Positions 1 to 64,000 are shown, counted from the first letter of the stretch. The stretch: DNA of 64,000 nucleotides from Caldisericia bacterium (GCA_963674785.1 OY771555.1:1664001-1728000), one strand, 5' to 3'. The notes: a model not told the origin generated them from the sequence alone. Made by a program: numbers and translations.

Positions 1-177
1 TGGATTGGAAAACAAGTAGGAAAAAAGAATGGACAAACCTGGGACATGGGAAAAGCACCTCAGATCGTGAATGGAAGATCATTGGTTCCTCTTAGAGCGA
101 TCTCAGAAGGTCTTGGTGCAGATGTTGGTTGGGAAGGCGCAACAAAGAAAATCACAATCACTCACCCAAAACAGTAA
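1..177 (+). CDS. 3' end of a protein with a C-terminal copper amine oxidase N-terminal-like (stalk) domain (partial)
   Basis: Frame 1 is open from the window start to TAA at 175-177: WIGKQVGKKNGQTWDMGKAPQIVNGRSLVPLRAISEGLGADVGWEGATKKITITHPKQ, matching the P-x-I-x-x-G-R-x-x-VPLR-x-I-x-E-x-LG-x-x-V-x-W signature. Confidence 0.85.
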   Translation, partial: WIGKQVGKKNGQTWDMGKAPQIVNGRSLVPLRAISEGLGADVGWEGATKKITITHPKQ

Positions 178-216
178 ATAGTGATACCCCTTAAATTGGG
201 TGCCACTTGAAATAAT

Positions 217-256
217 AAAAACCGAGGATAACTTTTTCGTTGACCTCGGTTTTTTT
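217..256 (+). terminator. Intrinsic terminator, possibly bidirectional
   Basis: AAAAACCGAGG...CCTCGGTTTTTTT stem followed by a T-run, downstream of the partial CDS. Confidence 0.75.
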
Positions 257-275
257 ATAGGAAGAAGGTGGATCA

Positions 276-1259
276 ATGTTTAAGAGAAGAAAAAAGAAGA
301 ATGAAATTGTCCAAAAGAAGCCAAAAAAGGGTTGGTTTAATAGGTTCACCTTAGCTAAACTGAAACGATCAGTTGCTAGTGAATTCGGAAGATTCTTTCT
401 TATTGCTCTAGGTTCAGTTATCAGTGGTGTTGCTGCAGCAATTTTTTTCATTCCGAATCATATTTCGCCTGGTGGGTTGAATAGTATCGGTATCATTTTG
501 AACCATGCATTTGGTTTGAAGGTTGGTATTGCATATATCTTGATGAATATTCCATTTTTCACATGGGCTCTTTTTCTTCTGGGGTATAGATATTTGCTTA
601 GAACAGCTTTTGCGATATTGATTTTTATGTTCGCAATTGATTTTACACCTGTGCTTCTTGGATCGTATATTGATGCATTTGCTCAATTTGACTTGGTACT
701 CGCATCTGTTTTTGGGGGTGCGATGACAGGGCTTGGAATAGGTATCGTTTATAAAAATGGTGCAAGTATGGGTGGAACCGATATAATCTCTCAACTCGTC
801 AGCTTCTCAACGAATATGCCCTATGGGTCAGCTGTGCTTTTCTTTGACTCTCTGATGATTCTTACTCTCACAACATATTTCGTTTTTGCGGGTGGAGTTT
901 TTGATCTTGGTCGAATCGAGCTTGCTCTTTATTCTGGTGTAGCTCTTTTTGTTAGCTCAAGAGTTATTGATACTGTTCAAGCAGGAATGACTGCAACAAA
1001 GATGGTGATTATAATCACTAATCAGATCGAACCTGTCAGAAGGGCTATTCTTCACAGAATAGACAAAGGTGTAACAATTCTCGAAGGTATGGGTGGATAT
1101 AGTCTTGAAAAAAGAAATATGGTTTTTTGTGCAATCCCAAGGTCACAGATTGGTAGAGTCAAAGAAGTAATTTCTACAATTGACCCAAATGCGTTTATCA
1201 TGGTTACGAATCTTTCAGAGACTAAGGGTAAGGGTTTTGAAAAGAAGCTCCCTAAATAA
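276..1259 (+). CDS. YitT family membrane protein (DUF161 + C-terminal DUF2179)
   Basis: PGGLNSIG, NIPFF, GASMGGTDII, KGVTILEGMGGYS and IDPNAFI motifs; multiple TM segments. Confidence 0.88.
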   Translation: MFKRRKKKNEIVQKKPKKGWFNRFTLAKLKRSVASEFGRFFLIALGSVISGVAAAIFFIPNHISPGGLNSIGIILNHAFGLKVGIAYILMNIPFFTWALFLLGYRYLLRTAFAILIFMFAIDFTPVLLGSYIDAFAQFDLVLASVFGGAMTGLGIGIVYKNGASMGGTDIISQLVSFSTNMPYGSAVLFFDSLMILTLTTYFVFAGGVFDLGRIELALYSGVALFVSSRVIDTVQAGMTATKMVIIITNQIEPVRRAILHRIDKGVTILEGMGGYSLEKRNMVFCAIPRSQIGRVKEVISTIDPNAFIMVTNLSETKGKGFEKKLPK

Positions 1260-1358
1260 TCATCTGTTTTTATTGATGTGACATATACTTTCGTCTTGAG
1301 ATCGATAAGAGTTACATGTATTTTTTTGAATACCAAGTGAAAGCAAAATCCATGTTGA

Positions 1359-1408
1359 CTTATATTCATACTCTATTAAAGGATACTTTAATAGAGTATG
1401 AATATAAG
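1359..1408. repeat. Perfect 23-bp inverted repeat with 4-nt spacer
   Basis: CTTATATTCATACTCTATTAAAG-GATA-CTTTAATAGAGTATGAATATAAG. Confidence 0.95.
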
Positions 1409-1447
1409 AATTAACCCTCTAATCATAACTAATTCTTTTGATAAAAT

Positions 1448-1484
1448 AAAAATGGGGGAGAAACATTTTTCTCCCCCATTTTTT
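1448..1484. terminator. Bidirectional intrinsic terminator between convergent genes
   Basis: AAAAATGGGGGAGAAA-cat-TTTTTCTCCCCCATTTTTT; A/T runs on both sides. Confidence 0.85.
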
Positions 1485-1501
1485 GGATTTGTAAATCTAT
1501 T

Positions 1502-4500
1502 CTACGGCTCCATCTTCAATGTCATCGTAATAGTCTTTGTTGCACCATCCCATCCAACCTCTGCTCCAAGTGCCTCAGCAATAAACCTAAATGGTAACAT
1601 TGTAGAACCTGAAACAATCTGAGGTGCTGGACTAACCTTTCTAGATTCATTATTAACCATAGCATCCTCAGAGTTTACATAGAGTATAATAGTTGAATCA
1701 CCAAGAGTAATAATAACAGACTTAGTAGAAGCAACCCATTCAACTTCAGCACCAAATGCCTCAGATACAGCCCTTACTGGAACCATAGTGCTTCCAGAGA
1801 TAACTGTTGGAGGAGGATTAATACTTTTATCTTCACCAGATACTGTCATCACATTAGAACCAATCTGCATAGTAACAACTAACTCATAAAGGTTTGTAAC
1901 AGAAATACTTGTCCTTGTCTCATTATCGGACATATCCGTTGCTATCACTTCAAACTCATTGATGCTTGGAGCTGCTTCGACTGGGACGGATACTTTGTAT
2001 ATATATTTTTCTTTATCGGATGTTCTCTCTCCAACCCCTTTTCCGATAACAATCAAGCATGGTTCGTCAACCTCAATTGTTACTTCAAAAGATTTTGCAT
2101 TTTTAATGACCTTTTCAGCACTGATATCTTTGATCTTTGGTTTTACTGTGTCTGGAGGGGTTGTAAAGCTCACAGGCACAACAAGTCTTCCACCTTTTCT
2201 CCATTCAAGGATTATTTTCCCGTTGTATTTTTGACCATAGAGCAGACCACTTGTGTTGACTGAGAAAGAAACCTCATTATTTGATTTGTCTTGTACGGTT
2301 ATTTCTTTTGTCTCAATTTCTAACCAAGCAGCATCGCATGAGGCGGTTATGTCTAGCCATATATCTGCTGTGTTATTGATCGAAAGCTTATCTTTGAAGT
2401 CATAAGTTTCGCCAACCTCTAGTTCTCCCAGATCAAATTCATTTGGGCTGACCATTGGCCCCTTAGTTTGTGCTCTGACCCAAATCTCTGAGCTTCCATA
2501 ACTCCAATCAACAATTATCTTTGCTTCAAGAGTCGCACCCAATGTAAGCTCTTTTTTATTGACCTTGAGAAGCAACAAACCAGATCCTTTTCTGATAAGG
2601 CTGAATCTGTCATGATCAAGTTTAAGCCATTTGCTTTCGCATTCAAGTCTAACCTTTATTGGTCTAACAGAGCGGTTTTTAAACATTATTTCCGTCTCGG
2701 GTTCATCTTCTGAATCAAGCAATCCAAAATCAATTTTCTCTATGAACTCGGGTGATATTCTGTCAACAACCTTTACGGTTACGACTTCTTTTGCATCCCT
2801 ATGTTGAATATAAACATAGCATTTTCCAGTTCCTTTTGCGGTGATCACTCCATTTGTATCAACTGAACATATGTTGTCGTTTGAGGATGCAAAAGAAACA
2901 ATTGGGTCGGCAATCTTGTATCCATTTTCATCAATAACTGCTGGCTCGAGTTGATATGTATCATCCAATTCAACTCCGACACTTTTACTTGGAATATCTA
3001 TCTTTGTTGGTTCGCCATATGGAATCCCTTTGAATTTGTAAAGAATATGTTTGCCATCAACATTTTTATTTTTTTGCGTAACAATTAGAAATCTACCATT
3101 CGTAATAATTGGTTCAGCACGAGAGTAACCTAATATTTTCTTTTCCCATGTTTTTTCACCAGTTTTCCTGTCAACTCTATACAGAAGAGTTTTTCCTTCA
3201 TTATTGGCTCGAGCAGTTATGTACAGACCATATTTTGTTATTAGGGGTGGTGCATAGATTGGATAGGTCTTTTCAAAGTGTCTGTGTTTCCATAAAACTT
3301 CATTATCGATAATATCGATGTTATAAATTTCACCATCTTCAGTTCCAAAATAAAGGTTATTCCCAAAAATTGAAAACTCTCCCACTGTTCCTACAATTCT
3401 TTTTTTCCATAATAAATTACCCGTTTCTATGTTAATTACATGGATATCTGATACTCCGCTATCTGGGTCATCTTCAATCAAATGTTTATTGCATAGAACA
3501 ATATAATTCCCATTAGAAACCATATAAGAATAATTGACAAATGGATAGTTCCAATTTTCAATTCCGCTTGATTTGCTTATGCTTTTTACATATCCATTGT
3601 AGCCATCGTCCATGTGGTCAAAAATAACAGCATCTTTTGTTGTAATGGGGTGTGTCCAAATTGTATACCTTGTTTCTCTGTCAGTGAAAAGATTAGATAG
3701 TTCTTTTGTTTTTACATTAAATCTATAGAATTCATTGTCAAATGAAAAGAAGATATTATCACTACTAATTGTTAATTGGGGATTACCGATAAATGTAGAA
3801 GTATTAAAAAATCGGCTTGTGAGTTTCTTGTAGAATACTTCTCTTCCTGTTTTTAGCTCCAAGCATTTTATTCCTCTCATGCAACCAAAATAAATCTTAT
3901 CGTCTGATCTTACGATTCCACCCAAGTATCCAAGCCATAAATCTTCTGTCTTCCATCGGTGAGCTCCGTCATCAAAATTTAAGCAGTGTAAATCAAAGCC
4001 ATGGAGAATAATTTTATTATCAAAACAGTATATGTGGTTTATGAATTTATATTGATCATCATACCAATCGTAGGTGATCTCAAAGTCTTTTGACCATTCT
4101 TTTTCTAGTCCTGGTGCATTTATTGAACACTCAAATGGCACGGTGTTTGAGTTATTATTGTCGTAACCAAGTTCATTCCATCCCTCGCATTCATCAAAAT
4201 TCTCCTCCTCCAAGTCATCGATTTGATTTATATAAGCTCTTACGCTGATATTTCTTTTGATGTCGCCTGTTTTTACTGTAATTAATCCAGCTAAGAGGTT
4301 CGAGTCATTTGGAGTGCTTCCGTAGCTGATCGAGGTTTCAATAGTTTTTTTATCCCCTGGTTTAATTGTAAAGGATGTGGATGTAAGTTTTATCCACGGT
4401 TTATCAGGAGTCAATCGGTATGACTGTTTCTTTTCTGTGTCGTTTTTAAAAGTTATCTCTTCGTAAATGTTATCTCCAAGTTCAATACTTCCAAAGTTTA

Positions 4501-5722
4501 CGGTTGATGGATAGATACTTGAGACCTCGTAACACTCGATATCACCTTTTGTTGAGATTGTGTAAACTTTTTCATTTGCAACAATTGGATTTGATGCATG
4601 TGGATTTATCGAGTCGGTTTCCCAGTATACCTCACCAGTTTTTTTGTCACATACCATCATTGTTGTATCAGAAACTGTGTATAGGAAGTTATCGGTTACG
4701 GTCGGACTTCCAACTGGATACCTGGATTCTGTTTTCCAAACTAGTTTTCCGGTGTCTTTGTTTAGGCAAGAGAGGTGATAGATATCAAACATTGAATAAT
4801 TAAGAGATTTTTCATTACATCCTGTGTAGAAGTATACATGATCATCGTCGATTGTTGGAGATTTATAAATCCCAATATCTGTATCGAATGTCCAGTTGAT
4901 TGAGCCATCTTCAGCGCTCAGGGAATAAAGTCCGCCTTTGTCTGATCCAACGTAGATAATATAATCATTGAATGTAATTTCTGATCCAAATTCTTCTAGG
5001 TTTACCCTTTTTTTGGATGTCCAATTATTCTTTCCGCTATCTGCGTGTATGCTTCTAACGAAACCATTTGTATCAACAAAAAAAATGAATCCATTTGTAC
5101 AAATCAATGGTGCATCTGAACACTCGAAGTCTTGAATCCACTTCTTTGTGCCGTCTTTTGCAGATAAACACCCAATATAACCCTCTGAATTATTGAAGAA
5201 AAGATTTCCATTCGAATCAATTATCGGATCACTTGAAAACTTATATTCCGAACTGTAAATCCAAGAGACCGCGCCATTACTGGAGTCAAAACCAACTATG
5301 ACATTGTTTTGTGCTTCTGTTTCGTTGTGCGAAGACCCAATGTAAGCGGTTGTTTCATCAAAGTAGACACCTGAAGAAAACCAGTCACAGTAAAATGGAA
5401 ACTCAGTTTTCCAAACTTCTTTTCCGCTTTCAGAGTCAATACAAACTGAATTAATTTGTTTTGATCCGATTTCATGTGTTAAGGAGTAGATTTTTTTATT
5501 TGCGATAATCGGCGTCTTCTGGTTTGTTTCACCATTATTTGAGTACCATAACTGAGATAGTTCCGCAATCTCTGGGCCACACTTTATGTATGGATTTCTG
5601 CTCCCATTGTATCCCGACATTATCCATTCACAGCTATTAGTTTCCGCAATTGTAGGATTATTCTGAATTACGACAATTGAAAGCAAGAGCACGAAACTAA
5701 GTAAAATTCTTGATATTTTCAT
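1502..5722 (-). CDS. Secreted/surface protein: signal peptide, two PQQ-like beta-propellers, BACON x3, Big_2 Ig domain, C-terminal Cu-amine-oxidase-N (stalk) domain
   Basis: Start moved to ATG 5722 (MKISRILL, GGAGG SD); repeated ..D..TG...W propeller blades; PWIKL/KWLKL/AWLEI BACON motifs; SSNDNICSVDTNGVITAKGTG Big_2; two stalk half-repeats at the C-terminus. Confidence 0.85.
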   Translation of the reverse strand: MKISRILLSFVLLLSIVVIQNNPTIAETNSCEWIMSGYNGSRNPYIKCGPEIAELSQLWYSNNGETNQKTPIIANKKIYSLTHEIGSKQINSVCIDSESGKEVWKTEFPFYCDWFSSGVYFDETTAYIGSSHNETEAQNNVIVGFDSSNGAVSWIYSSEYKFSSDPIIDSNGNLFFNNSEGYIGCLSAKDGTKKWIQDFECSDAPLICTNGFIFFVDTNGFVRSIHADSGKNNWTSKKRVNLEEFGSEITFNDYIIYVGSDKGGLYSLSAEDGSINWTFDTDIGIYKSPTIDDDHVYFYTGCNEKSLNYSMFDIYHLSCLNKDTGKLVWKTESRYPVGSPTVTDNFLYTVSDTTMMVCDKKTGEVYWETDSINPHASNPIVANEKVYTISTKGDIECYEVSSIYPSTVNFGSIELGDNIYEEITFKNDTEKKQSYRLTPDKPWIKLTSTSFTIKPGDKKTIETSISYGSTPNDSNLLAGLITVKTGDIKRNISVRAYINQIDDLEEENFDECEGWNELGYDNNNSNTVPFECSINAPGLEKEWSKDFEITYDWYDDQYKFINHIYCFDNKIILHGFDLHCLNFDDGAHRWKTEDLWLGYLGGIVRSDDKIYFGCMRGIKCLELKTGREVFYKKLTSRFFNTSTFIGNPQLTISSDNIFFSFDNEFYRFNVKTKELSNLFTDRETRYTIWTHPITTKDAVIFDHMDDGYNGYVKSISKSSGIENWNYPFVNYSYMVSNGNYIVLCNKHLIEDDPDSGVSDIHVINIETGNLLWKKRIVGTVGEFSIFGNNLYFGTEDGEIYNIDIIDNEVLWKHRHFEKTYPIYAPPLITKYGLYITARANNEGKTLLYRVDRKTGEKTWEKKILGYSRAEPIITNGRFLIVTQKNKNVDGKHILYKFKGIPYGEPTKIDIPSKSVGVELDDTYQLEPAVIDENGYKIADPIVSFASSNDNICSVDTNGVITAKGTGKCYVYIQHRDAKEVVTVKVVDRISPEFIEKIDFGLLDSEDEPETEIMFKNRSVRPIKVRLECESKWLKLDHDRFSLIRKGSGLLLLKVNKKELTLGATLEAKIIVDWSYGSSEIWVRAQTKGPMVSPNEFDLGELEVGETYDFKDKLSINNTADIWLDITASCDAAWLEIETKEITVQDKSNNEVSFSVNTSGLLYGQKYNGKIILEWRKGGRLVVPVSFTTPPDTVKPKIKDISAEKVIKNAKSFEVTIEVDEPCLIVIGKGVGERTSDKEKYIYKVSVPVEAAPSINEFEVIATDMSDNETRTSISVTNLYELVVTMQIGSNVMTVSGEDKSINPPPTVISGSTMVPVRAVSEAFGAEVEWVASTKSVIITLGDSTIILYVNSEDAMVNNESRKVSPAPQIVSGSTMLPFRFIAEALGAEVGWDGATKTITMTLKMEP
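1503..1987. repeat. Copy 1 of a 485-bp direct repeat (identical to 5940-6424)
   Basis: Base-by-base reading found no mismatch; offset 4437 bp; encodes the last ~161 aa of both paralogs. Confidence 0.93.
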
Positions 5723-5889
5723 GATTCCTCCGATTTGATGTTTTGAATCAAACAATTCTTATGGGGTTGGATGCCTTGAGTTAAAATATCCACGAATGAT
5801 AAATATACACAAAATGACTTAAAACTCAACATTTATCACCTGAAAGTTATAAGCTAATTGTAAACAAATTTTAAAATCTCCCAACTGGA

Positions 5890-5919
5890 CTACCCTGGGA
5901 GGCAATCCTCCCAGGGTAG
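5890..5919. terminator. GC-rich 13-bp hairpin after the 5939-10333 gene (terminator or mRNA-stabilising stem)
   Basis: CTACCCTGGGAGG-CAAT-CCTCCCAGGGTAG; no clear U-tract on the minus strand. Confidence 0.55.
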
Positions 5920-5938
5920 AAATTATTACTATCTTCTC

Positions 5939-8900
5939 TTACGGCTCCATCTTCAATGTCATCGTAATAGTCTTTGTTGCACCATCCCATCCAACCTCTG
6001 CTCCAAGTGCCTCAGCAATAAACCTAAATGGTAACATTGTAGAACCTGAAACAATCTGAGGTGCTGGACTAACCTTTCTAGATTCATTATTAACCATAGC
6101 ATCCTCAGAGTTTACATAGAGTATAATAGTTGAATCACCAAGAGTAATAATAACAGACTTAGTAGAAGCAACCCATTCAACTTCAGCACCAAATGCCTCA
6201 GATACAGCCCTTACTGGAACCATAGTGCTTCCAGAGATAACTGTTGGAGGAGGATTAATACTTTTATCTTCACCAGATACTGTCATCACATTAGAACCAA
6301 TCTGCATAGTAACAACTAACTCATAAAGGTTTGTAACAGAAATACTTGTCCTTGTCTCATTATCGGACATATCCGTTGCTATCACTTCAAACTCATTGAT
6401 GCTTGGAGCTGCTTCGACTGGGACAGTTGCTATATAGATGTACTCTGATCTATCTTCATCTTCAACAGGATCCTTTATGGTAGGATCTGTTATTTCATCA
6501 GATGGCTCTATCTCATCATTTTCATCAATTGGTTCCTCGACTACCTCATCAGGATCAGTATCTTCAGATTCATCGTCCACGTCTTCTTCCTCGACCGTTT
6601 CCTCATCGGGTTCAGCCAGTGGGTCAATCGCCTCGATTTCACCGACCATCACAACACAAGGTTCGTCAGTTGTTATTCTTATTTCACATTCGGATGCGTT
6701 TACAAGTTCTCCAACTTCAATATCAATAATTTCAGGTGAGACATCATCGGGTGGAGTAACAAAAGTTATTGGGATTTCGATGTGTCCACCTTTTCTCCAA
6801 GACAAAACGACATTTCCATTATAGGTTTTTCCAAGTTTCAGTCCCTCTGTGTTTATGGAAACTGAAAGTTTTTCGTCTTTCATTTTTTCGAGTGTAAACT
6901 CTTCTGGTTTAACTGTTAACCATGGAGCATCTGTGTCTGCAGTTACGTCTACCCATATTGATGCAGTATTGTTTATAAGGATTGAATCTTCAAAATCAAA
7001 CTCTTCATTAAGTCTAAGTTCTTCAAGCTCCAATTCATTTGGACTAGCTTGTGGTCCTTTGGTTTTTACTTTTACCAGAACCTCAGAAGTCCCATATCCC
7101 CAGTCGACACTAATCTTTGTCTGAAGTTCGGCACCCAATGTAAGCTCTGTGCTTTCAAGACTTAAAACCAGCATTCCTGAACCTTTGCTAATCATCTTGA
7201 ATTTATCATGATCAAGAGAAAGCCAACCACATTCGTTTTCAAGTTTGACTGTGATTGGTTTAATAGATTTATTTTGGATTACCAATTCTATCTGTGGGTT
7301 TTCATCAACATCTATTAGACCAAAATCAACTTCTGTTTCGAATTCTGGATCGATTTCAGCAACTACCTCAATGCTAACCGTGGTTTTTACGGTTCCAATA
7401 GTTATGGTTATCTCGCAAGTTCCAACTGCTTTTGCTTCAATTGTTCCATCTTCGGAAACTGTACAGATTTCTTCATCGCTTGATTCAAAAATGAGTTCAG
7501 GATTAGGAATAGTGTAGCCATTTTCATCTTTTACACTTAAATCAAGAGCAAGTGTGTCTTCAATCTCTATTGTTATTTTTTCTTCATCAATTTTAATCTC
7601 AGCAGGATCACCGATTGGTGCACCTTTGAAGTTATAGATTCTTTGAGAGCCTTCACCTTCAGTCATTACCAAAACCCTGCCGTCGGCAATAGCAATATTT
7701 CCGATTGGTTCACCTTTTAATCTGTCATACTTCCAAGTAACATCTCCCATTCTTTCAATATCAAGCCTATAAATGGTAGAAAAATCATCATCTTCATTTG
7801 AAGCCGCAACAAATAGACCTCCATTTGTCACAATGCAGTCTAGCTGTATAGTTCCGCTAAGATGTTTTTTCCATTTTACAACATATTTATCTAGTGATGT
7901 ACAAATCACATCGCCGTCATGTGTTGCAAACATTAGTGCATCCTCAGTTACTGCGAAAGAGCTATATATCTCGGATTTGAACTCAGTCTTCCATACTTCT
8001 TTTTTTGTTTTAATATCAAGGCATGCGATTGTTGAGTTTTCGATTTTTCCATTCTCAAGCTCTTCATCGGTTCTCTTTTTTGCCTTGTTAACAAACAGAT
8101 ATTTTTCGTTCGCGGCTAATCCTCTATACATGTAATCATCTGATTCATTGAGAGACCATTCTTTTTTATTAGTTTTTTTATTCAAGCAAATCGTATCACC
8201 ATTATTGCTTATGATAATGTACTTATCGGTGACTATTGGGTGTGTTTCTAAAACGAATGCATCTTCGTCGGTATATATCAATTCTGCTTCTTTGCTAGAG
8301 GTTGGCATGGCGTATAAAGAGTTTTCAAAGGTGAAGTATATAGTATCATCAAATACTGTCGGTTGAGGTTGGGTATATATTGTGGTAAAGTTGAAGAGAT
8401 CATCGTTGATGATTTCTTCGAAAGTTTTCCTTCCTGTGTCTTGGTTAACGCTGCTTATCCCCTCAGGTGTTCCAAAGTAAATGCTACCATCATGCCTTAC
8501 GATAGAACAATCCTCGGCAAGCTCCTCTTCGGTTGTATTCCACCTTTTCTTAAATGTTTGAAGATTGTGGCAATACAAGTCTTCTCCTCTAAGAACAATC
8601 TTGTTATCGAAGGCATAGACATTCCTAATCTCATCTTTTGTGTTTATCTTCTGCTCCCACTCAAGATCTAAAACAGGTGAAATTGGAGCACATGGACTGT
8701 CAATTGAGTTTGAGTCGTAACTGTCTGAGTTAAGCTCATTCCACCCGTCACATTCTGTGAAATCTCCTTGTGAGCCGTCATCAGGTCTCTTGATATAGGC
8801 GTCAACACTTATATCTTTTGAGTTCCCATCCCATTTAACCGTGATTTTTCCGTATAAGATGTTTTCATCCTTAGGAATTCTATCATAATCAAGTGTAACA

Positions 8901-10333
8901 TTCACAGACATTTTTTTACCGGTATTGATTTTTAATTCGTCTTTTGATAGTTTTATCCATGATTTATTTGCAGAGAGTTCGTATGTTTGTGTTTCCTTTG
9001 AATCATTTTTTATTTCAAGCTTTCTGGTGATTGTCTCTCCCAACTCAATACTACCAAAATCTATAGAGGTTGGATTAATACTTATATTTGGGAGCCCATA
9101 ACACTCTACGCTGTCTGTTGTCGTTACATAAACTTTTCCATCGTAAATTGCTGGTGATGTTGAATAAAGAGCAATTGAGCTTGAAGACCAAAGCTTGTCG
9201 CCAGTTTTTTTGTTGTATACACAGAATTCAAATCCGCTTGTAACATATAAGTAGTCTCCACATATTGATGGAGATGACATCGTGTAGTCTGAAGAATCTT
9301 CCCAAACCAACTCCCCAGTTTCGGCATTTATACACAGAAGTGAAAAATTGCTAAAAAAAGAGAAATCTGCGGCATCTGTGAGTGAGCCCGTTATGACATA
9401 CACATACTTACCATCAGTAGACGGTTTGTTCCAAACCTTTTCATCTGTTTTGTATTCCCATTTATAATCTTTGTCTTTGATATCGTAAGCGTAAAGATTT
9501 TTTTTGTCTGAGCCAACATATAGAACTCCATCGTGATATGTAAGAGATGATCCATAAAGATCTTTGTTTACTTTTTTCCCAGTGTGTGATGATCTTCCTG
9601 TGCTGGCGTCTATGCCCCTAATTTCACCCAACATATCGACGAAATAAAGAGAACCCCCACCCTTTGCCATCGAACATGCGGCAGGAGCATAAGATTGTTT
9701 CCATTTTTTTGTTCCGTTTTTGATAGAATATGAATAGTAGTTTCCGAAGGTGTCGTTAAAGTATGCTGTATCACCATTGCTTAAAGGGGATGCCAAAAGA
9801 AATACACTATCAGCCTTAAGTTTCCAATCAATTTTTCCTGTGGCGGCTTTATAGCAAACTGCATAGCATTTATCATTTATGGAAGACTCTTTCTCAATAT
9901 CTGGAGTGGTTAAATAAAGAACTCTTCCATTATCATAAACTGGAGTTGTATTACTTCCGTATCCAGTTACAAGATCGTCTTCCCAGATAACTTTTCCTGT
10001 ATCTGCATCCAAGCAATATGCATCACCTTTTTTTGAATCCCCATATTTTACTGTAGAAACAAAAACTTTGCCATCAGCGACGATTGGAGAACCAAAACCA
10101 AGATTCTCGTTAAAAGGCGTTGACCAAAGCTTTTTAAACTGCTTGAAGTCATTATCACTTGACGCCAATGGTCCACAGCTTTCATTTATTTCAGATGTTC
10201 TTTCAGGGTTGCAGCCAAACATCGGCCAATCACAAGTGATTTCTTTTGCTGTAGCTTTATTAAAACTGATTCCGCTACCAAAAATGAGCGACAGGACAAG
10301 CAAAAAGCACAAGATCGATTTAACAGGTTTCAT
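5939..10333 (-). CDS. Secreted/surface protein paralogous to 1502-5722 (PQQ propellers, BACON, Big_2, acidic insert, stalk domain)
   Basis: Signal peptide MKPVKSILCF; WPMFGCNPERT propeller start; same domain order as the neighbour; GGAGG SD. Confidence 0.87.
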   Translation of the reverse strand: MKPVKSILCFLLVLSLIFGSGISFNKATAKEITCDWPMFGCNPERTSEINESCGPLASSDNDFKQFKKLWSTPFNENLGFGSPIVADGKVFVSTVKYGDSKKGDAYCLDADTGKVIWEDDLVTGYGSNTTPVYDNGRVLYLTTPDIEKESSINDKCYAVCYKAATGKIDWKLKADSVFLLASPLSNGDTAYFNDTFGNYYSYSIKNGTKKWKQSYAPAACSMAKGGGSLYFVDMLGEIRGIDASTGRSSHTGKKVNKDLYGSSLTYHDGVLYVGSDKKNLYAYDIKDKDYKWEYKTDEKVWNKPSTDGKYVYVITGSLTDAADFSFFSNFSLLCINAETGELVWEDSSDYTMSSPSICGDYLYVTSGFEFCVYNKKTGDKLWSSSSIALYSTSPAIYDGKVYVTTTDSVECYGLPNISINPTSIDFGSIELGETITRKLEIKNDSKETQTYELSANKSWIKLSKDELKINTGKKMSVNVTLDYDRIPKDENILYGKITVKWDGNSKDISVDAYIKRPDDGSQGDFTECDGWNELNSDSYDSNSIDSPCAPISPVLDLEWEQKINTKDEIRNVYAFDNKIVLRGEDLYCHNLQTFKKRWNTTEEELAEDCSIVRHDGSIYFGTPEGISSVNQDTGRKTFEEIINDDLFNFTTIYTQPQPTVFDDTIYFTFENSLYAMPTSSKEAELIYTDEDAFVLETHPIVTDKYIIISNNGDTICLNKKTNKKEWSLNESDDYMYRGLAANEKYLFVNKAKKRTDEELENGKIENSTIACLDIKTKKEVWKTEFKSEIYSSFAVTEDALMFATHDGDVICTSLDKYVVKWKKHLSGTIQLDCIVTNGGLFVAASNEDDDFSTIYRLDIERMGDVTWKYDRLKGEPIGNIAIADGRVLVMTEGEGSQRIYNFKGAPIGDPAEIKIDEEKITIEIEDTLALDLSVKDENGYTIPNPELIFESSDEEICTVSEDGTIEAKAVGTCEITITIGTVKTTVSIEVVAEIDPEFETEVDFGLIDVDENPQIELVIQNKSIKPITVKLENECGWLSLDHDKFKMISKGSGMLVLSLESTELTLGAELQTKISVDWGYGTSEVLVKVKTKGPQASPNELELEELRLNEEFDFEDSILINNTASIWVDVTADTDAPWLTVKPEEFTLEKMKDEKLSVSINTEGLKLGKTYNGNVVLSWRKGGHIEIPITFVTPPDDVSPEIIDIEVGELVNASECEIRITTDEPCVVMVGEIEAIDPLAEPDEETVEEEDVDDESEDTDPDEVVEEPIDENDEIEPSDEITDPTIKDPVEDEDRSEYIYIATVPVEAAPSINEFEVIATDMSDNETRTSISVTNLYELVVTMQIGSNVMTVSGEDKSINPPPTVISGSTMVPVRAVSEAFGAEVEWVASTKSVIITLGDSTIILYVNSEDAMVNNESRKVSPAPQIVSGSTMLPFRFIAEALGAEVGWDGATKTITMTLKMEP
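5940..6424. repeat. Copy 2 of the 485-bp direct repeat
   Basis: Identical to 1503-1987. Confidence 0.93.
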
Positions 10334-10561
10334 AGATTCCTCCGGGATTTTTTGAGACTAAACATATCAGATTTGAAATATCAAAGAATTTCAAACAATA
10401 TTCACTTTTTTGACACCTAATCTAAGACTATTTATCCTCACTGACCTCCAATTGTCTTTAATGGTTTAAATACTACGACTCAATATAAGAAAATCAACCC
10501 AGGTAGATTCAAGTTATTAACAAACTGTAAATTTTTACAAAAAAATTGTTCGAATTGTTAT

Positions 10562-10598
10562 AAAAAAAGCGACCCACATACGCTAAGGGGTCGCTTTT
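10562..10598 (-). terminator. Intrinsic terminator of the rpoB-fusA2-rpoC operon
   Basis: AAAAGCGACCC...GGGTCGCTTTT stem followed by T7 on the minus strand. Confidence 0.85.
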
Positions 10599-10618
10599 GA
10601 TTTTAAAAAAAAATTCAA

Positions 10619-13600
10619 TTATGAAGCTGGGGTTTCCTCAACTTCCATTATTACCTGTTCATCATCGTTTTCATGTTCTGAGACCACTTCGTATCCAAGG
10701 TAGTCCTCGATACCCGTTCCCGATGGAATCAATTGACCAACAATAATAGCCTCTTTGAGACCATGGATTGGGTCAATCTTTCCTTCTGCGGCTGCTTTGG
10801 AAAGCACCCTTGGAGTTTCCTGGAAACTTGCGGCTGAAAGGAATGAATCTGACGTGATAGCTGATTTTGTTACCCTTTGAAGGACTGGCTCGAATGTTAC
10901 AGGTTTTTTATTCTGGCTTTCAAGCATTCTATTTACTTCTTCGACCTCGAGTTTGTCATGGATTTCCCTTGGAATAAGATCAGAATCACCAGGATCGTTG
11001 ATTTGTACACGCCTCAACAGCTGATGGATGATTATTTCAATATGTTTGTCGTTAATATCCTGACCTTGAGATTTGTAGACCTTCTGAATTGAGGTGATCA
11101 GGTATTTTTGAGTTGCATTCATACCTTTGATCCTAAGAAGTTCATGAGGGTCAACCGGACCATCTGAAAGGTTTTGTCCTGCTTCAATTTCATCACCATC
11201 TGCAACAAGAAGTCTGACAGTGTGTGGAAGCTTATATGTTTTCTTTGTATCATCTTTGCTTGTGATTGTTATGTTCACAATATCCTGTTCTTGTTCAAGA
11301 CTCACAACACCAGAGATATCAGAGATTGGTGCCTCACCTTTTGGTTTTCGGGCTTCAAAGAGCTCCTCAACCCTTGGAAGACCAGATGTAATATCTAATC
11401 CAGCAGCACCACCAGAGTGGAATGTTTTTAGTGTGAGCTGTGTTCCAGGTTCTCCGATTGATTGAGCGGCAACAACGCCAACAGCTTCACCCATATCAAC
11501 AAGGTTTCTTGTTGATAGGTCTCTGCCATAGCATTTTGCACAAACACCCATACCGCTCTTACATGTCATTGGTGATCTTACAACAACGTGTCTTATTCCA
11601 GATTTAACTATTTCTGTGACAGCCTTTTCATCAATAATTTCGTTGTAAGGAACAACGACTTCTGCTTTGCCATTTGCAACATTGATCTCTGTGTATCCGA
11701 GGGCTTTTGCTTTCTTAAGAGTTGTTGCAGAAATCTTGCTTCCAGCCTCGTAAATCACCTCATCACGATTCATGATGTCCTGGGCAAGTGTGTCGCCGAC
11801 GATTTTTTTGTCATCAACTGAATGAGTTTTGAACTTCCAAACTTTTATATCTTCGGCAGCAGTTCTACCAAGGATTCTCTCATCGAGTTCTTCTACTATA
11901 GAATTTTCATCATATAGAGGTGTAAGTGTGATTCCTGTGATTGAGTCAACAACAACTGCTTCTTTTACACCCGCATCATCCAATTCCATAGCTTTTTTAT
12001 ACGTAATCTTTTTCCCGGCTTTGACGATTACTTCGCCAGTTAATGGGTCGTTTATATCTTCGTGAGCCTTCTTACCAACGGCCTGAATTGAGATTGGTTT
12101 GATAACTTTGCCTGCAACTATGATTGGTTTGATAACACTTTCTGTGCAATCTCTTTCTCTGATGATGACATCATGAGATACATCAACAAGTCTTCTTGTG
12201 AGGTACCCAGCATCAGAGGTTCTAAGAGCTGTGTCAGCAAGTCCCTTTCTTGTTCCTGATGTTGAGATGAAATATTCGAGAATATCGAGACCCTCTTTGA
12301 AGTTCGATTTGATTGGGAACTCAATAATCTTATTTGTTGGGTCAGCCATCAGACCTTTCATTCCACAGAGCTGACTGAGCTGTCCGGGGCTTCCACGAGC
12401 GCCGGATGTAACCATCATGTGAATTGGGTCGCCATCTTTGAAGTAAGTAGAAACCTTCTCTTTAATATCATCGGAAGCATCACGCCAAAGATCAACTACA
12501 CTTTGGTATCTTTCATCTTCTGAGATGAGTCCCTGTTCGTAGTATTCAAAAATTGAGTCGATTTTTTTCTCATTGGCTTTGATGATCTCGTCTCTTGCGG
12601 GAGGGATTACTAGATCAGAAACGCTCATTGAAATTCCGCCAGCAGTTGCCCACTCGAAACCTGTTTCCTTGATTTTATCAAGCAAAACTGCGGTAACAGC
12701 AGAACCATTGAGCCTGAAGCACTCAAGAATCTGACTCCTAAGATTATTTTTTGTCATGGATTCATTGTAGTAGGGTAGATTCCATTTTCCTGTGTATGAG
12801 TCATCGTTTGCCTGTCGGTAGACTCGACCCCTGTGAGCAACAGTAGGTTCAAGGGCTTCTCTGATGATTCCGTTGTAAAGCGCTTGTCCAACTGATGTTG
12901 TAATTGTGGTGCCGTTTCTGTCTGTTACTTCGTAGAGTTTTCCGTTTTCTCTGTAAGATTCACCGTATGGAATTCTGAATTTGATTCCATCTCGAAGCTT
13001 GAAATATCCGTGGTTATAGGCGTTATTGATTTCGTAGAAGTTGTTATAGATTTTTTCATCTGGCTCGGTGGTTGGACCCATTGTAAGATAGTAAGAGCCG
13101 AGAATAATATCTTCCTGAGGCATCATGACGGGGTTACCAGATGCTGGTGAAAGAATGGATCTTGAAGAAAGCATTAGAACCCTTGTTTCCATCTGGGCAG
13201 AAAGTGTTAGAGGAACATGAACAGCCATCTGGTCACCGTCAAAGTCGGCGTTGAAAGGGTCACAGACAAGAGGTGGGATCTGGATAGCTTTTCCTTCGCA
13301 AAGGATTGGGTCGAATGCTTCGATTCCGAGTCTGTGAAGTGTTGGAGCACGGTTGAGTAGAACTGGATGACCTTTTACAACTTCTGAAAGAATCCTGTAA
13401 ACCTCAGGATTTCTTTGTTCAACCATCGATCTGGCTTGTCTTAAGCTCTGTGTTAAACCACTTCTTACGAGTCCTTCCATCACGAAAGGTTTGAAAAGCT
13501 CAAGAGCCATTTCCTTAGGGATGCCGCACTGGTCAATCTCGAGTCTCGGATTAACAACGATTACAGAACGACCTGAGTAGTCAACACGTTTTCCAAGGAG

Positions 13601-14572
13601 GTTCTGTCTAAATCGACCTTCTTTTCCTTTGAGGGTATCAGAAAGTGATTTAAGTGGTCTGTTTGCTGTACCAAGGATTGGTCTATCTCTTTTTGAGTTG
13701 TCAAAGAGTGCGTCAACTGATTCCTGAAGCATTCGTTTTTCATTCTGAATCATGATGTCAGGAGCTTTGACTTCCATGAGCTTTTTGAGTCTTGTATTTC
13801 TGTTGATAACTCTCTGGTAAAGATCATTAAGGTCGGCGGTTGCAAATCTTCCACCATCAAGCTGAAGAAGTGGTCTGAGGTCTGGTGGGATTACAGGGAT
13901 AACATCAAGTATCATGTTTGTTGGTGTACGATTTGTATCCTTAAACGCTTTGATAACCTTGAGTCTTTTGATTGCTTTGGCTTTTTTCTGTTTTGAGGTT
14001 TCTTCAAGAACTAAAAGAAGTTCCTCTTCAAGTTTGTCAAGATCGATTTCTGAAAGAAGATCGATGATTGCCTCAGCACCTTTTTTTGCAACAAAATCAT
14101 ATTGCCTACTGTACTCACGGTATTCTTCATCTGTGAGAAGTTGCATCTTCTTAAGTGGTGCATCCATTGGGTCAACAACGACATAATTGATGAAGTAAGC
14201 AATCTTTGTGAGGACTTTGCTGGTAACGTTCAAAAGAAGTGCGATATAATGAACTGTTTTGAGATACCATGTGTGAACAACAGGTGCTGCTAGCTCGATA
14301 TGTCCAAAGCGTTCACGTCGGACTTTGTTGATTGTTACCTCAACACCACATCTATCACAGATGACGCCCTTATATCTGGCACCCTTAAATTTACCACAGC
14401 GACATTCATAATCTCTCTGTGGTCCAAAAATCTTTTCACAGAAGAGTCCGTCTGGCTCTGGCTTGAAGTTTCTGTAAGAGATGGTCTCTGATTTTTTGAC
14501 CTCTCCATGACTCCAAGACCTAATCTCTTCTGGTGAGGCAAGCAGTATCCTTACTGCTGTGTTTTTCTCCAC
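10619..14572 (-). CDS. rpoC: DNA-directed RNA polymerase subunit beta-prime
   Basis: GTG start with GGAAGGGAG SD; CxCGK..CDRC zinc finger, NADFDGD catalytic motif, GRFRQNLLGKRVDYSGR, SIGEPGTQLT trigger loop. Confidence 0.99.
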   Translation of the reverse strand: MEKNTAVRILLASPEEIRSWSHGEVKKSETISYRNFKPEPDGLFCEKIFGPQRDYECRCGKFKGARYKGVICDRCGVEVTINKVRRERFGHIELAAPVVHTWYLKTVHYIALLLNVTSKVLTKIAYFINYVVVDPMDAPLKKMQLLTDEEYREYSRQYDFVAKKGAEAIIDLLSEIDLDKLEEELLLVLEETSKQKKAKAIKRLKVIKAFKDTNRTPTNMILDVIPVIPPDLRPLLQLDGGRFATADLNDLYQRVINRNTRLKKLMEVKAPDIMIQNEKRMLQESVDALFDNSKRDRPILGTANRPLKSLSDTLKGKEGRFRQNLLGKRVDYSGRSVIVVNPRLEIDQCGIPKEMALELFKPFVMEGLVRSGLTQSLRQARSMVEQRNPEVYRILSEVVKGHPVLLNRAPTLHRLGIEAFDPILCEGKAIQIPPLVCDPFNADFDGDQMAVHVPLTLSAQMETRVLMLSSRSILSPASGNPVMMPQEDIILGSYYLTMGPTTEPDEKIYNNFYEINNAYNHGYFKLRDGIKFRIPYGESYRENGKLYEVTDRNGTTITTSVGQALYNGIIREALEPTVAHRGRVYRQANDDSYTGKWNLPYYNESMTKNNLRSQILECFRLNGSAVTAVLLDKIKETGFEWATAGGISMSVSDLVIPPARDEIIKANEKKIDSIFEYYEQGLISEDERYQSVVDLWRDASDDIKEKVSTYFKDGDPIHMMVTSGARGSPGQLSQLCGMKGLMADPTNKIIEFPIKSNFKEGLDILEYFISTSGTRKGLADTALRTSDAGYLTRRLVDVSHDVIIRERDCTESVIKPIIVAGKVIKPISIQAVGKKAHEDINDPLTGEVIVKAGKKITYKKAMELDDAGVKEAVVVDSITGITLTPLYDENSIVEELDERILGRTAAEDIKVWKFKTHSVDDKKIVGDTLAQDIMNRDEVIYEAGSKISATTLKKAKALGYTEINVANGKAEVVVPYNEIIDEKAVTEIVKSGIRHVVVRSPMTCKSGMGVCAKCYGRDLSTRNLVDMGEAVGVVAAQSIGEPGTQLTLKTFHSGGAAGLDITSGLPRVEELFEARKPKGEAPISDISGVVSLEQEQDIVNITITSKDDTKKTYKLPHTVRLLVADGDEIEAGQNLSDGPVDPHELLRIKGMNATQKYLITSIQKVYKSQGQDINDKHIEIIIHQLLRRVQINDPGDSDLIPREIHDKLEVEEVNRMLESQNKKPVTFEPVLQRVTKSAITSDSFLSAASFQETPRVLSKAAAEGKIDPIHGLKEAIIVGQLIPSGTGIEDYLGYEVVSEHENDDEQVIMEVEETPAS

Positions 14573-14587
14573 GAGATACTCCCTTCC

Positions 14588-16672
14588 TTATGCCTGGTTC
14601 TCTTTTTCAAGTTTTGCTTTTGCGATGACTTCTTCAGAAAGTTTTGGAGGAGCAATTTCGTAGTGATCAAATTCCATGAAGAATGAGCCACGTCCACCTG
14701 TGATCTGGTTGAGGTCGATTGCATATCTCTGAACCTCATAAAGAGGTGCTTCAGCGCTGATGACCTGTGTTCCTGCTGAAACTTCAGAACCAAGAATTCT
14801 TCCTCTCTTTGAGGAAATATCACCCATGATATCACCCATGTACTGATCTGGGACTGTGATTGTCATCTTGTAGATTGGCTCAAGGATAACAACGGTTGAT
14901 TCTTCCATTGCTTTTCTATAGGCAAGGTTTGCAGCCATTTTGAATGCCATTTCTGATGAGTCAACGGCGTGGTATGAACCATCATCAACGTTTACGTGAA
15001 TATCAACAACTGGGAATCCAGCGAGTCTACCTTCAAGGATTGCTTCTCTCCAGCCCTTCTCGATTGCAGGAAGGTAGTTTTTTGGAATTGATCCACCAAA
15101 GATTGTTTCTGTGAACTTGAAACCTTCGCCTCTTGGCAATGGTTTAACTTCACACCAGCAATCACCAAACTGACCATGTCCACCTGTCTGTTTTTTGTGT
15201 CTTCCCTGAACTCTGACAGGTTTTGTGATTGTCTCTCTGTATGGGATTTTTGGAATCTCAAGACCAATGTTTACACCGAATTTTTCAGAAAGTTTCTGAA
15301 CAGATGCCTGAAGATGGGCTTCTCCAAGTCCGCCAAGGAGGGACTCTCTGGTGTCCTCTGTTCTTCTGTAGGAGAGACTTGGGTCTTCTTCGATGAGTTT
15401 CTTGATTGCAGTACCAATTTTGTCTTCGTCTGATTTGGTTTTTGCCTTCATACTCATCTCAAGAACTGGTCTTGGGAAGTCGATTTCTTCAATTTTGATT
15501 GAATTGGCTTTATCGGCAAGTGTGTCGTTTGTAAGGGTAACTGCAAGTTTTGTCAAAACACCAATGTCGCCTGCTGCAACAAAGTCAACTGCTTCCTGTT
15601 TTTTGCCAAATGGAACACCGATAGCACTGATTCTCTCTGGCTTATCTTTGTTAATGTTTATTGGTTTTGCATTTGAGTCCATTTTGCCAGTTACAACTTT
15701 GTAGTAACTAACTCTTCCAACAAATGGGTCTGCTGATGTTTTAAAGACAAGTGATGAAAGAGGTTTTCCTTCATCGTATGCAACTTCAATTTCTTTACCT
15801 GAGGTGTCTGTTGCTTTTTCTGCTGGTCTTGCGTCTGCTGATGGAAGAAGATTTACCACACCATCAAGAATGTTTGTGACACCGATATTGTTTGTGCTTG
15901 ATGCAGCAAAAATAGGATACACGAGTCCATCTTTAATGGCTTTATTTAAAGCAGAAATAAGCTGTTCTGGTGAAGGTTCTTTGTCTTCAAGATATGCTTC
16001 CATAAGTGCTTCGTCTGTCTCGACAACAACCTCAACAAGACTTGCATAATATTCATCACGTTTGGAAACGAGGTCTGCTGGGATGTCTTCGGCTTTCATT
16101 TTCTTGCCGTTGTCTGTGAATGTGTAGGCTTTTCCGGACACTACATCGATAACACCTTTGAAGTTCTCAGCCTCACCCCATGGGAATGTGAGAACCAGTG
16201 CTGATTTTGAAAGATTCTCTGTGATTCCTTCAAGAGCCTCGTCAAAGCTAGCATTTTCTCTATCCATTTTGTTGACGACAATAAATCTTGGAAGATTTCT
16301 GTCTTCACAGAGTTTCCACATCTTTTCAGTTCCAACCTGAACTCCGCCAAGAACGTCAACAAAAATCATTGCTGAATCTGCTGCTCTGATTCCTGAAAGA
16401 GCCTCGCCAAGAAAGTCAAAGAAACCGGGAGTGTCAATAATGTTGATCTTTGTGTTTTTGTGGACAACTGGAGCAACGGTCATGTTGATTGAAATGCCTC
16501 TTTTGATTTCCTCTGGATCAAAATCTGAAATCGTGTTTCCAGATGCGGTTGATCCCATTTTATCAATGGCACCAGAATTAAAAGCAGCTGCTTCAATCCA
16601 TGTTGTTTTACCGGCTCCACCGTGTGAGCAAAGCACTACGTTTCTAATGTCTTTTGTTTCAAATGTCTTCAT
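14588..16672 (-). CDS. fusA: Elongation factor G paralog (EF-G2 / EFG II type)
   Basis: Five-domain EF-G; G1 SHGGAGKTT (not AHIDAGKTT), effector RGISI (not RGITI), switch II DTPGF (not DTPGH), NKMD, HKKQTGGHGQFG, GSYHAVDSSEMAF. Confidence 0.95.
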   Translation of the reverse strand: MKTFETKDIRNVVLCSHGGAGKTTWIEAAAFNSGAIDKMGSTASGNTISDFDPEEIKRGISINMTVAPVVHKNTKINIIDTPGFFDFLGEALSGIRAADSAMIFVDVLGGVQVGTEKMWKLCEDRNLPRFIVVNKMDRENASFDEALEGITENLSKSALVLTFPWGEAENFKGVIDVVSGKAYTFTDNGKKMKAEDIPADLVSKRDEYYASLVEVVVETDEALMEAYLEDKEPSPEQLISALNKAIKDGLVYPIFAASSTNNIGVTNILDGVVNLLPSADARPAEKATDTSGKEIEVAYDEGKPLSSLVFKTSADPFVGRVSYYKVVTGKMDSNAKPININKDKPERISAIGVPFGKKQEAVDFVAAGDIGVLTKLAVTLTNDTLADKANSIKIEEIDFPRPVLEMSMKAKTKSDEDKIGTAIKKLIEEDPSLSYRRTEDTRESLLGGLGEAHLQASVQKLSEKFGVNIGLEIPKIPYRETITKPVRVQGRHKKQTGGHGQFGDCWCEVKPLPRGEGFKFTETIFGGSIPKNYLPAIEKGWREAILEGRLAGFPVVDIHVNVDDGSYHAVDSSEMAFKMAANLAYRKAMEESTVVILEPIYKMTITVPDQYMGDIMGDISSKRGRILGSEVSAGTQVISAEAPLYEVQRYAIDLNQITGGRGSFFMEFDHYEIAPPKLSEEVIAKAKLEKENQA

Positions 16673-16690
16673 ATAAAATTCCTTCCTTGG

Positions 16691-19600
16691 CTATTCGTTC
16701 TTATCCATTATGCTTTCGAGTTCTTCCTCGAAATCAAGTGTTTCTGCTGTTGGTACATCCATCTCATCACTATCCATGAGACCTTCTCCGTCAGGAAGTT
16801 CAACAATCATCTGAGGCTCATCGGATTTTTGCATCTCTTGAGTATCGATATGGTGTAGGTCAATACAGAGTCCTTTAAGTTCTCTCTGAATAACCTTGAA
16901 TGATTCAGGTGTTCCTGATTCTGGGATTGGTTTACCTCGACAGATTGCTTCGTATGCCTTAATTCTTCCTTCAGTATCGTCAGATTTAAGGGTAAGCATT
17001 TCTTTAAGAGTATGTGCTGCTCCGTATGCCTGAAGTGCCCAAACTTCCATTTCACCAAGTCTCTGTCCACCAAATTGAGCTTTTCCGCCCAATGGCTGTT
17101 GAGTGATAAGAGCATATGGACCAGTTGACCTTGCGTGGATTTTGTCTTCAACAAGATGGTCAAGTTTCAAAATATATGCGTAACCAACGGTTACTCTCTG
17201 ATGGAATGCTTCACCTGTATATCCATCATAGAGTGTCATTTTGCCATCAGTTGGAAGCCCCGCTTTTTCAAGAGTATCAAATACATCCTGCTCAGATGCT
17301 CCATAGAAAACTGGTGTTGCAAAATACACACCGAGTTTTTTTGCAGCAAAGCCGAGGTTTGTTTCGTAGACCTGTCCGAGATTCATTCGGGAGTGGACAC
17401 CAAGTGGTGAAAGGATGATGTCGACGGGAGTTCCATCTTCCATGTATGGCATGTCATATCTTGGTAGAATTTTTGAGATAACACCCTTGTTTCCGTGTCT
17501 ACCTGACATCTTATCGCCGACCTGGATTTTTCTCTTTTGGGCAACATAAACTTTTGCCTGCATGTTGACACCCACCGGAAGCTCATCAGATTTCTCGCGT
17601 TTGTAAAGCTGTGTATCAATTACGATTCCGGTTTCACCTGGGTCAACTCGTTTTGAAGAGTCTCTGACATCTTGTCCTTTTCTGTCAAACATCGCACGCC
17701 AAAGCTTCATCTCCGGAGTAAACTCTGATTCAGCCTTTGGGGTTACTTTTCCAACAAGAATGTCGCCTGGTCCAACTTCAGTACCAATTCTGATAATTCC
17801 ACGATCATCAAGATTTTTCAGAAGTTCTTCAGAGACATTTGGAATCTCTCGTGTGAGTTCCTCTGGACCAACCTTGGTATCCCTTACCTGATGTTTGTAT
17901 TCTTTGATATGTATTGAGGTGTATACATCATCATAAACTAGTCTTTCATTAATGATGATAGCATCAAGATAGTTGAAACCTCTCCACGGAAGATATGCAA
18001 CGAGAACGTTCTGACCGATTGCAAGATCGCCTCTGTCGCATGCCTGACCATCAATGATTACATCACCGGCTGATACAAAGTCACCCTTTCTTACGAGTGA
18101 ATGCTGGTTGATACAGATATCCTGGTTTGATCTGAAGAATTTCTGGAGTGAATATGTGCTTTCATGTGAGACCTTAAGCTCGTCAACACCCGATCCTGCG
18201 AGCTTTTTAAGGAGATCCATTGTAAGATAAGAGCCTTGATATGCGATGACCTCATCGCCTTCTTCAATATCTTCGGCAAGAATTCTTGATGATTCGAGAA
18301 GATGTCCGTCAAATACAAACACATCATTTTCCTCAAGGGACATGATGTCAACAATTCTTATTGTCTCTACATCATTTGTCAAAAGCTGTCTGATTACATC
18401 TTCAGTTAGAAATGAAGAGTCGATCTGTTCGTAGGTTTTTGATTCTTTTGCATCTGGGAGAAGAATCTTACCAAGGAAACTACTCTTTTTTGCGCCTATC
18501 TTAAGACTAGATACAGGAAGAACTTCTGTTGAATCCTCAAGGTGTACTGAAACCTCATTAATATTTGCTTTGAAAAGCTTTTCAAGCCCCGCTTTGGTGA
18601 GTTTCTTCTCTGCTGCGATGACTGTTTTTCCAGTTGAATCAAGTGCTGGTTCTGCAAGCTTAAGACCAATTAGATTAATGTTCTTCTCAATACTAACAAA
18701 TTCCTGTAGGTTTATTGTTTCAACGTCGTCACGTCTGATTGTTCTTACTTTGAAATGGTTTTCCTGGACAAGCTTTCTTGCAACCGATCCATCAATAAGT
18801 TCACCGATTCTGCCAATTCCTTCGATATCTTCGCCAAGGAATCTATACAGGATGTCGCGGTTTACTGTACCAAGCTGGAAATTCTCAGGAGGAGCGTCAA
18901 GTGATGCAATCTTAATTGTTCCAGCATCGACGTATGAGACAACTCCGGATTCCTTTGCAAGAACAACTGAGCAGTTATCCACAACAATCCTGTGTTCCAT
19001 TCCAGTTCCAACTCTTGGTGCCTCTGGCTGAATAAGTGGAACAGCCTGATGCTGCTGGTTACATCCCATAAGAGCCCTTTTTGCGTCGTTATGTTCAAGG
19101 AACGGAATCAACGATGCAGCAACAGAGAAAACCTGGTTTGGTGAGATGTCAATATAATCAATCTCTTTACCAGGTATTTCTGAGAATGATGATTTGTATC
19201 TGGTTATGTTTTCACCAATGATTTCTTCGTCTTTGGTAAGCTCGGTGTTGGCCTGAGCGATTTTGAAGGTTTCTTCGTCATCGGCAAGAATATAATCGGA
19301 TTCATTTCCAACAATGCCATCTTTTACCCTAAGGTATGGAGCCTGAATAAAACCATATCTATCAATAATTGCATATGTTGCAAGGGAGTTGATAAGTCCA
19401 ACGTTTCCACCTTCTGGGGTTTCGATTGGACAGATTCTACTGTAGTGTGAGTTGTGGACGTCTCTAACATCAGCACCGGCGCGTTCTCTGTTGAGTCCGC
19501 CTGGCCCAAGTGATGAGAGTTTTCTTTTGTGTGTGATTTCTGCAACAGGGTTTGTTTGATCCATGAACTGTGAAAGCTGTCCAAGTCCAAAGAATTCTTT

Positions 19601-20890
19601 GATTGCGACAGTTATAGGTCTGACATTAATGATATTCTGAACAGTGAGGTCTTCATCAGGTAATGTGATGATCTTTTCCCTGACGATCTTGAGCATCCTG
19701 AGGAAACCAATACGAAGTTTATTGGAAAGTAGCTCACCAACCGATCGGACTCTCTTGTTTGCAAGATGATCCTTATTGTCAGGGTCAACGTTTCTTAGAT
19801 GGAGCTGATAGAGGTGATGAAGAATAGCACGGATATCTTCAAGAGTTACGAGGTTTGAATCAAGGTTTAGACCAAGCTTCTTGTTGATTTTGAATCTACC
19901 AACATCTGAAAGATTATTTCTTCTTGGATCCCTTAAGAATGTGTGGATGAGGTTCTCAGCATTTTCTGTAGTTGGACGTTCACCTGGTCTGATATGCTTA
20001 AACATATCAATAAGGGCTTCTTCACGTGTTTTTGTTTGATCCGCTTCGAGTGTGTGAACAATAAAGTCTGCAATGTCTGTATCGTTATAATGAATGTTTT
20101 CAATATCCAAACGTTTAATTTCATCGACGATGATTGGTGTGAGAGTTGTTCCTTCTGGGTAGAGATCGTGTCCTGTTGTAGGATGGAGAATCATTTCTGC
20201 AAGAGTTTTGCCTTGCACTCTCTGAAGCATATCTTTGTCAGCTACGTTTGCAGTGACAACAATTTCTTCGATAAAAAGCTCTTTGATTTCATCATCGGTG
20301 TAATCACCCATGACTCTCAAAAGCTCAGTGACAGGGAATTTTTTGGATTTCTTGTCAATTTTAACGTAGGCGATCTTATCATCATCCATCTCGAATTCGA
20401 GCCACGAACCACGATCAGGAATGACAGTTGCCATAGCTTTCGGTCTAACTGATGTGTGGATTTTTTCGTACTCAAAATAAACTCCTGGAGCTCTGACAAG
20501 CTGAGAAACAACAACCCTTTCAACGCCATTAACAATGAAGGTTCCTGCTTCTGTCATCTGGGGAAGCTCACCACAGAAAAGCTCCTGCTCCTTAATTTCA
20601 CCAGTTTCCTTGTTGATAAGTCGAACGGTTAATTTAAGGGGTACAGTAAATGTTAAATTTCTAGCTTTACATTCGAGTGGAGTGTGAGTTGGACTGCCAA
20701 GACTATAATCAACAAATTCAACCTCAACTTTTCCTGATTCACGAAGTGATCGATCCTGATTAAGTGACTCGATAAGGAAACGTAAATCCTCATCAAGAAA
20801 TCGCTGATACGAGTCGAGTTGAATGTTAATAAGATTTGGCGGTTCGCTCTTTGGTCTACGTTTGCTAAACCAAACCCGGTCTATTCTCAT
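16691..20890 (-). CDS. rpoB: DNA-directed RNA polymerase subunit beta
   Basis: GTFIVNGVERVVVSQL, QLSQFMDQ, CPIETPEG, GDKMSGRHGNKG, GGQRLGEMEVWAL motifs. Confidence 0.99.
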   Translation of the reverse strand: MRIDRVWFSKRRPKSEPPNLINIQLDSYQRFLDEDLRFLIESLNQDRSLRESGKVEVEFVDYSLGSPTHTPLECKARNLTFTVPLKLTVRLINKETGEIKEQELFCGELPQMTEAGTFIVNGVERVVVSQLVRAPGVYFEYEKIHTSVRPKAMATVIPDRGSWLEFEMDDDKIAYVKIDKKSKKFPVTELLRVMGDYTDDEIKELFIEEIVVTANVADKDMLQRVQGKTLAEMILHPTTGHDLYPEGTTLTPIIVDEIKRLDIENIHYNDTDIADFIVHTLEADQTKTREEALIDMFKHIRPGERPTTENAENLIHTFLRDPRRNNLSDVGRFKINKKLGLNLDSNLVTLEDIRAILHHLYQLHLRNVDPDNKDHLANKRVRSVGELLSNKLRIGFLRMLKIVREKIITLPDEDLTVQNIINVRPITVAIKEFFGLGQLSQFMDQTNPVAEITHKRKLSSLGPGGLNRERAGADVRDVHNSHYSRICPIETPEGGNVGLINSLATYAIIDRYGFIQAPYLRVKDGIVGNESDYILADDEETFKIAQANTELTKDEEIIGENITRYKSSFSEIPGKEIDYIDISPNQVFSVAASLIPFLEHNDAKRALMGCNQQHQAVPLIQPEAPRVGTGMEHRIVVDNCSVVLAKESGVVSYVDAGTIKIASLDAPPENFQLGTVNRDILYRFLGEDIEGIGRIGELIDGSVARKLVQENHFKVRTIRRDDVETINLQEFVSIEKNINLIGLKLAEPALDSTGKTVIAAEKKLTKAGLEKLFKANINEVSVHLEDSTEVLPVSSLKIGAKKSSFLGKILLPDAKESKTYEQIDSSFLTEDVIRQLLTNDVETIRIVDIMSLEENDVFVFDGHLLESSRILAEDIEEGDEVIAYQGSYLTMDLLKKLAGSGVDELKVSHESTYSLQKFFRSNQDICINQHSLVRKGDFVSAGDVIIDGQACDRGDLAIGQNVLVAYLPWRGFNYLDAIIINERLVYDDVYTSIHIKEYKHQVRDTKVGPEELTREIPNVSEELLKNLDDRGIIRIGTEVGPGDILVGKVTPKAESEFTPEMKLWRAMFDRKGQDVRDSSKRVDPGETGIVIDTQLYKREKSDELPVGVNMQAKVYVAQKRKIQVGDKMSGRHGNKGVISKILPRYDMPYMEDGTPVDIILSPLGVHSRMNLGQVYETNLGFAAKKLGVYFATPVFYGASEQDVFDTLEKAGLPTDGKMTLYDGYTGEAFHQRVTVGYAYILKLDHLVEDKIHARSTGPYALITQQPLGGKAQFGGQRLGEMEVWALQAYGAAHTLKEMLTLKSDDTEGRIKAYEAICRGKPIPESGTPESFKVIQRELKGLCIDLHHIDTQEMQKSDEPQMIVELPDGEGLMDSDEMDVPTAETLDFEEELESIMDKNE

Positions 20891-20965
20891 AAGACTCCCT
20901 TTCCATGCCTATAGCCTCTCTAGAGCATAGCCATAGCAATTGCTGGGCATTATAATCGAATAGCA

Positions 20966-20994
20966 ATATTAATAGACCCAGCACACGGAGTCAA
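20966..20994 (-). promoter_or_regulatory. Putative sigma70/SigA promoter of rpoB
   Basis: TTGACT-N17-TAATAT about 75 nt upstream of the rpoB ATG. Confidence 0.55.
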
Positions 20995-21078
20995 CAATAT
21001 ATGGTTAAGCACTTCTAACTAAGTAAAAGTGCTTGAGTTTTTAAATTTAGATAGACTATAGCAAGAAGTTGAAAAAAA

Positions 21079-24000
21079 TCAAGGCATCCAAATTCTAGCT
21101 ATAGTAATCTCGCCAGTAACAGCATTTGTTGTAATTTCGCAATCGAATACTTGCTCAACTATTTCAGGTGATATGAAAAGCATGCCATTTTCGATTGTTG
21201 GTGTTGATGGAAGTGTTATTGATTCACCCGAAACAAGACCATCTCTACTTCCGTTTTCAAAAACATATTTGTTTCCAAAAAGGTTAACTTCACATATTCC
21301 AAGGGACTCAATAACCTTATATTCAGCACCAAAAAGGGATTCAAAGATAGAAATGGGAAGTTTATTCACACTTGTTACTGGATTTCTAAGTTGACCAATT
21401 GGTAACCCTTCACTATCAACAATACTTGCCTCACCAACAATAAGTTTACCCCATATCCTCTTATAAACAGGGATAATCATTGTTTTTTCAGTGATATTTC
21501 CAGCAGCATCTATTACATTGAACTTGATTTCATTCTTACCTGGGATCAACTGAACATCAACTGAGAACATATCGTAAACAACCTTTGCAGGTTGCCCATT
21601 CGCGGTGACAACACAATTTGGTTCAACTCTTCCTTTAAGGGTAAATGTCTGTTTTCCAATAAGTTCTGGCAGTTTTGGTAGAAGAATCTCAGGAGGAATT
21701 GCATCAACGGAAATTGTAACAACCTTTGAGGTTGGTGGAAGATTTCCAACAGTTGAGATGATGTTGATAGTATTTATTCCATCAACAAGAGTAACAGATG
21801 TTTCGAATCTTCCAGTTGATGAAACTGTGACTTTTGTACCATTGATTCTAAGGTCTGCTCCTGGCGTAGTTTCTCCGCTGATTTTTGTTGTGTAAGAGTT
21901 TGTTATTGTTCTCACCTCGTCGATAATTAGATGCGGAGGTGTAGTCTGTGGACCAGGTCTTAGAGAAAGGTCTCCAGAAACATAACCACCTGCAGTTGCG
22001 GTGACAATAAGCTTGGTGTCTTTTTCGGGCACAAATGTAAACTCGATATCTCCAGTAACGTTTGTTGTTCCATCAAGGTCTATTTCTCCACCCTGGATTC
22101 TAACTCTTGCATTTTCAACCAATGCTCCAGTTGAGATATCGACAATTTTAAGTTTAACAGTATTTTCTACACTTTCGGTGATCGTCTCTGGCTCAACAAG
22201 TTTGATCTGCAAACCTGGTGAGGAGTCAAATGAGCTTATTGGATAAATTGAGTAATATTGTGGGGAATCTGCAAGTGTTAGGTTGTATGGTTCAGCATTC
22301 AACCATGTATTTGGGCATTTGTATCCAAGATAGATAACCTCTTCACCATGTCCTGTTGGTGTAAGTGTCATATAGGTAACTGGATGGATGTTGTTGTCCA
22401 ACATAACAAACCCACCCTGAGAAAGCTCATTATGGTTTGCGCCACTTGCGATAATTGATGACCCTTGTTCCATAGGAAGATCTCTGTCATCGGCGGGATG
22501 AAGTTCAATGAGGAGTGGGTTATCAACACCATATGCGAGGTCAAATGATGCAGGGTCAAATAGTTCTGAACTCAGAGGTTTGCCTGTTCTTGCAGATTTG
22601 AGAGTGATTTTTGGTGCTGCAACTTTGAGAAGATTTCCTGACATTGCATCCCAGTCAAGGAAGAATGTTCCATCTCTGCTACCCATATCTGAGCCTGCAA
22701 GAGCATATCCAGTTGTGAAATACTTGTATCTTGTCCCAATAAAGCCTGGGTCTGTATAGTATGGGAGTGGTGCACCAGCGACATCACCAAACTTTGTGCT
22801 TGCTGAGTACGGGTTACATCCTACAAGTCCACCAATCAGACAAACATCTTCTGCAAAAATTGTAAACGAGCATGATCCGAGTTCATCAAGAGGCAGATAG
22901 TCATGGAAGTTAATCAAACCGTCTTTGTGTCTGTCTGCAAACAGATATGTTCCTTCGTAAGGATGGTTGTATATAGCGCCAAGTCCCCATCCCTTTGTTG
23001 TTGTATCCATATCTGTATCAACCATTATCAATGGTTTTCTGGAGAATGTGTTATCTGAGTAGTGTTCATTTGTCGTGGTATAATAAACGGTTGTACCCTG
23101 TCTTACGACATCAGCCGATAGGGTCTCATCGTTCCAGGTGAAGTATTCACGTTTAGTTTTTGCTCCACCAAACAAGAAGATTTCATCATTACCGCTTTGA
23201 ATAACTCCATCCTCATTTGTGTCAAACCCAACATGGACTCCGTAGTTTATTTCACATTCATTGCAAGGGAACCATTGCCTTGGTTTCTGATTTGCAGGGA
23301 CATTAATAAACGGCATAAAGTGAGCTGGATAATTAATGTATTCATTACAAACGCTCATACCTTCAGGCTGTTGAGCGATCAAGGCGCCCTGTGAATTTCT
23401 GCAGGTTGCTGTTATGTTATAAATTCTATTTGATCCCGCTGTAAGAAGGAAGTCTGGTTCAGCAGGCGACATGAATACTTTTTGTTCTGGATCTTGGATG
23501 TTGACGACACTATATTCGACATCAGGTAAGGCAAATTTGACCTTTGTTGTTCCGATATTTCTCCTGTCAGGAGTATAGACTGTTAAGTCAAATTCGCCGG
23601 CATCATTTGCGCAGAATCCTGTAATCTTATAGATACCTTCTTTTGCTCCTGAAAAGTCAACATCGATAGGTTGGAATGCTTGATCTTCCCAATCACTGAA
23701 GAGATAAACATTCTGATGCAAATCAAGTGATAAATTATGAAGGTCAGTTCTTACCCAATAATACTGAGGTAATCTTGCCCCTTTTCCATAGAAAGCTTCT
23801 TGATCAGGATGCCAATCTTTAAAGAGATGTTCAAGTGCCTGGTCTTCTTCTACCTCTCTGTCGCCAAGAACGTCTGGTACCCCTTCGAGTAGGTTTACAG
23901 GATCGCCGAAAGAGTCGGTTACCTTAACTGTCAGTGGTTCAGTTGGACTGACAAGCTCATTAACAACACCTGCTGTAAGAGGTTGAGGAGAAATCTCAAT

Positions 24001-27000
24001 GTTTAGGGTATCGTTTGGTACAATGTTTGCTCTTGCTTCACCTGACATGTAAACTTCGTGTGTGTAGGCGACCTCAAAAAACTCCATCTTGGCGTATGGT
24101 GCAAAGGATCTATCGCTATTGTCATCACCATATTTATATGCGTTCACATAAACTGGAGCATGTTCTACTTCACTGACAATGTGGTCGCTACCGGTTGTCA
24201 TTCTTCCGCCACCGCGTCTAGGTCTGAATCCACCGATGTCAATTCCTATATCAGTTATCTGACATCCAGCTTCTTCTACGAGATCGAGATGATACATTCC
24301 ATCATTGTAGTTTTGGGTTCGACCGTCAACCATACCGCCAATCCAGGTATTTGATGCGAGGTCATATGTCCCGATAATCTCTGTTTCCCATTCAGAAAAA
24401 CTGATTTTTCCATTTTCATTAAAGTCAAAGAAATCTGGATACATTGCTGCACCAGTATAGTGAGCGTTTCTTAATGGCCATGGTGGGAAGAACATGTTTG
24501 TGTCACCCTGTCCGATGTGGAGTGGTTCATCTAATCCGTCAATACTAAAGGCTACACCTCTATCTTGCCAAACGAGAACAAAGGCGTTATTACAAGCCAT
24601 CTCAACCTGCATTGGATGTTCTTCGGTTATCTGAACATCAAAATGATGGTCTTGTCCAACAGGAATTGTTTCAGGAAGACCAGTGATGGTAAGTCCATGA
24701 ACCTTAATTCCAAATGGTGTATACTCATCACAGCAATCTTGGAAAACTTTTACAGTGCCATCAAACATCGTTACTTCGATTTGAATCATTCCACTTGAAA
24801 TCGGAATAAGCTCATCAATTTTAATAACATTTGAGATGCCAGTGTAGTTCAATCTGTGGTTCCAAATGAGGAATTCGTTCCAGTCTTGTGGATCGAATTC
24901 AATCGTATTGTCACCAAATCCGATTTCTCCGACAAAATCTTTTCCATCGTATTCATACCATTCCCAATTGGAGTTATCTACAATTACTGCACCACTATAA
25001 TCATATGAGAGAGGTCTATTGTGTCTCCCGTTATATTCAAATCCAGTTGTGAGTCTTCCGCCAGCAAGATCTTTGATTTCAGGAGTTTTAAATGGTCCTG
25101 TGACCTTTATTTGTTTTATGTGATATTTTTGAGGGGTTGGGTTTGAAATGGTTCCGGGGTCAAAAGTCATGTGGTTACCATTTGCGTCTTTAAGAACAAA
25201 ATACAATCCATAATCTGTGAGTGGCAGGAATTCGATACCAAGTTTGTTGAAGTTAACAGTGTGTTTTTCTTTATCTCTTTCCGGATCAACTCCGACTTTG
25301 TCACTGGATTTGTTATATCTTTGTCCCCACTCAGACCAAATGGCAGGGTAGGAACAGAAGCCGTGCATCATCGCTCTTGACTGACTGTTGCCTGGTCTTC
25401 TATGAGCCCTACCAAAATGAGTTTGTCCACCAGGATAAACTCTAAAATCATCCTGAAGGTTTCTAAGGATGGGATTATATGGCCTTTGAATCTGTGGTGA
25501 TGGGAATGGAAGAGGGTTTGTGGTGTAGTCTGGATCACCATTTGTATAATCTTGGATAGAGAACTCTAATCCTCTGTCAACAATTTGGAATTCGGAGAAG
25601 TTGAGCAATCCATCCATCTCCGGGACTTTAATCTTAATTATACCTGAGTAGTCCATAGCTTTATGGCTCTCATAGATATAGTTTGCAGGGTGATAATCCC
25701 TTTTGCTATTGTAGTCCCACATAATATCGAAGCTGGTGAATCTAGTACTAATGTCTCCACCTTGGAGTGGTTTTACAAGACCGAGTGCCCATCCACCGAC
25801 ATCAGTTTCTGAGAATGTTCCCCATGAGGTAATGTATGTCCATACACCCCATGTCTCAATTTCACCAAATGTGTCACCGGTTAACGGGTCAACGGTTTTA
25901 CCGTCAAAGATGCCGAGATGATCACCCTTTGTAACAACTCCCCATCTAATAAAGTTGTCATCATTTAGAGTTGGTCTTGTTCTTGATGCTGAGTCGTCAT
26001 TGTCAACAAGCTGTGCGTGCGATGAAACCTCGACTGGCATCTGGGTACCAATAAATGCTGGTGGCATAAAGCCAGGATTGTTTCCAACATAATCAAAGGA
26101 ATCGAGAGCACCGGGAATTGTGCCGACATCGTTCCAATACCAGAAAGCATAAGTTCTGTTCTGGTTATACTGAATGATGTATCTCTGACCACTTCCACCT
26201 ACCGCTGTAGCCATCCATTTTATTCCACATCCATTTGCGTTATAAAGAACCAACGTGTGTTCATCACGTCCAAGGGCAAAAGGGATACAACATGGGTCAT
26301 TAACATCTGATACATTATCACCATTGTAGCATTCGATACTAAGGTTTGGATATCTTTCCTCGAGTTGATCAAGACATTTTCTTGTTGAGGCCATATCAAG
26401 TCTCTCACAGGATACTTCGAGATAACACTCATCCCATGAATCGTACTCATCAGCAATTGAGAGACCAAGTGTTGGTTGTGGCCATGGATCAGGAACTCTT
26501 GTCACAAATTGTCCTGGATTTTGAATGTTTGAAGTCTGGATATATTTTGTCAAATAGAATCTGTCTTGGTAGGCACCATCTTCAGGCGTAGGTCTTCCCT
26601 CGATGCCACCAAAGTCTCCATATGCTGTAACAACAACTGGATCATATGTGCCATCAACATTCAATGACCCACGGTAAGGGGTCATCTCAAATTCAACAGT
26701 TGTTTGACCTTCGCCGATCGTCAGATATTGCTCATAAGGAACCGTTCCCTCACAAACAAGGTTTTTGACAATAATGTGAATCTTGTCATCACCGTGAAGT
26801 GTTGCACCAGTTTTCACGGTCATGTGAGATGTTTGTTCAACTCTCAAATATCTATCGGTCTTTACAGTAACTCCAAGGTCTCCAGGAAGTGCTGGGATAT
26901 CAATTGCGGTAGGATCACCACATTTGCCCATGCTTAGACCATGGACTTCATAATCATGAACCCATATTCCAATCTCATCAACAACGTCACCACACTGATA

Positions 27001-29238
27001 TGAATATCTGTCGATTTTCATATCGCTCATTCGGATATCGCCATAGTCAACAACAAGATTGGCATTTAGGTCATTATAGATGTTTTCGTCTGGATTATAG
27101 ACTCCATCAGGCTTATCGTCACCATGATTTATGTCGTAGAAACAAAGTGTCGCAGGAAGATTTGAAAGTGCAACCCCAACATCAGAGTCTCCGGATGCGA
27201 CGATGCTTCCTGCTTCATACGTGACCTCAAATCCATTTCTGATTGTGGTCATTCTGAAGTGTCTCATGTCACCAGGCTCAACGGTGTTTGCACCTGCTGC
27301 ATACTGTTTGCTATAGATTTTTTCAGCACAACCGTAACCTGTGCCACCATCATCAAGAAATCTGTACCTTATATCAAAAGCAACCAAACCCTCTGGATTT
27401 GTTGCGGACTGTGCAGATATGCCTGCATCAGGACAAGCCAGTTGATATTTGGCACCAATAAATGATTCCGATTGTCTTGCTGCCCAGTAGTCAGTATCTC
27501 CATTTAAAGCATTTGTCTCAGTGCCGACTCCGAAACTATTATCAACACCATTATCGTTCCAAACTGAGATTCCGTAGAAGGATCTGAAATCAGCTTTTAC
27601 ATCAAAGAATATAGTCATCGGAAGATTGTTTTCCAATGCATTTTCACCAAGATATGATGACTTGTTTATTGACTGTGTTCCCTTAAGTGCTTCCCCGTAT
27701 GGATTAAAAAGAGCAGTTTTTGCTGATGATGGCATATTTCCCATCCAAACATCAGATTCAACCATGTAGTTGTACTCTGGCGCAAGTGGACCAGACTTGA
27801 TTGTTTCAACAAGAAGGAGTAAGTCTCCTTCAACACATCCGCCAATACTGCATATGCCGTCAGCATTTACATTCTCCGGTCTATGAGAATTTGTATTTAC
27901 ATCGGTTAAGGCGTAGTCATTGATCGTGACGTTTCCCGAATCATCACCTTTTCTATAGATAAACTCGTCAATGTCATAAATCAAGTTTGAGTCTACATTT
28001 TCAGTATGACGTTCATCACCTGTGACAGGTGATCCAGTTCCACCAGCATTCACAAACTGAATCAAATCAGCAGCAACATCAAGATCATCACCTGGGTCTT
28101 GCATTCCGTAAGGAGGAGCATCAACAACAACAGATCCCGCTTTGTATGTTCGTGTTGTTCCGTTCGCAGTACTGATTATCACATCGGTCAATCTTATGTC
28201 TCCATTACTTACAACTGGAGCGGTGAACAATGGATCAACTCTTCTATAAATCCATTCAGCTGGCGTATATCTTCCATCAATATTTATATTTTCTGCGTGC
28301 CATTCTTCATCTGCAGTGAAATCAGCATCAGCGTTATCGACAAATGACTGAAGATTAAGATCAATGTCCCATCTCTCAATGATCCCTGAATCGACGGCTC
28401 TAGGCTTTAATGTTGTTCCGATTGTTGAAATAATTGGATAATCGATACTTGGAGAGCGATCTTGAATGAGAGGGAAATCTGGCATATCAGACCAACCAAG
28501 CTGGAAGAGTCTTGTTTTTGTTGGTGGTTCTGTATTTAAAGGGGTTGGCGTGAAACCATCATAATCTTTTTTATCGTATCTAAAATAGATTGGCTCATCT
28601 TCAAGGTAACCAGGCTGGACATCTCCATTTGCCTTGGTTGGGAAAAGATAATATGGTCCCTGAGTATTGTTGGCACTCATGGGGTCAACATAACAATTCT
28701 TGTTATAAAAAATGTTGTCGTTTGAAGATGGAATTGGATTATTTCTATAAAGTGGATCGTTCGGATCTGCATAACCATAATGTCTGCAGTCATTGAATCT
28801 TCCATCTGGATCAAACCATATCTGACCAGCATTGTCAACCACTGCGAACATCTTCTCAGATAAGGCTTTTGGTGTTTCATAATCATACTCGGAGTTCAAA
28901 TAAAAAATACAATAATAAAGAGGAAGAACTGAGTTATTATCATCTGCGGGAATATTATAAAGATTTGTGTCCACTGCAAACTCAGCATCTGGCATCTGGT
29001 ATTCTTCTCGACCCCAGCTTGTTTGAGCAGAATCTGAGTTGAATCCAAAATCTGGTGCGACGACCAGATCATTACCACTCCAGCTCATACCAACGGGAGT
29101 CCATCTGACGGCAACAAAACACGCAATTTCATTACCAAAGGTATTTGCAGATGTTCCTGGTACAAAGCCAACCATCTGCAATAACAACAAAACCCCCAAA
29201 AAAACAGCGACAAATTTAAATTTTCTCATATTTCTCAT
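21079..29238 (-). CDS. Giant (~2720 aa) secreted/surface protein with internal GDxRL-type repeats, C-terminal Ig-like domains and a degenerate stalk domain
   Basis: Start moved to ATG 29238 (or 29229), followed by signal peptide MRKFKFVAVFLGVLLLLQ; Asp/Gly/Tyr-rich body; GETTPGADLRING and GRVEPNCVVTANG Ig repeats; PTIENGMLFISP..VEQVFDCEI stalk-like end. Confidence 0.8.
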   Translation of the reverse strand: MRNMRKFKFVAVFLGVLLLLQMVGFVPGTSANTFGNEIACFVAVRWTPVGMSWSGNDLVVAPDFGFNSDSAQTSWGREEYQMPDAEFAVDTNLYNIPADDNNSVLPLYYCIFYLNSEYDYETPKALSEKMFAVVDNAGQIWFDPDGRFNDCRHYGYADPNDPLYRNNPIPSSNDNIFYNKNCYVDPMSANNTQGPYYLFPTKANGDVQPGYLEDEPIYFRYDKKDYDGFTPTPLNTEPPTKTRLFQLGWSDMPDFPLIQDRSPSIDYPIISTIGTTLKPRAVDSGIIERWDIDLNLQSFVDNADADFTADEEWHAENINIDGRYTPAEWIYRRVDPLFTAPVVSNGDIRLTDVIISTANGTTRTYKAGSVVVDAPPYGMQDPGDDLDVAADLIQFVNAGGTGSPVTGDERHTENVDSNLIYDIDEFIYRKGDDSGNVTINDYALTDVNTNSHRPENVNADGICSIGGCVEGDLLLLVETIKSGPLAPEYNYMVESDVWMGNMPSSAKTALFNPYGEALKGTQSINKSSYLGENALENNLPMTIFFDVKADFRSFYGISVWNDNGVDNSFGVGTETNALNGDTDYWAARQSESFIGAKYQLACPDAGISAQSATNPEGLVAFDIRYRFLDDGGTGYGCAEKIYSKQYAAGANTVEPGDMRHFRMTTIRNGFEVTYEAGSIVASGDSDVGVALSNLPATLCFYDINHGDDKPDGVYNPDENIYNDLNANLVVDYGDIRMSDMKIDRYSYQCGDVVDEIGIWVHDYEVHGLSMGKCGDPTAIDIPALPGDLGVTVKTDRYLRVEQTSHMTVKTGATLHGDDKIHIIVKNLVCEGTVPYEQYLTIGEGQTTVEFEMTPYRGSLNVDGTYDPVVVTAYGDFGGIEGRPTPEDGAYQDRFYLTKYIQTSNIQNPGQFVTRVPDPWPQPTLGLSIADEYDSWDECYLEVSCERLDMASTRKCLDQLEERYPNLSIECYNGDNVSDVNDPCCIPFALGRDEHTLVLYNANGCGIKWMATAVGGSGQRYIIQYNQNRTYAFWYWNDVGTIPGALDSFDYVGNNPGFMPPAFIGTQMPVEVSSHAQLVDNDDSASRTRPTLNDDNFIRWGVVTKGDHLGIFDGKTVDPLTGDTFGEIETWGVWTYITSWGTFSETDVGGWALGLVKPLQGGDISTRFTSFDIMWDYNSKRDYHPANYIYESHKAMDYSGIIKIKVPEMDGLLNFSEFQIVDRGLEFSIQDYTNGDPDYTTNPLPFPSPQIQRPYNPILRNLQDDFRVYPGGQTHFGRAHRRPGNSQSRAMMHGFCSYPAIWSEWGQRYNKSSDKVGVDPERDKEKHTVNFNKLGIEFLPLTDYGLYFVLKDANGNHMTFDPGTISNPTPQKYHIKQIKVTGPFKTPEIKDLAGGRLTTGFEYNGRHNRPLSYDYSGAVIVDNSNWEWYEYDGKDFVGEIGFGDNTIEFDPQDWNEFLIWNHRLNYTGISNVIKIDELIPISSGMIQIEVTMFDGTVKVFQDCCDEYTPFGIKVHGLTITGLPETIPVGQDHHFDVQITEEHPMQVEMACNNAFVLVWQDRGVAFSIDGLDEPLHIGQGDTNMFFPPWPLRNAHYTGAAMYPDFFDFNENGKISFSEWETEIIGTYDLASNTWIGGMVDGRTQNYNDGMYHLDLVEEAGCQITDIGIDIGGFRPRRGGGRMTTGSDHIVSEVEHAPVYVNAYKYGDDNSDRSFAPYAKMEFFEVAYTHEVYMSGEARANIVPNDTLNIEISPQPLTAGVVNELVSPTEPLTVKVTDSFGDPVNLLEGVPDVLGDREVEEDQALEHLFKDWHPDQEAFYGKGARLPQYYWVRTDLHNLSLDLHQNVYLFSDWEDQAFQPIDVDFSGAKEGIYKITGFCANDAGEFDLTVYTPDRRNIGTTKVKFALPDVEYSVVNIQDPEQKVFMSPAEPDFLLTAGSNRIYNITATCRNSQGALIAQQPEGMSVCNEYINYPAHFMPFINVPANQKPRQWFPCNECEINYGVHVGFDTNEDGVIQSGNDEIFLFGGAKTKREYFTWNDETLSADVVRQGTTVYYTTTNEHYSDNTFSRKPLIMVDTDMDTTTKGWGLGAIYNHPYEGTYLFADRHKDGLINFHDYLPLDELGSCSFTIFAEDVCLIGGLVGCNPYSASTKFGDVAGAPLPYYTDPGFIGTRYKYFTTGYALAGSDMGSRDGTFFLDWDAMSGNLLKVAAPKITLKSARTGKPLSSELFDPASFDLAYGVDNPLLIELHPADDRDLPMEQGSSIIASGANHNELSQGGFVMLDNNIHPVTYMTLTPTGHGEEVIYLGYKCPNTWLNAEPYNLTLADSPQYYSIYPISSFDSSPGLQIKLVEPETITESVENTVKLKIVDISTGALVENARVRIQGGEIDLDGTTNVTGDIEFTFVPEKDTKLIVTATAGGYVSGDLSLRPGPQTTPPHLIIDEVRTITNSYTTKISGETTPGADLRINGTKVTVSSTGRFETSVTLVDGINTINIISTVGNLPPTSKVVTISVDAIPPEILLPKLPELIGKQTFTLKGRVEPNCVVTANGQPAKVVYDMFSVDVQLIPGKNEIKFNVIDAAGNITEKTMIIPVYKRIWGKLIVGEASIVDSEGLPIGQLRNPVTSVNKLPISIFESLFGAEYKVIESLGICEVNLFGNKYVFENGSRDGLVSGESITLPSTPTIENGMLFISPEIVEQVFDCEITTNAVTGEITIARIWMP

Positions 29239-29290
29239 ATTTCCGTCCAATACTCTATATACCATAATAAAACAGTCAAGTGAGCAAAGC

Positions 29291-29746
29291 TCACCTGGTC
29301 GCACCTGATAGAATTCTATTAACTTCTTTCAGATGTTTAATCACCTCTTGTGTATTTTTTTCATCCAAATGCTTAACGGATTCAAAGATAGTATCCATCA
29401 TGATATTTTCTCGATATTTTGCCTTTTCGATACCCTTTTCTGTTAAATAAATAATCTTTTTTCTTCTATCTGTTTTTTCGCTCTTTATTACTACGAAATC
29501 ATTTTCGGATAAAAACTCAACAATTGCTGTCATTGTACTCTTCCGAACATCCATAAGTTTTCCAAGCTCAGAGGGAGTCATCGGTCCCTTGTGATTTAGA
29601 ATAAAGAGTGTCCTTACAATATTCTTCTTCTCTCGGTCATTTTGATCTCGACCAAGTTTCCTAAAACCCTTACCCAGATGGTGATTCAGATTGAGTTTCA
29701 TATTGATCAACTCATCATGGAGCAGTTTTAAATTCTTTCTATCCAA
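29291..29746 (-). CDS. MarR family transcriptional regulator
   Basis: GPMTPSELGKLMDVRKSTMTAIVEFL HTH and DRRKKIIYLTEKG wing; TTG start with GGAG SD. Confidence 0.92.
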   Translation of the reverse strand: MDRKNLKLLHDELINMKLNLNHHLGKGFRKLGRDQNDREKKNIVRTLFILNHKGPMTPSELGKLMDVRKSTMTAIVEFLSENDFVVIKSEKTDRRKKIIYLTEKGIEKAKYRENIMMDTIFESVKHLDEKNTQEVIKHLKEVNRILSGATR

Positions 29747-29778
29747 GTCTTTTCTCCATAATCACAAAGAATGGTTTG

Positions 29779-29807
29779 ATTATGAACTAATACTACAACT
29801 ATGTCAA
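29779..29807 (-). promoter_or_regulatory. sigma70-type promoter of marR
   Basis: TTGACA-N17-CATAAT; 8-bp inverted repeat CATAATCA...TGATTATG (29757-29784) overlaps the -10. Confidence 0.7.
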
Positions 29808-29833
29808 GAGAAAATATCATTCAAACCTCATCC

Positions 29834-29861
29834 TTGCAAAAGAAAATGAAAATATTAGAAT
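29834..29861 (+). promoter_or_regulatory. Promoter of the C25 peptidase gene (leaderless-type)
   Basis: TTGCAA-N16-TAGAAT, then 6 nt to ATG, no SD. Confidence 0.55.
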
Positions 29862-29867
29862 TAGCAC

Positions 29868-32054
29868 ATGAGGACATCCAGAATTGTAATTATTTTGATA
29901 ATGTTTGCTTTCTTTCTCTCCCCAGGTTTTGGGTTTGTGTTTGCATCTGATCAAGCAGATGGATACTTGATTATTTCAAATGTTTCCAAAACTTCACTAG
30001 ATCCTTTGATTAAGTATAGAGAATCGAAAGGTTTGAATGTTTATTATGTTCAAGCAAACGATATAGATGATAAAATATCCCCACAAAAAATCAGAGATTT
30101 CTTACTTGAGAAGAAAGATGAATGGAATCTAAAATTCTTGCTTATCGCAGGAACTCATGAAAAGATTCCGATGCTTGTTACCAGCCCAGACCCTGGTAGC
30201 ACCTCACATTCAATGGTCACAAATACTCCTACTGATTACTATTATGCAACTCCATCCGCAAACTGGGATAAGGACGGTGATGGAGTGTTTGGTGAACTAA
30301 AAGATGACGGAATTGCATCATTCGAACCTGAGATTTTTGTTGGTAGGATCCCCTTTGATACCGATGAAGATGTTTTGAAGATATCACATTACATCTCAAA
30401 ATTTGATTCAAGTTCAGATGCTGAAAAGGCAAAATGTTTGTTTCCTGGAGGAATGCTAAGTTACAAAGGTCAACTGTGGGAAGGTGGACCAATGGAGCGT
30501 GGAGATGGTGGGTACTTCTCAGAGCTCGTTTACACTGACCATCTTAAAGATAGCTTTTCAAGGTATCGAATGTATGAATCCGAAGGATTTTTGAAATCTC
30601 CATTCATCTGTGAAGATGATCTTACAAACACAAATCTGAAAAGACATTTTTCAAAAAAATATGGTCTTGTTTGTTGGACAGGTCACGGAAGCCCAGACAG
30701 AGTCGTCAGAACTGTTTGGAATACAAGAGCTGGTGGGAAAACAATACCTGGGAAAGATGAGGTTGAAGAACCAAAACTTCTTCACGCAAGTGAGTTAAAA
30801 CGAACTGACATAAACTGGGGTGTTGTCGTAGCTGCATCCTGTAGCACGAGCAATCCTCGCATGAGATACAATCTCGGGGCTTCAACCCTTAGGTCAGGCT
30901 GTATCTCTTATGTTGGGTCAACTGGTGTTGCATGGGGACCGTCATATTGGAGAAAACCTGAGGATGGTGGTATGGACACAATCCTTTATCTCTTTTTGGA
31001 AAACCTAAAGATTCCAGGTACCACCACCGGTGAGGCACTTGATAATGCACTTTATGACTTTTCCAGATTATATTTCTGGGGTGATACTGAAGATCCACCT
31101 GAGGCCTCACAGATGAATATTTTTAATTTCAATCTCTATGGTGATCCTGCTGCAACTTTAGTTAGTGGAGACGATTCTCCTCGAGTTGTTGTGACAGAAC
31201 CCAGTATTTTTGTTGAAGAAGGTGGCAAGGCTGTTTGGAAAGGGCAAGTTTTGGGCAGTATTGAAGAAATCCAAAAACCGTCTGTTATCCCTGCAATTGA
31301 AGATGTTTCCTGGGCAACCCCAAAGCTGGAACTAGATTCTACGGATAACTCATGGAGAATTGAAGCCAATTTGCCAGATGATGTCAATATTGGTAAACGA
31401 GAGTGGTTTCTTAGCTATAATGTTGATGGCGAAAAGATTATCATCAATCTTGTTTTGAATGTGACAAAAAAGGAGGAAGGTTTCTTTTCATATGAAGTAC
31501 TTCCAAGAAATGTCGCACCTTTCAGATCATTCAGTCTAAATCTGAAATCAGAATCAGATTTCAATACAACTAACTTTATGGTTAAGTTTAACCCATATGT
31601 ACTGGAATTACTCGAGATTAAACATGATGGCGTAAAGGGTAATGGTGGGTGGTCATACATTGATAACCATTTTGGAATGGCTGTTTTTTCATCCGGGGTG
31701 AAAGGTAATGATGTTTTTTGCACATTGAGTTTTTTACCAAAAGGTGAGTTTGAATCTGATGATGTTTCATTCATTGATTTGGCAGTAAGAGATAGCGAAA
31801 GTAAAAAGGTTTTATGTCTTCCAAGGAAAGTAAAGATTGTTGCAGACCAGGAAGAGATATGCAGATCAAAAGCTGATTTTAACAAATCTGGATACGTCGA
31901 TTACTCAGATATAACAATGCTGGTTTTGATGTTTGGATGTACTGAGGGTCAAAGCTCATGGAATCCAGATTTTGATCTACATAAAGATGGTGTCATCAAT
32001 ACATTTGACTACTCGGTAGCCCTAAGTCTGATGACACCTGAATCTGAATCGTAA
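29868..32054 (+). CDS. C25 family (gingipain-like) cysteine peptidase with C-terminal cohesin-like and dockerin-like domains
   Basis: Signal peptide; PTDYYYA, WDKDGDGVFGE, PEIFVGRIP, catalytic TGHGS and ASCST, FNLYGDPA; FMVKFNPYVLEL cohesin-like strand; ADFNKSGYVDYSD and FDLHKDGVINTFD Ca-binding dockerin repeats. Confidence 0.88.
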   Translation: MRTSRIVIILIMFAFFLSPGFGFVFASDQADGYLIISNVSKTSLDPLIKYRESKGLNVYYVQANDIDDKISPQKIRDFLLEKKDEWNLKFLLIAGTHEKIPMLVTSPDPGSTSHSMVTNTPTDYYYATPSANWDKDGDGVFGELKDDGIASFEPEIFVGRIPFDTDEDVLKISHYISKFDSSSDAEKAKCLFPGGMLSYKGQLWEGGPMERGDGGYFSELVYTDHLKDSFSRYRMYESEGFLKSPFICEDDLTNTNLKRHFSKKYGLVCWTGHGSPDRVVRTVWNTRAGGKTIPGKDEVEEPKLLHASELKRTDINWGVVVAASCSTSNPRMRYNLGASTLRSGCISYVGSTGVAWGPSYWRKPEDGGMDTILYLFLENLKIPGTTTGEALDNALYDFSRLYFWGDTEDPPEASQMNIFNFNLYGDPAATLVSGDDSPRVVVTEPSIFVEEGGKAVWKGQVLGSIEEIQKPSVIPAIEDVSWATPKLELDSTDNSWRIEANLPDDVNIGKREWFLSYNVDGEKIIINLVLNVTKKEEGFFSYEVLPRNVAPFRSFSLNLKSESDFNTTNFMVKFNPYVLELLEIKHDGVKGNGGWSYIDNHFGMAVFSSGVKGNDVFCTLSFLPKGEFESDDVSFIDLAVRDSESKKVLCLPRKVKIVADQEEICRSKADFNKSGYVDYSDITMLVLMFGCTEGQSSWNPDFDLHKDGVINTFDYSVALSLMTPESES

Positions 32055-32069
32055 TCAGAAAATGTTATT

Positions 32070-33590
32070 TTAATGTAGGAAATGTCTTTGTCCGGTAAAG
32101 ACAAGACCTATTCCAAGCTCATTTGCTTTATCGATAACCTCTTGGTCTCTTATCGAACCACCTGGTTCGATAATTGCCTTGATACCAGCCTTTTTTGCTG
32201 TCTCAACAGTGTCTGCAAATGGAATGAATGCGTCAGAGGCAAGGTAAGAACCAATTGCTTTTTCTCCAGCCTGATTTGCAGCTATGTTTGCGGATGCAAC
32301 TCTGTTTGGTTGTCCAGCACCAACACCTATTGTTGCGAAACCTTTTGTGAGAACAATTGCATTGGATTTTACATGTTTGACTGCAAGCATACCAAAGGCA
32401 AGCTCTTCCATGTCAACTTCTGAAACAGTGGCAGTACCTGCTATCTTCATCTCACTAAACAGAGATTTATCAGCTTCTTGTGCAAGAACTCCAAAGGCTG
32501 TTCCTCTGAGCCTTACTTTTGTTGTCGATATTTTTGGGTCAAAAGTCAAAAGTCTGAGGTTTTTCTTTTTGGCAAAGACATCCATTGCTCCGTCTGAAAA
32601 ACTTGGGGCAAGTATAATCTCAGCAAAAAGCTTTGATACCTCTTTTGCGGTTTCTGGGTCAACCTCTCTGTTGAAGGCAAAAATTCCACCATATGGTGAA
32701 ACTTTGTCGCACTCAAAGGCCTTAAGATATGCATCTTTGATGTTACTGCTTATAGCAATCCCAGTTGGCGTAAGATGTTTCATAATAACGGCAGCTGGTT
32801 TATCAAACTCAAGAATTGTCTCAAGTGCAGCATCAGCATCGAGAATATTATTGTATGAAAGCTTTTTCCCTTGAAGAAGGTTTATTGGAACATCATTCAT
32901 TCCAAATGAGTAGAGGTTTGCTTTCTGATGTGGATTCTCACCATACCTAAGTTCTTGAATTGTTGTTGGCTTTATTGTCTCATCAAGAAGTTCGCTGGTT
33001 TTTGAACCAGTATCTGATTCTCCTGAAAGGTAACCAGAAATTGCTGTGTCGTATGACATTGTCTTCTTAAAAGCTTTGACTGCAAGTTTTTTTCTGTAGT
33101 CTTTATCAAATCTTCCATTACTTATTCTTTCAATGAATTCTTGATATTGATCAGAAGAACTCAAAACAAAAACATCTTTGAAATTTTTTGCAGCAGCCCG
33201 TAAAAGTGTTACTCCACCGATATCAATCTGTTCGACTGCAGATTCTAACGTGCAATCTGGTTTTGCGGTAGTTTCCTCAAATGGATAGAGATTGCAAACA
33301 ACAATATCGATGGGGTAGGATTCAATTTTTTCGAGGTCAGCTGCATCATCGATATTTTCTCTCCTTGAGAGAATTCCAGCAAAAATCTTGGGATTCAATG
33401 TTTTTACTCTCCCACCGAGAACCTCAGGTGTGCCTGTGTATTCAGAAACATCGATTATCTGAAAACCAATATTTCTTAGATATTTTGCGGTTCCTCCGGT
33501 TGAGAGAATCCTGTAGCCTACCACACTCAACTCTCGTACAAGAGGCTCAAGACCAGTCTTGTCAAATGTTGATATCAAAGCGTATTTCAT
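32070..33590 (-). CDS. purH: Bifunctional AICAR transformylase / IMP cyclohydrolase
   Basis: STGGTA, GGRVKTL, IDIGG, LRYGENPHQ, SYNN, KSNAI, ASDAF motifs. Confidence 0.97.
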   Translation of the reverse strand: MKYALISTFDKTGLEPLVRELSVVGYRILSTGGTAKYLRNIGFQIIDVSEYTGTPEVLGGRVKTLNPKIFAGILSRRENIDDAADLEKIESYPIDIVVCNLYPFEETTAKPDCTLESAVEQIDIGGVTLLRAAAKNFKDVFVLSSSDQYQEFIERISNGRFDKDYRKKLAVKAFKKTMSYDTAISGYLSGESDTGSKTSELLDETIKPTTIQELRYGENPHQKANLYSFGMNDVPINLLQGKKLSYNNILDADAALETILEFDKPAAVIMKHLTPTGIAISSNIKDAYLKAFECDKVSPYGGIFAFNREVDPETAKEVSKLFAEIILAPSFSDGAMDVFAKKKNLRLLTFDPKISTTKVRLRGTAFGVLAQEADKSLFSEMKIAGTATVSEVDMEELAFGMLAVKHVKSNAIVLTKGFATIGVGAGQPNRVASANIAANQAGEKAIGSYLASDAFIPFADTVETAKKAGIKAIIEPGGSIRDQEVIDKANELGIGLVFTGQRHFLH

Positions 33591-34198
33591 TTGTCCTCCA
33601 AAATCCTGACTTTTTTTCCTTCAATTTTTGCATTTCCAGAAAGCACTGTCTTGCATGCTCTCCACAAAGTATCGTGTTCTGTTTTAAGAATCCTTGCAGA
33701 AACTGTATCTTCAGTGTCGTTTTCCAAAACTGGCACGGATTTTTGAATTATGATTGGACCTGTGTCGCATCCTTTATCAATAAAGAATACGCTACAGCCC
33801 GTAATTTTTACACCTGCATCAAATGCTTGTTTCTGAGCGTGAAGACCGGGGAACGAAGGGAGAAGTGATGGATGAATGTTTATCATCCTTCCCCAATATT
33901 TCTCTGTGAATTTATCAGGAGTCAAAAGCATGAATCCAGCATGAACAAGTAGATCAATTTCCAGTGAATCAATCAGTTCAGCAATATCATCGAACATTTG
34001 TTCACGGTTTTCGTAATCCTTTTTTTTGAAAATCTCGTGAGGAATGTTTTCTAGTTCGCAGTAATCGATAGCACCGATCTTTCGCTTGTTTGAGATTACA
34101 ATTTCTATTTCTGCATCAAGCCTTCCATCTTTTATGGCGTTGTTTAAAGCAATAAGGTTTGATCCTCTTCCTGATACAAAAACTGCAATTCTTTTCAT
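33587..34198 (-). CDS. purN: Phosphoribosylglycinamide formyltransferase
   Basis: SGRGSN, INIHPSLLPSFPG, DTGPII motifs; ATG at 34198. Confidence 0.97.
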   Translation of the reverse strand: MKRIAVFVSGRGSNLIALNNAIKDGRLDAEIEIVISNKRKIGAIDYCELENIPHEIFKKKDYENREQMFDDIAELIDSLEIDLLVHAGFMLLTPDKFTEKYWGRMINIHPSLLPSFPGLHAQKQAFDAGVKITGCSVFFIDKGCDTGPIIIQKSVPVLENDTEDTVSARILKTEHDTLWRACKTVLSGNAKIEGKKVRILEDK

Positions 34199-34200
34199 AA

Positions 34201-35205
34201 TCAAATCAACTCAACTGAAGGTTTATCGTTCCCTTTTATACTACCAATAATTCTAGCCCCAGGATAGAGCGACATTGTTTTTGTGGCATCTTTTTCCGGT
34301 ACAATTACAACCATTCCAATGCCCATATTAAATGTCCTGTAGGCTGAGTGTTCATCAAGCTCACCCTCTTTTACTGCAAGTTCGATAACTGGTATTTTTG
34401 GAAGAGTTGATTTTTCAATAACAGCGGTACCTGATTTGAGAGTCCTTGGGATATTATCAAGAAGTCCGCCGCCCGTGATATGGGTTAGACCCCTGACATC
34501 AACTGCTGAAATCATTCTCAAAATGTATGGCGCATAAATTATTGTTGGCTCAAGCATCGCAAGACCAAGATTTGGAATGCCAGGAAAACTGTCATTCAAA
34601 TCATGATTTTCAAGCAGGATTTTTCTTGCAAGCGTGTATCCATTTGAGTGGAATCCAGACGATGGTAGTCCAACAAGGACATCACCTTCAGAGATTTTTG
34701 AACCATCAATAATCTTTGATTTTTCAACTATCCCAACTGCAAAACCCGCAAGGTCATATTCGTCATCATCATACATATCACCCATCTGGGCTGTTTCACC
34801 ACCAATGAGTGCACATCCTGATTGTCTACAACCTTCTGTTAGGCCTTTGATTATTTCTACAGCAATCCTGTTGTTAAGTTTGCCAACAGCAAGATAATCA
34901 AGGAAATAAAGTGGTTTTGCTCCACAGCAAACAATGTCATCAACATTCATGGCGACACAATCTAAGCCGATTGTATCATGTTTATCCATCTGGATTGAAA
35001 GCAAAACCTTTGTTCCAACACCATCTGTACCAGAAACAAGCACTGGTTCTTTGTAACCAGATGGAATCTCAAACATTGCACCAAAATCTCCAAGACCTCC
35101 AAGAACACCAGGTGTTTTTGTTGAATTCACCATATCCTTGATGTGTTCAACAAAAAGGTCACCTTTGGTCTGAGAAACTCCGGCTTTTTCGTATGCGTCA
35201 GGCAT
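34201..35205 (-). CDS. purM: Phosphoribosylformylglycinamidine cyclo-ligase (AIR synthetase)
   Basis: [36 protein letters not shown]. Confidence 0.98.
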
Positions 35206-37393
35206 CCATCTTCTCCCTTAAAGAGTTGAAGTAAAGATTTGAGAGCTCTTCAACCGGAATATCAAAACTTCCCGAAAGTGAGAGAGTATTTCCACCAACA
35301 ACACCTATTATCTCTGCTGGAACCTCATGTTTTGTTGCAAGTTCCTGCATCTGCAGGACTTTTTCAGGTGGGACTGAAATCAAGGCTCTGGCGGCAGTTT
35401 CTGAGAAAAGCTGTTCAGTAAGCTTTGAGCCCTTGGATTTTAGAGAAATCTGACAGCCAATTCCTGATTCACAAACTGATTCTATTAAAACTGCTGCAAG
35501 TCCCCCTTCGGATAGGTCTGATGCAGAGGCAAGATATCCCTTATCTGTAGCATCAAGCAAAAGATCACCAAGGGCAATCTCAGCCTCAGGTCGGACAGCT
35601 GGTGGTCTTCCGAAAGTTTTTCCTTCGAGAATGTCGTAAAGAAGTGATCCACCAAATTCACTGTAAGTGTTTCCAAGAAGCATTACTACATCACTTGTTC
35701 TCTGGAAAGAGGGAGGATTGATTTTATCTTTGTCAGCGATTCCAACCATACAAACAACAGGGGTTGGCTTGATTGCACCTTCTGGGCTTTCATTATAGAG
35801 ACTGACATTCCCTGAAATTACGGGAATATTCAGTTCTTCGAGTGCTTCAATCATTCCCTTAACACATTCTGCAAACTCGTAATAAACCTCTGGTTTGTTC
35901 GGGTTACCGAAGTTTAAGCAATCCGAAATTGCAAGAGGTTTTGCACCAGTTGCAAATAGATTTCTTGCACCTTCAAAGACAGTTTGTGCACCACCATGTC
36001 GTGGATGAAGATAACAGTACTTGGGTTTGGCATCACTTGTTACAGCGATTGCCTTGTTTGTATTTTTTATTCTTATAACTCCAGAACCTACAGATGGTGG
36101 AATAACAGTGTTTGTAAGAAGGGTAGTATCATACTGATGATAAGCCCATTCCTTTGAGCAGCCCTCACCTGAACTTGCCATTTTTTTGATGAGGTTCTCA
36201 TGATCCCAAGACGGAAGTACAAATCCTGAAGGCTCTCGCATCCTCGATTCAAGATCAGGTCTTTTTGTAGGAAGGTCATATTCTGGAGCAGAATCAGTGA
36301 GGTATGAAACTGGGATATTACAGACAGTTTCACCTTTTTCGACAATTGTGATATTCCCTGAATCAGTTACTTCACCAATAACAGCAGAATCCAAATCCCA
36401 TTTCGTGAGTATTTCATGGATCTTTTCAACGTTTTCAGGTTTGACCATCAGAAGCATTCGCTCTTGAGATTCAGAAAGCATAAACTCATATGCAGTCATG
36501 TTTTCAGCACGTCTCGGAACAGAATCCATGTTGAGGATTATTCCTCTGCCGGTTCTTCCGCACATTTCAACGGATGATGATGTGAGTCCAGCTGCACCGA
36601 GGTCTTGTACGGCCTCGATGGCATCTTCTGAAATAAGTTCGAGAGTGGCCTCGATTAGAAGTTTCTCTAAGAATGGGTCACCAACCTGGACGGCTGATCT
36701 TTTTTCTTCTGATTCGTCTGAAAGCTCATCAGAGGCAAAAGTCGCACCATGAATCCCGTCTCTTCCGGTTTTTGCACCGATTATCATGACGACATCACCT
36801 GGCTCTGATGCTCTTGCATACTTGATTTCATTATGTTTTGCGATACCAAGGCAGAAAACATTTACGAGTGGATTGATCTTGTAGCAATCATCGAAATGAA
36901 GTTCTCCACCGAGGTTTGGAACTCCAACACAATTTCCATATCCTGCAATTCCTCTTACAACACCATCAAGCAAATTTCTTGAGTGAGCATCAGAAGTTGG
37001 GCCAAAAAAGAGTGGATCAAGTGTGAGGATAGGTCTTGCACCCATAGTGAAAATGTCTCGGATTATTCCACCAACTCCTGTCGCTGCACCCTGATAGGGT
37101 TCAATGGCCGATGGGTGATTGTGACTTTCAACCTTGAAAACAACAGCCAGGTCATCACCAATATCTACAACACCAGCGTTTTCACCAGGTCCTTGGATTA
37201 CTGCAGGGGATTTGGTTGGGAATTTTCTTAGATACGGTTTTGAGGATTTGTATGAACAATGCTCTGACCACATAACAGAAAAAATGGCAAGCTCCAAGTA
37301 ATTTGGAGTCCTTGCCATTTTATCAACGATAAGTTGAAATTCACTTTCAGTCAGTCCAAATTCAAGGGCTGACGCAAGCGTTCCTTCTTTCAT
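35198..37393 (-). CDS. purL: FGAM synthase subunit PurL (small type)
   Basis: [43 protein letters not shown]; 731 aa. Confidence 0.98.
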
Positions 37394-38598
37394 ATAAGTC
37401 CTTTTTCTTCTACAATTTTCTTTGTGTCTCTAGCAATCACAAGCTCTTCATTTGTTGGGATAACAAGTACTCTGACAGTTGCGTCTGGGCTACTGATATC
37501 TCTTGCTTCCTTGCTTCTGATTATATTCTTTTCGTAGTCAAGTTCAATACCCATGAACTCAAGATTCTCACACACTTTTCCTCTTGTGTGTTCTGAATTC
37601 TCACCAATTCCTGCAGTAAAGACTACCACATCAAGTCCACCCATGATGGCAGCATATGCTCCAATGTATCTAGTGATTCTTCTGCTCATGACATTGAAAG
37701 CTAATGTATGTTTTTCTTTACCCTCAACCATACCATCATCAACATCTCTTGAGTCATGTGAACCACAAAGACCGAGAAGTCCACTCTTTTTATTCATGAG
37801 TTGGTCAACTTCATCAATCGTGAGTCCTTCTTTTTCCATGATGAATTTAACAAGAGCAGGGTCGATGTCACCACATCTTGTACCCATGACGAGTCCCTCA
37901 AGTGGGGTCATACCCATTGATGTTGCAACTGAAACTCCGCCATCAACAGCACAAACTGAACAGCCGTTTCCAAGGTGACAGGTAACAATCTTGAGGTCTT
38001 TGATATCTTTTTTCAAAAACTTTGCAGCTTCCTGAGATACGAAGTAGTGTGAGGTTCCGTGGAAACCGTATCTTCTAATACCATGTTTTTCGTAGAGCTC
38101 GTATGGGATTGCGTAAAGATATGACTCTGGTGGCATTGTCTGGTGGAACGCTGTATCAAAAACTCCACACTGTGGAACATTTGGGAGAATCTTTTTAAAC
38201 GCTGCAATTCCTCCTAGGTTTGGAGGGTTGTGAAGTGGTGCAAGTGGAATGCACTCTTCCATTTTGTCAATTACATCCTGTGTTATATGCTGCGATCCTG
38301 AGAATGTTTCTGCACCATGAACAACTCTGTGTCCAACGGCGTCAATCTCATTAACATCTTTGATGACACCGATTTTTGGGTCGGTGATCTCTTTTAAAAT
38401 CAGGTTGATACCATCTTCGTAATTAAGGATGGGTTTTATTTCTTTGATCTTTTTTTCGTCTAAACGTTGATAATTTGAAATTGCATCTTCAAAACCAATT
38501 TTCTCGAGTAATCCATTACAAAGCTCTTTTTCGCCTTCCATATCATAAAGTTTAAATTTAATAGACGATGAACCGCAGTTAATAACGAGTACCTTCAA
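37390..38598 (-). CDS. ackA: Acetate kinase
   Basis: [54 protein letters not shown]; TTG start with GGAGG SD. Confidence 0.97.
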
Positions 38599-38650
38599 GG
38601 TAACCTCCAGAGGATTGAGTTTCTTGTGAGAATCAATCTCACTCGACCTG

Positions 38651-38678
38651 ATTATATATTTCAGTGATTTTCAATCAA
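38651..38678 (-). promoter_or_regulatory. Promoter of ackA-purL-purM-purN-purH
   Basis: TTGATT-N16-TATAAT about 52 nt upstream of ackA. Confidence 0.65.
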
Positions 38679-38690
38679 GGATTTTTGGGT

Positions 38691-39008
38691 CTACCTCTTT
38701 GTTCTGCTCATTTTTTCTCGTTTATGTCCTGGCCCTTCTGGAAACCACTTTTTCTCAACTCTGTCATATTGTTTGGAAACTTCATGGACAGTCCACAGAA
38801 GGTTTACTCCAAGGATTACCAGTGACCCTTTTATAAGCATCGAGGAGATGAAAAATGATGAAACAATCGATATTATTCCTGCGATGAGGAAAATCCACCA
38901 ACCTTTTGTTCCCCATTTATACTCCCATTTGACCGTGATTATGTGAAGAGCACCAGTTGAGGCAAGCAATACAACTCCAAAAATTAGGTGTGAAAAATCA
39001 AGAATCAT
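38691..39008 (-). CDS. DUF4491 family small membrane protein
   Basis: H..VK.EY..G...WWIFL.AG and LW...E...Q..RVEK.WFP pattern. Confidence 0.75.
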   Translation of the reverse strand: MILDFSHLIFGVVLLASTGALHIITVKWEYKWGTKGWWIFLIAGIISIVSSFFISSMLIKGSLVILGVNLLWTVHEVSKQYDRVEKKWFPEGPGHKREKMSRTKR

Positions 39009-39537
39009 TTTCTACTCCGTTTGTATACCTATCGAAGACATTCATCAATCCAAAGATAACTGCCCCCAAACCAATGTCTTTTAGAAAATATGGAATCATC
39101 AACACATTTTGGATGGGATACACCTTCCCAAGATAAAATCTTGTGATAATCCAGAACCATGGAATACCAACAATATAAGTTATCAGGATTCCTAGGATAA
39201 TTGCCAAAATCCTTTTTGAATCTTTGTTATCCCAAAGAAATCCTGTAATCCAGGCAGAGATGGGGAAGCCGATGATGAACCCAAATGTTGGACTGAGAGC
39301 ATATCCAATTCCGCCACCTGTTGCAAAAACAGGTAACCCAACAAGCCCAAGGATTATGTAGATTACCATGCAAAGCGGTGCCAAAAATTTTCCAAGAAAT
39401 ATCCCTGACGCAATGGTAACAACAAGCTGAAATGTTAATGGAACATATGGAAATGGGATTTGAATCTTTGCAGATACCACCATCAGAGCGATGAAGATAC
39501 CGCCCATTACAAGATCTTTTGTTTTGATATTTTTCAT
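38998..39537 (-). CDS. bioY: Biotin ECF transporter S component
   Basis: VPLTFQ, GLVGLPVFA, SPTFGFIIGF, PYFLKD motifs. Confidence 0.93.
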   Translation of the reverse strand: MKNIKTKDLVMGGIFIALMVVSAKIQIPFPYVPLTFQLVVTIASGIFLGKFLAPLCMVIYIILGLVGLPVFATGGGIGYALSPTFGFIIGFPISAWITGFLWDNKDSKRILAIILGILITYIVGIPWFWIITRFYLGKVYPIQNVLMIPYFLKDIGLGAVIFGLMNVFDRYTNGVENDS

Positions 39538-40646
39538 ATAATAAATTCCTGAAAGATTTTATTCGATTTCAAAACCATATCATCTTTGATTCTGTATATA
39601 CCATCCGACTCGATAAGCATTTCTTTTGTTACAAGGTTATTAAGAATTTCCTTAATCTCTGATATTACCCCTATTTCAAGGTGTTCTTTTAATTGATTAA
39701 AATCCAGTCCTTCTAAAAGCATCCGAAGGGATAACATTGCAGTATCAAAAGCTTTTTCTTTTTCTGTGAGCTCTTCTTCAACGATTTTTTGAGTTGTTGG
39801 AGAGTGTATATAATCATCCAGATTGCACTTGTTTTTGAATCTGACTCCATCTACAAATGATGATGCTCCAGCCCCCAAACCGATGTAATCATATCCCCTC
39901 CAGCAGTTTAGATTGTGAATCGGTTCTTCTCCCGGTTTTGAAAAATTGGAAATCTCTACATGCTGGAAGCCTTTTTTGATAAGAAAATCTCTTAGAATAA
40001 AGAATAGCTCTACCTGCTTATCAGTTGACGGCAGACTGCTTGGAATATGTCTCGAAAGGGGTGTTCCTTCTTCAATCGAAAGACAGTACGCTGAAATCTG
40101 TCCCACATCAAGATTTGTCAAAGTTTCAAGTGTTTCAAGCAGAGATTCCTTTGTTTGATGAGGAAGCCCGATCATCACATCAACTGAGATTCTTCCAAAA
40201 CCAATCTCCCTTGCAAGCCTTATTGTATCTAGTGCATGACTTCGATTGTGCAATCTATCAACTGACTGTAGTTCCAGGTTTGATAGAGATTGCACTCCAA
40301 TTGATATTCGATTAATTCCGGAATCTTTTGTAGCAGACAGAAATTCTTCTGTCGCTGATTCAGGGTTTACTTCAATTGTTGCTTCAGAAAGTTCAAACTC
40401 AAAGACTTCTTTTAATCCATCGATAAGTCTCGAAACACTTTTTCCAAGAAGACTTGGTGTTCCCCCGCCAATGTAGAGGGTATCGATACTTGTATTTCTA
40501 TATAAGTCTGCTTCAGCGAGTAGGGCTTCAATGTAATTCTCAATCCTTCCATCAAAATTGGTGACCGAAAAGAAATCGCAATAGGAACACTTTTTTTTGC
40601 AGAAAGGTATATGGACATAAAGCCCCTTACTTTTTCTTGTTATCAT
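39534..40646 (-). CDS. hemW: Radical SAM heme chaperone HemW (HemN-like)
   Basis: LYVHIPFCKKKCSYCDF, GGGTPS, EVNP, RISIGVQS, EISNF, HN motif; follows lepA; start taken as ATG 40646. Confidence 0.9.
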   Translation of the reverse strand: MITRKSKGLYVHIPFCKKKCSYCDFFSVTNFDGRIENYIEALLAEADLYRNTSIDTLYIGGGTPSLLGKSVSRLIDGLKEVFEFELSEATIEVNPESATEEFLSATKDSGINRISIGVQSLSNLELQSVDRLHNRSHALDTIRLAREIGFGRISVDVMIGLPHQTKESLLETLETLTNLDVGQISAYCLSIEEGTPLSRHIPSSLPSTDKQVELFFILRDFLIKKGFQHVEISNFSKPGEEPIHNLNCWRGYDYIGLGAGASSFVDGVRFKNKCNLDDYIHSPTTQKIVEEELTEKEKAFDTAMLSLRMLLEGLDFNQLKEHLEIGVISEIKEILNNLVTKEMLIESDGIYRIKDDMVLKSNKIFQEFII

Positions 40647-42435
40647 CTCCCTGAACTTGTAGCAGTGAAAGGAATGCCTCTTGAGGAACCTCGACTGATC
40701 CAATCATCTTCATCCTCTTCTTACCCTTTTTCTGTTTTTCAAGAAGCTTCTTTTTTCTTGTAACATCGCCACCATAACATTTTGCAAGAACATCTTTTCT
40801 GACTGGTGAAATGTCTTCTCTGGCGATGATTTTTCCATTTATCGCTCCCTGAAGCGGGATTTTGAATTGCTGCCTTGGGATAAGCTTAAGTAGTCTGTGA
40901 ACAAGTTTCCTTGCCTTGGTGACAGCACTTTCTCTTTCTGAGATATATGATAAGGCATCCACTTGATCAGAGTTTACAAGGATGTCTACTTTTACGAGGT
41001 CACCCTTCTCAAACCCTTTAAAGTCATAATCAAGGCTTGCGTAACCCCTGCTTACAGTTTTAAGTTTGTCGTAGAAATCAATTATCATTTCCGCCAGTGG
41101 AAGGTCGTATATAAGTGTTGTTCTTCTATCGTCAGGATATTCCATATCTACAAGTTTTCCACGTTTTGAATTGGCAAGCTCCATACATGAACCAACGTAG
41201 TCAGATGGTACAATAATTTTTGTCCTTACAATTGGTTCTTTTATGTGGTCAATCTCTTGAACTGTTGGGAATTTTGATGGGTTTTCAATATTGAGTTCTT
41301 CGCCGTCAGTCCTTATTACTTTGTATGCAACCGATGGCATTGTCGCGATAAGCTCCTGGTCAAATTCTCTTCTGATTCTCTCAAGGAAGATCTCCATATG
41401 AAGCATTCCAAGGAAACCAATTCTGAAACCATGACCAAGTGCAGCCGAACTCTCTTTTTCAAATGTGATTGATGAATCATTCAACTCAAGCTTATTTATG
41501 GACTTCAGGAGTTTGTCATAATCGTTTGTGTTGATTGGATAGATTCCACAGAAGACCATTGGTTTCATTTTTTTGAATCCTGGTATTGCGTCCGTATTTG
41601 GGTGATCAGCAGAAATGATTGTGTCTCCTACATGGATATCCTTAACATCCCTGATTACAGCACATAGGTATCCAACCTCACCGGCTTCGAGATTATTGGA
41701 TTTCTCCATCCTAATTCCGAAATATCCAACTTCCTCAACCTCATACTGTTTGCCGGTTGACTTAACCTGAATCTTATCCCCTTGTTTCAAGCTTCCATCA
41801 AAAATCCTTATGTGGCAGATCGTGCCTCTGTATGTATCATAATGAGAATCAAAGATTAAAGCCTTCAGTGGCTTATCGGTATTGGTTGATGGGGGAGGAA
41901 TCAGATCAGGAAGTGCTTCGAGTAGCTCGGGGACACCTGTTCCATCCTTTGCCGATACCTTAAGGGCATTGTCTGTCAAAATACCAAGCATATCCTCAAT
42001 CTGCATTTTTGTATCATCAACCATTGCGTGAGGAAGGTCGATTTTATTTAAAACAGGAATGATCTCCAGATTGGCATCAACTGCAAGATAAGCGTTTGCA
42101 ACTGTTTGGGCTTCCACTCCTTGACTGACATCAACAAGCAAAAGTGCTGCTTCGCAAGCATAAAGTGATCTTGAAACCTCGTAGTTGAAGTCAACATGAC
42201 CGGGTGTATCGATTAAGTTAAATATATACTCTCTACCATCACTTGCCTTAAAGGGTATCCTGATTGTTGTTGCTTTTATTGTTATTCCACGTTCTTTTTC
42301 AAGTTCCATTGAGTCAAGAACCTGCTCATTATTCTTGCTGTGGATGACTCCAGTCATCTCCAAAATACGATCAGCAAGGGTTGATTTCCCGTGGTCAATA
42401 TGCGCTATAATGCTGAAATTTCTTATATTACTCAT
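40627..42435 (-). CDS. lepA: Translation factor LepA (EF-4)
   Basis: AHIDHGKSTLADR, DTPGHVDF, GFLGMLH, KCYGGDVTRKKKLL; ATG 42435 with GGAG SD. Confidence 0.98.
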   Translation of the reverse strand: MSNIRNFSIIAHIDHGKSTLADRILEMTGVIHSKNNEQVLDSMELEKERGITIKATTIRIPFKASDGREYIFNLIDTPGHVDFNYEVSRSLYACEAALLLVDVSQGVEAQTVANAYLAVDANLEIIPVLNKIDLPHAMVDDTKMQIEDMLGILTDNALKVSAKDGTGVPELLEALPDLIPPPSTNTDKPLKALIFDSHYDTYRGTICHIRIFDGSLKQGDKIQVKSTGKQYEVEEVGYFGIRMEKSNNLEAGEVGYLCAVIRDVKDIHVGDTIISADHPNTDAIPGFKKMKPMVFCGIYPINTNDYDKLLKSINKLELNDSSITFEKESSAALGHGFRIGFLGMLHMEIFLERIRREFDQELIATMPSVAYKVIRTDGEELNIENPSKFPTVQEIDHIKEPIVRTKIIVPSDYVGSCMELANSKRGKLVDMEYPDDRRTTLIYDLPLAEMIIDFYDKLKTVSRGYASLDYDFKGFEKGDLVKVDILVNSDQVDALSYISERESAVTKARKLVHRLLKLIPRQQFKIPLQGAINGKIIAREDISPVRKDVLAKCYGGDVTRKKKLLEKQKKGKKRMKMIGSVEVPQEAFLSLLQVQGDDNKKK

Positions 42436-42452
42436 AAATTCTCCGAGCTGGA

Positions 42453-42481
42453 ATGTTAACACATCCAAATCAACTGGTCAA
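42453..42481 (-). promoter_or_regulatory. Promoter of the lepA operon
   Basis: TTGACC-N17-TAACAT with extended TG. Confidence 0.6.
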
Positions 42482-42527
42482 TATAAACACTTGACAGCGG
42501 TTGTCTACCCCTCTAAAAACTTACACC

Positions 42528-45224
42528 ATGGAAAATGCTTTAATACTAACTGAGAAACCTTCTGTCGCTGCAGACATCGCAAATGCTCTTGGCGGATTTA
42601 AGAAAAACAAGGACTATTATGAGTCTGATACTGCATTCATCACATGGGCAGTAGGTCATCTTGTGACACTTGCTGAACCGGATGATTATGATAAGAAATT
42701 CAAATTTTGGACGCTTTCAACACTTCCAATCATACCTGATCATTTTGAATTGAAACCTATTCGAGGTAACAAAGAGCGTTTGAATGTAATTAAGAAGCTT
42801 GCTAAAAAGAAAAATATCACTGAGATAATCAATGCTTGTGACGCAGGTCGTGAAGGTGAACTTATCTTTAGATACATCTACGATTACCTCGATCTGAAAA
42901 AGGATTTTAGAAGACTTTGGCTTCAATCGATGACAATCGACTCAATTAGAAATGGATTTTCTGAACTCAAGGAAACCTCAGAGGTTGAGAATCTTGCATC
43001 ATCTGCAAAAGCTCGCTCGCAATCTGATTGGTTGATCGGAATAAATGCAACACGAGCTTTCACAAGAAGACTAGGAACACTGCTTTCAATTGGTCGAGTG
43101 CAGACTCCAACACTTGCAATTCTCGTTGAACGTGAAAAACAGATACTAAATTTCAAACCAATCCCATATTTTGAGATGACAGGAAACTTTGAAGCTGAAA
43201 AGGGTGAGTATCTTGGAAAATGGTTTATCGATGTACCAAAGAAAAAAGGTGAAAAGAAGCAACCTCTTGCAGATGCTGATACCCTAAAAGAGCTCGAAAA
43301 GAAACACCCTGGTTTTGCCGAATCAGCTTGGACTGCTTACCATGAGATAAAACATGGTGACAGACTTGAACGAGTTGCAACCGAAGAGATGGCAAACAAG
43401 ATTATCTCGGATGTTAAGGGTAAAACCGGTTCAGTTATCAAGGAAAAACACTCCAAAGTCAAACAGAGTCCGGCACTTCTTTTCAATCTCAATGAACTTC
43501 AGAGGGAAGCTAATAAACGATTTGGCTTGAATGCCTCGCATACCTTGAGAATTACTCAGTCCCTTTATGACGAAAAAAAGCTCGTAACTTATCCAAGAAC
43601 TGACAGCAAATACCTTCCTGAGGACTATGTTGCCGAGATTCCAAAGATTCTTGAGGCATTCGATGGAACGATTTATTCTGCTCATACAAAATCCCTTCTT
43701 AAAGATGGAATTGAAGAGACAAAAAGAATCTTCGATAATAAAAAGGTTTCGGATCACTTTGCAATTATCCCAACACCGAATTCCCCAGAGTCAATATCAC
43801 TTGACGAAGCTCAACAAAAAGTTTATGACCTTATCGTAAGACGTTTTATTTCAGCATTCTATCCTCCCGCTGAATGGGAAAACATCGAAAGGGTGACTGA
43901 GGTAGAGGGTCACACATTTAGAACCACTGCAAAAGTACTTCTAAAACCAGGGTTTTTAAAGGTTCATGGGCGTGATAAGGCGGAGGAAGACAAACTTCCA
44001 GAAGTTACTGAAGGTGAATCAGTAGTTTGTACAGATGCCACAAAGGAAGCAAAAGAAACCAAGCCGCCAGCAAGGTACAATGATGCATCATTACTTGGAG
44101 CAATGGAAGGTGCTGGTAAACTCCTTGATGACGAGGAAGTAAAAGAGGCAATGAAAGGGAAAGGTCTTGGAACTCCTGCGACAAGGTCATCGATTATTGA
44201 TAGACTCATAAATGTTGGATATGTCGACAGAGTCTCAAGGGAGCTTATTCCAACCGGCAAAGGAATTCAGCTTTTTGATATTTTAACTGGTTTTCCTCTC
44301 CCAGAACTTGTATCTCCTGAGATGACCGGAGAATGGGAATATAGTCTCACAAAGGTTGAAGATGGTAAACTTAAAGTTGAGACCTTTATGAAAAGGATTA
44401 CTGATTTCACGTCAGATTTCGTAAGACGTGTCAAAGAAGGTGATACAACAGCAATCTCAAATGGTGATGCTGAGGCTATCGGGAAATGTCCACTTTGTGG
44501 TGGCGACATCAAAGAAAACTTCAGAGCTTTCGGCTGCAGTAACTACATCCCAAAAAAGAAAACAAGAAAGAAAAAAACTGACGAAGAGGAAGTTGAAACA
44601 AACGAAGAACCTCAGGATGAAGGGTGTAAATTTGCAATCTGGAAAACAATTGCCGGGAGATATATTGATGAAAAGATAGCAAAAGACATCCTTGAAAAAG
44701 GAAAAACCGAACCTCTTTCCGGTTTTAGGAGCCGTGCCGGAAGACCATTTTCTGCAATTCTTAAACTCAATGATGAGGGAAAAATTGAGTTTGAATTTGT
44801 CGACAACAAAGAGGTAGATGAACCTGATATTGAGATAAACGAAGAACCCCTTGGCGCATGTCCCGTTTGCAAAGATGGTGTGGTTTCTGAAACAAAAAGT
44901 GCCTACAAGTGTAGTAATTACAAAGAAACTTGCAAATTATCAGTAGGTAGGGTAATTTTAGGTAAGCGTATTTTAAGGGAAGATGTGGAAAGACTCATGA
45001 AAAATGGGAAAACCGATTTGATTGAGGGGTTTATAAGTCGCAAGGGAAGACCATTTTCTGCATATTTAGTGTTAGGTGATGATGGAAAGGTAGGATTTGA
45101 ATTTGAACCAAGAAAACGAAAAGCACCTGCAAAGAAGACCACAAAGTCAAAATCTACAAAGTCCAAAACAACAAAGCCAAAAACAACTACAAAAAAGAGA
45201 ACGACGAAAAAAGATAGCGAATAA
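42528..45224 (+). CDS. topB: Type IA DNA topoisomerase (topoisomerase III) with C-terminal Zn-ribbon/Topo-C repeats and Lys-rich tail
   Basis: TEKPS, GHL, DAGREGE, GRVQTPT, catalytic TYPRTD, GLGTPATR; CPLC/CPVC and GF.SR.GRPFSA repeats; start taken as ATG 42528. Confidence 0.92.
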   Translation: MENALILTEKPSVAADIANALGGFKKNKDYYESDTAFITWAVGHLVTLAEPDDYDKKFKFWTLSTLPIIPDHFELKPIRGNKERLNVIKKLAKKKNITEIINACDAGREGELIFRYIYDYLDLKKDFRRLWLQSMTIDSIRNGFSELKETSEVENLASSAKARSQSDWLIGINATRAFTRRLGTLLSIGRVQTPTLAILVEREKQILNFKPIPYFEMTGNFEAEKGEYLGKWFIDVPKKKGEKKQPLADADTLKELEKKHPGFAESAWTAYHEIKHGDRLERVATEEMANKIISDVKGKTGSVIKEKHSKVKQSPALLFNLNELQREANKRFGLNASHTLRITQSLYDEKKLVTYPRTDSKYLPEDYVAEIPKILEAFDGTIYSAHTKSLLKDGIEETKRIFDNKKVSDHFAIIPTPNSPESISLDEAQQKVYDLIVRRFISAFYPPAEWENIERVTEVEGHTFRTTAKVLLKPGFLKVHGRDKAEEDKLPEVTEGESVVCTDATKEAKETKPPARYNDASLLGAMEGAGKLLDDEEVKEAMKGKGLGTPATRSSIIDRLINVGYVDRVSRELIPTGKGIQLFDILTGFPLPELVSPEMTGEWEYSLTKVEDGKLKVETFMKRITDFTSDFVRRVKEGDTTAISNGDAEAIGKCPLCGGDIKENFRAFGCSNYIPKKKTRKKKTDEEEVETNEEPQDEGCKFAIWKTIAGRYIDEKIAKDILEKGKTEPLSGFRSRAGRPFSAILKLNDEGKIEFEFVDNKEVDEPDIEINEEPLGACPVCKDGVVSETKSAYKCSNYKETCKLSVGRVILGKRILREDVERLMKNGKTDLIEGFISRKGRPFSAYLVLGDDGKVGFEFEPRKRKAPAKKTTKSKSTKSKTTKPKTTTKKRTTKKDSE

Positions 45225-47763
45225 TATCTGGTCAGTTGTCAAGATTGGCTTTTTCCTTTTTGTGATTGTTGGAATATCTCTTGTTTTGTACGTGTACAAG
45301 ACAATTTCTGATGTTCAGGTTCAAATGGTTGACATCACAAAAGAGAAGAGACCACCAACCGCGTCTGAGGTATACGATGTTGAAGGTAACCTTATCAGTA
45401 CAGTATTTTTACAGGAAAGATACTATAAACCACTCTCAGAAATTAGTATTGAATTTCAAAATACGATAATTTCAGCTGAAGATGAACGCTTTTATATGCA
45501 CAAAGGGTTTGATATTAGGGGATTACTTCGTGTCTTTTGGCATGTGTTGACTAGGCCTGGCAGACCTCCAGGTGCCTCAACGATAACTCAACAACTCGCA
45601 AGGTCTGAACTTTATCTGAATCAATCACAAAGAGAGATCAAGAGAAAAATCACTGAGATATACCTTGCCTATCAACTTGAGCAGAGATACACAAAAGAAC
45701 AAATCCTTGAAGAGTATGTCAATCAGGTTCCATTCAGCCTAAACACTTATGGTGTTGAGGCTGCTGCAAGGAAATACTTCGGGAAAAATGCAAAAGATCT
45801 CGATTATGCTGAATCTGCAATGATTTGTGGCTCACTTCCTGCGCCCAGTATCTATAATCCCAAAACTAATCCTGAGAAAGCAAAAAAAAGTCAGCTAAAT
45901 GTCTTGAGAAAACTCGAGGCAAATGGCTTTATCACTGAGGAAGAAAGAAAACAATACGAAGAACAAGAGCTTGTTTATAAAAAGTATTCTGATATTGAGT
46001 ATCGAGACAATATAAATTTCTTTGTCGATTATGTTGTTAAATACGAACTTCCAACGCTTATTGATGACCCAACAATCATAGAAGAGGGTGGACTCAAGAT
46101 ATATACCACCCTGAATATGAACTATCACAAACATGCAGAAAAATCTATTCAGGATTTTTATGCATCGATGTACAAGTCAGGTTCGTTTAGAAAAGATATT
46201 GTTTCAAAAGATGGAGCAACACAACCCCAGTCAGCTCTTGTTTCAACAAACCCAAAAACCGGTGCGATTCTTGCCATGATGGGTGGAGTAAACTATAACG
46301 AATCAGAATTCCCTAGAGCAGTATCAAGACAACCACCAGGTTCATCTTTCAAAGTCTTTGATTACACCTGTGCGATAGAAAACCGTTCCCTCACAGGTGG
46401 ATCGCTTCTTATGTCGGATGATTTTGAAATTGAAGGATACACACCCGGTGAATGGAATAGAGGAACTGGAAGATTTGATGAAGAGCTTGTAAGGCAGGCA
46501 TTGATCGATTCTTCAAATATATGTGCACTTCGAGCAGCACTTAGACCTGGACTTTACAATGTTGCCTACTATGCCAATAAAATGGGCATCACAACGGAGG
46601 TCAAACCCTACTATTCAATGCCTATTGGAAGTATGGAAGTAAAACCAGTCGATATGGCATGTGCTTATGGATGTCTGGCAACAAATGGAATGAGGATTGA
46701 CCCATATGCAATCCAAACAATTGAAACCCCTGACGGAAGAGAGATTTATAGGCATGAAATTCATCCGGTGAGAGTTGTTTCTGAAGAGGTTAGCTGGATT
46801 ATGACAAACCTTTTAAGGAGTGTCCATATTGCAAAAGGCAAACCGGGACTTGGATTCAATGTTGCTGGAAAAACAGGAACAGCAGGTGATGATGTTGCAG
46901 GATGGTACTGTTGTTATTCACCAGACATCGTAACCGTTGTCTATACTGGTGTTGATGACAAGGACTATACAAATGTTTTCAGATACACACCTTGGGGATC
47001 ATCTGTTGCATTTCCCATAGCCTATAATTATTTAGCGATGTGTGCGAAGGACGAGAAATATCCAGTTCCCAAAAACAAATTTCCTGAAAAACCTGAAGGT
47101 GTTGTTGCGGCAACCGTTTGCAAATACTCAGGACATCTTGTGACTGAGTATTGCCCAGAAGAACATCGTGCAACAGAGTATTTCTTAGAAGGAACTGTTC
47201 CAACGAGATATTGCCAGTATCATGCCGAACCAAGACGCCTATTTATGGTCTATGAGGACAAAGATACAGGGGAATATTTCAGAACAGATAATAGGTGGGT
47301 AAATAAAGTTGAAGTGATGATGACCCAGCGTGAGTATGATTCGCTTGAATATCATGATGGCCTTGGTGCAACACCATTGATTGATGATATTGTTTGGAGT
47401 CAACCAGAAGTTGATGGATCGCCAACACTTAATAATGATTCTCTTATTTTTGAAACAATAGATGGTGTGATTCTTGCAAAATTCTGTTTCAGAATACCGA
47501 AGGAAAAAATTGATTTAATATCATCTGTTACCCTTACAATGGGTGACCGCGAGATATATAAATGGAAAATTGGAAAATATGAGATTGATCTCGGAAGAGG
47601 ATTAACAAAGGAAGACCTAACTTCTGGTATTTGTTATGAAGATGTCAGATATAAAGTTCCCCCAGAAGGTGATCAATCAGAAGTAGAGATACTAATTGAA
47701 TTAAACGGACCCGGAAATTTCTACTCAAATTTAGAATATGAAGCTACCATCGTCAATCCCTAG
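45097..47763 (+). CDS. Class A penicillin-binding protein (PBP1A family)
   Basis: EDERF..H.G, GASTITQQL, RKITE transglycosylase motifs; PGSSFK, SSN, KTGT transpeptidase motifs; start uncertain (TTG 45097). Confidence 0.9.
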   Translation: MNLNQENEKHLQRRPQSQNLQSPKQQSQKQLQKRERRKKIANNIWSVVKIGFFLFVIVGISLVLYVYKTISDVQVQMVDITKEKRPPTASEVYDVEGNLISTVFLQERYYKPLSEISIEFQNTIISAEDERFYMHKGFDIRGLLRVFWHVLTRPGRPPGASTITQQLARSELYLNQSQREIKRKITEIYLAYQLEQRYTKEQILEEYVNQVPFSLNTYGVEAAARKYFGKNAKDLDYAESAMICGSLPAPSIYNPKTNPEKAKKSQLNVLRKLEANGFITEEERKQYEEQELVYKKYSDIEYRDNINFFVDYVVKYELPTLIDDPTIIEEGGLKIYTTLNMNYHKHAEKSIQDFYASMYKSGSFRKDIVSKDGATQPQSALVSTNPKTGAILAMMGGVNYNESEFPRAVSRQPPGSSFKVFDYTCAIENRSLTGGSLLMSDDFEIEGYTPGEWNRGTGRFDEELVRQALIDSSNICALRAALRPGLYNVAYYANKMGITTEVKPYYSMPIGSMEVKPVDMACAYGCLATNGMRIDPYAIQTIETPDGREIYRHEIHPVRVVSEEVSWIMTNLLRSVHIAKGKPGLGFNVAGKTGTAGDDVAGWYCCYSPDIVTVVYTGVDDKDYTNVFRYTPWGSSVAFPIAYNYLAMCAKDEKYPVPKNKFPEKPEGVVAATVCKYSGHLVTEYCPEEHRATEYFLEGTVPTRYCQYHAEPRRLFMVYEDKDTGEYFRTDNRWVNKVEVMMTQREYDSLEYHDGLGATPLIDDIVWSQPEVDGSPTLNNDSLIFETIDGVILAKFCFRIPKEKIDLISSVTLTMGDREIYKWKIGKYEIDLGRGLTKEDLTSGICYEDVRYKVPPEGDQSEVEILIELNGPGNFYSNLEYEATIVNP

Positions 47764-50425
47764 ATTCAAACGAAAAAAAAATAAAAGCCATGCTTTTTTA
47801 GTGTCGGTTTTTTTGATACTGGTTCTTTCTGTTACTACCGCTGGTGCATATTTTTCTGTTATTGCAAGTATACACCAGGTTGAAGTGCTTGGAACAATGG
47901 TTAAGAACCCTCAAAGTCTCGCAATGGAGACTAACAGGATTTTTGATTATCAAGGCAATCTCATTCACGAATTCCATTTTGGTGAAGACAGGATATATGT
48001 CACTCTAGATGAGATTCCCGAGCATACTAGACAGGCAGTAATTGCAGCAGAAGACGAAAGATTCTATTCTCATCCTGGATATGACATAAAGGCAATCTTT
48101 AGAGCTGCTGTTAAAAATCTAACTGCAGGAAAGATTGAAGAGGGTGGATCAACAATAACCCAGCAGCTTGCAAGAAATGTCTACATCAATGACCCCACAA
48201 GAAGATCATTCTTGAGGAAAATCGATGAACTTATCCTGGCTACCGAACTTGAAAGAATCCACACAAAAGACCAAATCTTAGAGTATTATCTAAACATAAT
48301 CTATTTTGGTGCTGGAGCATATGGCATTCAGGCTGCTGCAAAAAGATACTTTGCAAAAGAAAATGTTGCTGACCTGACCCTTGAGGAGTCTGCTCTTCTT
48401 GCTGGACTTATTTCATCTCCGAGCAACTACAACCCATATGTGAATATGGACAAAGCTTTGAAACAGCGAAAGCTTGTTCTTTCAAAGATGGTTGCGTCAG
48501 ATTTCATAACCATAGAAACAGCAGATAGAGTTGCCGAAACACCTGTTAATCTAAAACCATATTCAATTCAGCTTGATATTGGAACATCAATCAATTACTT
48601 CATCGACTTCATTAAGGAGGAGATGATATTAAAGTGTGATCTCACTTTTGAAGATATTCAACGGGGGGGGCTTGATGTCTACACAACTATTAATCAAGAA
48701 TATCAGCAACATGGTGAGGATGCCGTAAACTACGTGCTTGATTCAGCACAAAAACGAGGAGAATTTGGAAAAACAAAGTTTGATACCCTGGGTGTGCTCC
48801 AACCTCAAACGGCACTCGTTGCAGTAGAAGTTGATACGGGAGCAATTGTTACAATGGTTGGCGGAAGGGATTACAAAAACACACAGTTCAATAGAACAAC
48901 AACACTCCGTGCTCCTGGGTCATCTTTTAAGATGATTGTTTATTCTGCAGCCCTTAACATGGGTAGGCTTTCACCAAGTAGTCTGTTGAAGTCTGGTCCA
49001 TACAAACTTGGTGATTGGAAGCCAACAGAGTGGTTTGGTGGATATTTCGGAACCATTACTGTAAGAAAAGCAATTGAACAATCCAGTAATATTTGCGCGA
49101 TCAGGGCTTTGATGTTAGTTGGTGCTGGAAATGTTGCAGCATACGCAAAGAGGATGTGCGGTACAGGGAACAGAGAAATTCTTGCAGTCCCATCTATGGC
49201 ACTCGGATCAGTTGAAATGAAACCACTTGAGATGGCATCTGCTGGTCAAACAATTTCCAATTATGGAACCCATATTGACCCGTGGGTTATAAGTAGAGTT
49301 AGGAATAGAAAAACAAAGAAGGATATCTATAAGATTGAACAGAATAAATATGTTTCACAGGCTCTGAATCCGGGAATAGCATACGATATGATTTCAATGC
49401 TTAAGGGGGTTGTCATTAGAGGAACCGGAAAATCTGCGAGAGTTCCTGGTGTTCCATGTGCTGGGAAAACTGGAACTACAGCAGATTTTAGAGATGGATG
49501 GTTTGTTGGATTCACTCCCGAGGTTTCTGCTGCTTGTTATGTTGGTTCTGACTCAAGGGATGTTGACCTTTCTTATGTTAGGAACTATGGATCAAAATAT
49601 TCAGCTGACATATGGAAGGAATATATAAGGCGAATATCTACTGGTAGAAAAATTGCCGATTGGAGAGACCCAAGCCCGAAGGACTTGATAAAGGTAAGGA
49701 TATGCAACGAGACTAGGTTGCTTGCAAATGATACATGTCAATCACACATTGAAACATTCAGAAAAGGTTTTGAACCAATCGAAAAATGCACAATCAAACA
49801 TCCAAAATATGTTGAATATTGGATATGCAAGGAAACCGGACTTCTTGCTAACAACTATTGTCCTTCAAATGAACTTAAAACGTTTATCAAAGGACAGGAG
49901 CCAACACAATACTGCCAGATTCATAATGAACAGACAGCAAAAGAGGAAGAAAAGAAAAACAATACTGTAAAACCAACTCCTAAACCAACACCTACACCTA
50001 CACCAAAACCAACCCCAAGCAATGGAAACGGTGGAAGCACAACTCCAACCCCCACTCCTACAACAACACCTGAACCACAACCCACGCCAACCCCTACTCC
50101 AACACCAACTCCTCAACCAGAACCAAAACCAGAACCGACTCCCGAACCAGCTTACACATCATTTTATGTTATCACCTCTCCACCTGGAAAATCCTGTAGA
50201 GTTGGTGATTTAGTTCGATTTACAGGTTCATATATAGGATATAAAAATGTTAGCAGAATGGTAATGTTTGCAAATGGTGTTTCTGTTTCAACAGCACTTG
50301 CTCCGTCGCTATCTGTTTCTTGGAAACCACCAAATAAAGGTAGCTTCAGCCTTCTGTTTGTCTTGTATAATTCATCTGGCTCGAGACTTTCAGAGTTCGC
50401 AACTAACTACACGGTGTACCCATGA
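47738..50425 (+). CDS. Second class A PBP with two Cys-rich repeats, Pro/Thr linker and Ig-like C-terminus
   Basis: EDERF, GGSTITQQL, RKIDE, PGSSFK, SSN, KTGTT motifs. Confidence 0.92.
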   Translation: MKLPSSIPRFKRKKNKSHAFLVSVFLILVLSVTTAGAYFSVIASIHQVEVLGTMVKNPQSLAMETNRIFDYQGNLIHEFHFGEDRIYVTLDEIPEHTRQAVIAAEDERFYSHPGYDIKAIFRAAVKNLTAGKIEEGGSTITQQLARNVYINDPTRRSFLRKIDELILATELERIHTKDQILEYYLNIIYFGAGAYGIQAAAKRYFAKENVADLTLEESALLAGLISSPSNYNPYVNMDKALKQRKLVLSKMVASDFITIETADRVAETPVNLKPYSIQLDIGTSINYFIDFIKEEMILKCDLTFEDIQRGGLDVYTTINQEYQQHGEDAVNYVLDSAQKRGEFGKTKFDTLGVLQPQTALVAVEVDTGAIVTMVGGRDYKNTQFNRTTTLRAPGSSFKMIVYSAALNMGRLSPSSLLKSGPYKLGDWKPTEWFGGYFGTITVRKAIEQSSNICAIRALMLVGAGNVAAYAKRMCGTGNREILAVPSMALGSVEMKPLEMASAGQTISNYGTHIDPWVISRVRNRKTKKDIYKIEQNKYVSQALNPGIAYDMISMLKGVVIRGTGKSARVPGVPCAGKTGTTADFRDGWFVGFTPEVSAACYVGSDSRDVDLSYVRNYGSKYSADIWKEYIRRISTGRKIADWRDPSPKDLIKVRICNETRLLANDTCQSHIETFRKGFEPIEKCTIKHPKYVEYWICKETGLLANNYCPSNELKTFIKGQEPTQYCQIHNEQTAKEEEKKNNTVKPTPKPTPTPTPKPTPSNGNGGSTTPTPTPTTTPEPQPTPTPTPTPTPQPEPKPEPTPEPAYTSFYVITSPPGKSCRVGDLVRFTGSYIGYKNVSRMVMFANGVSVSTALAPSLSVSWKPPNKGSFSLLFVLYNSSGSRLSEFATNYTVYP
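49968..50150 (+). repeat. Pro/Thr/Glu low-complexity linker (PTPKPTPTPT...PEP)
   Basis: Degenerate CCA-ACA/ACT repeats within the PBP gene. Confidence 0.85.
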
Positions 50426-51018
50426 GTTTGTTTATTGCATTTGAAGGGATTGATGGGTGTGGGAAAAGCACACAAGCACGAGTCCTTGCTGAAAAATTAA
50501 AAGAATTTGGTAAAGATGTCGTTTTGACAAGAGAGCCCGGTGCGACAAAAGTTGGGAAAGTAATCAGAGAAATGCTTTTTACAACGGAAATTGATCCAGT
50601 TACTGAGGTTTTTTTATTTGCATCAGATAGAAGTTCTCACATAAATGAGGTTATCTCACCAAGTCTTGATGCTGGTAAAACCGTTATAACTGACCGCTAT
50701 CTTCTCTCATCAGTTGTTTACCAAGGTATTGGTAAGGATGTTGGAAAAGATTTTGTTCTGAATGTTAATAACCCAATAACTAAGAATTTTGTTCCTGATT
50801 TGACAATTATTCTTGATATGCCCGTTGACATTGCACTAAAAAGAGTGCAGAATGCAAATAGGTTTGAAAAATATGATCTACAAGAAAGAGTAAGAGAGGG
50901 ATTTCTTGATGAAGCGTCAAAAAATCCTGAGAAAGTAAAAGTGATAAACGGAAACCAAAGTATAAGCAGGGTGTCAGAAGACATCTTGAACTTGGTGTTA
51001 TCTGGAGGAAATGTTTAA
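50422..51018 (+). CDS. tmk: Thymidylate kinase
   Basis: FEGIDGCGKST, TREPG, DRY..SS..YQG, PDLT. Confidence 0.97.
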   Translation: MSLFIAFEGIDGCGKSTQARVLAEKLKEFGKDVVLTREPGATKVGKVIREMLFTTEIDPVTEVFLFASDRSSHINEVISPSLDAGKTVITDRYLLSSVVYQGIGKDVGKDFVLNVNNPITKNFVPDLTIILDMPVDIALKRVQNANRFEKYDLQERVREGFLDEASKNPEKVKVINGNQSISRVSEDILNLVLSGGNV

Positions 51019-51347
51019 TGAAACTTGTCATTGCCGTAATACAACAAGAAGATTCTTCAGAGATAATGAATGAATTATTGCAAGATGGATTTAAAGTCAC
51101 AAAACTGAAAGGTGTAGGTGGCTTTCTTGAAGAAGGAAATATTGTTCTGATGATGGGTGTTGAGGACACAAACGTTACAAAAGTTATAAAGTATTTCAAA
51201 AAAAGCTGTGTCTCTCGCGACAGGTATATCAATGCGTTACCTTTTACACCAATTGAAGGAGTTCCGCCACTATCTTTTCCAATAAAGGTAAGTGTGGGTG
51301 GAGCAAAGATATTTGTAATAAATGTGGATGAATTTCACGTTTTGTAA
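51018..51347 (+). CDS. darA: PII-like cyclic-di-AMP receptor DarA/PstA (YaaQ)
   Basis: MKLVIAVIQ..D, TKL...GGFL..GN, V.VGGA.IFV; tmk-darA-holB synteny. Confidence 0.88.
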   Translation: MKLVIAVIQQEDSSEIMNELLQDGFKVTKLKGVGGFLEEGNIVLMMGVEDTNVTKVIKYFKKSCVSRDRYINALPFTPIEGVPPLSFPIKVSVGGAKIFVINVDEFHVL

Positions 51348-51361
51348 GTAGGTTCATATTT

Positions 51362-52303
51362 GTGGGAATACTTGAAGTAGGAATTCAGCCAGATTTTCTA
51401 AACCGGTTTATAAACCATCTAAAGTCTGGTAAAAGAAACAAAAGCTACATTATTTCGGGACAAACGAACAGGCTCGGGCTCGAATTTGCTGAGGCTTTTT
51501 CAATGTCTGTCAACTGTGAAAACATGGATGGCGATTTTTGCGGAACCTGCAAGAACTGCAAAATGATTCTTGGAAGAACTCATCCTGATTTACAGATGTA
51601 CGACATTGAAAAGAACAAAACAAAAATTGGAATTGAAACAATAAGGCTTATCCAAGAGGATTCATCAAAAACAAACTATGTTGCAAAAAGCAGATTCAAT
51701 ATCATTTTGAATGCTGATAAAATGACAACGCAAGCCCAAAATGCACTTTTGAAAACTCTCGAGGATGGATCAAATGACTGTACAACTATTATGTTGACAG
51801 ATTCACCAGAAATGATTTTGCCAACAATTCACTCACGAAGTGTATATGTAAATCTACCCCCACCTCCAAAGGAAACTGTTATTGACAGATTGGTTGAGTT
51901 GGGTTTACCAAAAGAGACTTCTCTTCTTGAATATGATGATTCTGGCGGAGACTTAGACTGGCTTTTTTGGTTATTGAAGAATAAAGAATATGGAGAAAAA
52001 ATATTAGGAGTTATCTCAAGAAACAATGATATGTCAGAATTGCTTGAGATTATTCTAGATACTGAATACACAGAAGGAATCAAGTTGCTTTTCCCTCAGA
52101 TACTGTCAAGGGTCGTAAAGGCAAGTTTTGGATTTCAAGCAAGATCAAAGATTCTTGATGAACCCGTTAAGTCTCTTTCTAAACTTAAGAATTCCACTAT
52201 CAATGAATTGTGTACTCAGTTGTCAAAGGCGGAAAAACTATGGAACACTCAAATAAAGAAAACAACGTTGCTACAAAAGATATTGACACCGTTAATGATA
52301 TAA
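51362..52303 (+). CDS. holB: DNA polymerase III delta-prime subunit
   Basis: C..C..C zinc module, HPD, AQNALLKTLE, LPTIHSR; degenerate Walker A; synteny. Confidence 0.85.
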   Translation: MGILEVGIQPDFLNRFINHLKSGKRNKSYIISGQTNRLGLEFAEAFSMSVNCENMDGDFCGTCKNCKMILGRTHPDLQMYDIEKNKTKIGIETIRLIQEDSSKTNYVAKSRFNIILNADKMTTQAQNALLKTLEDGSNDCTTIMLTDSPEMILPTIHSRSVYVNLPPPPKETVIDRLVELGLPKETSLLEYDDSGGDLDWLFWLLKNKEYGEKILGVISRNNDMSELLEIILDTEYTEGIKLLFPQILSRVVKASFGFQARSKILDEPVKSLSKLKNSTINELCTQLSKAEKLWNTQIKKTTLLQKILTPLMI

Positions 52304-53673
52304 TTGCTGTAAGATTCAAAGGAAATCAACAATACTATCATTTTAAAACGGGTGGGATAAATGTTCAAAACGGACAAGCGGTAATTGCCTCAACAGAAAA
52401 AGGGGTAGATGTCGGATATGTCTGTTTTACATCTGCAAAACCAAAAGAAGATATCCCTTTAAAAACAATACTCAGGAAAGCAAATGAGCAAGACCTTAAA
52501 ATAATCAAGGAAAACATTGACCTGGAAATAAAAGCAAGAAAACTTGCCCAAGAAGAAGCAAAAAAACTAAAACTCAAAATGACTTTCCAGGTTTGCAAGT
52601 ATAGTCTTGATAGAAAAAGAGCAACCCTATATTTCACATCCGAAAAAAGAGTTGATTTCAGAGAGCTTGTAAAAAATCTTGCGAGTTCATTGCATCTTCG
52701 AGTAGAACTCTGGCAAATTGGAACAAGGGATGAAACCAGACTCTTTGGAGGGATTGGACCATGCAACAGAGAACTCTGCTGTTCAATGTTTTATTCAAGC
52801 AGAGAATCGGTAACAGTTAAGGATGCAAAAGCACAAGGACTTGATATTAACCCTCAAAAAATCACGGGGATGTGTGGCAAACTCATGTGCTGCTTAAAGT
52901 TTGAAGTTGGTGAATATAAGGACAAATTTGAAAAGCTACCATCGGAAGGTGAACTTGTCCGTGTTGATGGAAAAGAAGGGAAGACAGTTAAGGTTAATCC
53001 TTTCGGAGAGATGATTTCTGTATCCTTCGAAGAGGGAAACATTCAAACCTTTCATGCAAGTGAAATCAAAAGAAAGATCGATGGTCAGTGGGTAGTTTGC
53101 GAATTTGAAACCAAGATTGTTGAGCAGAAAAAGAACGAATTTTTCTCAGTTTCTGATTCAGATGAAAACAACATTACAGTTATCCCCGAAGAGAGAAAAG
53201 AAAAAATCAGAACGAAGGATAATGATTCAAAGCATCACAGAAAGACCCAACCCAGACAAAAAGACTTTGAACTGAAACCTGATAAAAAGACTGATGAAAA
53301 AGGTTTTTCTGAGCCAAAGGCATTCAGCTCAAGTAAAAACCAACAGGCAGAGAAAAAACATAAACCTTTTAAAGGCAACAAATCAAGAAATACACAGCCA
53401 AAAGATAAACAAGAAAACGATCAAAGTAGACCTGAAAATAAAAAGAGATTTGGAAAAAAACTATTTGGAAAAAGAAATAATAACCCCAATCAGCAAGACC
53501 AGAATAAATCAACTGATTCAAAAAGTGGCACTCCAGATAATAGAAACAAATCCGGAGATCATAAAAACAAGAAAAACAAATCAAAAAAGGTTTCAAATAT
53601 CAAACAGTATTTGAGTAACAGAGAAAAAAATAAGAAAAATACAAATCCCAATTCAAATACTTCTGAAAAATAA
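52240..53673 (+). CDS. ricT: PSP1-domain protein RicT/YaaT with long basic disordered tail
   Basis: RVDFRELVK.LA, QIG.RDE, GG.GPC.RELCC, KI.GMCGKLMCCLKFE; start taken as ATG 52240. Confidence 0.9.
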   Translation: MEHSNKENNVATKDIDTVNDIIAVRFKGNQQYYHFKTGGINVQNGQAVIASTEKGVDVGYVCFTSAKPKEDIPLKTILRKANEQDLKIIKENIDLEIKARKLAQEEAKKLKLKMTFQVCKYSLDRKRATLYFTSEKRVDFRELVKNLASSLHLRVELWQIGTRDETRLFGGIGPCNRELCCSMFYSSRESVTVKDAKAQGLDINPQKITGMCGKLMCCLKFEVGEYKDKFEKLPSEGELVRVDGKEGKTVKVNPFGEMISVSFEEGNIQTFHASEIKRKIDGQWVVCEFETKIVEQKKNEFFSVSDSDENNITVIPEERKEKIRTKDNDSKHHRKTQPRQKDFELKPDKKTDEKGFSEPKAFSSSKNQQAEKKHKPFKGNKSRNTQPKDKQENDQSRPENKKRFGKKLFGKRNNNPNQQDQNKSTDSKSGTPDNRNKSGDHKNKKNKSKKVSNIKQYLSNREKNKKNTNPNSNTSEK

Positions 53674-53681
53674 AATTCACC

Positions 53682-53711
53682 TCTCCCGCATAATCAGATT
53701 TATGCGGGAGA
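53682..53711. terminator. Terminator hairpin between convergent ricT and ribU
   Basis: TCTCCCGCATAA-TCAGAT-TTATGCGGGAGA perfect 12-bp stem. Confidence 0.75.
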
Positions 53712-53728
53712 ACATTTTTAAAACTCTA

Positions 53729-54319
53729 CTATATCTCCATTTTTTCACCAAATATATTGTTCCAGGCAACCATGAGAGGAATTGCTATTGTTGTGCTTAC
53801 TAATCCCTGGACTCCATTGAATACTGTTGTGTTTGTGTAAATATATAGTCTTGCGAACTCCCAATTGAAACCTTTGTCCGTCATAAATGCATCTTTGTAC
53901 GGCGTATAAAGTATCGCAAGCCAGTTGATTGGCACCATAATAATAACTCGTACAATGATTCCAATTATCAGCCCAAAGGCAATATATACATACTGGGTTT
54001 TGAGATTTTTTGCTCTATCAGCCAAGATTTTTGCATATCCAACAATAACTACCATTGTTCCGACAGCAAAAAAATTCATTGATACACCAATCAGATCACC
54101 CGACTTAAGCAAGTAATGGAGGATATTTTTGATTCCAACAATTAGTAATCCTATCCATGGTCCATAAATGATTGCACCGAGAATAGCAAAAATCTCAGAC
54201 AGATCAAATTTTAACCATGGAGTCATCCAAAATGGAATCTGGATCAGCATCCCAACAAACGACAAAGCCGAAAGCATTGAAACAACGACGAGAGTGTAAA
54301 CATCCTTTAATTTGGCCAT
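53729..54319 (-). CDS. ribU: Riboflavin ECF transporter S component
   Basis: PWLKFDLSE, GP..G, KN.LH, FN..QG RibU motifs; directly downstream of an FMN riboswitch; start taken as ATG 54319. Confidence 0.9.
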   Translation of the reverse strand: MAKLKDVYTLVVVSMLSALSFVGMLIQIPFWMTPWLKFDLSEIFAILGAIIYGPWIGLLIVGIKNILHYLLKSGDLIGVSMNFFAVGTMVVIVGYAKILADRAKNLKTQYVYIAFGLIIGIIVRVIIMVPINWLAILYTPYKDAFMTDKGFNWEFARLYIYTNTTVFNGVQGLVSTTIAIPLMVAWNNIFGEKMEI

Positions 54320-54377
54320 TTTGACCATCCTTTCCGCCAACGGGAAACGGAAAAGTGTGATATTAGTTTATCACATA

Positions 54378-54487
54378 CCTTCTTTCATCCGGACTATAAC
54401 CGTCGGTTCAGGACTTACACCTGATCAACAGAGAATCTCTGCTCGCGGACTTTACCGCCGATAGGGAATTTCACCCAACCCCGAAGG
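54378..54487 (-). ncRNA. FMN riboswitch (RFN element)
   Basis: CCUUCGGGGUUGGGUGAAAUUCCCUAUCGGCGGUAAAGUCCGCGAGC...GAUCAGGUGUAAGUCCUGAACCGACGGUUAUAGUCCGGAUGAAAGAAGG matches the RFN consensus. Confidence 0.96.
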
Positions 54488-54496
54488 CTGTGGAGG

Positions 54497-54525
54497 ATTC
54501 TAGTCTAATTATCAGATAATATCAA
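54497..54525 (-). promoter_or_regulatory. Promoter of the FMN riboswitch-ribU unit, overlapping the btuD 3' end
   Basis: TTGATA-N17-TAGAAT with predicted +1 just before the riboswitch P1. Confidence 0.7.
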
Positions 54526-55201
54526 GATCAAAAACCTCAGAAATAAGAGAAATATCATCAAGAATTGAAACATCTCCATAAGCTCGGATTTTTCCGTTAT
54601 GAAGAAGTAATACTTTATTGCAGAACTTTTTTGCAAGTTCAATCTCATGTATCACTGCTAAACCACAAGAATCATCTTTTATTCTTTTTTTTATTCCGGA
54701 CAAAAGTTGAGCTTTGTATCTCAAATCAAGATGAGATGTTGGTTCATCAAGCAGGTAGACCTTTGGATTCCTATAAACAGCCTGAGCAAGTGTGACTCTT
54801 TGTAGTTGTCCATCGGAAATATCGGATATGCTTTTCTCTGAAATATCCAAAAGCTCGAATTCTTGAAGAATTTCTGATAATCTAGCCTCATCAGGTTTAT
54901 TGAGTCCAGCAACAATGAACGATTTAACTGGTAATGAGATATTTGTTTTTACAACTGGTCTTTGGACAGAGACCAAAGATGCTATTTCATCGTATCGCAT
55001 TTTTGTGATGTCTTTACCATCAATAAAAATCGACCCAGAAAAAACATCTGCAATTTTAAAAAATGATTTTATAAGTGTTGATTTTCCAGATCCATTTGCA
55101 CCAATCAGCGCAACAAAATCTCCATTTTTTATTTCAAAAGACACATCTTTCAAAACTGCTTTTTTTTCATATCCAGCGGTCAGGTTTCTAATAACTACCA
55201 T
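54512..55201 (-). CDS. btuD: Cobalamin ABC transporter ATP-binding subunit
   Basis: GANGSGKST, ISDGQLQR, LLDEPTSHLD; in a B12-riboswitch operon. Confidence 0.85.
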   Translation of the reverse strand: MVVIRNLTAGYEKKAVLKDVSFEIKNGDFVALIGANGSGKSTLIKSFFKIADVFSGSIFIDGKDITKMRYDEIASLVSVQRPVVKTNISLPVKSFIVAGLNKPDEARLSEILQEFELLDISEKSISDISDGQLQRVTLAQAVYRNPKVYLLDEPTSHLDLRYKAQLLSGIKKRIKDDSCGLAVIHEIELAKKFCNKVLLLHNGKIRAYGDVSILDDISLISEVFDLDII

Positions 55202-56196
55202 GTCGGTCTCCTGATTACCAGATATAAAAAGAATATTCCACCAACGATACTCATCACAACGGATGCCGGTATCTGCTGGTGTGGTATAATTGCCTTACCA
55301 AACACATATGCAAAGCCAAGAACCGACCCTCCAAGCAGAAGTGACCCTGGTAGCATTTGTTTTGAATCCGCACCAAACAGTTTTCTTGAGATATGAGGAA
55401 TAATCAAACCAACAAACCCAAGAAGACCCGATGTTGCAACTGCAGTTCCTGTCAGAAGTGCAACAAGTAGAAAGAGGATTCTTCTAATCTTTTTTGGGTC
55501 AACTCCGAGATATATTGAGATCTCATCCCCAAGAAGATAAGCATTTATCCCATTGAGAAAAAAAGGAATTATTGAAATTGAAAAAATGAGTGCAACAACA
55601 AGAATCAATGCATCGTTGTAACTCGCACTCGCAAGCCCATTCCAACTCCAAAAAACGCTTTTTGAGAGGATATCTCGACCATACATAACAATAAGGTAAT
55701 TAACCCCGCTTAGTACAAATGATAATGCGACTCCCGCAAGAACCAGTGAAACACCGGTGCTACCAGTTCTTCCAGCAATTATCCATATAAGTAAACAGGC
55801 AAGAAGTGAACCAATAAATGCTGACACTGAAATCGCCGACATTCCAAGAAGACCAAGCTGAAGTCCTAAAAGCAATGTGATGTTTACGCCGAATATTGCA
55901 CCTGAGCCAATTCCAGCAATGTATGGGTCTGCAAGATCATTCCTAAAAAGAGTTTGTGATAACCAGCCTGCAAGTCCAAGAGCAGAGCCAGCAAGTATGG
56001 CGACCAATATACCAGGGATTCTTACCCCATGGACAATTGCAATATCGCCTGCTGATGCGTCACCAATGCCAATCCCTGCAAAAAAAGCTTTGACAGAGTC
56101 ACTAATCCCAACACTTGACGTACCAATAACAATTCCTAGGCTAACTGTTATCAGTAGAGAAATGCCAAGCAGAACGAAAATATGTTTGTTTCTCAA
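55195..56196 (-). CDS. btuC: Cobalamin ABC transporter permease (FecCD family)
   Basis: Q.LFRN.LADPY..G..SGA, GFVGLIIPH motifs. Confidence 0.87.
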   Translation of the reverse strand: MRNKHIFVLLGISLLITVSLGIVIGTSSVGISDSVKAFFAGIGIGDASAGDIAIVHGVRIPGILVAILAGSALGLAGWLSQTLFRNDLADPYIAGIGSGAIFGVNITLLLGLQLGLLGMSAISVSAFIGSLLACLLIWIIAGRTGSTGVSLVLAGVALSFVLSGVNYLIVMYGRDILSKSVFWSWNGLASASYNDALILVVALIFSISIIPFFLNGINAYLLGDEISIYLGVDPKKIRRILFLLVALLTGTAVATSGLLGFVGLIIPHISRKLFGADSKQMLPGSLLLGGSVLGFAYVFGKAIIPHQQIPASVVMSIVGGIFFLYLVIRRPTW

Positions 56197-57056
56197 TCAG
56201 TGATTATCTCTTGGAGTAGCGTCAGAATTTCGATAATTCTTGGGCTTGGGCGCATCAGAAGATCAGCATTTATAGAGTAGATTTTGTCATTTTTTACTGC
56301 TGAGATATTTCCGTAGCCATTTCTTTTTTTAATGTCTTGGGCTGTCTCTTGATATGGGTCAGGGATTATTATTATGTCCGGATTCAAATCAATTATTGAT
56401 TCATGTGTTGTTGTTGGGAAGTCTCCAAGGATTTGGTCTCCAAGGTTTATCCCTCCAATTTTACTGATCAAATCGGAACCATATGTGTCTTTTCCAAATG
56501 TCATTGGTGGATCACCCCAAATCTCTGTGTAAATTACAGGTTCAGACTTCTGAGAAGTGATTTTTTCAATTCCTTCTCTAAGTTCCTCTGTTTTACTTGG
56601 AACATCACAAATTTTTGCAATTCTATCAATAGTTTTTAGAAGTGACTCAATACTATTTGGATCGAAGGCGGCAACAACTATTCTTCTTGATGATGTCCCC
56701 TTAAGCCCATCCAGGATTTCCATTGGAACCATACGATTTGCAATCACAAGGTCTGGTTCAAATCCAAGAATAGCTTCAACCGAAAGGTTCATCATGTCAC
56801 CAACAGTGGGGATTGATTCAACCTCAGGTGGATAATTACAAAATGAAGTCCTGGCAACAACCCTATCACCTACACCAAGATAAAAAAGTATCTCAGTAAT
56901 ATTTGGGGTTAGTGATACAATCCTTTGTGGTGAACCATCTGTTAATATTATCTCCTCACCCAAATCATCGATAATACCTGCATCGCTTGGATTTCCACAG
57001 GAAACAAAAGATAAGACCATAACAAAGCTAACCACCAATAAGAAAAACTTCTTCAT
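56193..57056 (-). CDS. btuF: Cobalamin-binding lipoprotein (helical-backbone substrate-binding protein)
   Basis: Lipobox FVSC, PQRIVSL.P.ITEIL, EPDLV, NPDII, RPSPR; ATG 57056 with GGAGG SD. Confidence 0.87.
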   Translation of the reverse strand: MKKFFLLVVSFVMVLSFVSCGNPSDAGIIDDLGEEIILTDGSPQRIVSLTPNITEILFYLGVGDRVVARTSFCNYPPEVESIPTVGDMMNLSVEAILGFEPDLVIANRMVPMEILDGLKGTSSRRIVVAAFDPNSIESLLKTIDRIAKICDVPSKTEELREGIEKITSQKSEPVIYTEIWGDPPMTFGKDTYGSDLISKIGGINLGDQILGDFPTTTHESIIDLNPDIIIIPDPYQETAQDIKKRNGYGNISAVKNDKIYSINADLLMRPSPRIIEILTLLQEIITD

Positions 57057-57077
57057 TTCATCCTCCTCGGGATTATT

Positions 57078-57214
57078 CCACAAATGGTATCCTGACTTCA
57101 CAGTTTCACATCACAACTCGATAACCTTCCCAGTTTCCCAGTGGTTACCGACAATTCACTGCTTACAGTGGCGGGACCGTATCAGATTTTCACTGATTTC
57201 CCATATGCTTGTGG
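57078..57214 (-). ncRNA. Cobalamin riboswitch
   Basis: GGGAA, P4 UCAGUGAAAAUCUGA, CGGUCCCGCCACUGUAA, CCACUGGGAAACUGGGAAGG, B12 box AGUCAGGAUACC; P1 CCACAAG/UUUGUGG. Confidence 0.93.
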
Positions 57215-57221
57215 TGAGGAT

Positions 57222-57271
57222 GTTTTACACCAAACAAACAAACTTGTCAATGATTTCGAAAACAATATTAT
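57222..57271. promoter_or_regulatory. Divergent promoters sharing a -35 element (btuFCD and radA)
   Basis: Minus strand TTGACA(57250-57245)-N17-TAAAAC; plus strand TTGTCA(57244-57249)-N16-TATTAT, then 7 nt to the radA ATG. Confidence 0.55.
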
Positions 57272-57278
57272 AACTACC

Positions 57279-58640
57279 ATGTCTAAACCAAAATCTAAAT
57301 ATATATGCAAAGAATGCGGATACAGTAGTACACAATTTCTTGGCAAATGTCCAAACTGTATGTCTTGGGATACTTTTGAGCAGGTCACCTCAACCAAAAA
57401 AGGAACAACAAAAAAAACATCCGAAACATTTTCATTTCAGTTAAACTCTAACTCACAAGAAAAACGGATCAGTCTTGGTTTATCTGAGGTCGATAGAGTT
57501 TTTGGAGGAGGAGTTGTTATGGGTTCTGTAAACCTTATCGGTGGTGAACCCGGGATCGGCAAATCGACACTGATGCTTGAAGTGGCATGTGCATACTCAA
57601 AAAAAGGTCACAAATCCTTATATATCTCAGGAGAAGAATCACCTGATCAGGTTACTATGAGAGCAAATCGAATCGATTCTGTTGGCGAGTTGATGGAGTT
57701 TGCATTTGAAGTTGATTTGGAAACTATTTTTCAATTATCCGATGACAATAAACCAGATGTTCTTTTTATCGATTCAATCCAGATTTTATCACTAGAAGAA
57801 GGTATTCCGGGAAGTCCATCAGTTGTCAGAGAGGCAACTAGAAGGATTGTTGAATACTCAAAATCAAAAAATATCACGACATTTATAATCGGACATGTCA
57901 CAAAAGAAGGCACAATCGCTGGACCTAAAACCCTTGAGCACTTAGTCGATGCAGTCTCGTATTTGAACGGGGATAAGTATTCAACTCTCAGAATTTTGAG
58001 CGGAACAAAAAACAGATTTGGTGCAACAAATGAAGTTGGATTGATGGAAATGACTGAGAAAGGTCTTGTGAAAGCAGACCATCATAAACTTATAAGCACC
58101 AATGAAAACCCAGGCGTTGCCGTGACAGCCGTTTCTATGGGTAATAGACCCTTGGCATTGGAAGTTCAGGCACTTCTCTCACCGACATACTACCCTACTC
58201 CAAAACGTGTCGTCACAGGCTGCAGTTTAAGCAGAACCTTAATGATCATGGCAGTACTTGAAAAAAGGTGTGGTTTGCCAATTGGCAAACTGGATGCATT
58301 TATAAATATTGTTGGTGGAATAAGTTCTGAAGAGCCGTCTCTGGATTTACCCATTGCAATAGCTATTGCCTCATCATTCATCGAAAAATCTGTTCCGGAA
58401 GGGGTTGCATTTATTGGTGAGGTTGGATTGACAGGGGAGATAAGACCAGTAACAAACCTAGGGCAGCGAATAAAGGAACTTGCTAATATTGGGTATAAAA
58501 CAATGATTATCCCAAAGCAAAAAATATCTGGGCTTGAATTAGAAAAATTTGAAACAGTAAATGCTACTTCTGTAAAGGAGGTATTGAGTTTGGTATGGCC
58601 TCGTCAAGGTCGACCTTCATATGAAAGTCAAAGTGATTAA
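57279..58640 (+). CDS. radA: DNA repair protein RadA/Sms
   Basis: C..C...GKCP.C zinc finger, GEPGIGKSTL, DSIQ, KNRFG, GEVGL.GE.R; start moved to ATG 57279. Confidence 0.97.
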   Translation: MSKPKSKYICKECGYSSTQFLGKCPNCMSWDTFEQVTSTKKGTTKKTSETFSFQLNSNSQEKRISLGLSEVDRVFGGGVVMGSVNLIGGEPGIGKSTLMLEVACAYSKKGHKSLYISGEESPDQVTMRANRIDSVGELMEFAFEVDLETIFQLSDDNKPDVLFIDSIQILSLEEGIPGSPSVVREATRRIVEYSKSKNITTFIIGHVTKEGTIAGPKTLEHLVDAVSYLNGDKYSTLRILSGTKNRFGATNEVGLMEMTEKGLVKADHHKLISTNENPGVAVTAVSMGNRPLALEVQALLSPTYYPTPKRVVTGCSLSRTLMIMAVLEKRCGLPIGKLDAFINIVGGISSEEPSLDLPIAIAIASSFIEKSVPEGVAFIGEVGLTGEIRPVTNLGQRIKELANIGYKTMIIPKQKISGLELEKFETVNATSVKEVLSLVWPRQGRPSYESQSD

Positions 58641-59379
58641 CAGCGTCTGATGGCCACATAATAAACTCGAACTTTGCAGTCTTCTTTGAACTTATCAATG
58701 GGAATCTAACCCATCCGGAGCGCTCTGCACCACCAGGAATACTGTTGATGAAAGTTTTATCATAACCAACCTGGGTGTATGTCTCACCATCAATAATCAT
58801 TTTTGTTCTGTCAGCAGGGAATCTGCAACTTTTCTCAGTCAGGTTTTGAATCTTGATGTTTAATCTGAGATGATATGTTCTATCGCCATCAATTATTGGA
58901 CCACGTTCCTTTGTGACAGACTTAAGAGTGAAATCAATACCATTTTTGCTATACACTATCGGAGGGACTGTATCCTCTTCGGGGAGAGGATTGTTTTCTT
59001 TCATGAGTTCTTCATTGATAGCCTTGAGGTCTTCGTTTTCTTGCTCGAGTTTTGCAATTTCTGCTTGAAGGGAAGCAACATATGTGCAATCCAATTGATC
59101 AAGGGGAATATTGTCAATCGTAACTTCTCTTGTTGCGCCATTCCAATCAAGATTCGAGCAATCTGGAAGCAGTTGTTCCTGTATGAATCGTAGCGGAACC
59201 ATGGTTCTTCCGGATATAATCGCCGGTGGAGCATCAAGCTCAATCTCCTCACCATCAACAATGGCCTTATTCGAGCCAACCTTAAGAACCGCTTTCCTGG
59301 TGGGATTCTCACCCAATATCGTTGGCACTACGGACATGACCAATAGAAACACCAACATGAACGCACATATCTTCTTCAT
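58564..59379 (-). CDS. Secreted protein: N-terminal stalk (Cu amine oxidase N-like) domain, coiled coil, DUF4352-like Ig domain
   Basis: Signal peptide; LDAPPAIISGRTMVPLRFIQE; coiled coil LQAEIAKLEQENEDLK; IPGGAERSGWVRF. Confidence 0.75.
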   Translation of the reverse strand: MKKICAFMLVFLLVMSVVPTILGENPTRKAVLKVGSNKAIVDGEEIELDAPPAIISGRTMVPLRFIQEQLLPDCSNLDWNGATREVTIDNIPLDQLDCTYVASLQAEIAKLEQENEDLKAINEELMKENNPLPEEDTVPPIVYSKNGIDFTLKSVTKERGPIIDGDRTYHLRLNIKIQNLTEKSCRFPADRTKMIIDGETYTQVGYDKTFINSIPGGAERSGWVRFPLISSKKTAKFEFIMWPSDAVNHFDFHMKVDLDEAIPNSIPPLQK

Positions 59380-59448
59380 GACATTAGCATCTTATACCTA
59401 ATTGCGATACAAGTCAATAGCTATTGGTTACAGGAGGTATTTAACCTT

Positions 59449-60204
59449 TTACCAACCTATCCTTAGTCTGTCTGCCAAGAAGAGTGGAAGTCCAACCTCA
59501 GTGATACGCTTGACTGCTTCTTGGATGTCATAATCAACTCTATGAATTTGGATTATTTGACTATCAGAATCATAGATCGTATAGGTGGATTGAGGATTTC
59601 TATCGCGAGGTTGACCAACCGAGCCAACATTAACAATATATTTATAACCTGGCTCAATTTTTACTTCAAGACCATGCGATGCCCTCAAATAATTTACGTC
59701 ACCTTCATTATCAATAATAAAGACTCCAGCAATGTGAGAATGACCAATGAATGAAAGATTTCCGATCATAAGCTCAGACATCCTAAGAGCCTCAATTGGT
59801 GAAGAGATGTATTCAAATGGTGCTGAAGGGTCAAGACTGCCATGGGCTACCTGGAAATCAGAACCAGAACCTGAACTTGGTATTGTCAAACGTGAGGGAA
59901 GCTCGCTTAGGAATTTTTGGTTTGAAGGTTTAATCTGGGAGCGTTGCCATCTAATAGCGGCCAATCCATACTGATTAAAATATCTCTCTTCAGCGGGATC
60001 AATCAAAGCCTTATCATGATTTCCCATTACAGAACTGATACCAAGATTAACCATTATATCAAGACACTCATCGGGATCTGCATTATAACCAACGGTATCC
60101 CCACAAGAAATCAGTTCGTCCACTCCCGCAAGCTCGAGTTGCTCAAGAACAGTTTTGAAAGCCACTAAGTTAGCGTGTATATCGGATATTATTCCATATT
60201 TCAT
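59449..60204 (-). CDS. Calcineurin-like metallophosphoesterase
   Basis: SDIHAN, GDTVGY, GNHD, AHGS, GHSH, NVGSVGQPRD. Confidence 0.92.
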   Translation of the reverse strand: MKYGIISDIHANLVAFKTVLEQLELAGVDELISCGDTVGYNADPDECLDIMVNLGISSVMGNHDKALIDPAEERYFNQYGLAAIRWQRSQIKPSNQKFLSELPSRLTIPSSGSGSDFQVAHGSLDPSAPFEYISSPIEALRMSELMIGNLSFIGHSHIAGVFIIDNEGDVNYLRASHGLEVKIEPGYKYIVNVGSVGQPRDRNPQSTYTIYDSDSQIIQIHRVDYDIQEAVKRITEVGLPLFLADRLRIGW

Positions 60205-60229
60205 CAGAAATTATTCTAAGCTCCTTATG

Positions 60230-61168
60230 CTACAAAGTCAACTGATTTTTAAAAATATCATTTTCCTTAACAAAACCAGATACTGCGAAGTCTTTTGTAT
60301 CCATAATTCTTTTTCCTTCTCTTTGCACTTTTGAAAAAGAGAGAAGATTTTCACCACATGCTACTATAATCTTTTTATTAATACTGATTATCTGACCAGA
60401 AACATAAGAGCCTTTGTTGTCCTCAATTATCTTTGGATCAAATAGCTTAACCCTTGTATCATGAATAATACTGTAACAACCAGGTTTAGGGGACATTGAT
60501 CTGATTTTTCTGCTAACAATTTCTGCGGATTTACTCCAATCGATTAACTCATCTTTTTTATTAAGCCTTCTTGCGTAAAACAGCTTTTCTTGTGCCTGCT
60601 CGATACCTTTATATCCGTTTTTTACTTGCTCCATTGTTTCAGGAAGCATCTCTTTTGAGAGGTTTATTAGTTTTTCTTGTAGGGTTTCGTTGTTATCAGA
60701 GTCTGATATAAGAATACTTTGGTGGGCCAGTATTTGACCCCGATCAAGTTTTTCTGTGATCAGCATGAGAGAAACACCTGTTTCCGTCTCTCCTTTTCTT
60801 ATTGCCCATCTTATGGGTTCTGCACCTCGATATTTTGGTAACAACGATGGATGAATGTTTATGATTTTATTCTTCAGAGTTTTGATTATCTCAGGTGACA
60901 AAATCTCTGAATATGACGCAAGAATTGCAACATCAAAATTATATTCTCTTATCTTTTCTATGGCTTCAACAGAGTTAATTGTCTCTGGTGTAAACATCTC
61001 AATCCCAAGATTATCTGCTGCCAAACCAATCACAGATCTTACAACTTTTTTTCCTCTTCCACTTCTTCTATCTGGTCTTGAAATACATAAAACAACTTCA
61101 CTATTTTTATTCAAAAACTCCAGAATAGGAACAGAAAAATCACCGGATCCTATAAAAACTATCTTCAT
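60230..61168 (-). CDS. fmt: Methionyl-tRNA formyltransferase
   Basis: PDRRSGRG, INIHPSLLPKYRGA.PI, IDW, P.PG, VQREGKR. Confidence 0.95.
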   Translation of the reverse strand: MKIVFIGSGDFSVPILEFLNKNSEVVLCISRPDRRSGRGKKVVRSVIGLAADNLGIEMFTPETINSVEAIEKIREYNFDVAILASYSEILSPEIIKTLKNKIINIHPSLLPKYRGAEPIRWAIRKGETETGVSLMLITEKLDRGQILAHQSILISDSDNNETLQEKLINLSKEMLPETMEQVKNGYKGIEQAQEKLFYARRLNKKDELIDWSKSAEIVSRKIRSMSPKPGCYSIIHDTRVKLFDPKIIEDNKGSYVSGQIISINKKIIVACGENLLSFSKVQREGKRIMDTKDFAVSGFVKENDIFKNQLTL

Positions 61169-62685
61169 ATCAATAAATTCTCCCTGTATTGAACAGCCTC
61201 AGCAATATGTGATGATGAAATTTTTAAAGAGTCATCGAGATCGGCTATGGTTCTTGCCACCCTCAAAACTCTATCGTATCCTCTTGCTGTAAGCGACATT
61301 CGTTCAGATGCAAGTTTTATGAAGTTCGATTCATCTTTCCCTAACTCACAGTGTTTTCTTATCTGTTTGGGTGTGAGTTGAGAATTGCAATATATATTTT
61401 CGTCTTTGTATCTGGAAAGCTGGATTTTTCGTCCTTTGATAACTCTTTTTCTTATGGTTTCACTCGTTTCACCAGGTTTTGCAGATGCTAGCTCTGAAGG
61501 AGTTAACCTGGTTACATTCAGATATATGTCGAACCTGTCCAGAAGTGGTCCAGAAATCCTTGATTGATATCGTCTTATCTGCGATTGACCGCAGACACAA
61601 GGTTTTGTTCTGTCGCCATAGAACCCACAGGGACATGGATTCATAGCACCGACCAAAAGGAATCTTGATGGAAAAGTAAGGGTTTTTCGAACTCTCGCTA
61701 TTGTCACCTCTCCATCCTCCATTGGTTGCCTTAGAACTTCAAGTACGTCTCTTCGAAACTCTGGAAGCTCATCAAGAAACAATACCCCACCGTGAGAAAG
61801 ACTTATCTCACCGGGTTTCGGATTCTGTCCGCCCCCAATGATGGATGATGGTGAGGCTGTATGATGTGGTGATCTGAATGGTCTTGTTTTGACCAAACCT
61901 TCCTCACAGGATAAAAGACCAGAGATAGAAAAAATCTGGCTTATCTCCATCGCCTCATCAAGAGTCATAGGGGGAAGAATCGATGGAAGTCTCTTTGCAA
62001 GCATTGTTTTTCCAGAACCAGGAGGACCAATCATCAAGACATTGTGCCCACCGCATGCTGCAATCTCCAAAGCCCTCTTAGCTTGTGTGTTGCCTTTTAC
62101 ATCCGCCATATTGTAAAGACTATGAATCAATGAATCATCAATCTTTATCTCACGATTTCTGACTGGTTTTATAATCACTTCTTCACGTAAGTGTTCAACT
62201 AGTTCTCGAAGGGTTGAAACCCCGATCACATCAAGGTCGAACATTTCCGCTTCTGATAGATTTTCTTTTGGGATAACAAGAGTTTGTCCGGTACCAGAAA
62301 GGGCAATTGCAATTGGCAAAATCCCTGGAACGCTTCTTATTTTTCCATCGAGTGCTAGTTCGCCAAGCACAACCAGGCCTTCAAGAGATTTTCGAGTGAT
62401 CTGTTCGGTTGCAGCAAGTATCCCAAGAGCAATTGGCAAGTCAAATCCAGAACCCTCTTTTTTTAAGTCCGCTGGGGCAAGGTTTGCTGTTATCCTTTTG
62501 ATTGGGAAAGAGAAATCACTGTTTTTAATCGCCGATCTGACGCGCTCTCTTGCCTCAGATACAGCTGCATCCGGAAGTCCAACGACAGTAAAAGAAGGAA
62601 GAGCATGACCGGTTATGTCGAGTTCAACAGAAAGCGGTAAAGGATTTAGTCCCTCCAAAGTTATGCTTTTTACACACGAAAACAT
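61165..62685 (-). CDS. comM: YifB/ComM family Mg-chelatase-like AAA+ ATPase
   Basis: VGLPD..V.E.RERV, NLAPADLKKEG..FDLPIA, GPPGSGKT, FLDELPEF, AMNPCPCG, SGPLLDR. Confidence 0.93.
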   Translation of the reverse strand: MFSCVKSITLEGLNPLPLSVELDITGHALPSFTVVGLPDAAVSEARERVRSAIKNSDFSFPIKRITANLAPADLKKEGSGFDLPIALGILAATEQITRKSLEGLVVLGELALDGKIRSVPGILPIAIALSGTGQTLVIPKENLSEAEMFDLDVIGVSTLRELVEHLREEVIIKPVRNREIKIDDSLIHSLYNMADVKGNTQAKRALEIAACGGHNVLMIGPPGSGKTMLAKRLPSILPPMTLDEAMEISQIFSISGLLSCEEGLVKTRPFRSPHHTASPSSIIGGGQNPKPGEISLSHGGVLFLDELPEFRRDVLEVLRQPMEDGEVTIARVRKTLTFPSRFLLVGAMNPCPCGFYGDRTKPCVCGQSQIRRYQSRISGPLLDRFDIYLNVTRLTPSELASAKPGETSETIRKRVIKGRKIQLSRYKDENIYCNSQLTPKQIRKHCELGKDESNFIKLASERMSLTARGYDRVLRVARTIADLDDSLKISSSHIAEAVQYRENLLI

Positions 62686-62694
62686 ATGTTAATC

Positions 62695-63228
62695 TTATTT
62701 TATGTTTTTCTCACCGTCAAGATTTATAAAGCTTGACAAAATGTCGTTAAAAATCGAATAATGAAATTTGACTCCATAAAACCGATCCATATCACCCTTT
62801 TTTTGTCTTTTATATCTGTTTGCCCTTATCATCATCTGCAATTTGTCTGCATCATGTACAAGTTTTGCATCAGCTGTTTCGTTTTTTTGGTACTCAAGAA
62901 ACAGTTCCAACAAATCCTCATGGTTTGGTAAAATATCTGAAGCGACCTTTTTCTCAATACTTTTTTTATCTAAAAAGTTTGATGCAGATGGGGTTAGATC
63001 ACCTATAACGGATTCTGGTAAATCGTGAATAACTGCCATTTTTAATGCTTTCGACTCATCAACTCCATCAATATGTTTTGATATGAGCATCACTAAAAAG
63101 ATCACCCCAAAACAATGCGATGAAACTTTTTCAGCGTCAGCAACACCCTCAAGAACATATCCAGTCCTTGGGATTTCAGTCAAGTTTTCTGAGTGTATTA
63201 AAAGCCTTGCAATATCCTCATGTATCAT
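62695..63228 (-). CDS. HD-domain hydrolase (YfbR/HDDC2-like 5'-deoxynucleotidase)
   Basis: PRTGY, E.VSSH, HDLPE...GD, DADKL. Confidence 0.87.
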   Translation of the reverse strand: MIHEDIARLLIHSENLTEIPRTGYVLEGVADAEKVSSHCFGVIFLVMLISKHIDGVDESKALKMAVIHDLPESVIGDLTPSASNFLDKKSIEKKVASDILPNHEDLLELFLEYQKNETADAKLVHDADKLQMMIRANRYKRQKKGDMDRFYGVKFHYSIFNDILSSFINLDGEKNIK

Positions 63229-63998
63229 TTTTTGTCAGCTAGATAATCTTTTAAAATATTGAATGATTTTTCGGCAAGAGGTGGAACCTTGCCATCTTCA
63301 TATGAGGGTTCATTAAAAAGAACTGATTCGGTTTTTGAGATATAATCTGGGTCACCATGAACAAACAATGAATACATCAAAGACATACAGGTCGAAATTT
63401 TTCTCATTCCAACCTGTTCTTTCGCGACACTTTCTAGTTCTGTATCCCATTTCATATACAGGTCTGATTCAATTTGAGTCCAAGCTGAATCGATTTTTTT
63501 AAAAATAATAAGAGCGTGTGGTTTATTCAGTTTTTTATCAAAGAGATCAGATATTGTTTTATCAACACAGATCAATTCTGAAAAACCGTCGGAGTCAACA
63601 TCTCGAATAACCCAAGGTTGGATGTCGTCTGAAATATAAAACTTATTAACTAGAGCAAAATCATCTATTTCTGCAGAAACTATTTCTCTAGAAAATGGGG
63701 AGAAATCATGGATAATTGTATAGATTGTATCTAAAGAGTTGTTATCAAATACTCCGTAGATATTTCCCTGGCTTCCCTTTGTCCAGCTTTCGTGAAAATG
63801 AAAACCATAGGCTGTTGGGATGGAGTGTATTATTTCAGCATTTCTCTTACCAACCCAATATACGATAAATCTTGAAGCATTCATTTCTCTTTCCAAAGGA
63901 GCATAGACTTGGAAGACAAATTGATGAGCTTCATCATCATAAACAACCCTATGCTCTGTCGGGGAAAAGCCTCTGAGTTGATTTTCTTCGTGATATGC
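63225..63998 (-). CDS. Hypothetical protein (5' end beyond the window)
   Basis: Frame stays open to the window edge upstream of the listed TTG; contains a DVDSDGFSE loop; stop overlaps the HD gene start. Confidence 0.7.
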   Translation of the reverse strand, partial: AYHEENQLRGFSPTEHRVVYDDEAHQFVFQVYAPLEREMNASRFIVYWVGKRNAEIIHSIPTAYGFHFHESWTKGSQGNIYGVFDNNSLDTIYTIIHDFSPFSREIVSAEIDDFALVNKFYISDDIQPWVIRDVDSDGFSELICVDKTISDLFDKKLNKPHALIIFKKIDSAWTQIESDLYMKWDTELESVAKEQVGMRKISTCMSLMYSLFVHGDPDYISKTESVLFNEPSYEDGKVPPLAEKSFNILKDYLADKK

Positions 63999-64000
63999 AA

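Follow-up and report, generated by a model that had tools for sequence, protein, structure and literature searches.

Why does a gene for an elongation factor stand between rpoB and rpoC, a pair more tightly linked than any other in the bacterial chromosome? The question is raised by a locus of a Caldisericia bacterium, located in the analyzed stretch of 64,000 nucleotides (hereafter the window; positions are counted from its first letter). All three genes are encoded on the minus strand. The rpoB gene of the RNA polymerase (RNAP) beta subunit occupies positions 16691..20890 (1399 aa; TIGR02013, 1475 bits). It is followed, after a junction of 18 nt with the Shine-Dalgarno-like (SD) motif GGAAGGA (16673..16690), by a gene of the EF-G2/EFG II-type EF-G paralog (14588..16672, 694 aa), assigned by its five EF-G Pfam domains, its motifs and the tree. 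Another junction of 15 nt (14573..14587) carries GGAAGGGAG ahead of the GTG start of rpoC, the gene of the beta' subunit (10619..14572, 1317 aa; TIGR02386, 1546 bits). Unlike in the canonical rplKAJL-rpoBC cluster, rpoB and rpoC are thus separated by an EF-G paralog gene of 2085 nt. The first-pass annotation had described this order with its spacings and SD sites, and the reading frames, the Pfam and NCBIfam matches and the spacers bear it out.

A putative sigma-70-like promoter, TTGACT-17 nt-TAATAT, is found in the 188-nt gap upstream of rpoB (20966..20994, minus strand) and is called from the consensus match alone (9/12). On the 3' side of rpoC an intrinsic terminator is predicted on the same strand (10560..10598), with the GCGACCC...GGGUCGC hairpin followed by a U-run; its folding energy is -18.2 kcal/mol (z -4.0), and equal folding is reached in 1 of 200 shuffles. 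Both junctions inside the trio are too short for any hairpin. Within the genes weak promoter-like and terminator-like matches occur, so that internal signals are possible; those resembling terminators on the minus strand have 3 G-C pairs and lie in coding sequence. The earlier description of one promoter, one terminator and no internal hairpin agrees with this picture, as does that of surface-protein genes on both flanks: the genes at 5939-10333 and 21079-29304 encode large surface-type proteins, the former with PQQ/BamB-like propellers and Cu_amine_oxidN1 and the latter with Glucodextran_B and Cu_amine_oxidN1. Rfam models give no match at the gathering threshold in or around the operon, and there is no tRNA near it.

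Such an order might be an assembly artefact, or the trio might be part of a second RNAP/EF-G expression module, as had been proposed. We consider the chance of either negligible. Both rpoB and rpoC are present in one copy in the 2.23-Mb single-contig genome, and the search for further copies returned none, which removes the basis for a second RNAP. The arrangement is not a misassembly because the same rpoB-paralog-rpoC order recurs in 29 of 29 loci of relatives, and three public contigs with independent names (L038, L056, and L087) show it as well. The canonical fusA, sought in the str operon, is located in rpsL-rpsG-fusA-tuf (G000:C1:1394140-1396221 of the window genome), about 280 kb from the trio. 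Its product keeps all catalytic motifs (AHIDAGKT, RGITI, and DTPGH), and its frame is intact. Canonical fusA appeared broken in one relative, G013 (‘1 TAA inside’, a flag raised also for G055); the TAA in G013 simply closes an intact ORF of 693 aa.

The middle gene encodes a protein with the GTP_EFTU, EF-G_D2, EFG_III, EFG_IV, and EFG_C domains. Its motifs read as the first-pass annotation had claimed for a non-canonical EF-G2 type: the P-loop is SHGGAGKTTW, switch I is RGISI, and G3 is DTPGF, which lacks the catalytic His, while G4 is NKMD. The best NCBIfam model is NF009381 (EF-G subfamily PRK12740.1-5; 870.3 bits, cut-off 583), which does not discriminate, as canonical fusA passes it too with 762 bits. 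In TIGR00484, the canonical EF-G equivalog (cut-off 659.4), the paralog stays below with 622.6 bits, whereas the str-operon fusA reaches 908.8. It also stays below the EF-G2 equivalog NF009377 (616.9, cut-off 890; its own canonical fusA scores 466.5) and below the Bacteroides EF-G2 model NF058620 (563.9 bits, cut-off 1000). Against the PDB, phmmer ranks T. thermophilus canonical EF-G (569 bits) above T. thermophilus EF-G-2 (1wdt, 473) and Bacteroides EF-G2 (7uvp, 445); by raw similarity the paralog is closer to the canonical T. thermophilus factor than to the EF-G-2 prototype. EFG II subgroups are described as very divergent from one another (PMC3150367).

None of the 30 class orthologs has the G3 His, and neither does any of the 73 paralogs of other phyla, where its place is taken by Y (29), F (21), D (12), L (8), or by Q, M, and E (1 each). 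A Ser replaces the Mg-binding Thr of G2 in 30 of 30 class orthologs. The P-loop, S-HGGAGKTT-W in the window, begins with S, G, or A and ends with L, W, I, or F within the class, and mostly has G and L at these ends in the paralogs of other phyla; G4 reads SRMD in 4 of 25 class rows. The domain IV columns GGHGQ.G and DGSYH.VDSSE are invariant in the 21-sequence class alignment. In the tree, which includes no experimentally named EFG II sequence, the 100 paralog rows stand apart from the 7 canonical rows with SH-aLRT of 100. Judged by these sequence features, the middle gene belongs to the EF-G2/EFG II-type family, which is known and widespread and in which the loss of the His is the norm.

Several of these traits are described for EFG II (Margus, Remm, and Tenson 2011, PMC3150367). 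There the paralog coexists with an EFG I gene of the str operon, a Ser stands in the relaxed G2 (x-x-x-S-x), G3 is DxPG and G4 is NKxD, and the family is widely spread with clades following phyla. The P-loop agrees in part: most members of the Caldisericota class have a hydrophobic residue, mostly Leu, after GKT-x, in keeping with the GKT-x-L type of EFG II, but the window protein has Ser for Gly at the first P-loop position (Gly16 of 1WDT) and Trp for Leu at the last (Leu25), and its gene lies inside the rpoBC operon; rpoB and rpoC have no occurrence in PMC3150367. No published description of an EF-G paralog between rpoB and rpoC was found in the literature searched on Caldisericota, rpoB-rpoC, and EF-G. 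What is unusual is the position of the paralog, not its motifs.

How did the gene come to be there? The suggestion to survey Caldisericota for rpoB-fusA2-rpoC pointed to the right place, and the arrangement is class-wide rather than unique to one genome. Of 83 further class genomes, 71 have coordinates that put the paralog immediately before rpoC; 12 are undeterminable and none is contrary. The junctions are tight throughout: the distance from rpoB to the paralog ranges from -29 to +26 nt, often as an ATGA or TAATG overlap, and the spacers between the paralog and rpoC measure 9-78 nt and contain GGAGG. Such overlaps and short SD-bearing spacers fit co-transcription and translational coupling, and the paralog is probably synthesized together with RNAP. 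Two apparent exceptions to three separate intact genes dissolved: a fusion of EF-G2 to rpoC in G038 and G080 (an open frame of 1987 aa) is interrupted by a TAG that ends the paralog, leaving separate ORFs, and the paralog of G006 looks split because its record contains a stretch of N.

Among the 9 genomes of the sister class, 7 carry the paralog on a different contig. In the two genomes inspected (L134 and L178) rpoC comes directly after rpoB, as in the canonical rpoBC, with the two genes overlapping and the orthologous paralog located elsewhere. The Caldisericota paralogs group in a single clade (SH-aLRT 99), within which those of the sister class, which are not relocated, branch outside the relocated clade (SH-aLRT 89); the tree supports a single relocation of the paralog into the rpoB-rpoC spacer. 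In other taxa, members of the same paralog family are distant from rpoBC in 77 of 80 loci, and the absence of the arrangement outside Caldisericota covers these 77 loci, which come from the best 80 of at least 597 matches. The outer context differs among the families of the class: nusG-rplKAJL still precedes rpoB in one, rpsL-rpsG-fusA still follows rpoC in four (f2, f4, f5, and f6), and both linkages are lost in the family of the window. The label ‘stand-alone tricistronic operon’ therefore holds for the window's family, but not for the other families, where the trio is still linked with rplKAJL on its upstream side or with rpsL-rpsG-fusA on its downstream side.

Does the position mean a partnership with RNAP? 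The paralog might bridge the polymerase and the leading ribosome, or rescue those ribosomes that have stalled behind RNAP, its place being selected for joint assembly with beta and beta'. This is suggested by the maintenance of the position, between two genes so tightly linked in bacteria, across families in which rpoB is only 43-53% identical, by the repeated rearrangement of both outer flanks while the trio persisted, and by the frequent start/stop overlaps with rpoB. However, the relocated paralogs have no class-specific insertion, deletion, or fixed residue when compared with the paralogs of the sister class and of other phyla, which argues against the dedicated transcription-translation coupling or ribosome-rescue role proposed at first. 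The atypical GTPase motifs are uninformative in this respect because they are common to the paralogs of other phyla that are distant from rpoBC (the 77 of 80 loci mentioned above, from the best 80 of at least 597). In addition, nusG is present in the class, and the persistence of the trio is explicable by selection on rpoB-rpoC co-expression together with an independent need for the paralog, as only a precise deletion could remove it. We therefore find a role as a physical or functional partner of RNAP improbable.

The remaining alternatives concern what the protein does on the ribosome and how much of it is made. With a CAI of 0.763, the paralog of the window genome ranks 12th among 1290 ORFs of at least 200 aa; the values are 0.672 for rpoB, 0.645 for rpoC, 0.618 for fusA, and 0.797 for tuf. 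CAI behaves here as a proxy of expression, because the highest ranks belong to GroEL, PFOR, tuf, glutamate dehydrogenase, and similar genes. The paralog exceeds fusA by 0.145 in the window genome (G000), and the ordering is the same in three other genera or species of its family, f1 (+0.128 in G002, +0.068 in G004, and +0.122 in G007). The signal is confined to f1; the difference ranges from -0.019 to +0.032 in f2-f7, where codon bias is too weak for interpretation, ribosomal-protein and other genes being nearly alike in codon usage. By this proxy, expression of the paralog appears to be high in the family of the window.

It is conceivable that in this family the paralog is the main constitutive translocase and the str-operon fusA is secondary, which would give a slow-growing anaerobe an energy-saving translation without GTP hydrolysis. 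Besides the higher CAI in the four genomes, the conservation of the paralog within the family at least equals that of fusA in 5 of 6 pairs, while elsewhere fusA is 0-13 points more conserved, and the terminal branch of G000 fusA is the longest of the 7 canonical sequences (0.61 vs 0.20-0.39). Nevertheless, codon bias is a proxy only, and canonical fusA keeps its catalytic motifs, its str-operon position, and its intact frame. In these surveys, which fell short of a tally of fusA in each genome, no member of the phylum was shown to be without the gene; the three that gave no EF-G match at E 1e-100 are 74-75% complete. We regard this possibility as unlikely. Nearly as doubtful, although we give it slightly more weight, is that the paralog is not a translocase at all but a ribosome-binding factor of the stress, protection, or hibernation type, expressed from the rpoBC operon incidentally. 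M. smegmatis EF-G2, with the same His-to-Tyr change, is described in a preprint as a stress-specific factor without ribosome-dependent GTPase and recycling activity (bioRxiv 10.64898/2026.05.25.727771). The loss of GTPase accompanies the His replacement there, and H88Y in EF-G1 nearly abolishes GTPase (same source). Both proteins carry an aromatic residue in place of the catalytic His (Tyr98 in M. smegmatis, Phe or Tyr in the present paralogs), and both have an altered P-loop. Unlike the paralog, which keeps NKMD and the GKT P-loop and has invariant domain IV loops, the M. smegmatis protein has lost the NKxD and G5 residues, and a housekeeping operon that is tied to growth, with its very high codon adaptation, would be an unexpected place for a stress factor.

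We therefore favor, with somewhat better than even confidence, the reading in which a resident EF-G2-type paralog moved once between rpoB and rpoC, is co-expressed with RNAP and acts on the ribosome as a slow translocase. The relocation would have occurred in the common ancestor of one Caldisericota class, where the paralog already resident in the phylum entered the rpoB-rpoC spacer and was inherited since. The paralog would be transcribed from the rpoB promoter, its translation would be coupled to that of the upstream beta, and the start of beta' would follow close behind. With the shared promoter and the translational coupling the paralog would therefore be made constitutively, in step with RNAP, and not be induced by starvation as in Bacteroides.

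In B. thetaiotaomicron a second EF-G likewise exists beside the essential fusA, but fusA2 has its own regulated promoter and is induced 238-fold by carbon limitation, with fusA down 10-fold (mBio 2020, PMC6989115); the Caldisericia gene, in contrast, is wired into a housekeeping operon. The Bacteroides factor is summarized as a slow translocase in the preprint on M. smegmatis EF-G2 (bioRxiv 10.64898/2026.05.25.727771).

On the ribosome, rather than on RNAP, the Caldisericia paralog would rely on its retained nucleotide-binding motifs and on the domain IV loops expected to reach the decoding site, with the catalytic His gone. Bacteroides EF-G2 is said, in work attributed to Han et al. (EMBO J, 2023), to have no GTPase activity. 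By its motifs the Caldisericia paralog most likely binds GTP and performs slow translocation, independent of or poor in GTP hydrolysis, beside the canonical EF-G. The absence of the His is not a proof of lost hydrolysis across the family, because GTPase activity is reported for T. thermophilus EF-G-2 in the same preprint (bioRxiv 10.64898/2026.05.25.727771).

A bolder extension, which we consider speculative and rather unlikely, is that the hydrolysis-impaired EF-G2 is here a constitutive, abundant translation factor hard-wired to RNAP synthesis instead of a stress back-up, most clearly in the window's family, and that it may carry much of the routine translocation cheaply or pace ribosomes to RNAP.

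Last, EF-G2-type paralogs are widespread, and in the few species where they were studied they are linked to starvation or stress. Here such a factor is placed under housekeeping control between rpoB and rpoC and is retained across a whole class, with codon usage in one family like that of the most abundant proteins. The rpoB-rpoC junction can thus accept and fix a large passenger gene. Caldisericia would offer a natural test of an always-on, hydrolysis-impaired translocase, and if the paralog carries the bulk of translocation, this would be informative on how far low-energy life depends on GTP hydrolysis by EF-G.

In the G000 genome (2.23 Mb, single contig), a 694-aa EF-G paralog with all five EF-G domains (Pfam/NCBIfam) is encoded at 14588-16672 of the window, between rpoB (16691-20890; 1399 aa; TIGR02013, 1475 bits) and rpoC (10619-14572; 1317 aa, GTG start; TIGR02386, 1546 bits), all on the minus strand. 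The spacers are 18 nt (rpoB/paralog) and 15 nt (paralog/rpoC), both with a purine-rich Shine-Dalgarno-like stretch. A promoter candidate matching the consensus (TTGACT-17-TAATAT) is located in the 188-nt gap 5' of rpoB, and a GC-rich hairpin with a U-run (-18.2 kcal/mol, z -4.0) follows rpoC. Minus-strand genes of predicted surface-type proteins with C-terminal Cu_amine_oxidN1 flank the trio (5939-10333, 1464 aa; 21079-29304, 2741 aa). The gene order, spacers, promoter, terminator and surface-protein flanks described in the first-pass annotation are borne out on all checkable points. Elsewhere on the minus strand of the window are FMN (54373-54492, 110 bits) and cobalamin (57068-57260, 65.9 bits) riboswitches, both above the Rfam gathering score, and a putative LepA/TypA-type translational GTPase of 616 aa (40999-42432), assigned from weak EF-G model matches.

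The rpoB and rpoC models match this locus alone in a profile search of the genome. Therefore, it encodes the sole core RNA polymerase of the cell, and the earlier idea of a second RNA polymerase with a second EF-G is refuted. An EF-G query returns a second full-length EF-G gene, 36% identical to the paralog, at G000:C1:1394152-1396191. This gene is the canonical fusA proposed as a search target in the first-pass annotation; it lies in the rpsL-rpsG-fusA-tuf operon and carries the motifs AHIDAGKT, RGITI, DTPGH and NKMD. With TIGR00484 (EF-G equivalog) fusA scores 909 bits and the paralog 622.6, below the cut-off of 659.4; the best model for the paralog is the broad subfamily NF009381 (870 bits). 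A second full-length tuf lies outside the window (G000:C1:1497998-1499203), its codon adaptation as high as that of the str-operon copy; contigs of many relatives end directly 3' of fusA, a pattern that a duplicated tuf would produce.

The paralog carries the motifs SHGGAGKTTW, RGISI, DTPGF and NKMD. All 30 orthologs examined in relatives have F, Y, A or S in place of the DTPGH His, and all 30 have Ser in place of the switch I Thr. One genome per species was scanned with a 21-sequence alignment as query. At least 597 stretches matched, and 77 of the 80 best belong to Bacillota, Acidobacteriota, Thermodesulfobacteriota, Chloroflexota, Actinomycetota and Nitrospirota. Of these 77, 73 are full-length and alignable, and the catalytic His occurs in none of the 73, a count confined to that top 80 (Y 29, F 21, D 12, L 8, the rest Q, M and E). 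By these counts its loss is, as far as the aligned sequences tell, the norm across a widespread paralog family. The first-pass assignment to an EF-G2 type without the catalytic His thus stands, but not as a peculiarity of the locus. The G2, G3, G4 and distribution traits fit the EFG II subfamily as outlined in the available text of PMC3150367 (G2 x-x-x-S-x, G3 DxPG, G4 NKxD; widely distributed, subgroups tracking phyla). The P-loop ends are altered in the subfamily too, but its consensus has Gly and Leu there versus Ser and Trp in the window's paralog. The latter falls below the thresholds of the two curated EF-G2 models and, against T. thermophilus, matches canonical EF-G (569 bits) better than 1wdt (473 bits).

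Among 40 relatives, the paralog separates the rpoB 3' end from the rpoC 5' end in 29/29 loci. Its coordinates and the position of the rpoC 5' end were compared genome by genome in a phylum set of 93 genomes including G000 (7 families, 24 genera). The paralog is directly 5' of rpoC in 71/83 other genomes of the window's class (10/10 in the window's family f1, 16/23 in f2, 7/9 in f3, 25/26 in f4, 11/13 in f5, 2/2 in f6); contig breaks or missing genes make the remaining 12 unjudgeable, and rpoB adjoining rpoC is seen in none of these 12. Thus, the synteny survey of Caldisericota proposed earlier finds the order kept class-wide and not unique to G000. The nusG-rplKAJL genes are retained upstream of the trio in f3, and rpsL-rpsG-fusA downstream of it in f2, f4, f5 and f6, which places two EF-G genes 7 kb apart. 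Both outer linkages are lost in f1, and the trio is intact despite the changes on either side.

In the sister class (f7, 9 genomes) the paralog and rpoC are on separate contigs in 7/9, and in the two genomes opened rpoB and rpoC overlap, followed by rpsL-rpsG-fusA, with the paralog elsewhere. In two f7 genera the paralog's neighbour is a gene for an MntR/DtxR-like metal regulator (loci L135, 3509-8938, and L136, 7154-14095); the adjacent transporter ORF matches the FeoB model in L135 (genome G084), and its L136 (G086) counterpart is a 673-aa ORF. The ORF around the rpoC 5' end is 1484-1841 aa in sister-class genomes G087, G088 and G090 versus 1245-1255 aa in others; either an inserted segment or a long open frame upstream may account for this. 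The rpoB product is longer in f1, f2, f4, f5 and f6 (~1390-1424 aa) than in f3 (1141 aa) or the sister class (1172-1177 aa; loci including L142, L134 and L178). Residues ~670-908 of the G000 beta subunit escape the rpoB model, suggesting a lineage-specific insertion of some 220-250 aa.

In the maximum-likelihood tree (IQ-TREE quick search, LG+G4, 107 sequences) all paralogs from Caldisericota group as a single clade (SH-aLRT 99), the two f7 paralogs fall outside the 25 relocated ones (SH-aLRT 89), and families are recovered within. The simplest reading is that a resident paralog moved once, in the class ancestor, into the spacer between rpoB and rpoC and was then inherited vertically. Between-family identity is low (rpoB 43-53%, paralog 40-51%, fusA 49-60%), from which the arrangement is judged to be old and purifying selection on the paralog to be of the same order as on core genes.

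Across 35 loci, the rpoB/paralog junction varies between an overlap of 29 nt and a gap of 26 nt, with ATGA and TAATG overlaps common, and the paralog/rpoC junction spans 9-78 nt with a GGAGG-type site. This is the anatomy predicted for co-transcription with translational coupling. Five f5 loci (L020, L022, L023, L025, L137) have a longer paralog/rpoC spacer of 36-44 nt, whose last stretch, next to the rpoC start, is a conserved AAGGGGGTTCTCGTTTTG.

Codon adaptation was referenced to 22 ribosomal-protein and tuf ORFs and ranked over the 1290 ORFs that encode 200 aa or more. The paralog reaches 0.763, rank 12/1290 in G000, compared with 0.797 for tuf, 0.672 for rpoB, 0.645 for rpoC and 0.618 (79th percentile) for fusA. 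The index behaves as expected: its top ranks are otherwise taken by GroEL, pyruvate:ferredoxin oxidoreductase subunits, both tuf, glutamate dehydrogenase, butyrate-pathway enzymes, peroxiredoxin, solute-binding proteins and putative giant surface proteins. Among the ORFs with the strongest bias are several of ~3000 aa elsewhere in G000. The order paralog > rpoB/rpoC > fusA recurs in three further f1 genomes (paralog-fusA differences +0.128, +0.068 and +0.122); in f2-f7 the difference is -0.019 to +0.032, with codon bias too weak to read. The paralog is at least as conserved as fusA in 5/6 f1 pairs; outside f1 it is fusA that is more conserved, by 0-13 points. Together, these shifts in codon bias and conservation suggest that the f1 paralog is an abundant, constitutive factor. 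By contrast, fusA2 of B. thetaiotaomicron is nearly silent during growth and rises 238-fold on carbon limitation (PMC6989115, in its available part).

The domain IV loops reaching the decoding centre are invariant across the class alignment, suggesting that the protein works in the A site of the ribosome. According to the available part of bioRxiv 10.64898/2026.05.25.727771, M. smegmatis EF-G2 has Tyr at the catalytic His position and lacks ribosome-dependent GTPase, and H88Y in EF-G1 nearly abolishes GTPase; T. thermophilus EF-G-2 is reported there to hydrolyse GTP, so the biochemical effect of the His loss is not certain. On balance, we lean towards an EF-G2-type factor which would bind the ribosome and GTP with impaired hydrolysis, promote slow translocation alongside canonical EF-G, and be co-produced with RNA polymerase from the rpoBC transcript.

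We consider it unlikely that the paralog has a stress or hibernation-type function like that proposed for M. smegmatis EF-G2. That the paralog is the main translocase in f1, where its codon adaptation exceeds that of fusA, appears rather improbable. A direct link to RNA polymerase, the main proposal of the first-pass annotation, finds no support and is in our view very improbable, and a coupling role is unsupported too: no indel or fixed residue distinguishes the relocated genes from non-relocated relatives. A long stay between rpoB and rpoC would be expected of any useful passenger, because only a precise deletion removes the gene without harming rpoC expression.

The protein family itself is known, and the rpoB-rpoC position is a lineage trait. 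Our literature search found no published description of this operon position for EF-G, and the available text of Margus 2011 (PMC3150367) nowhere mentions rpoB or rpoC. What is new here is the phylum-wide count of the paralog position, the finding that rpoB and rpoC adjoin in the sister class while its orthologous paralog lies elsewhere, the single-origin tree, the junction survey, and the shift in codon bias and conservation specific to the window's family.
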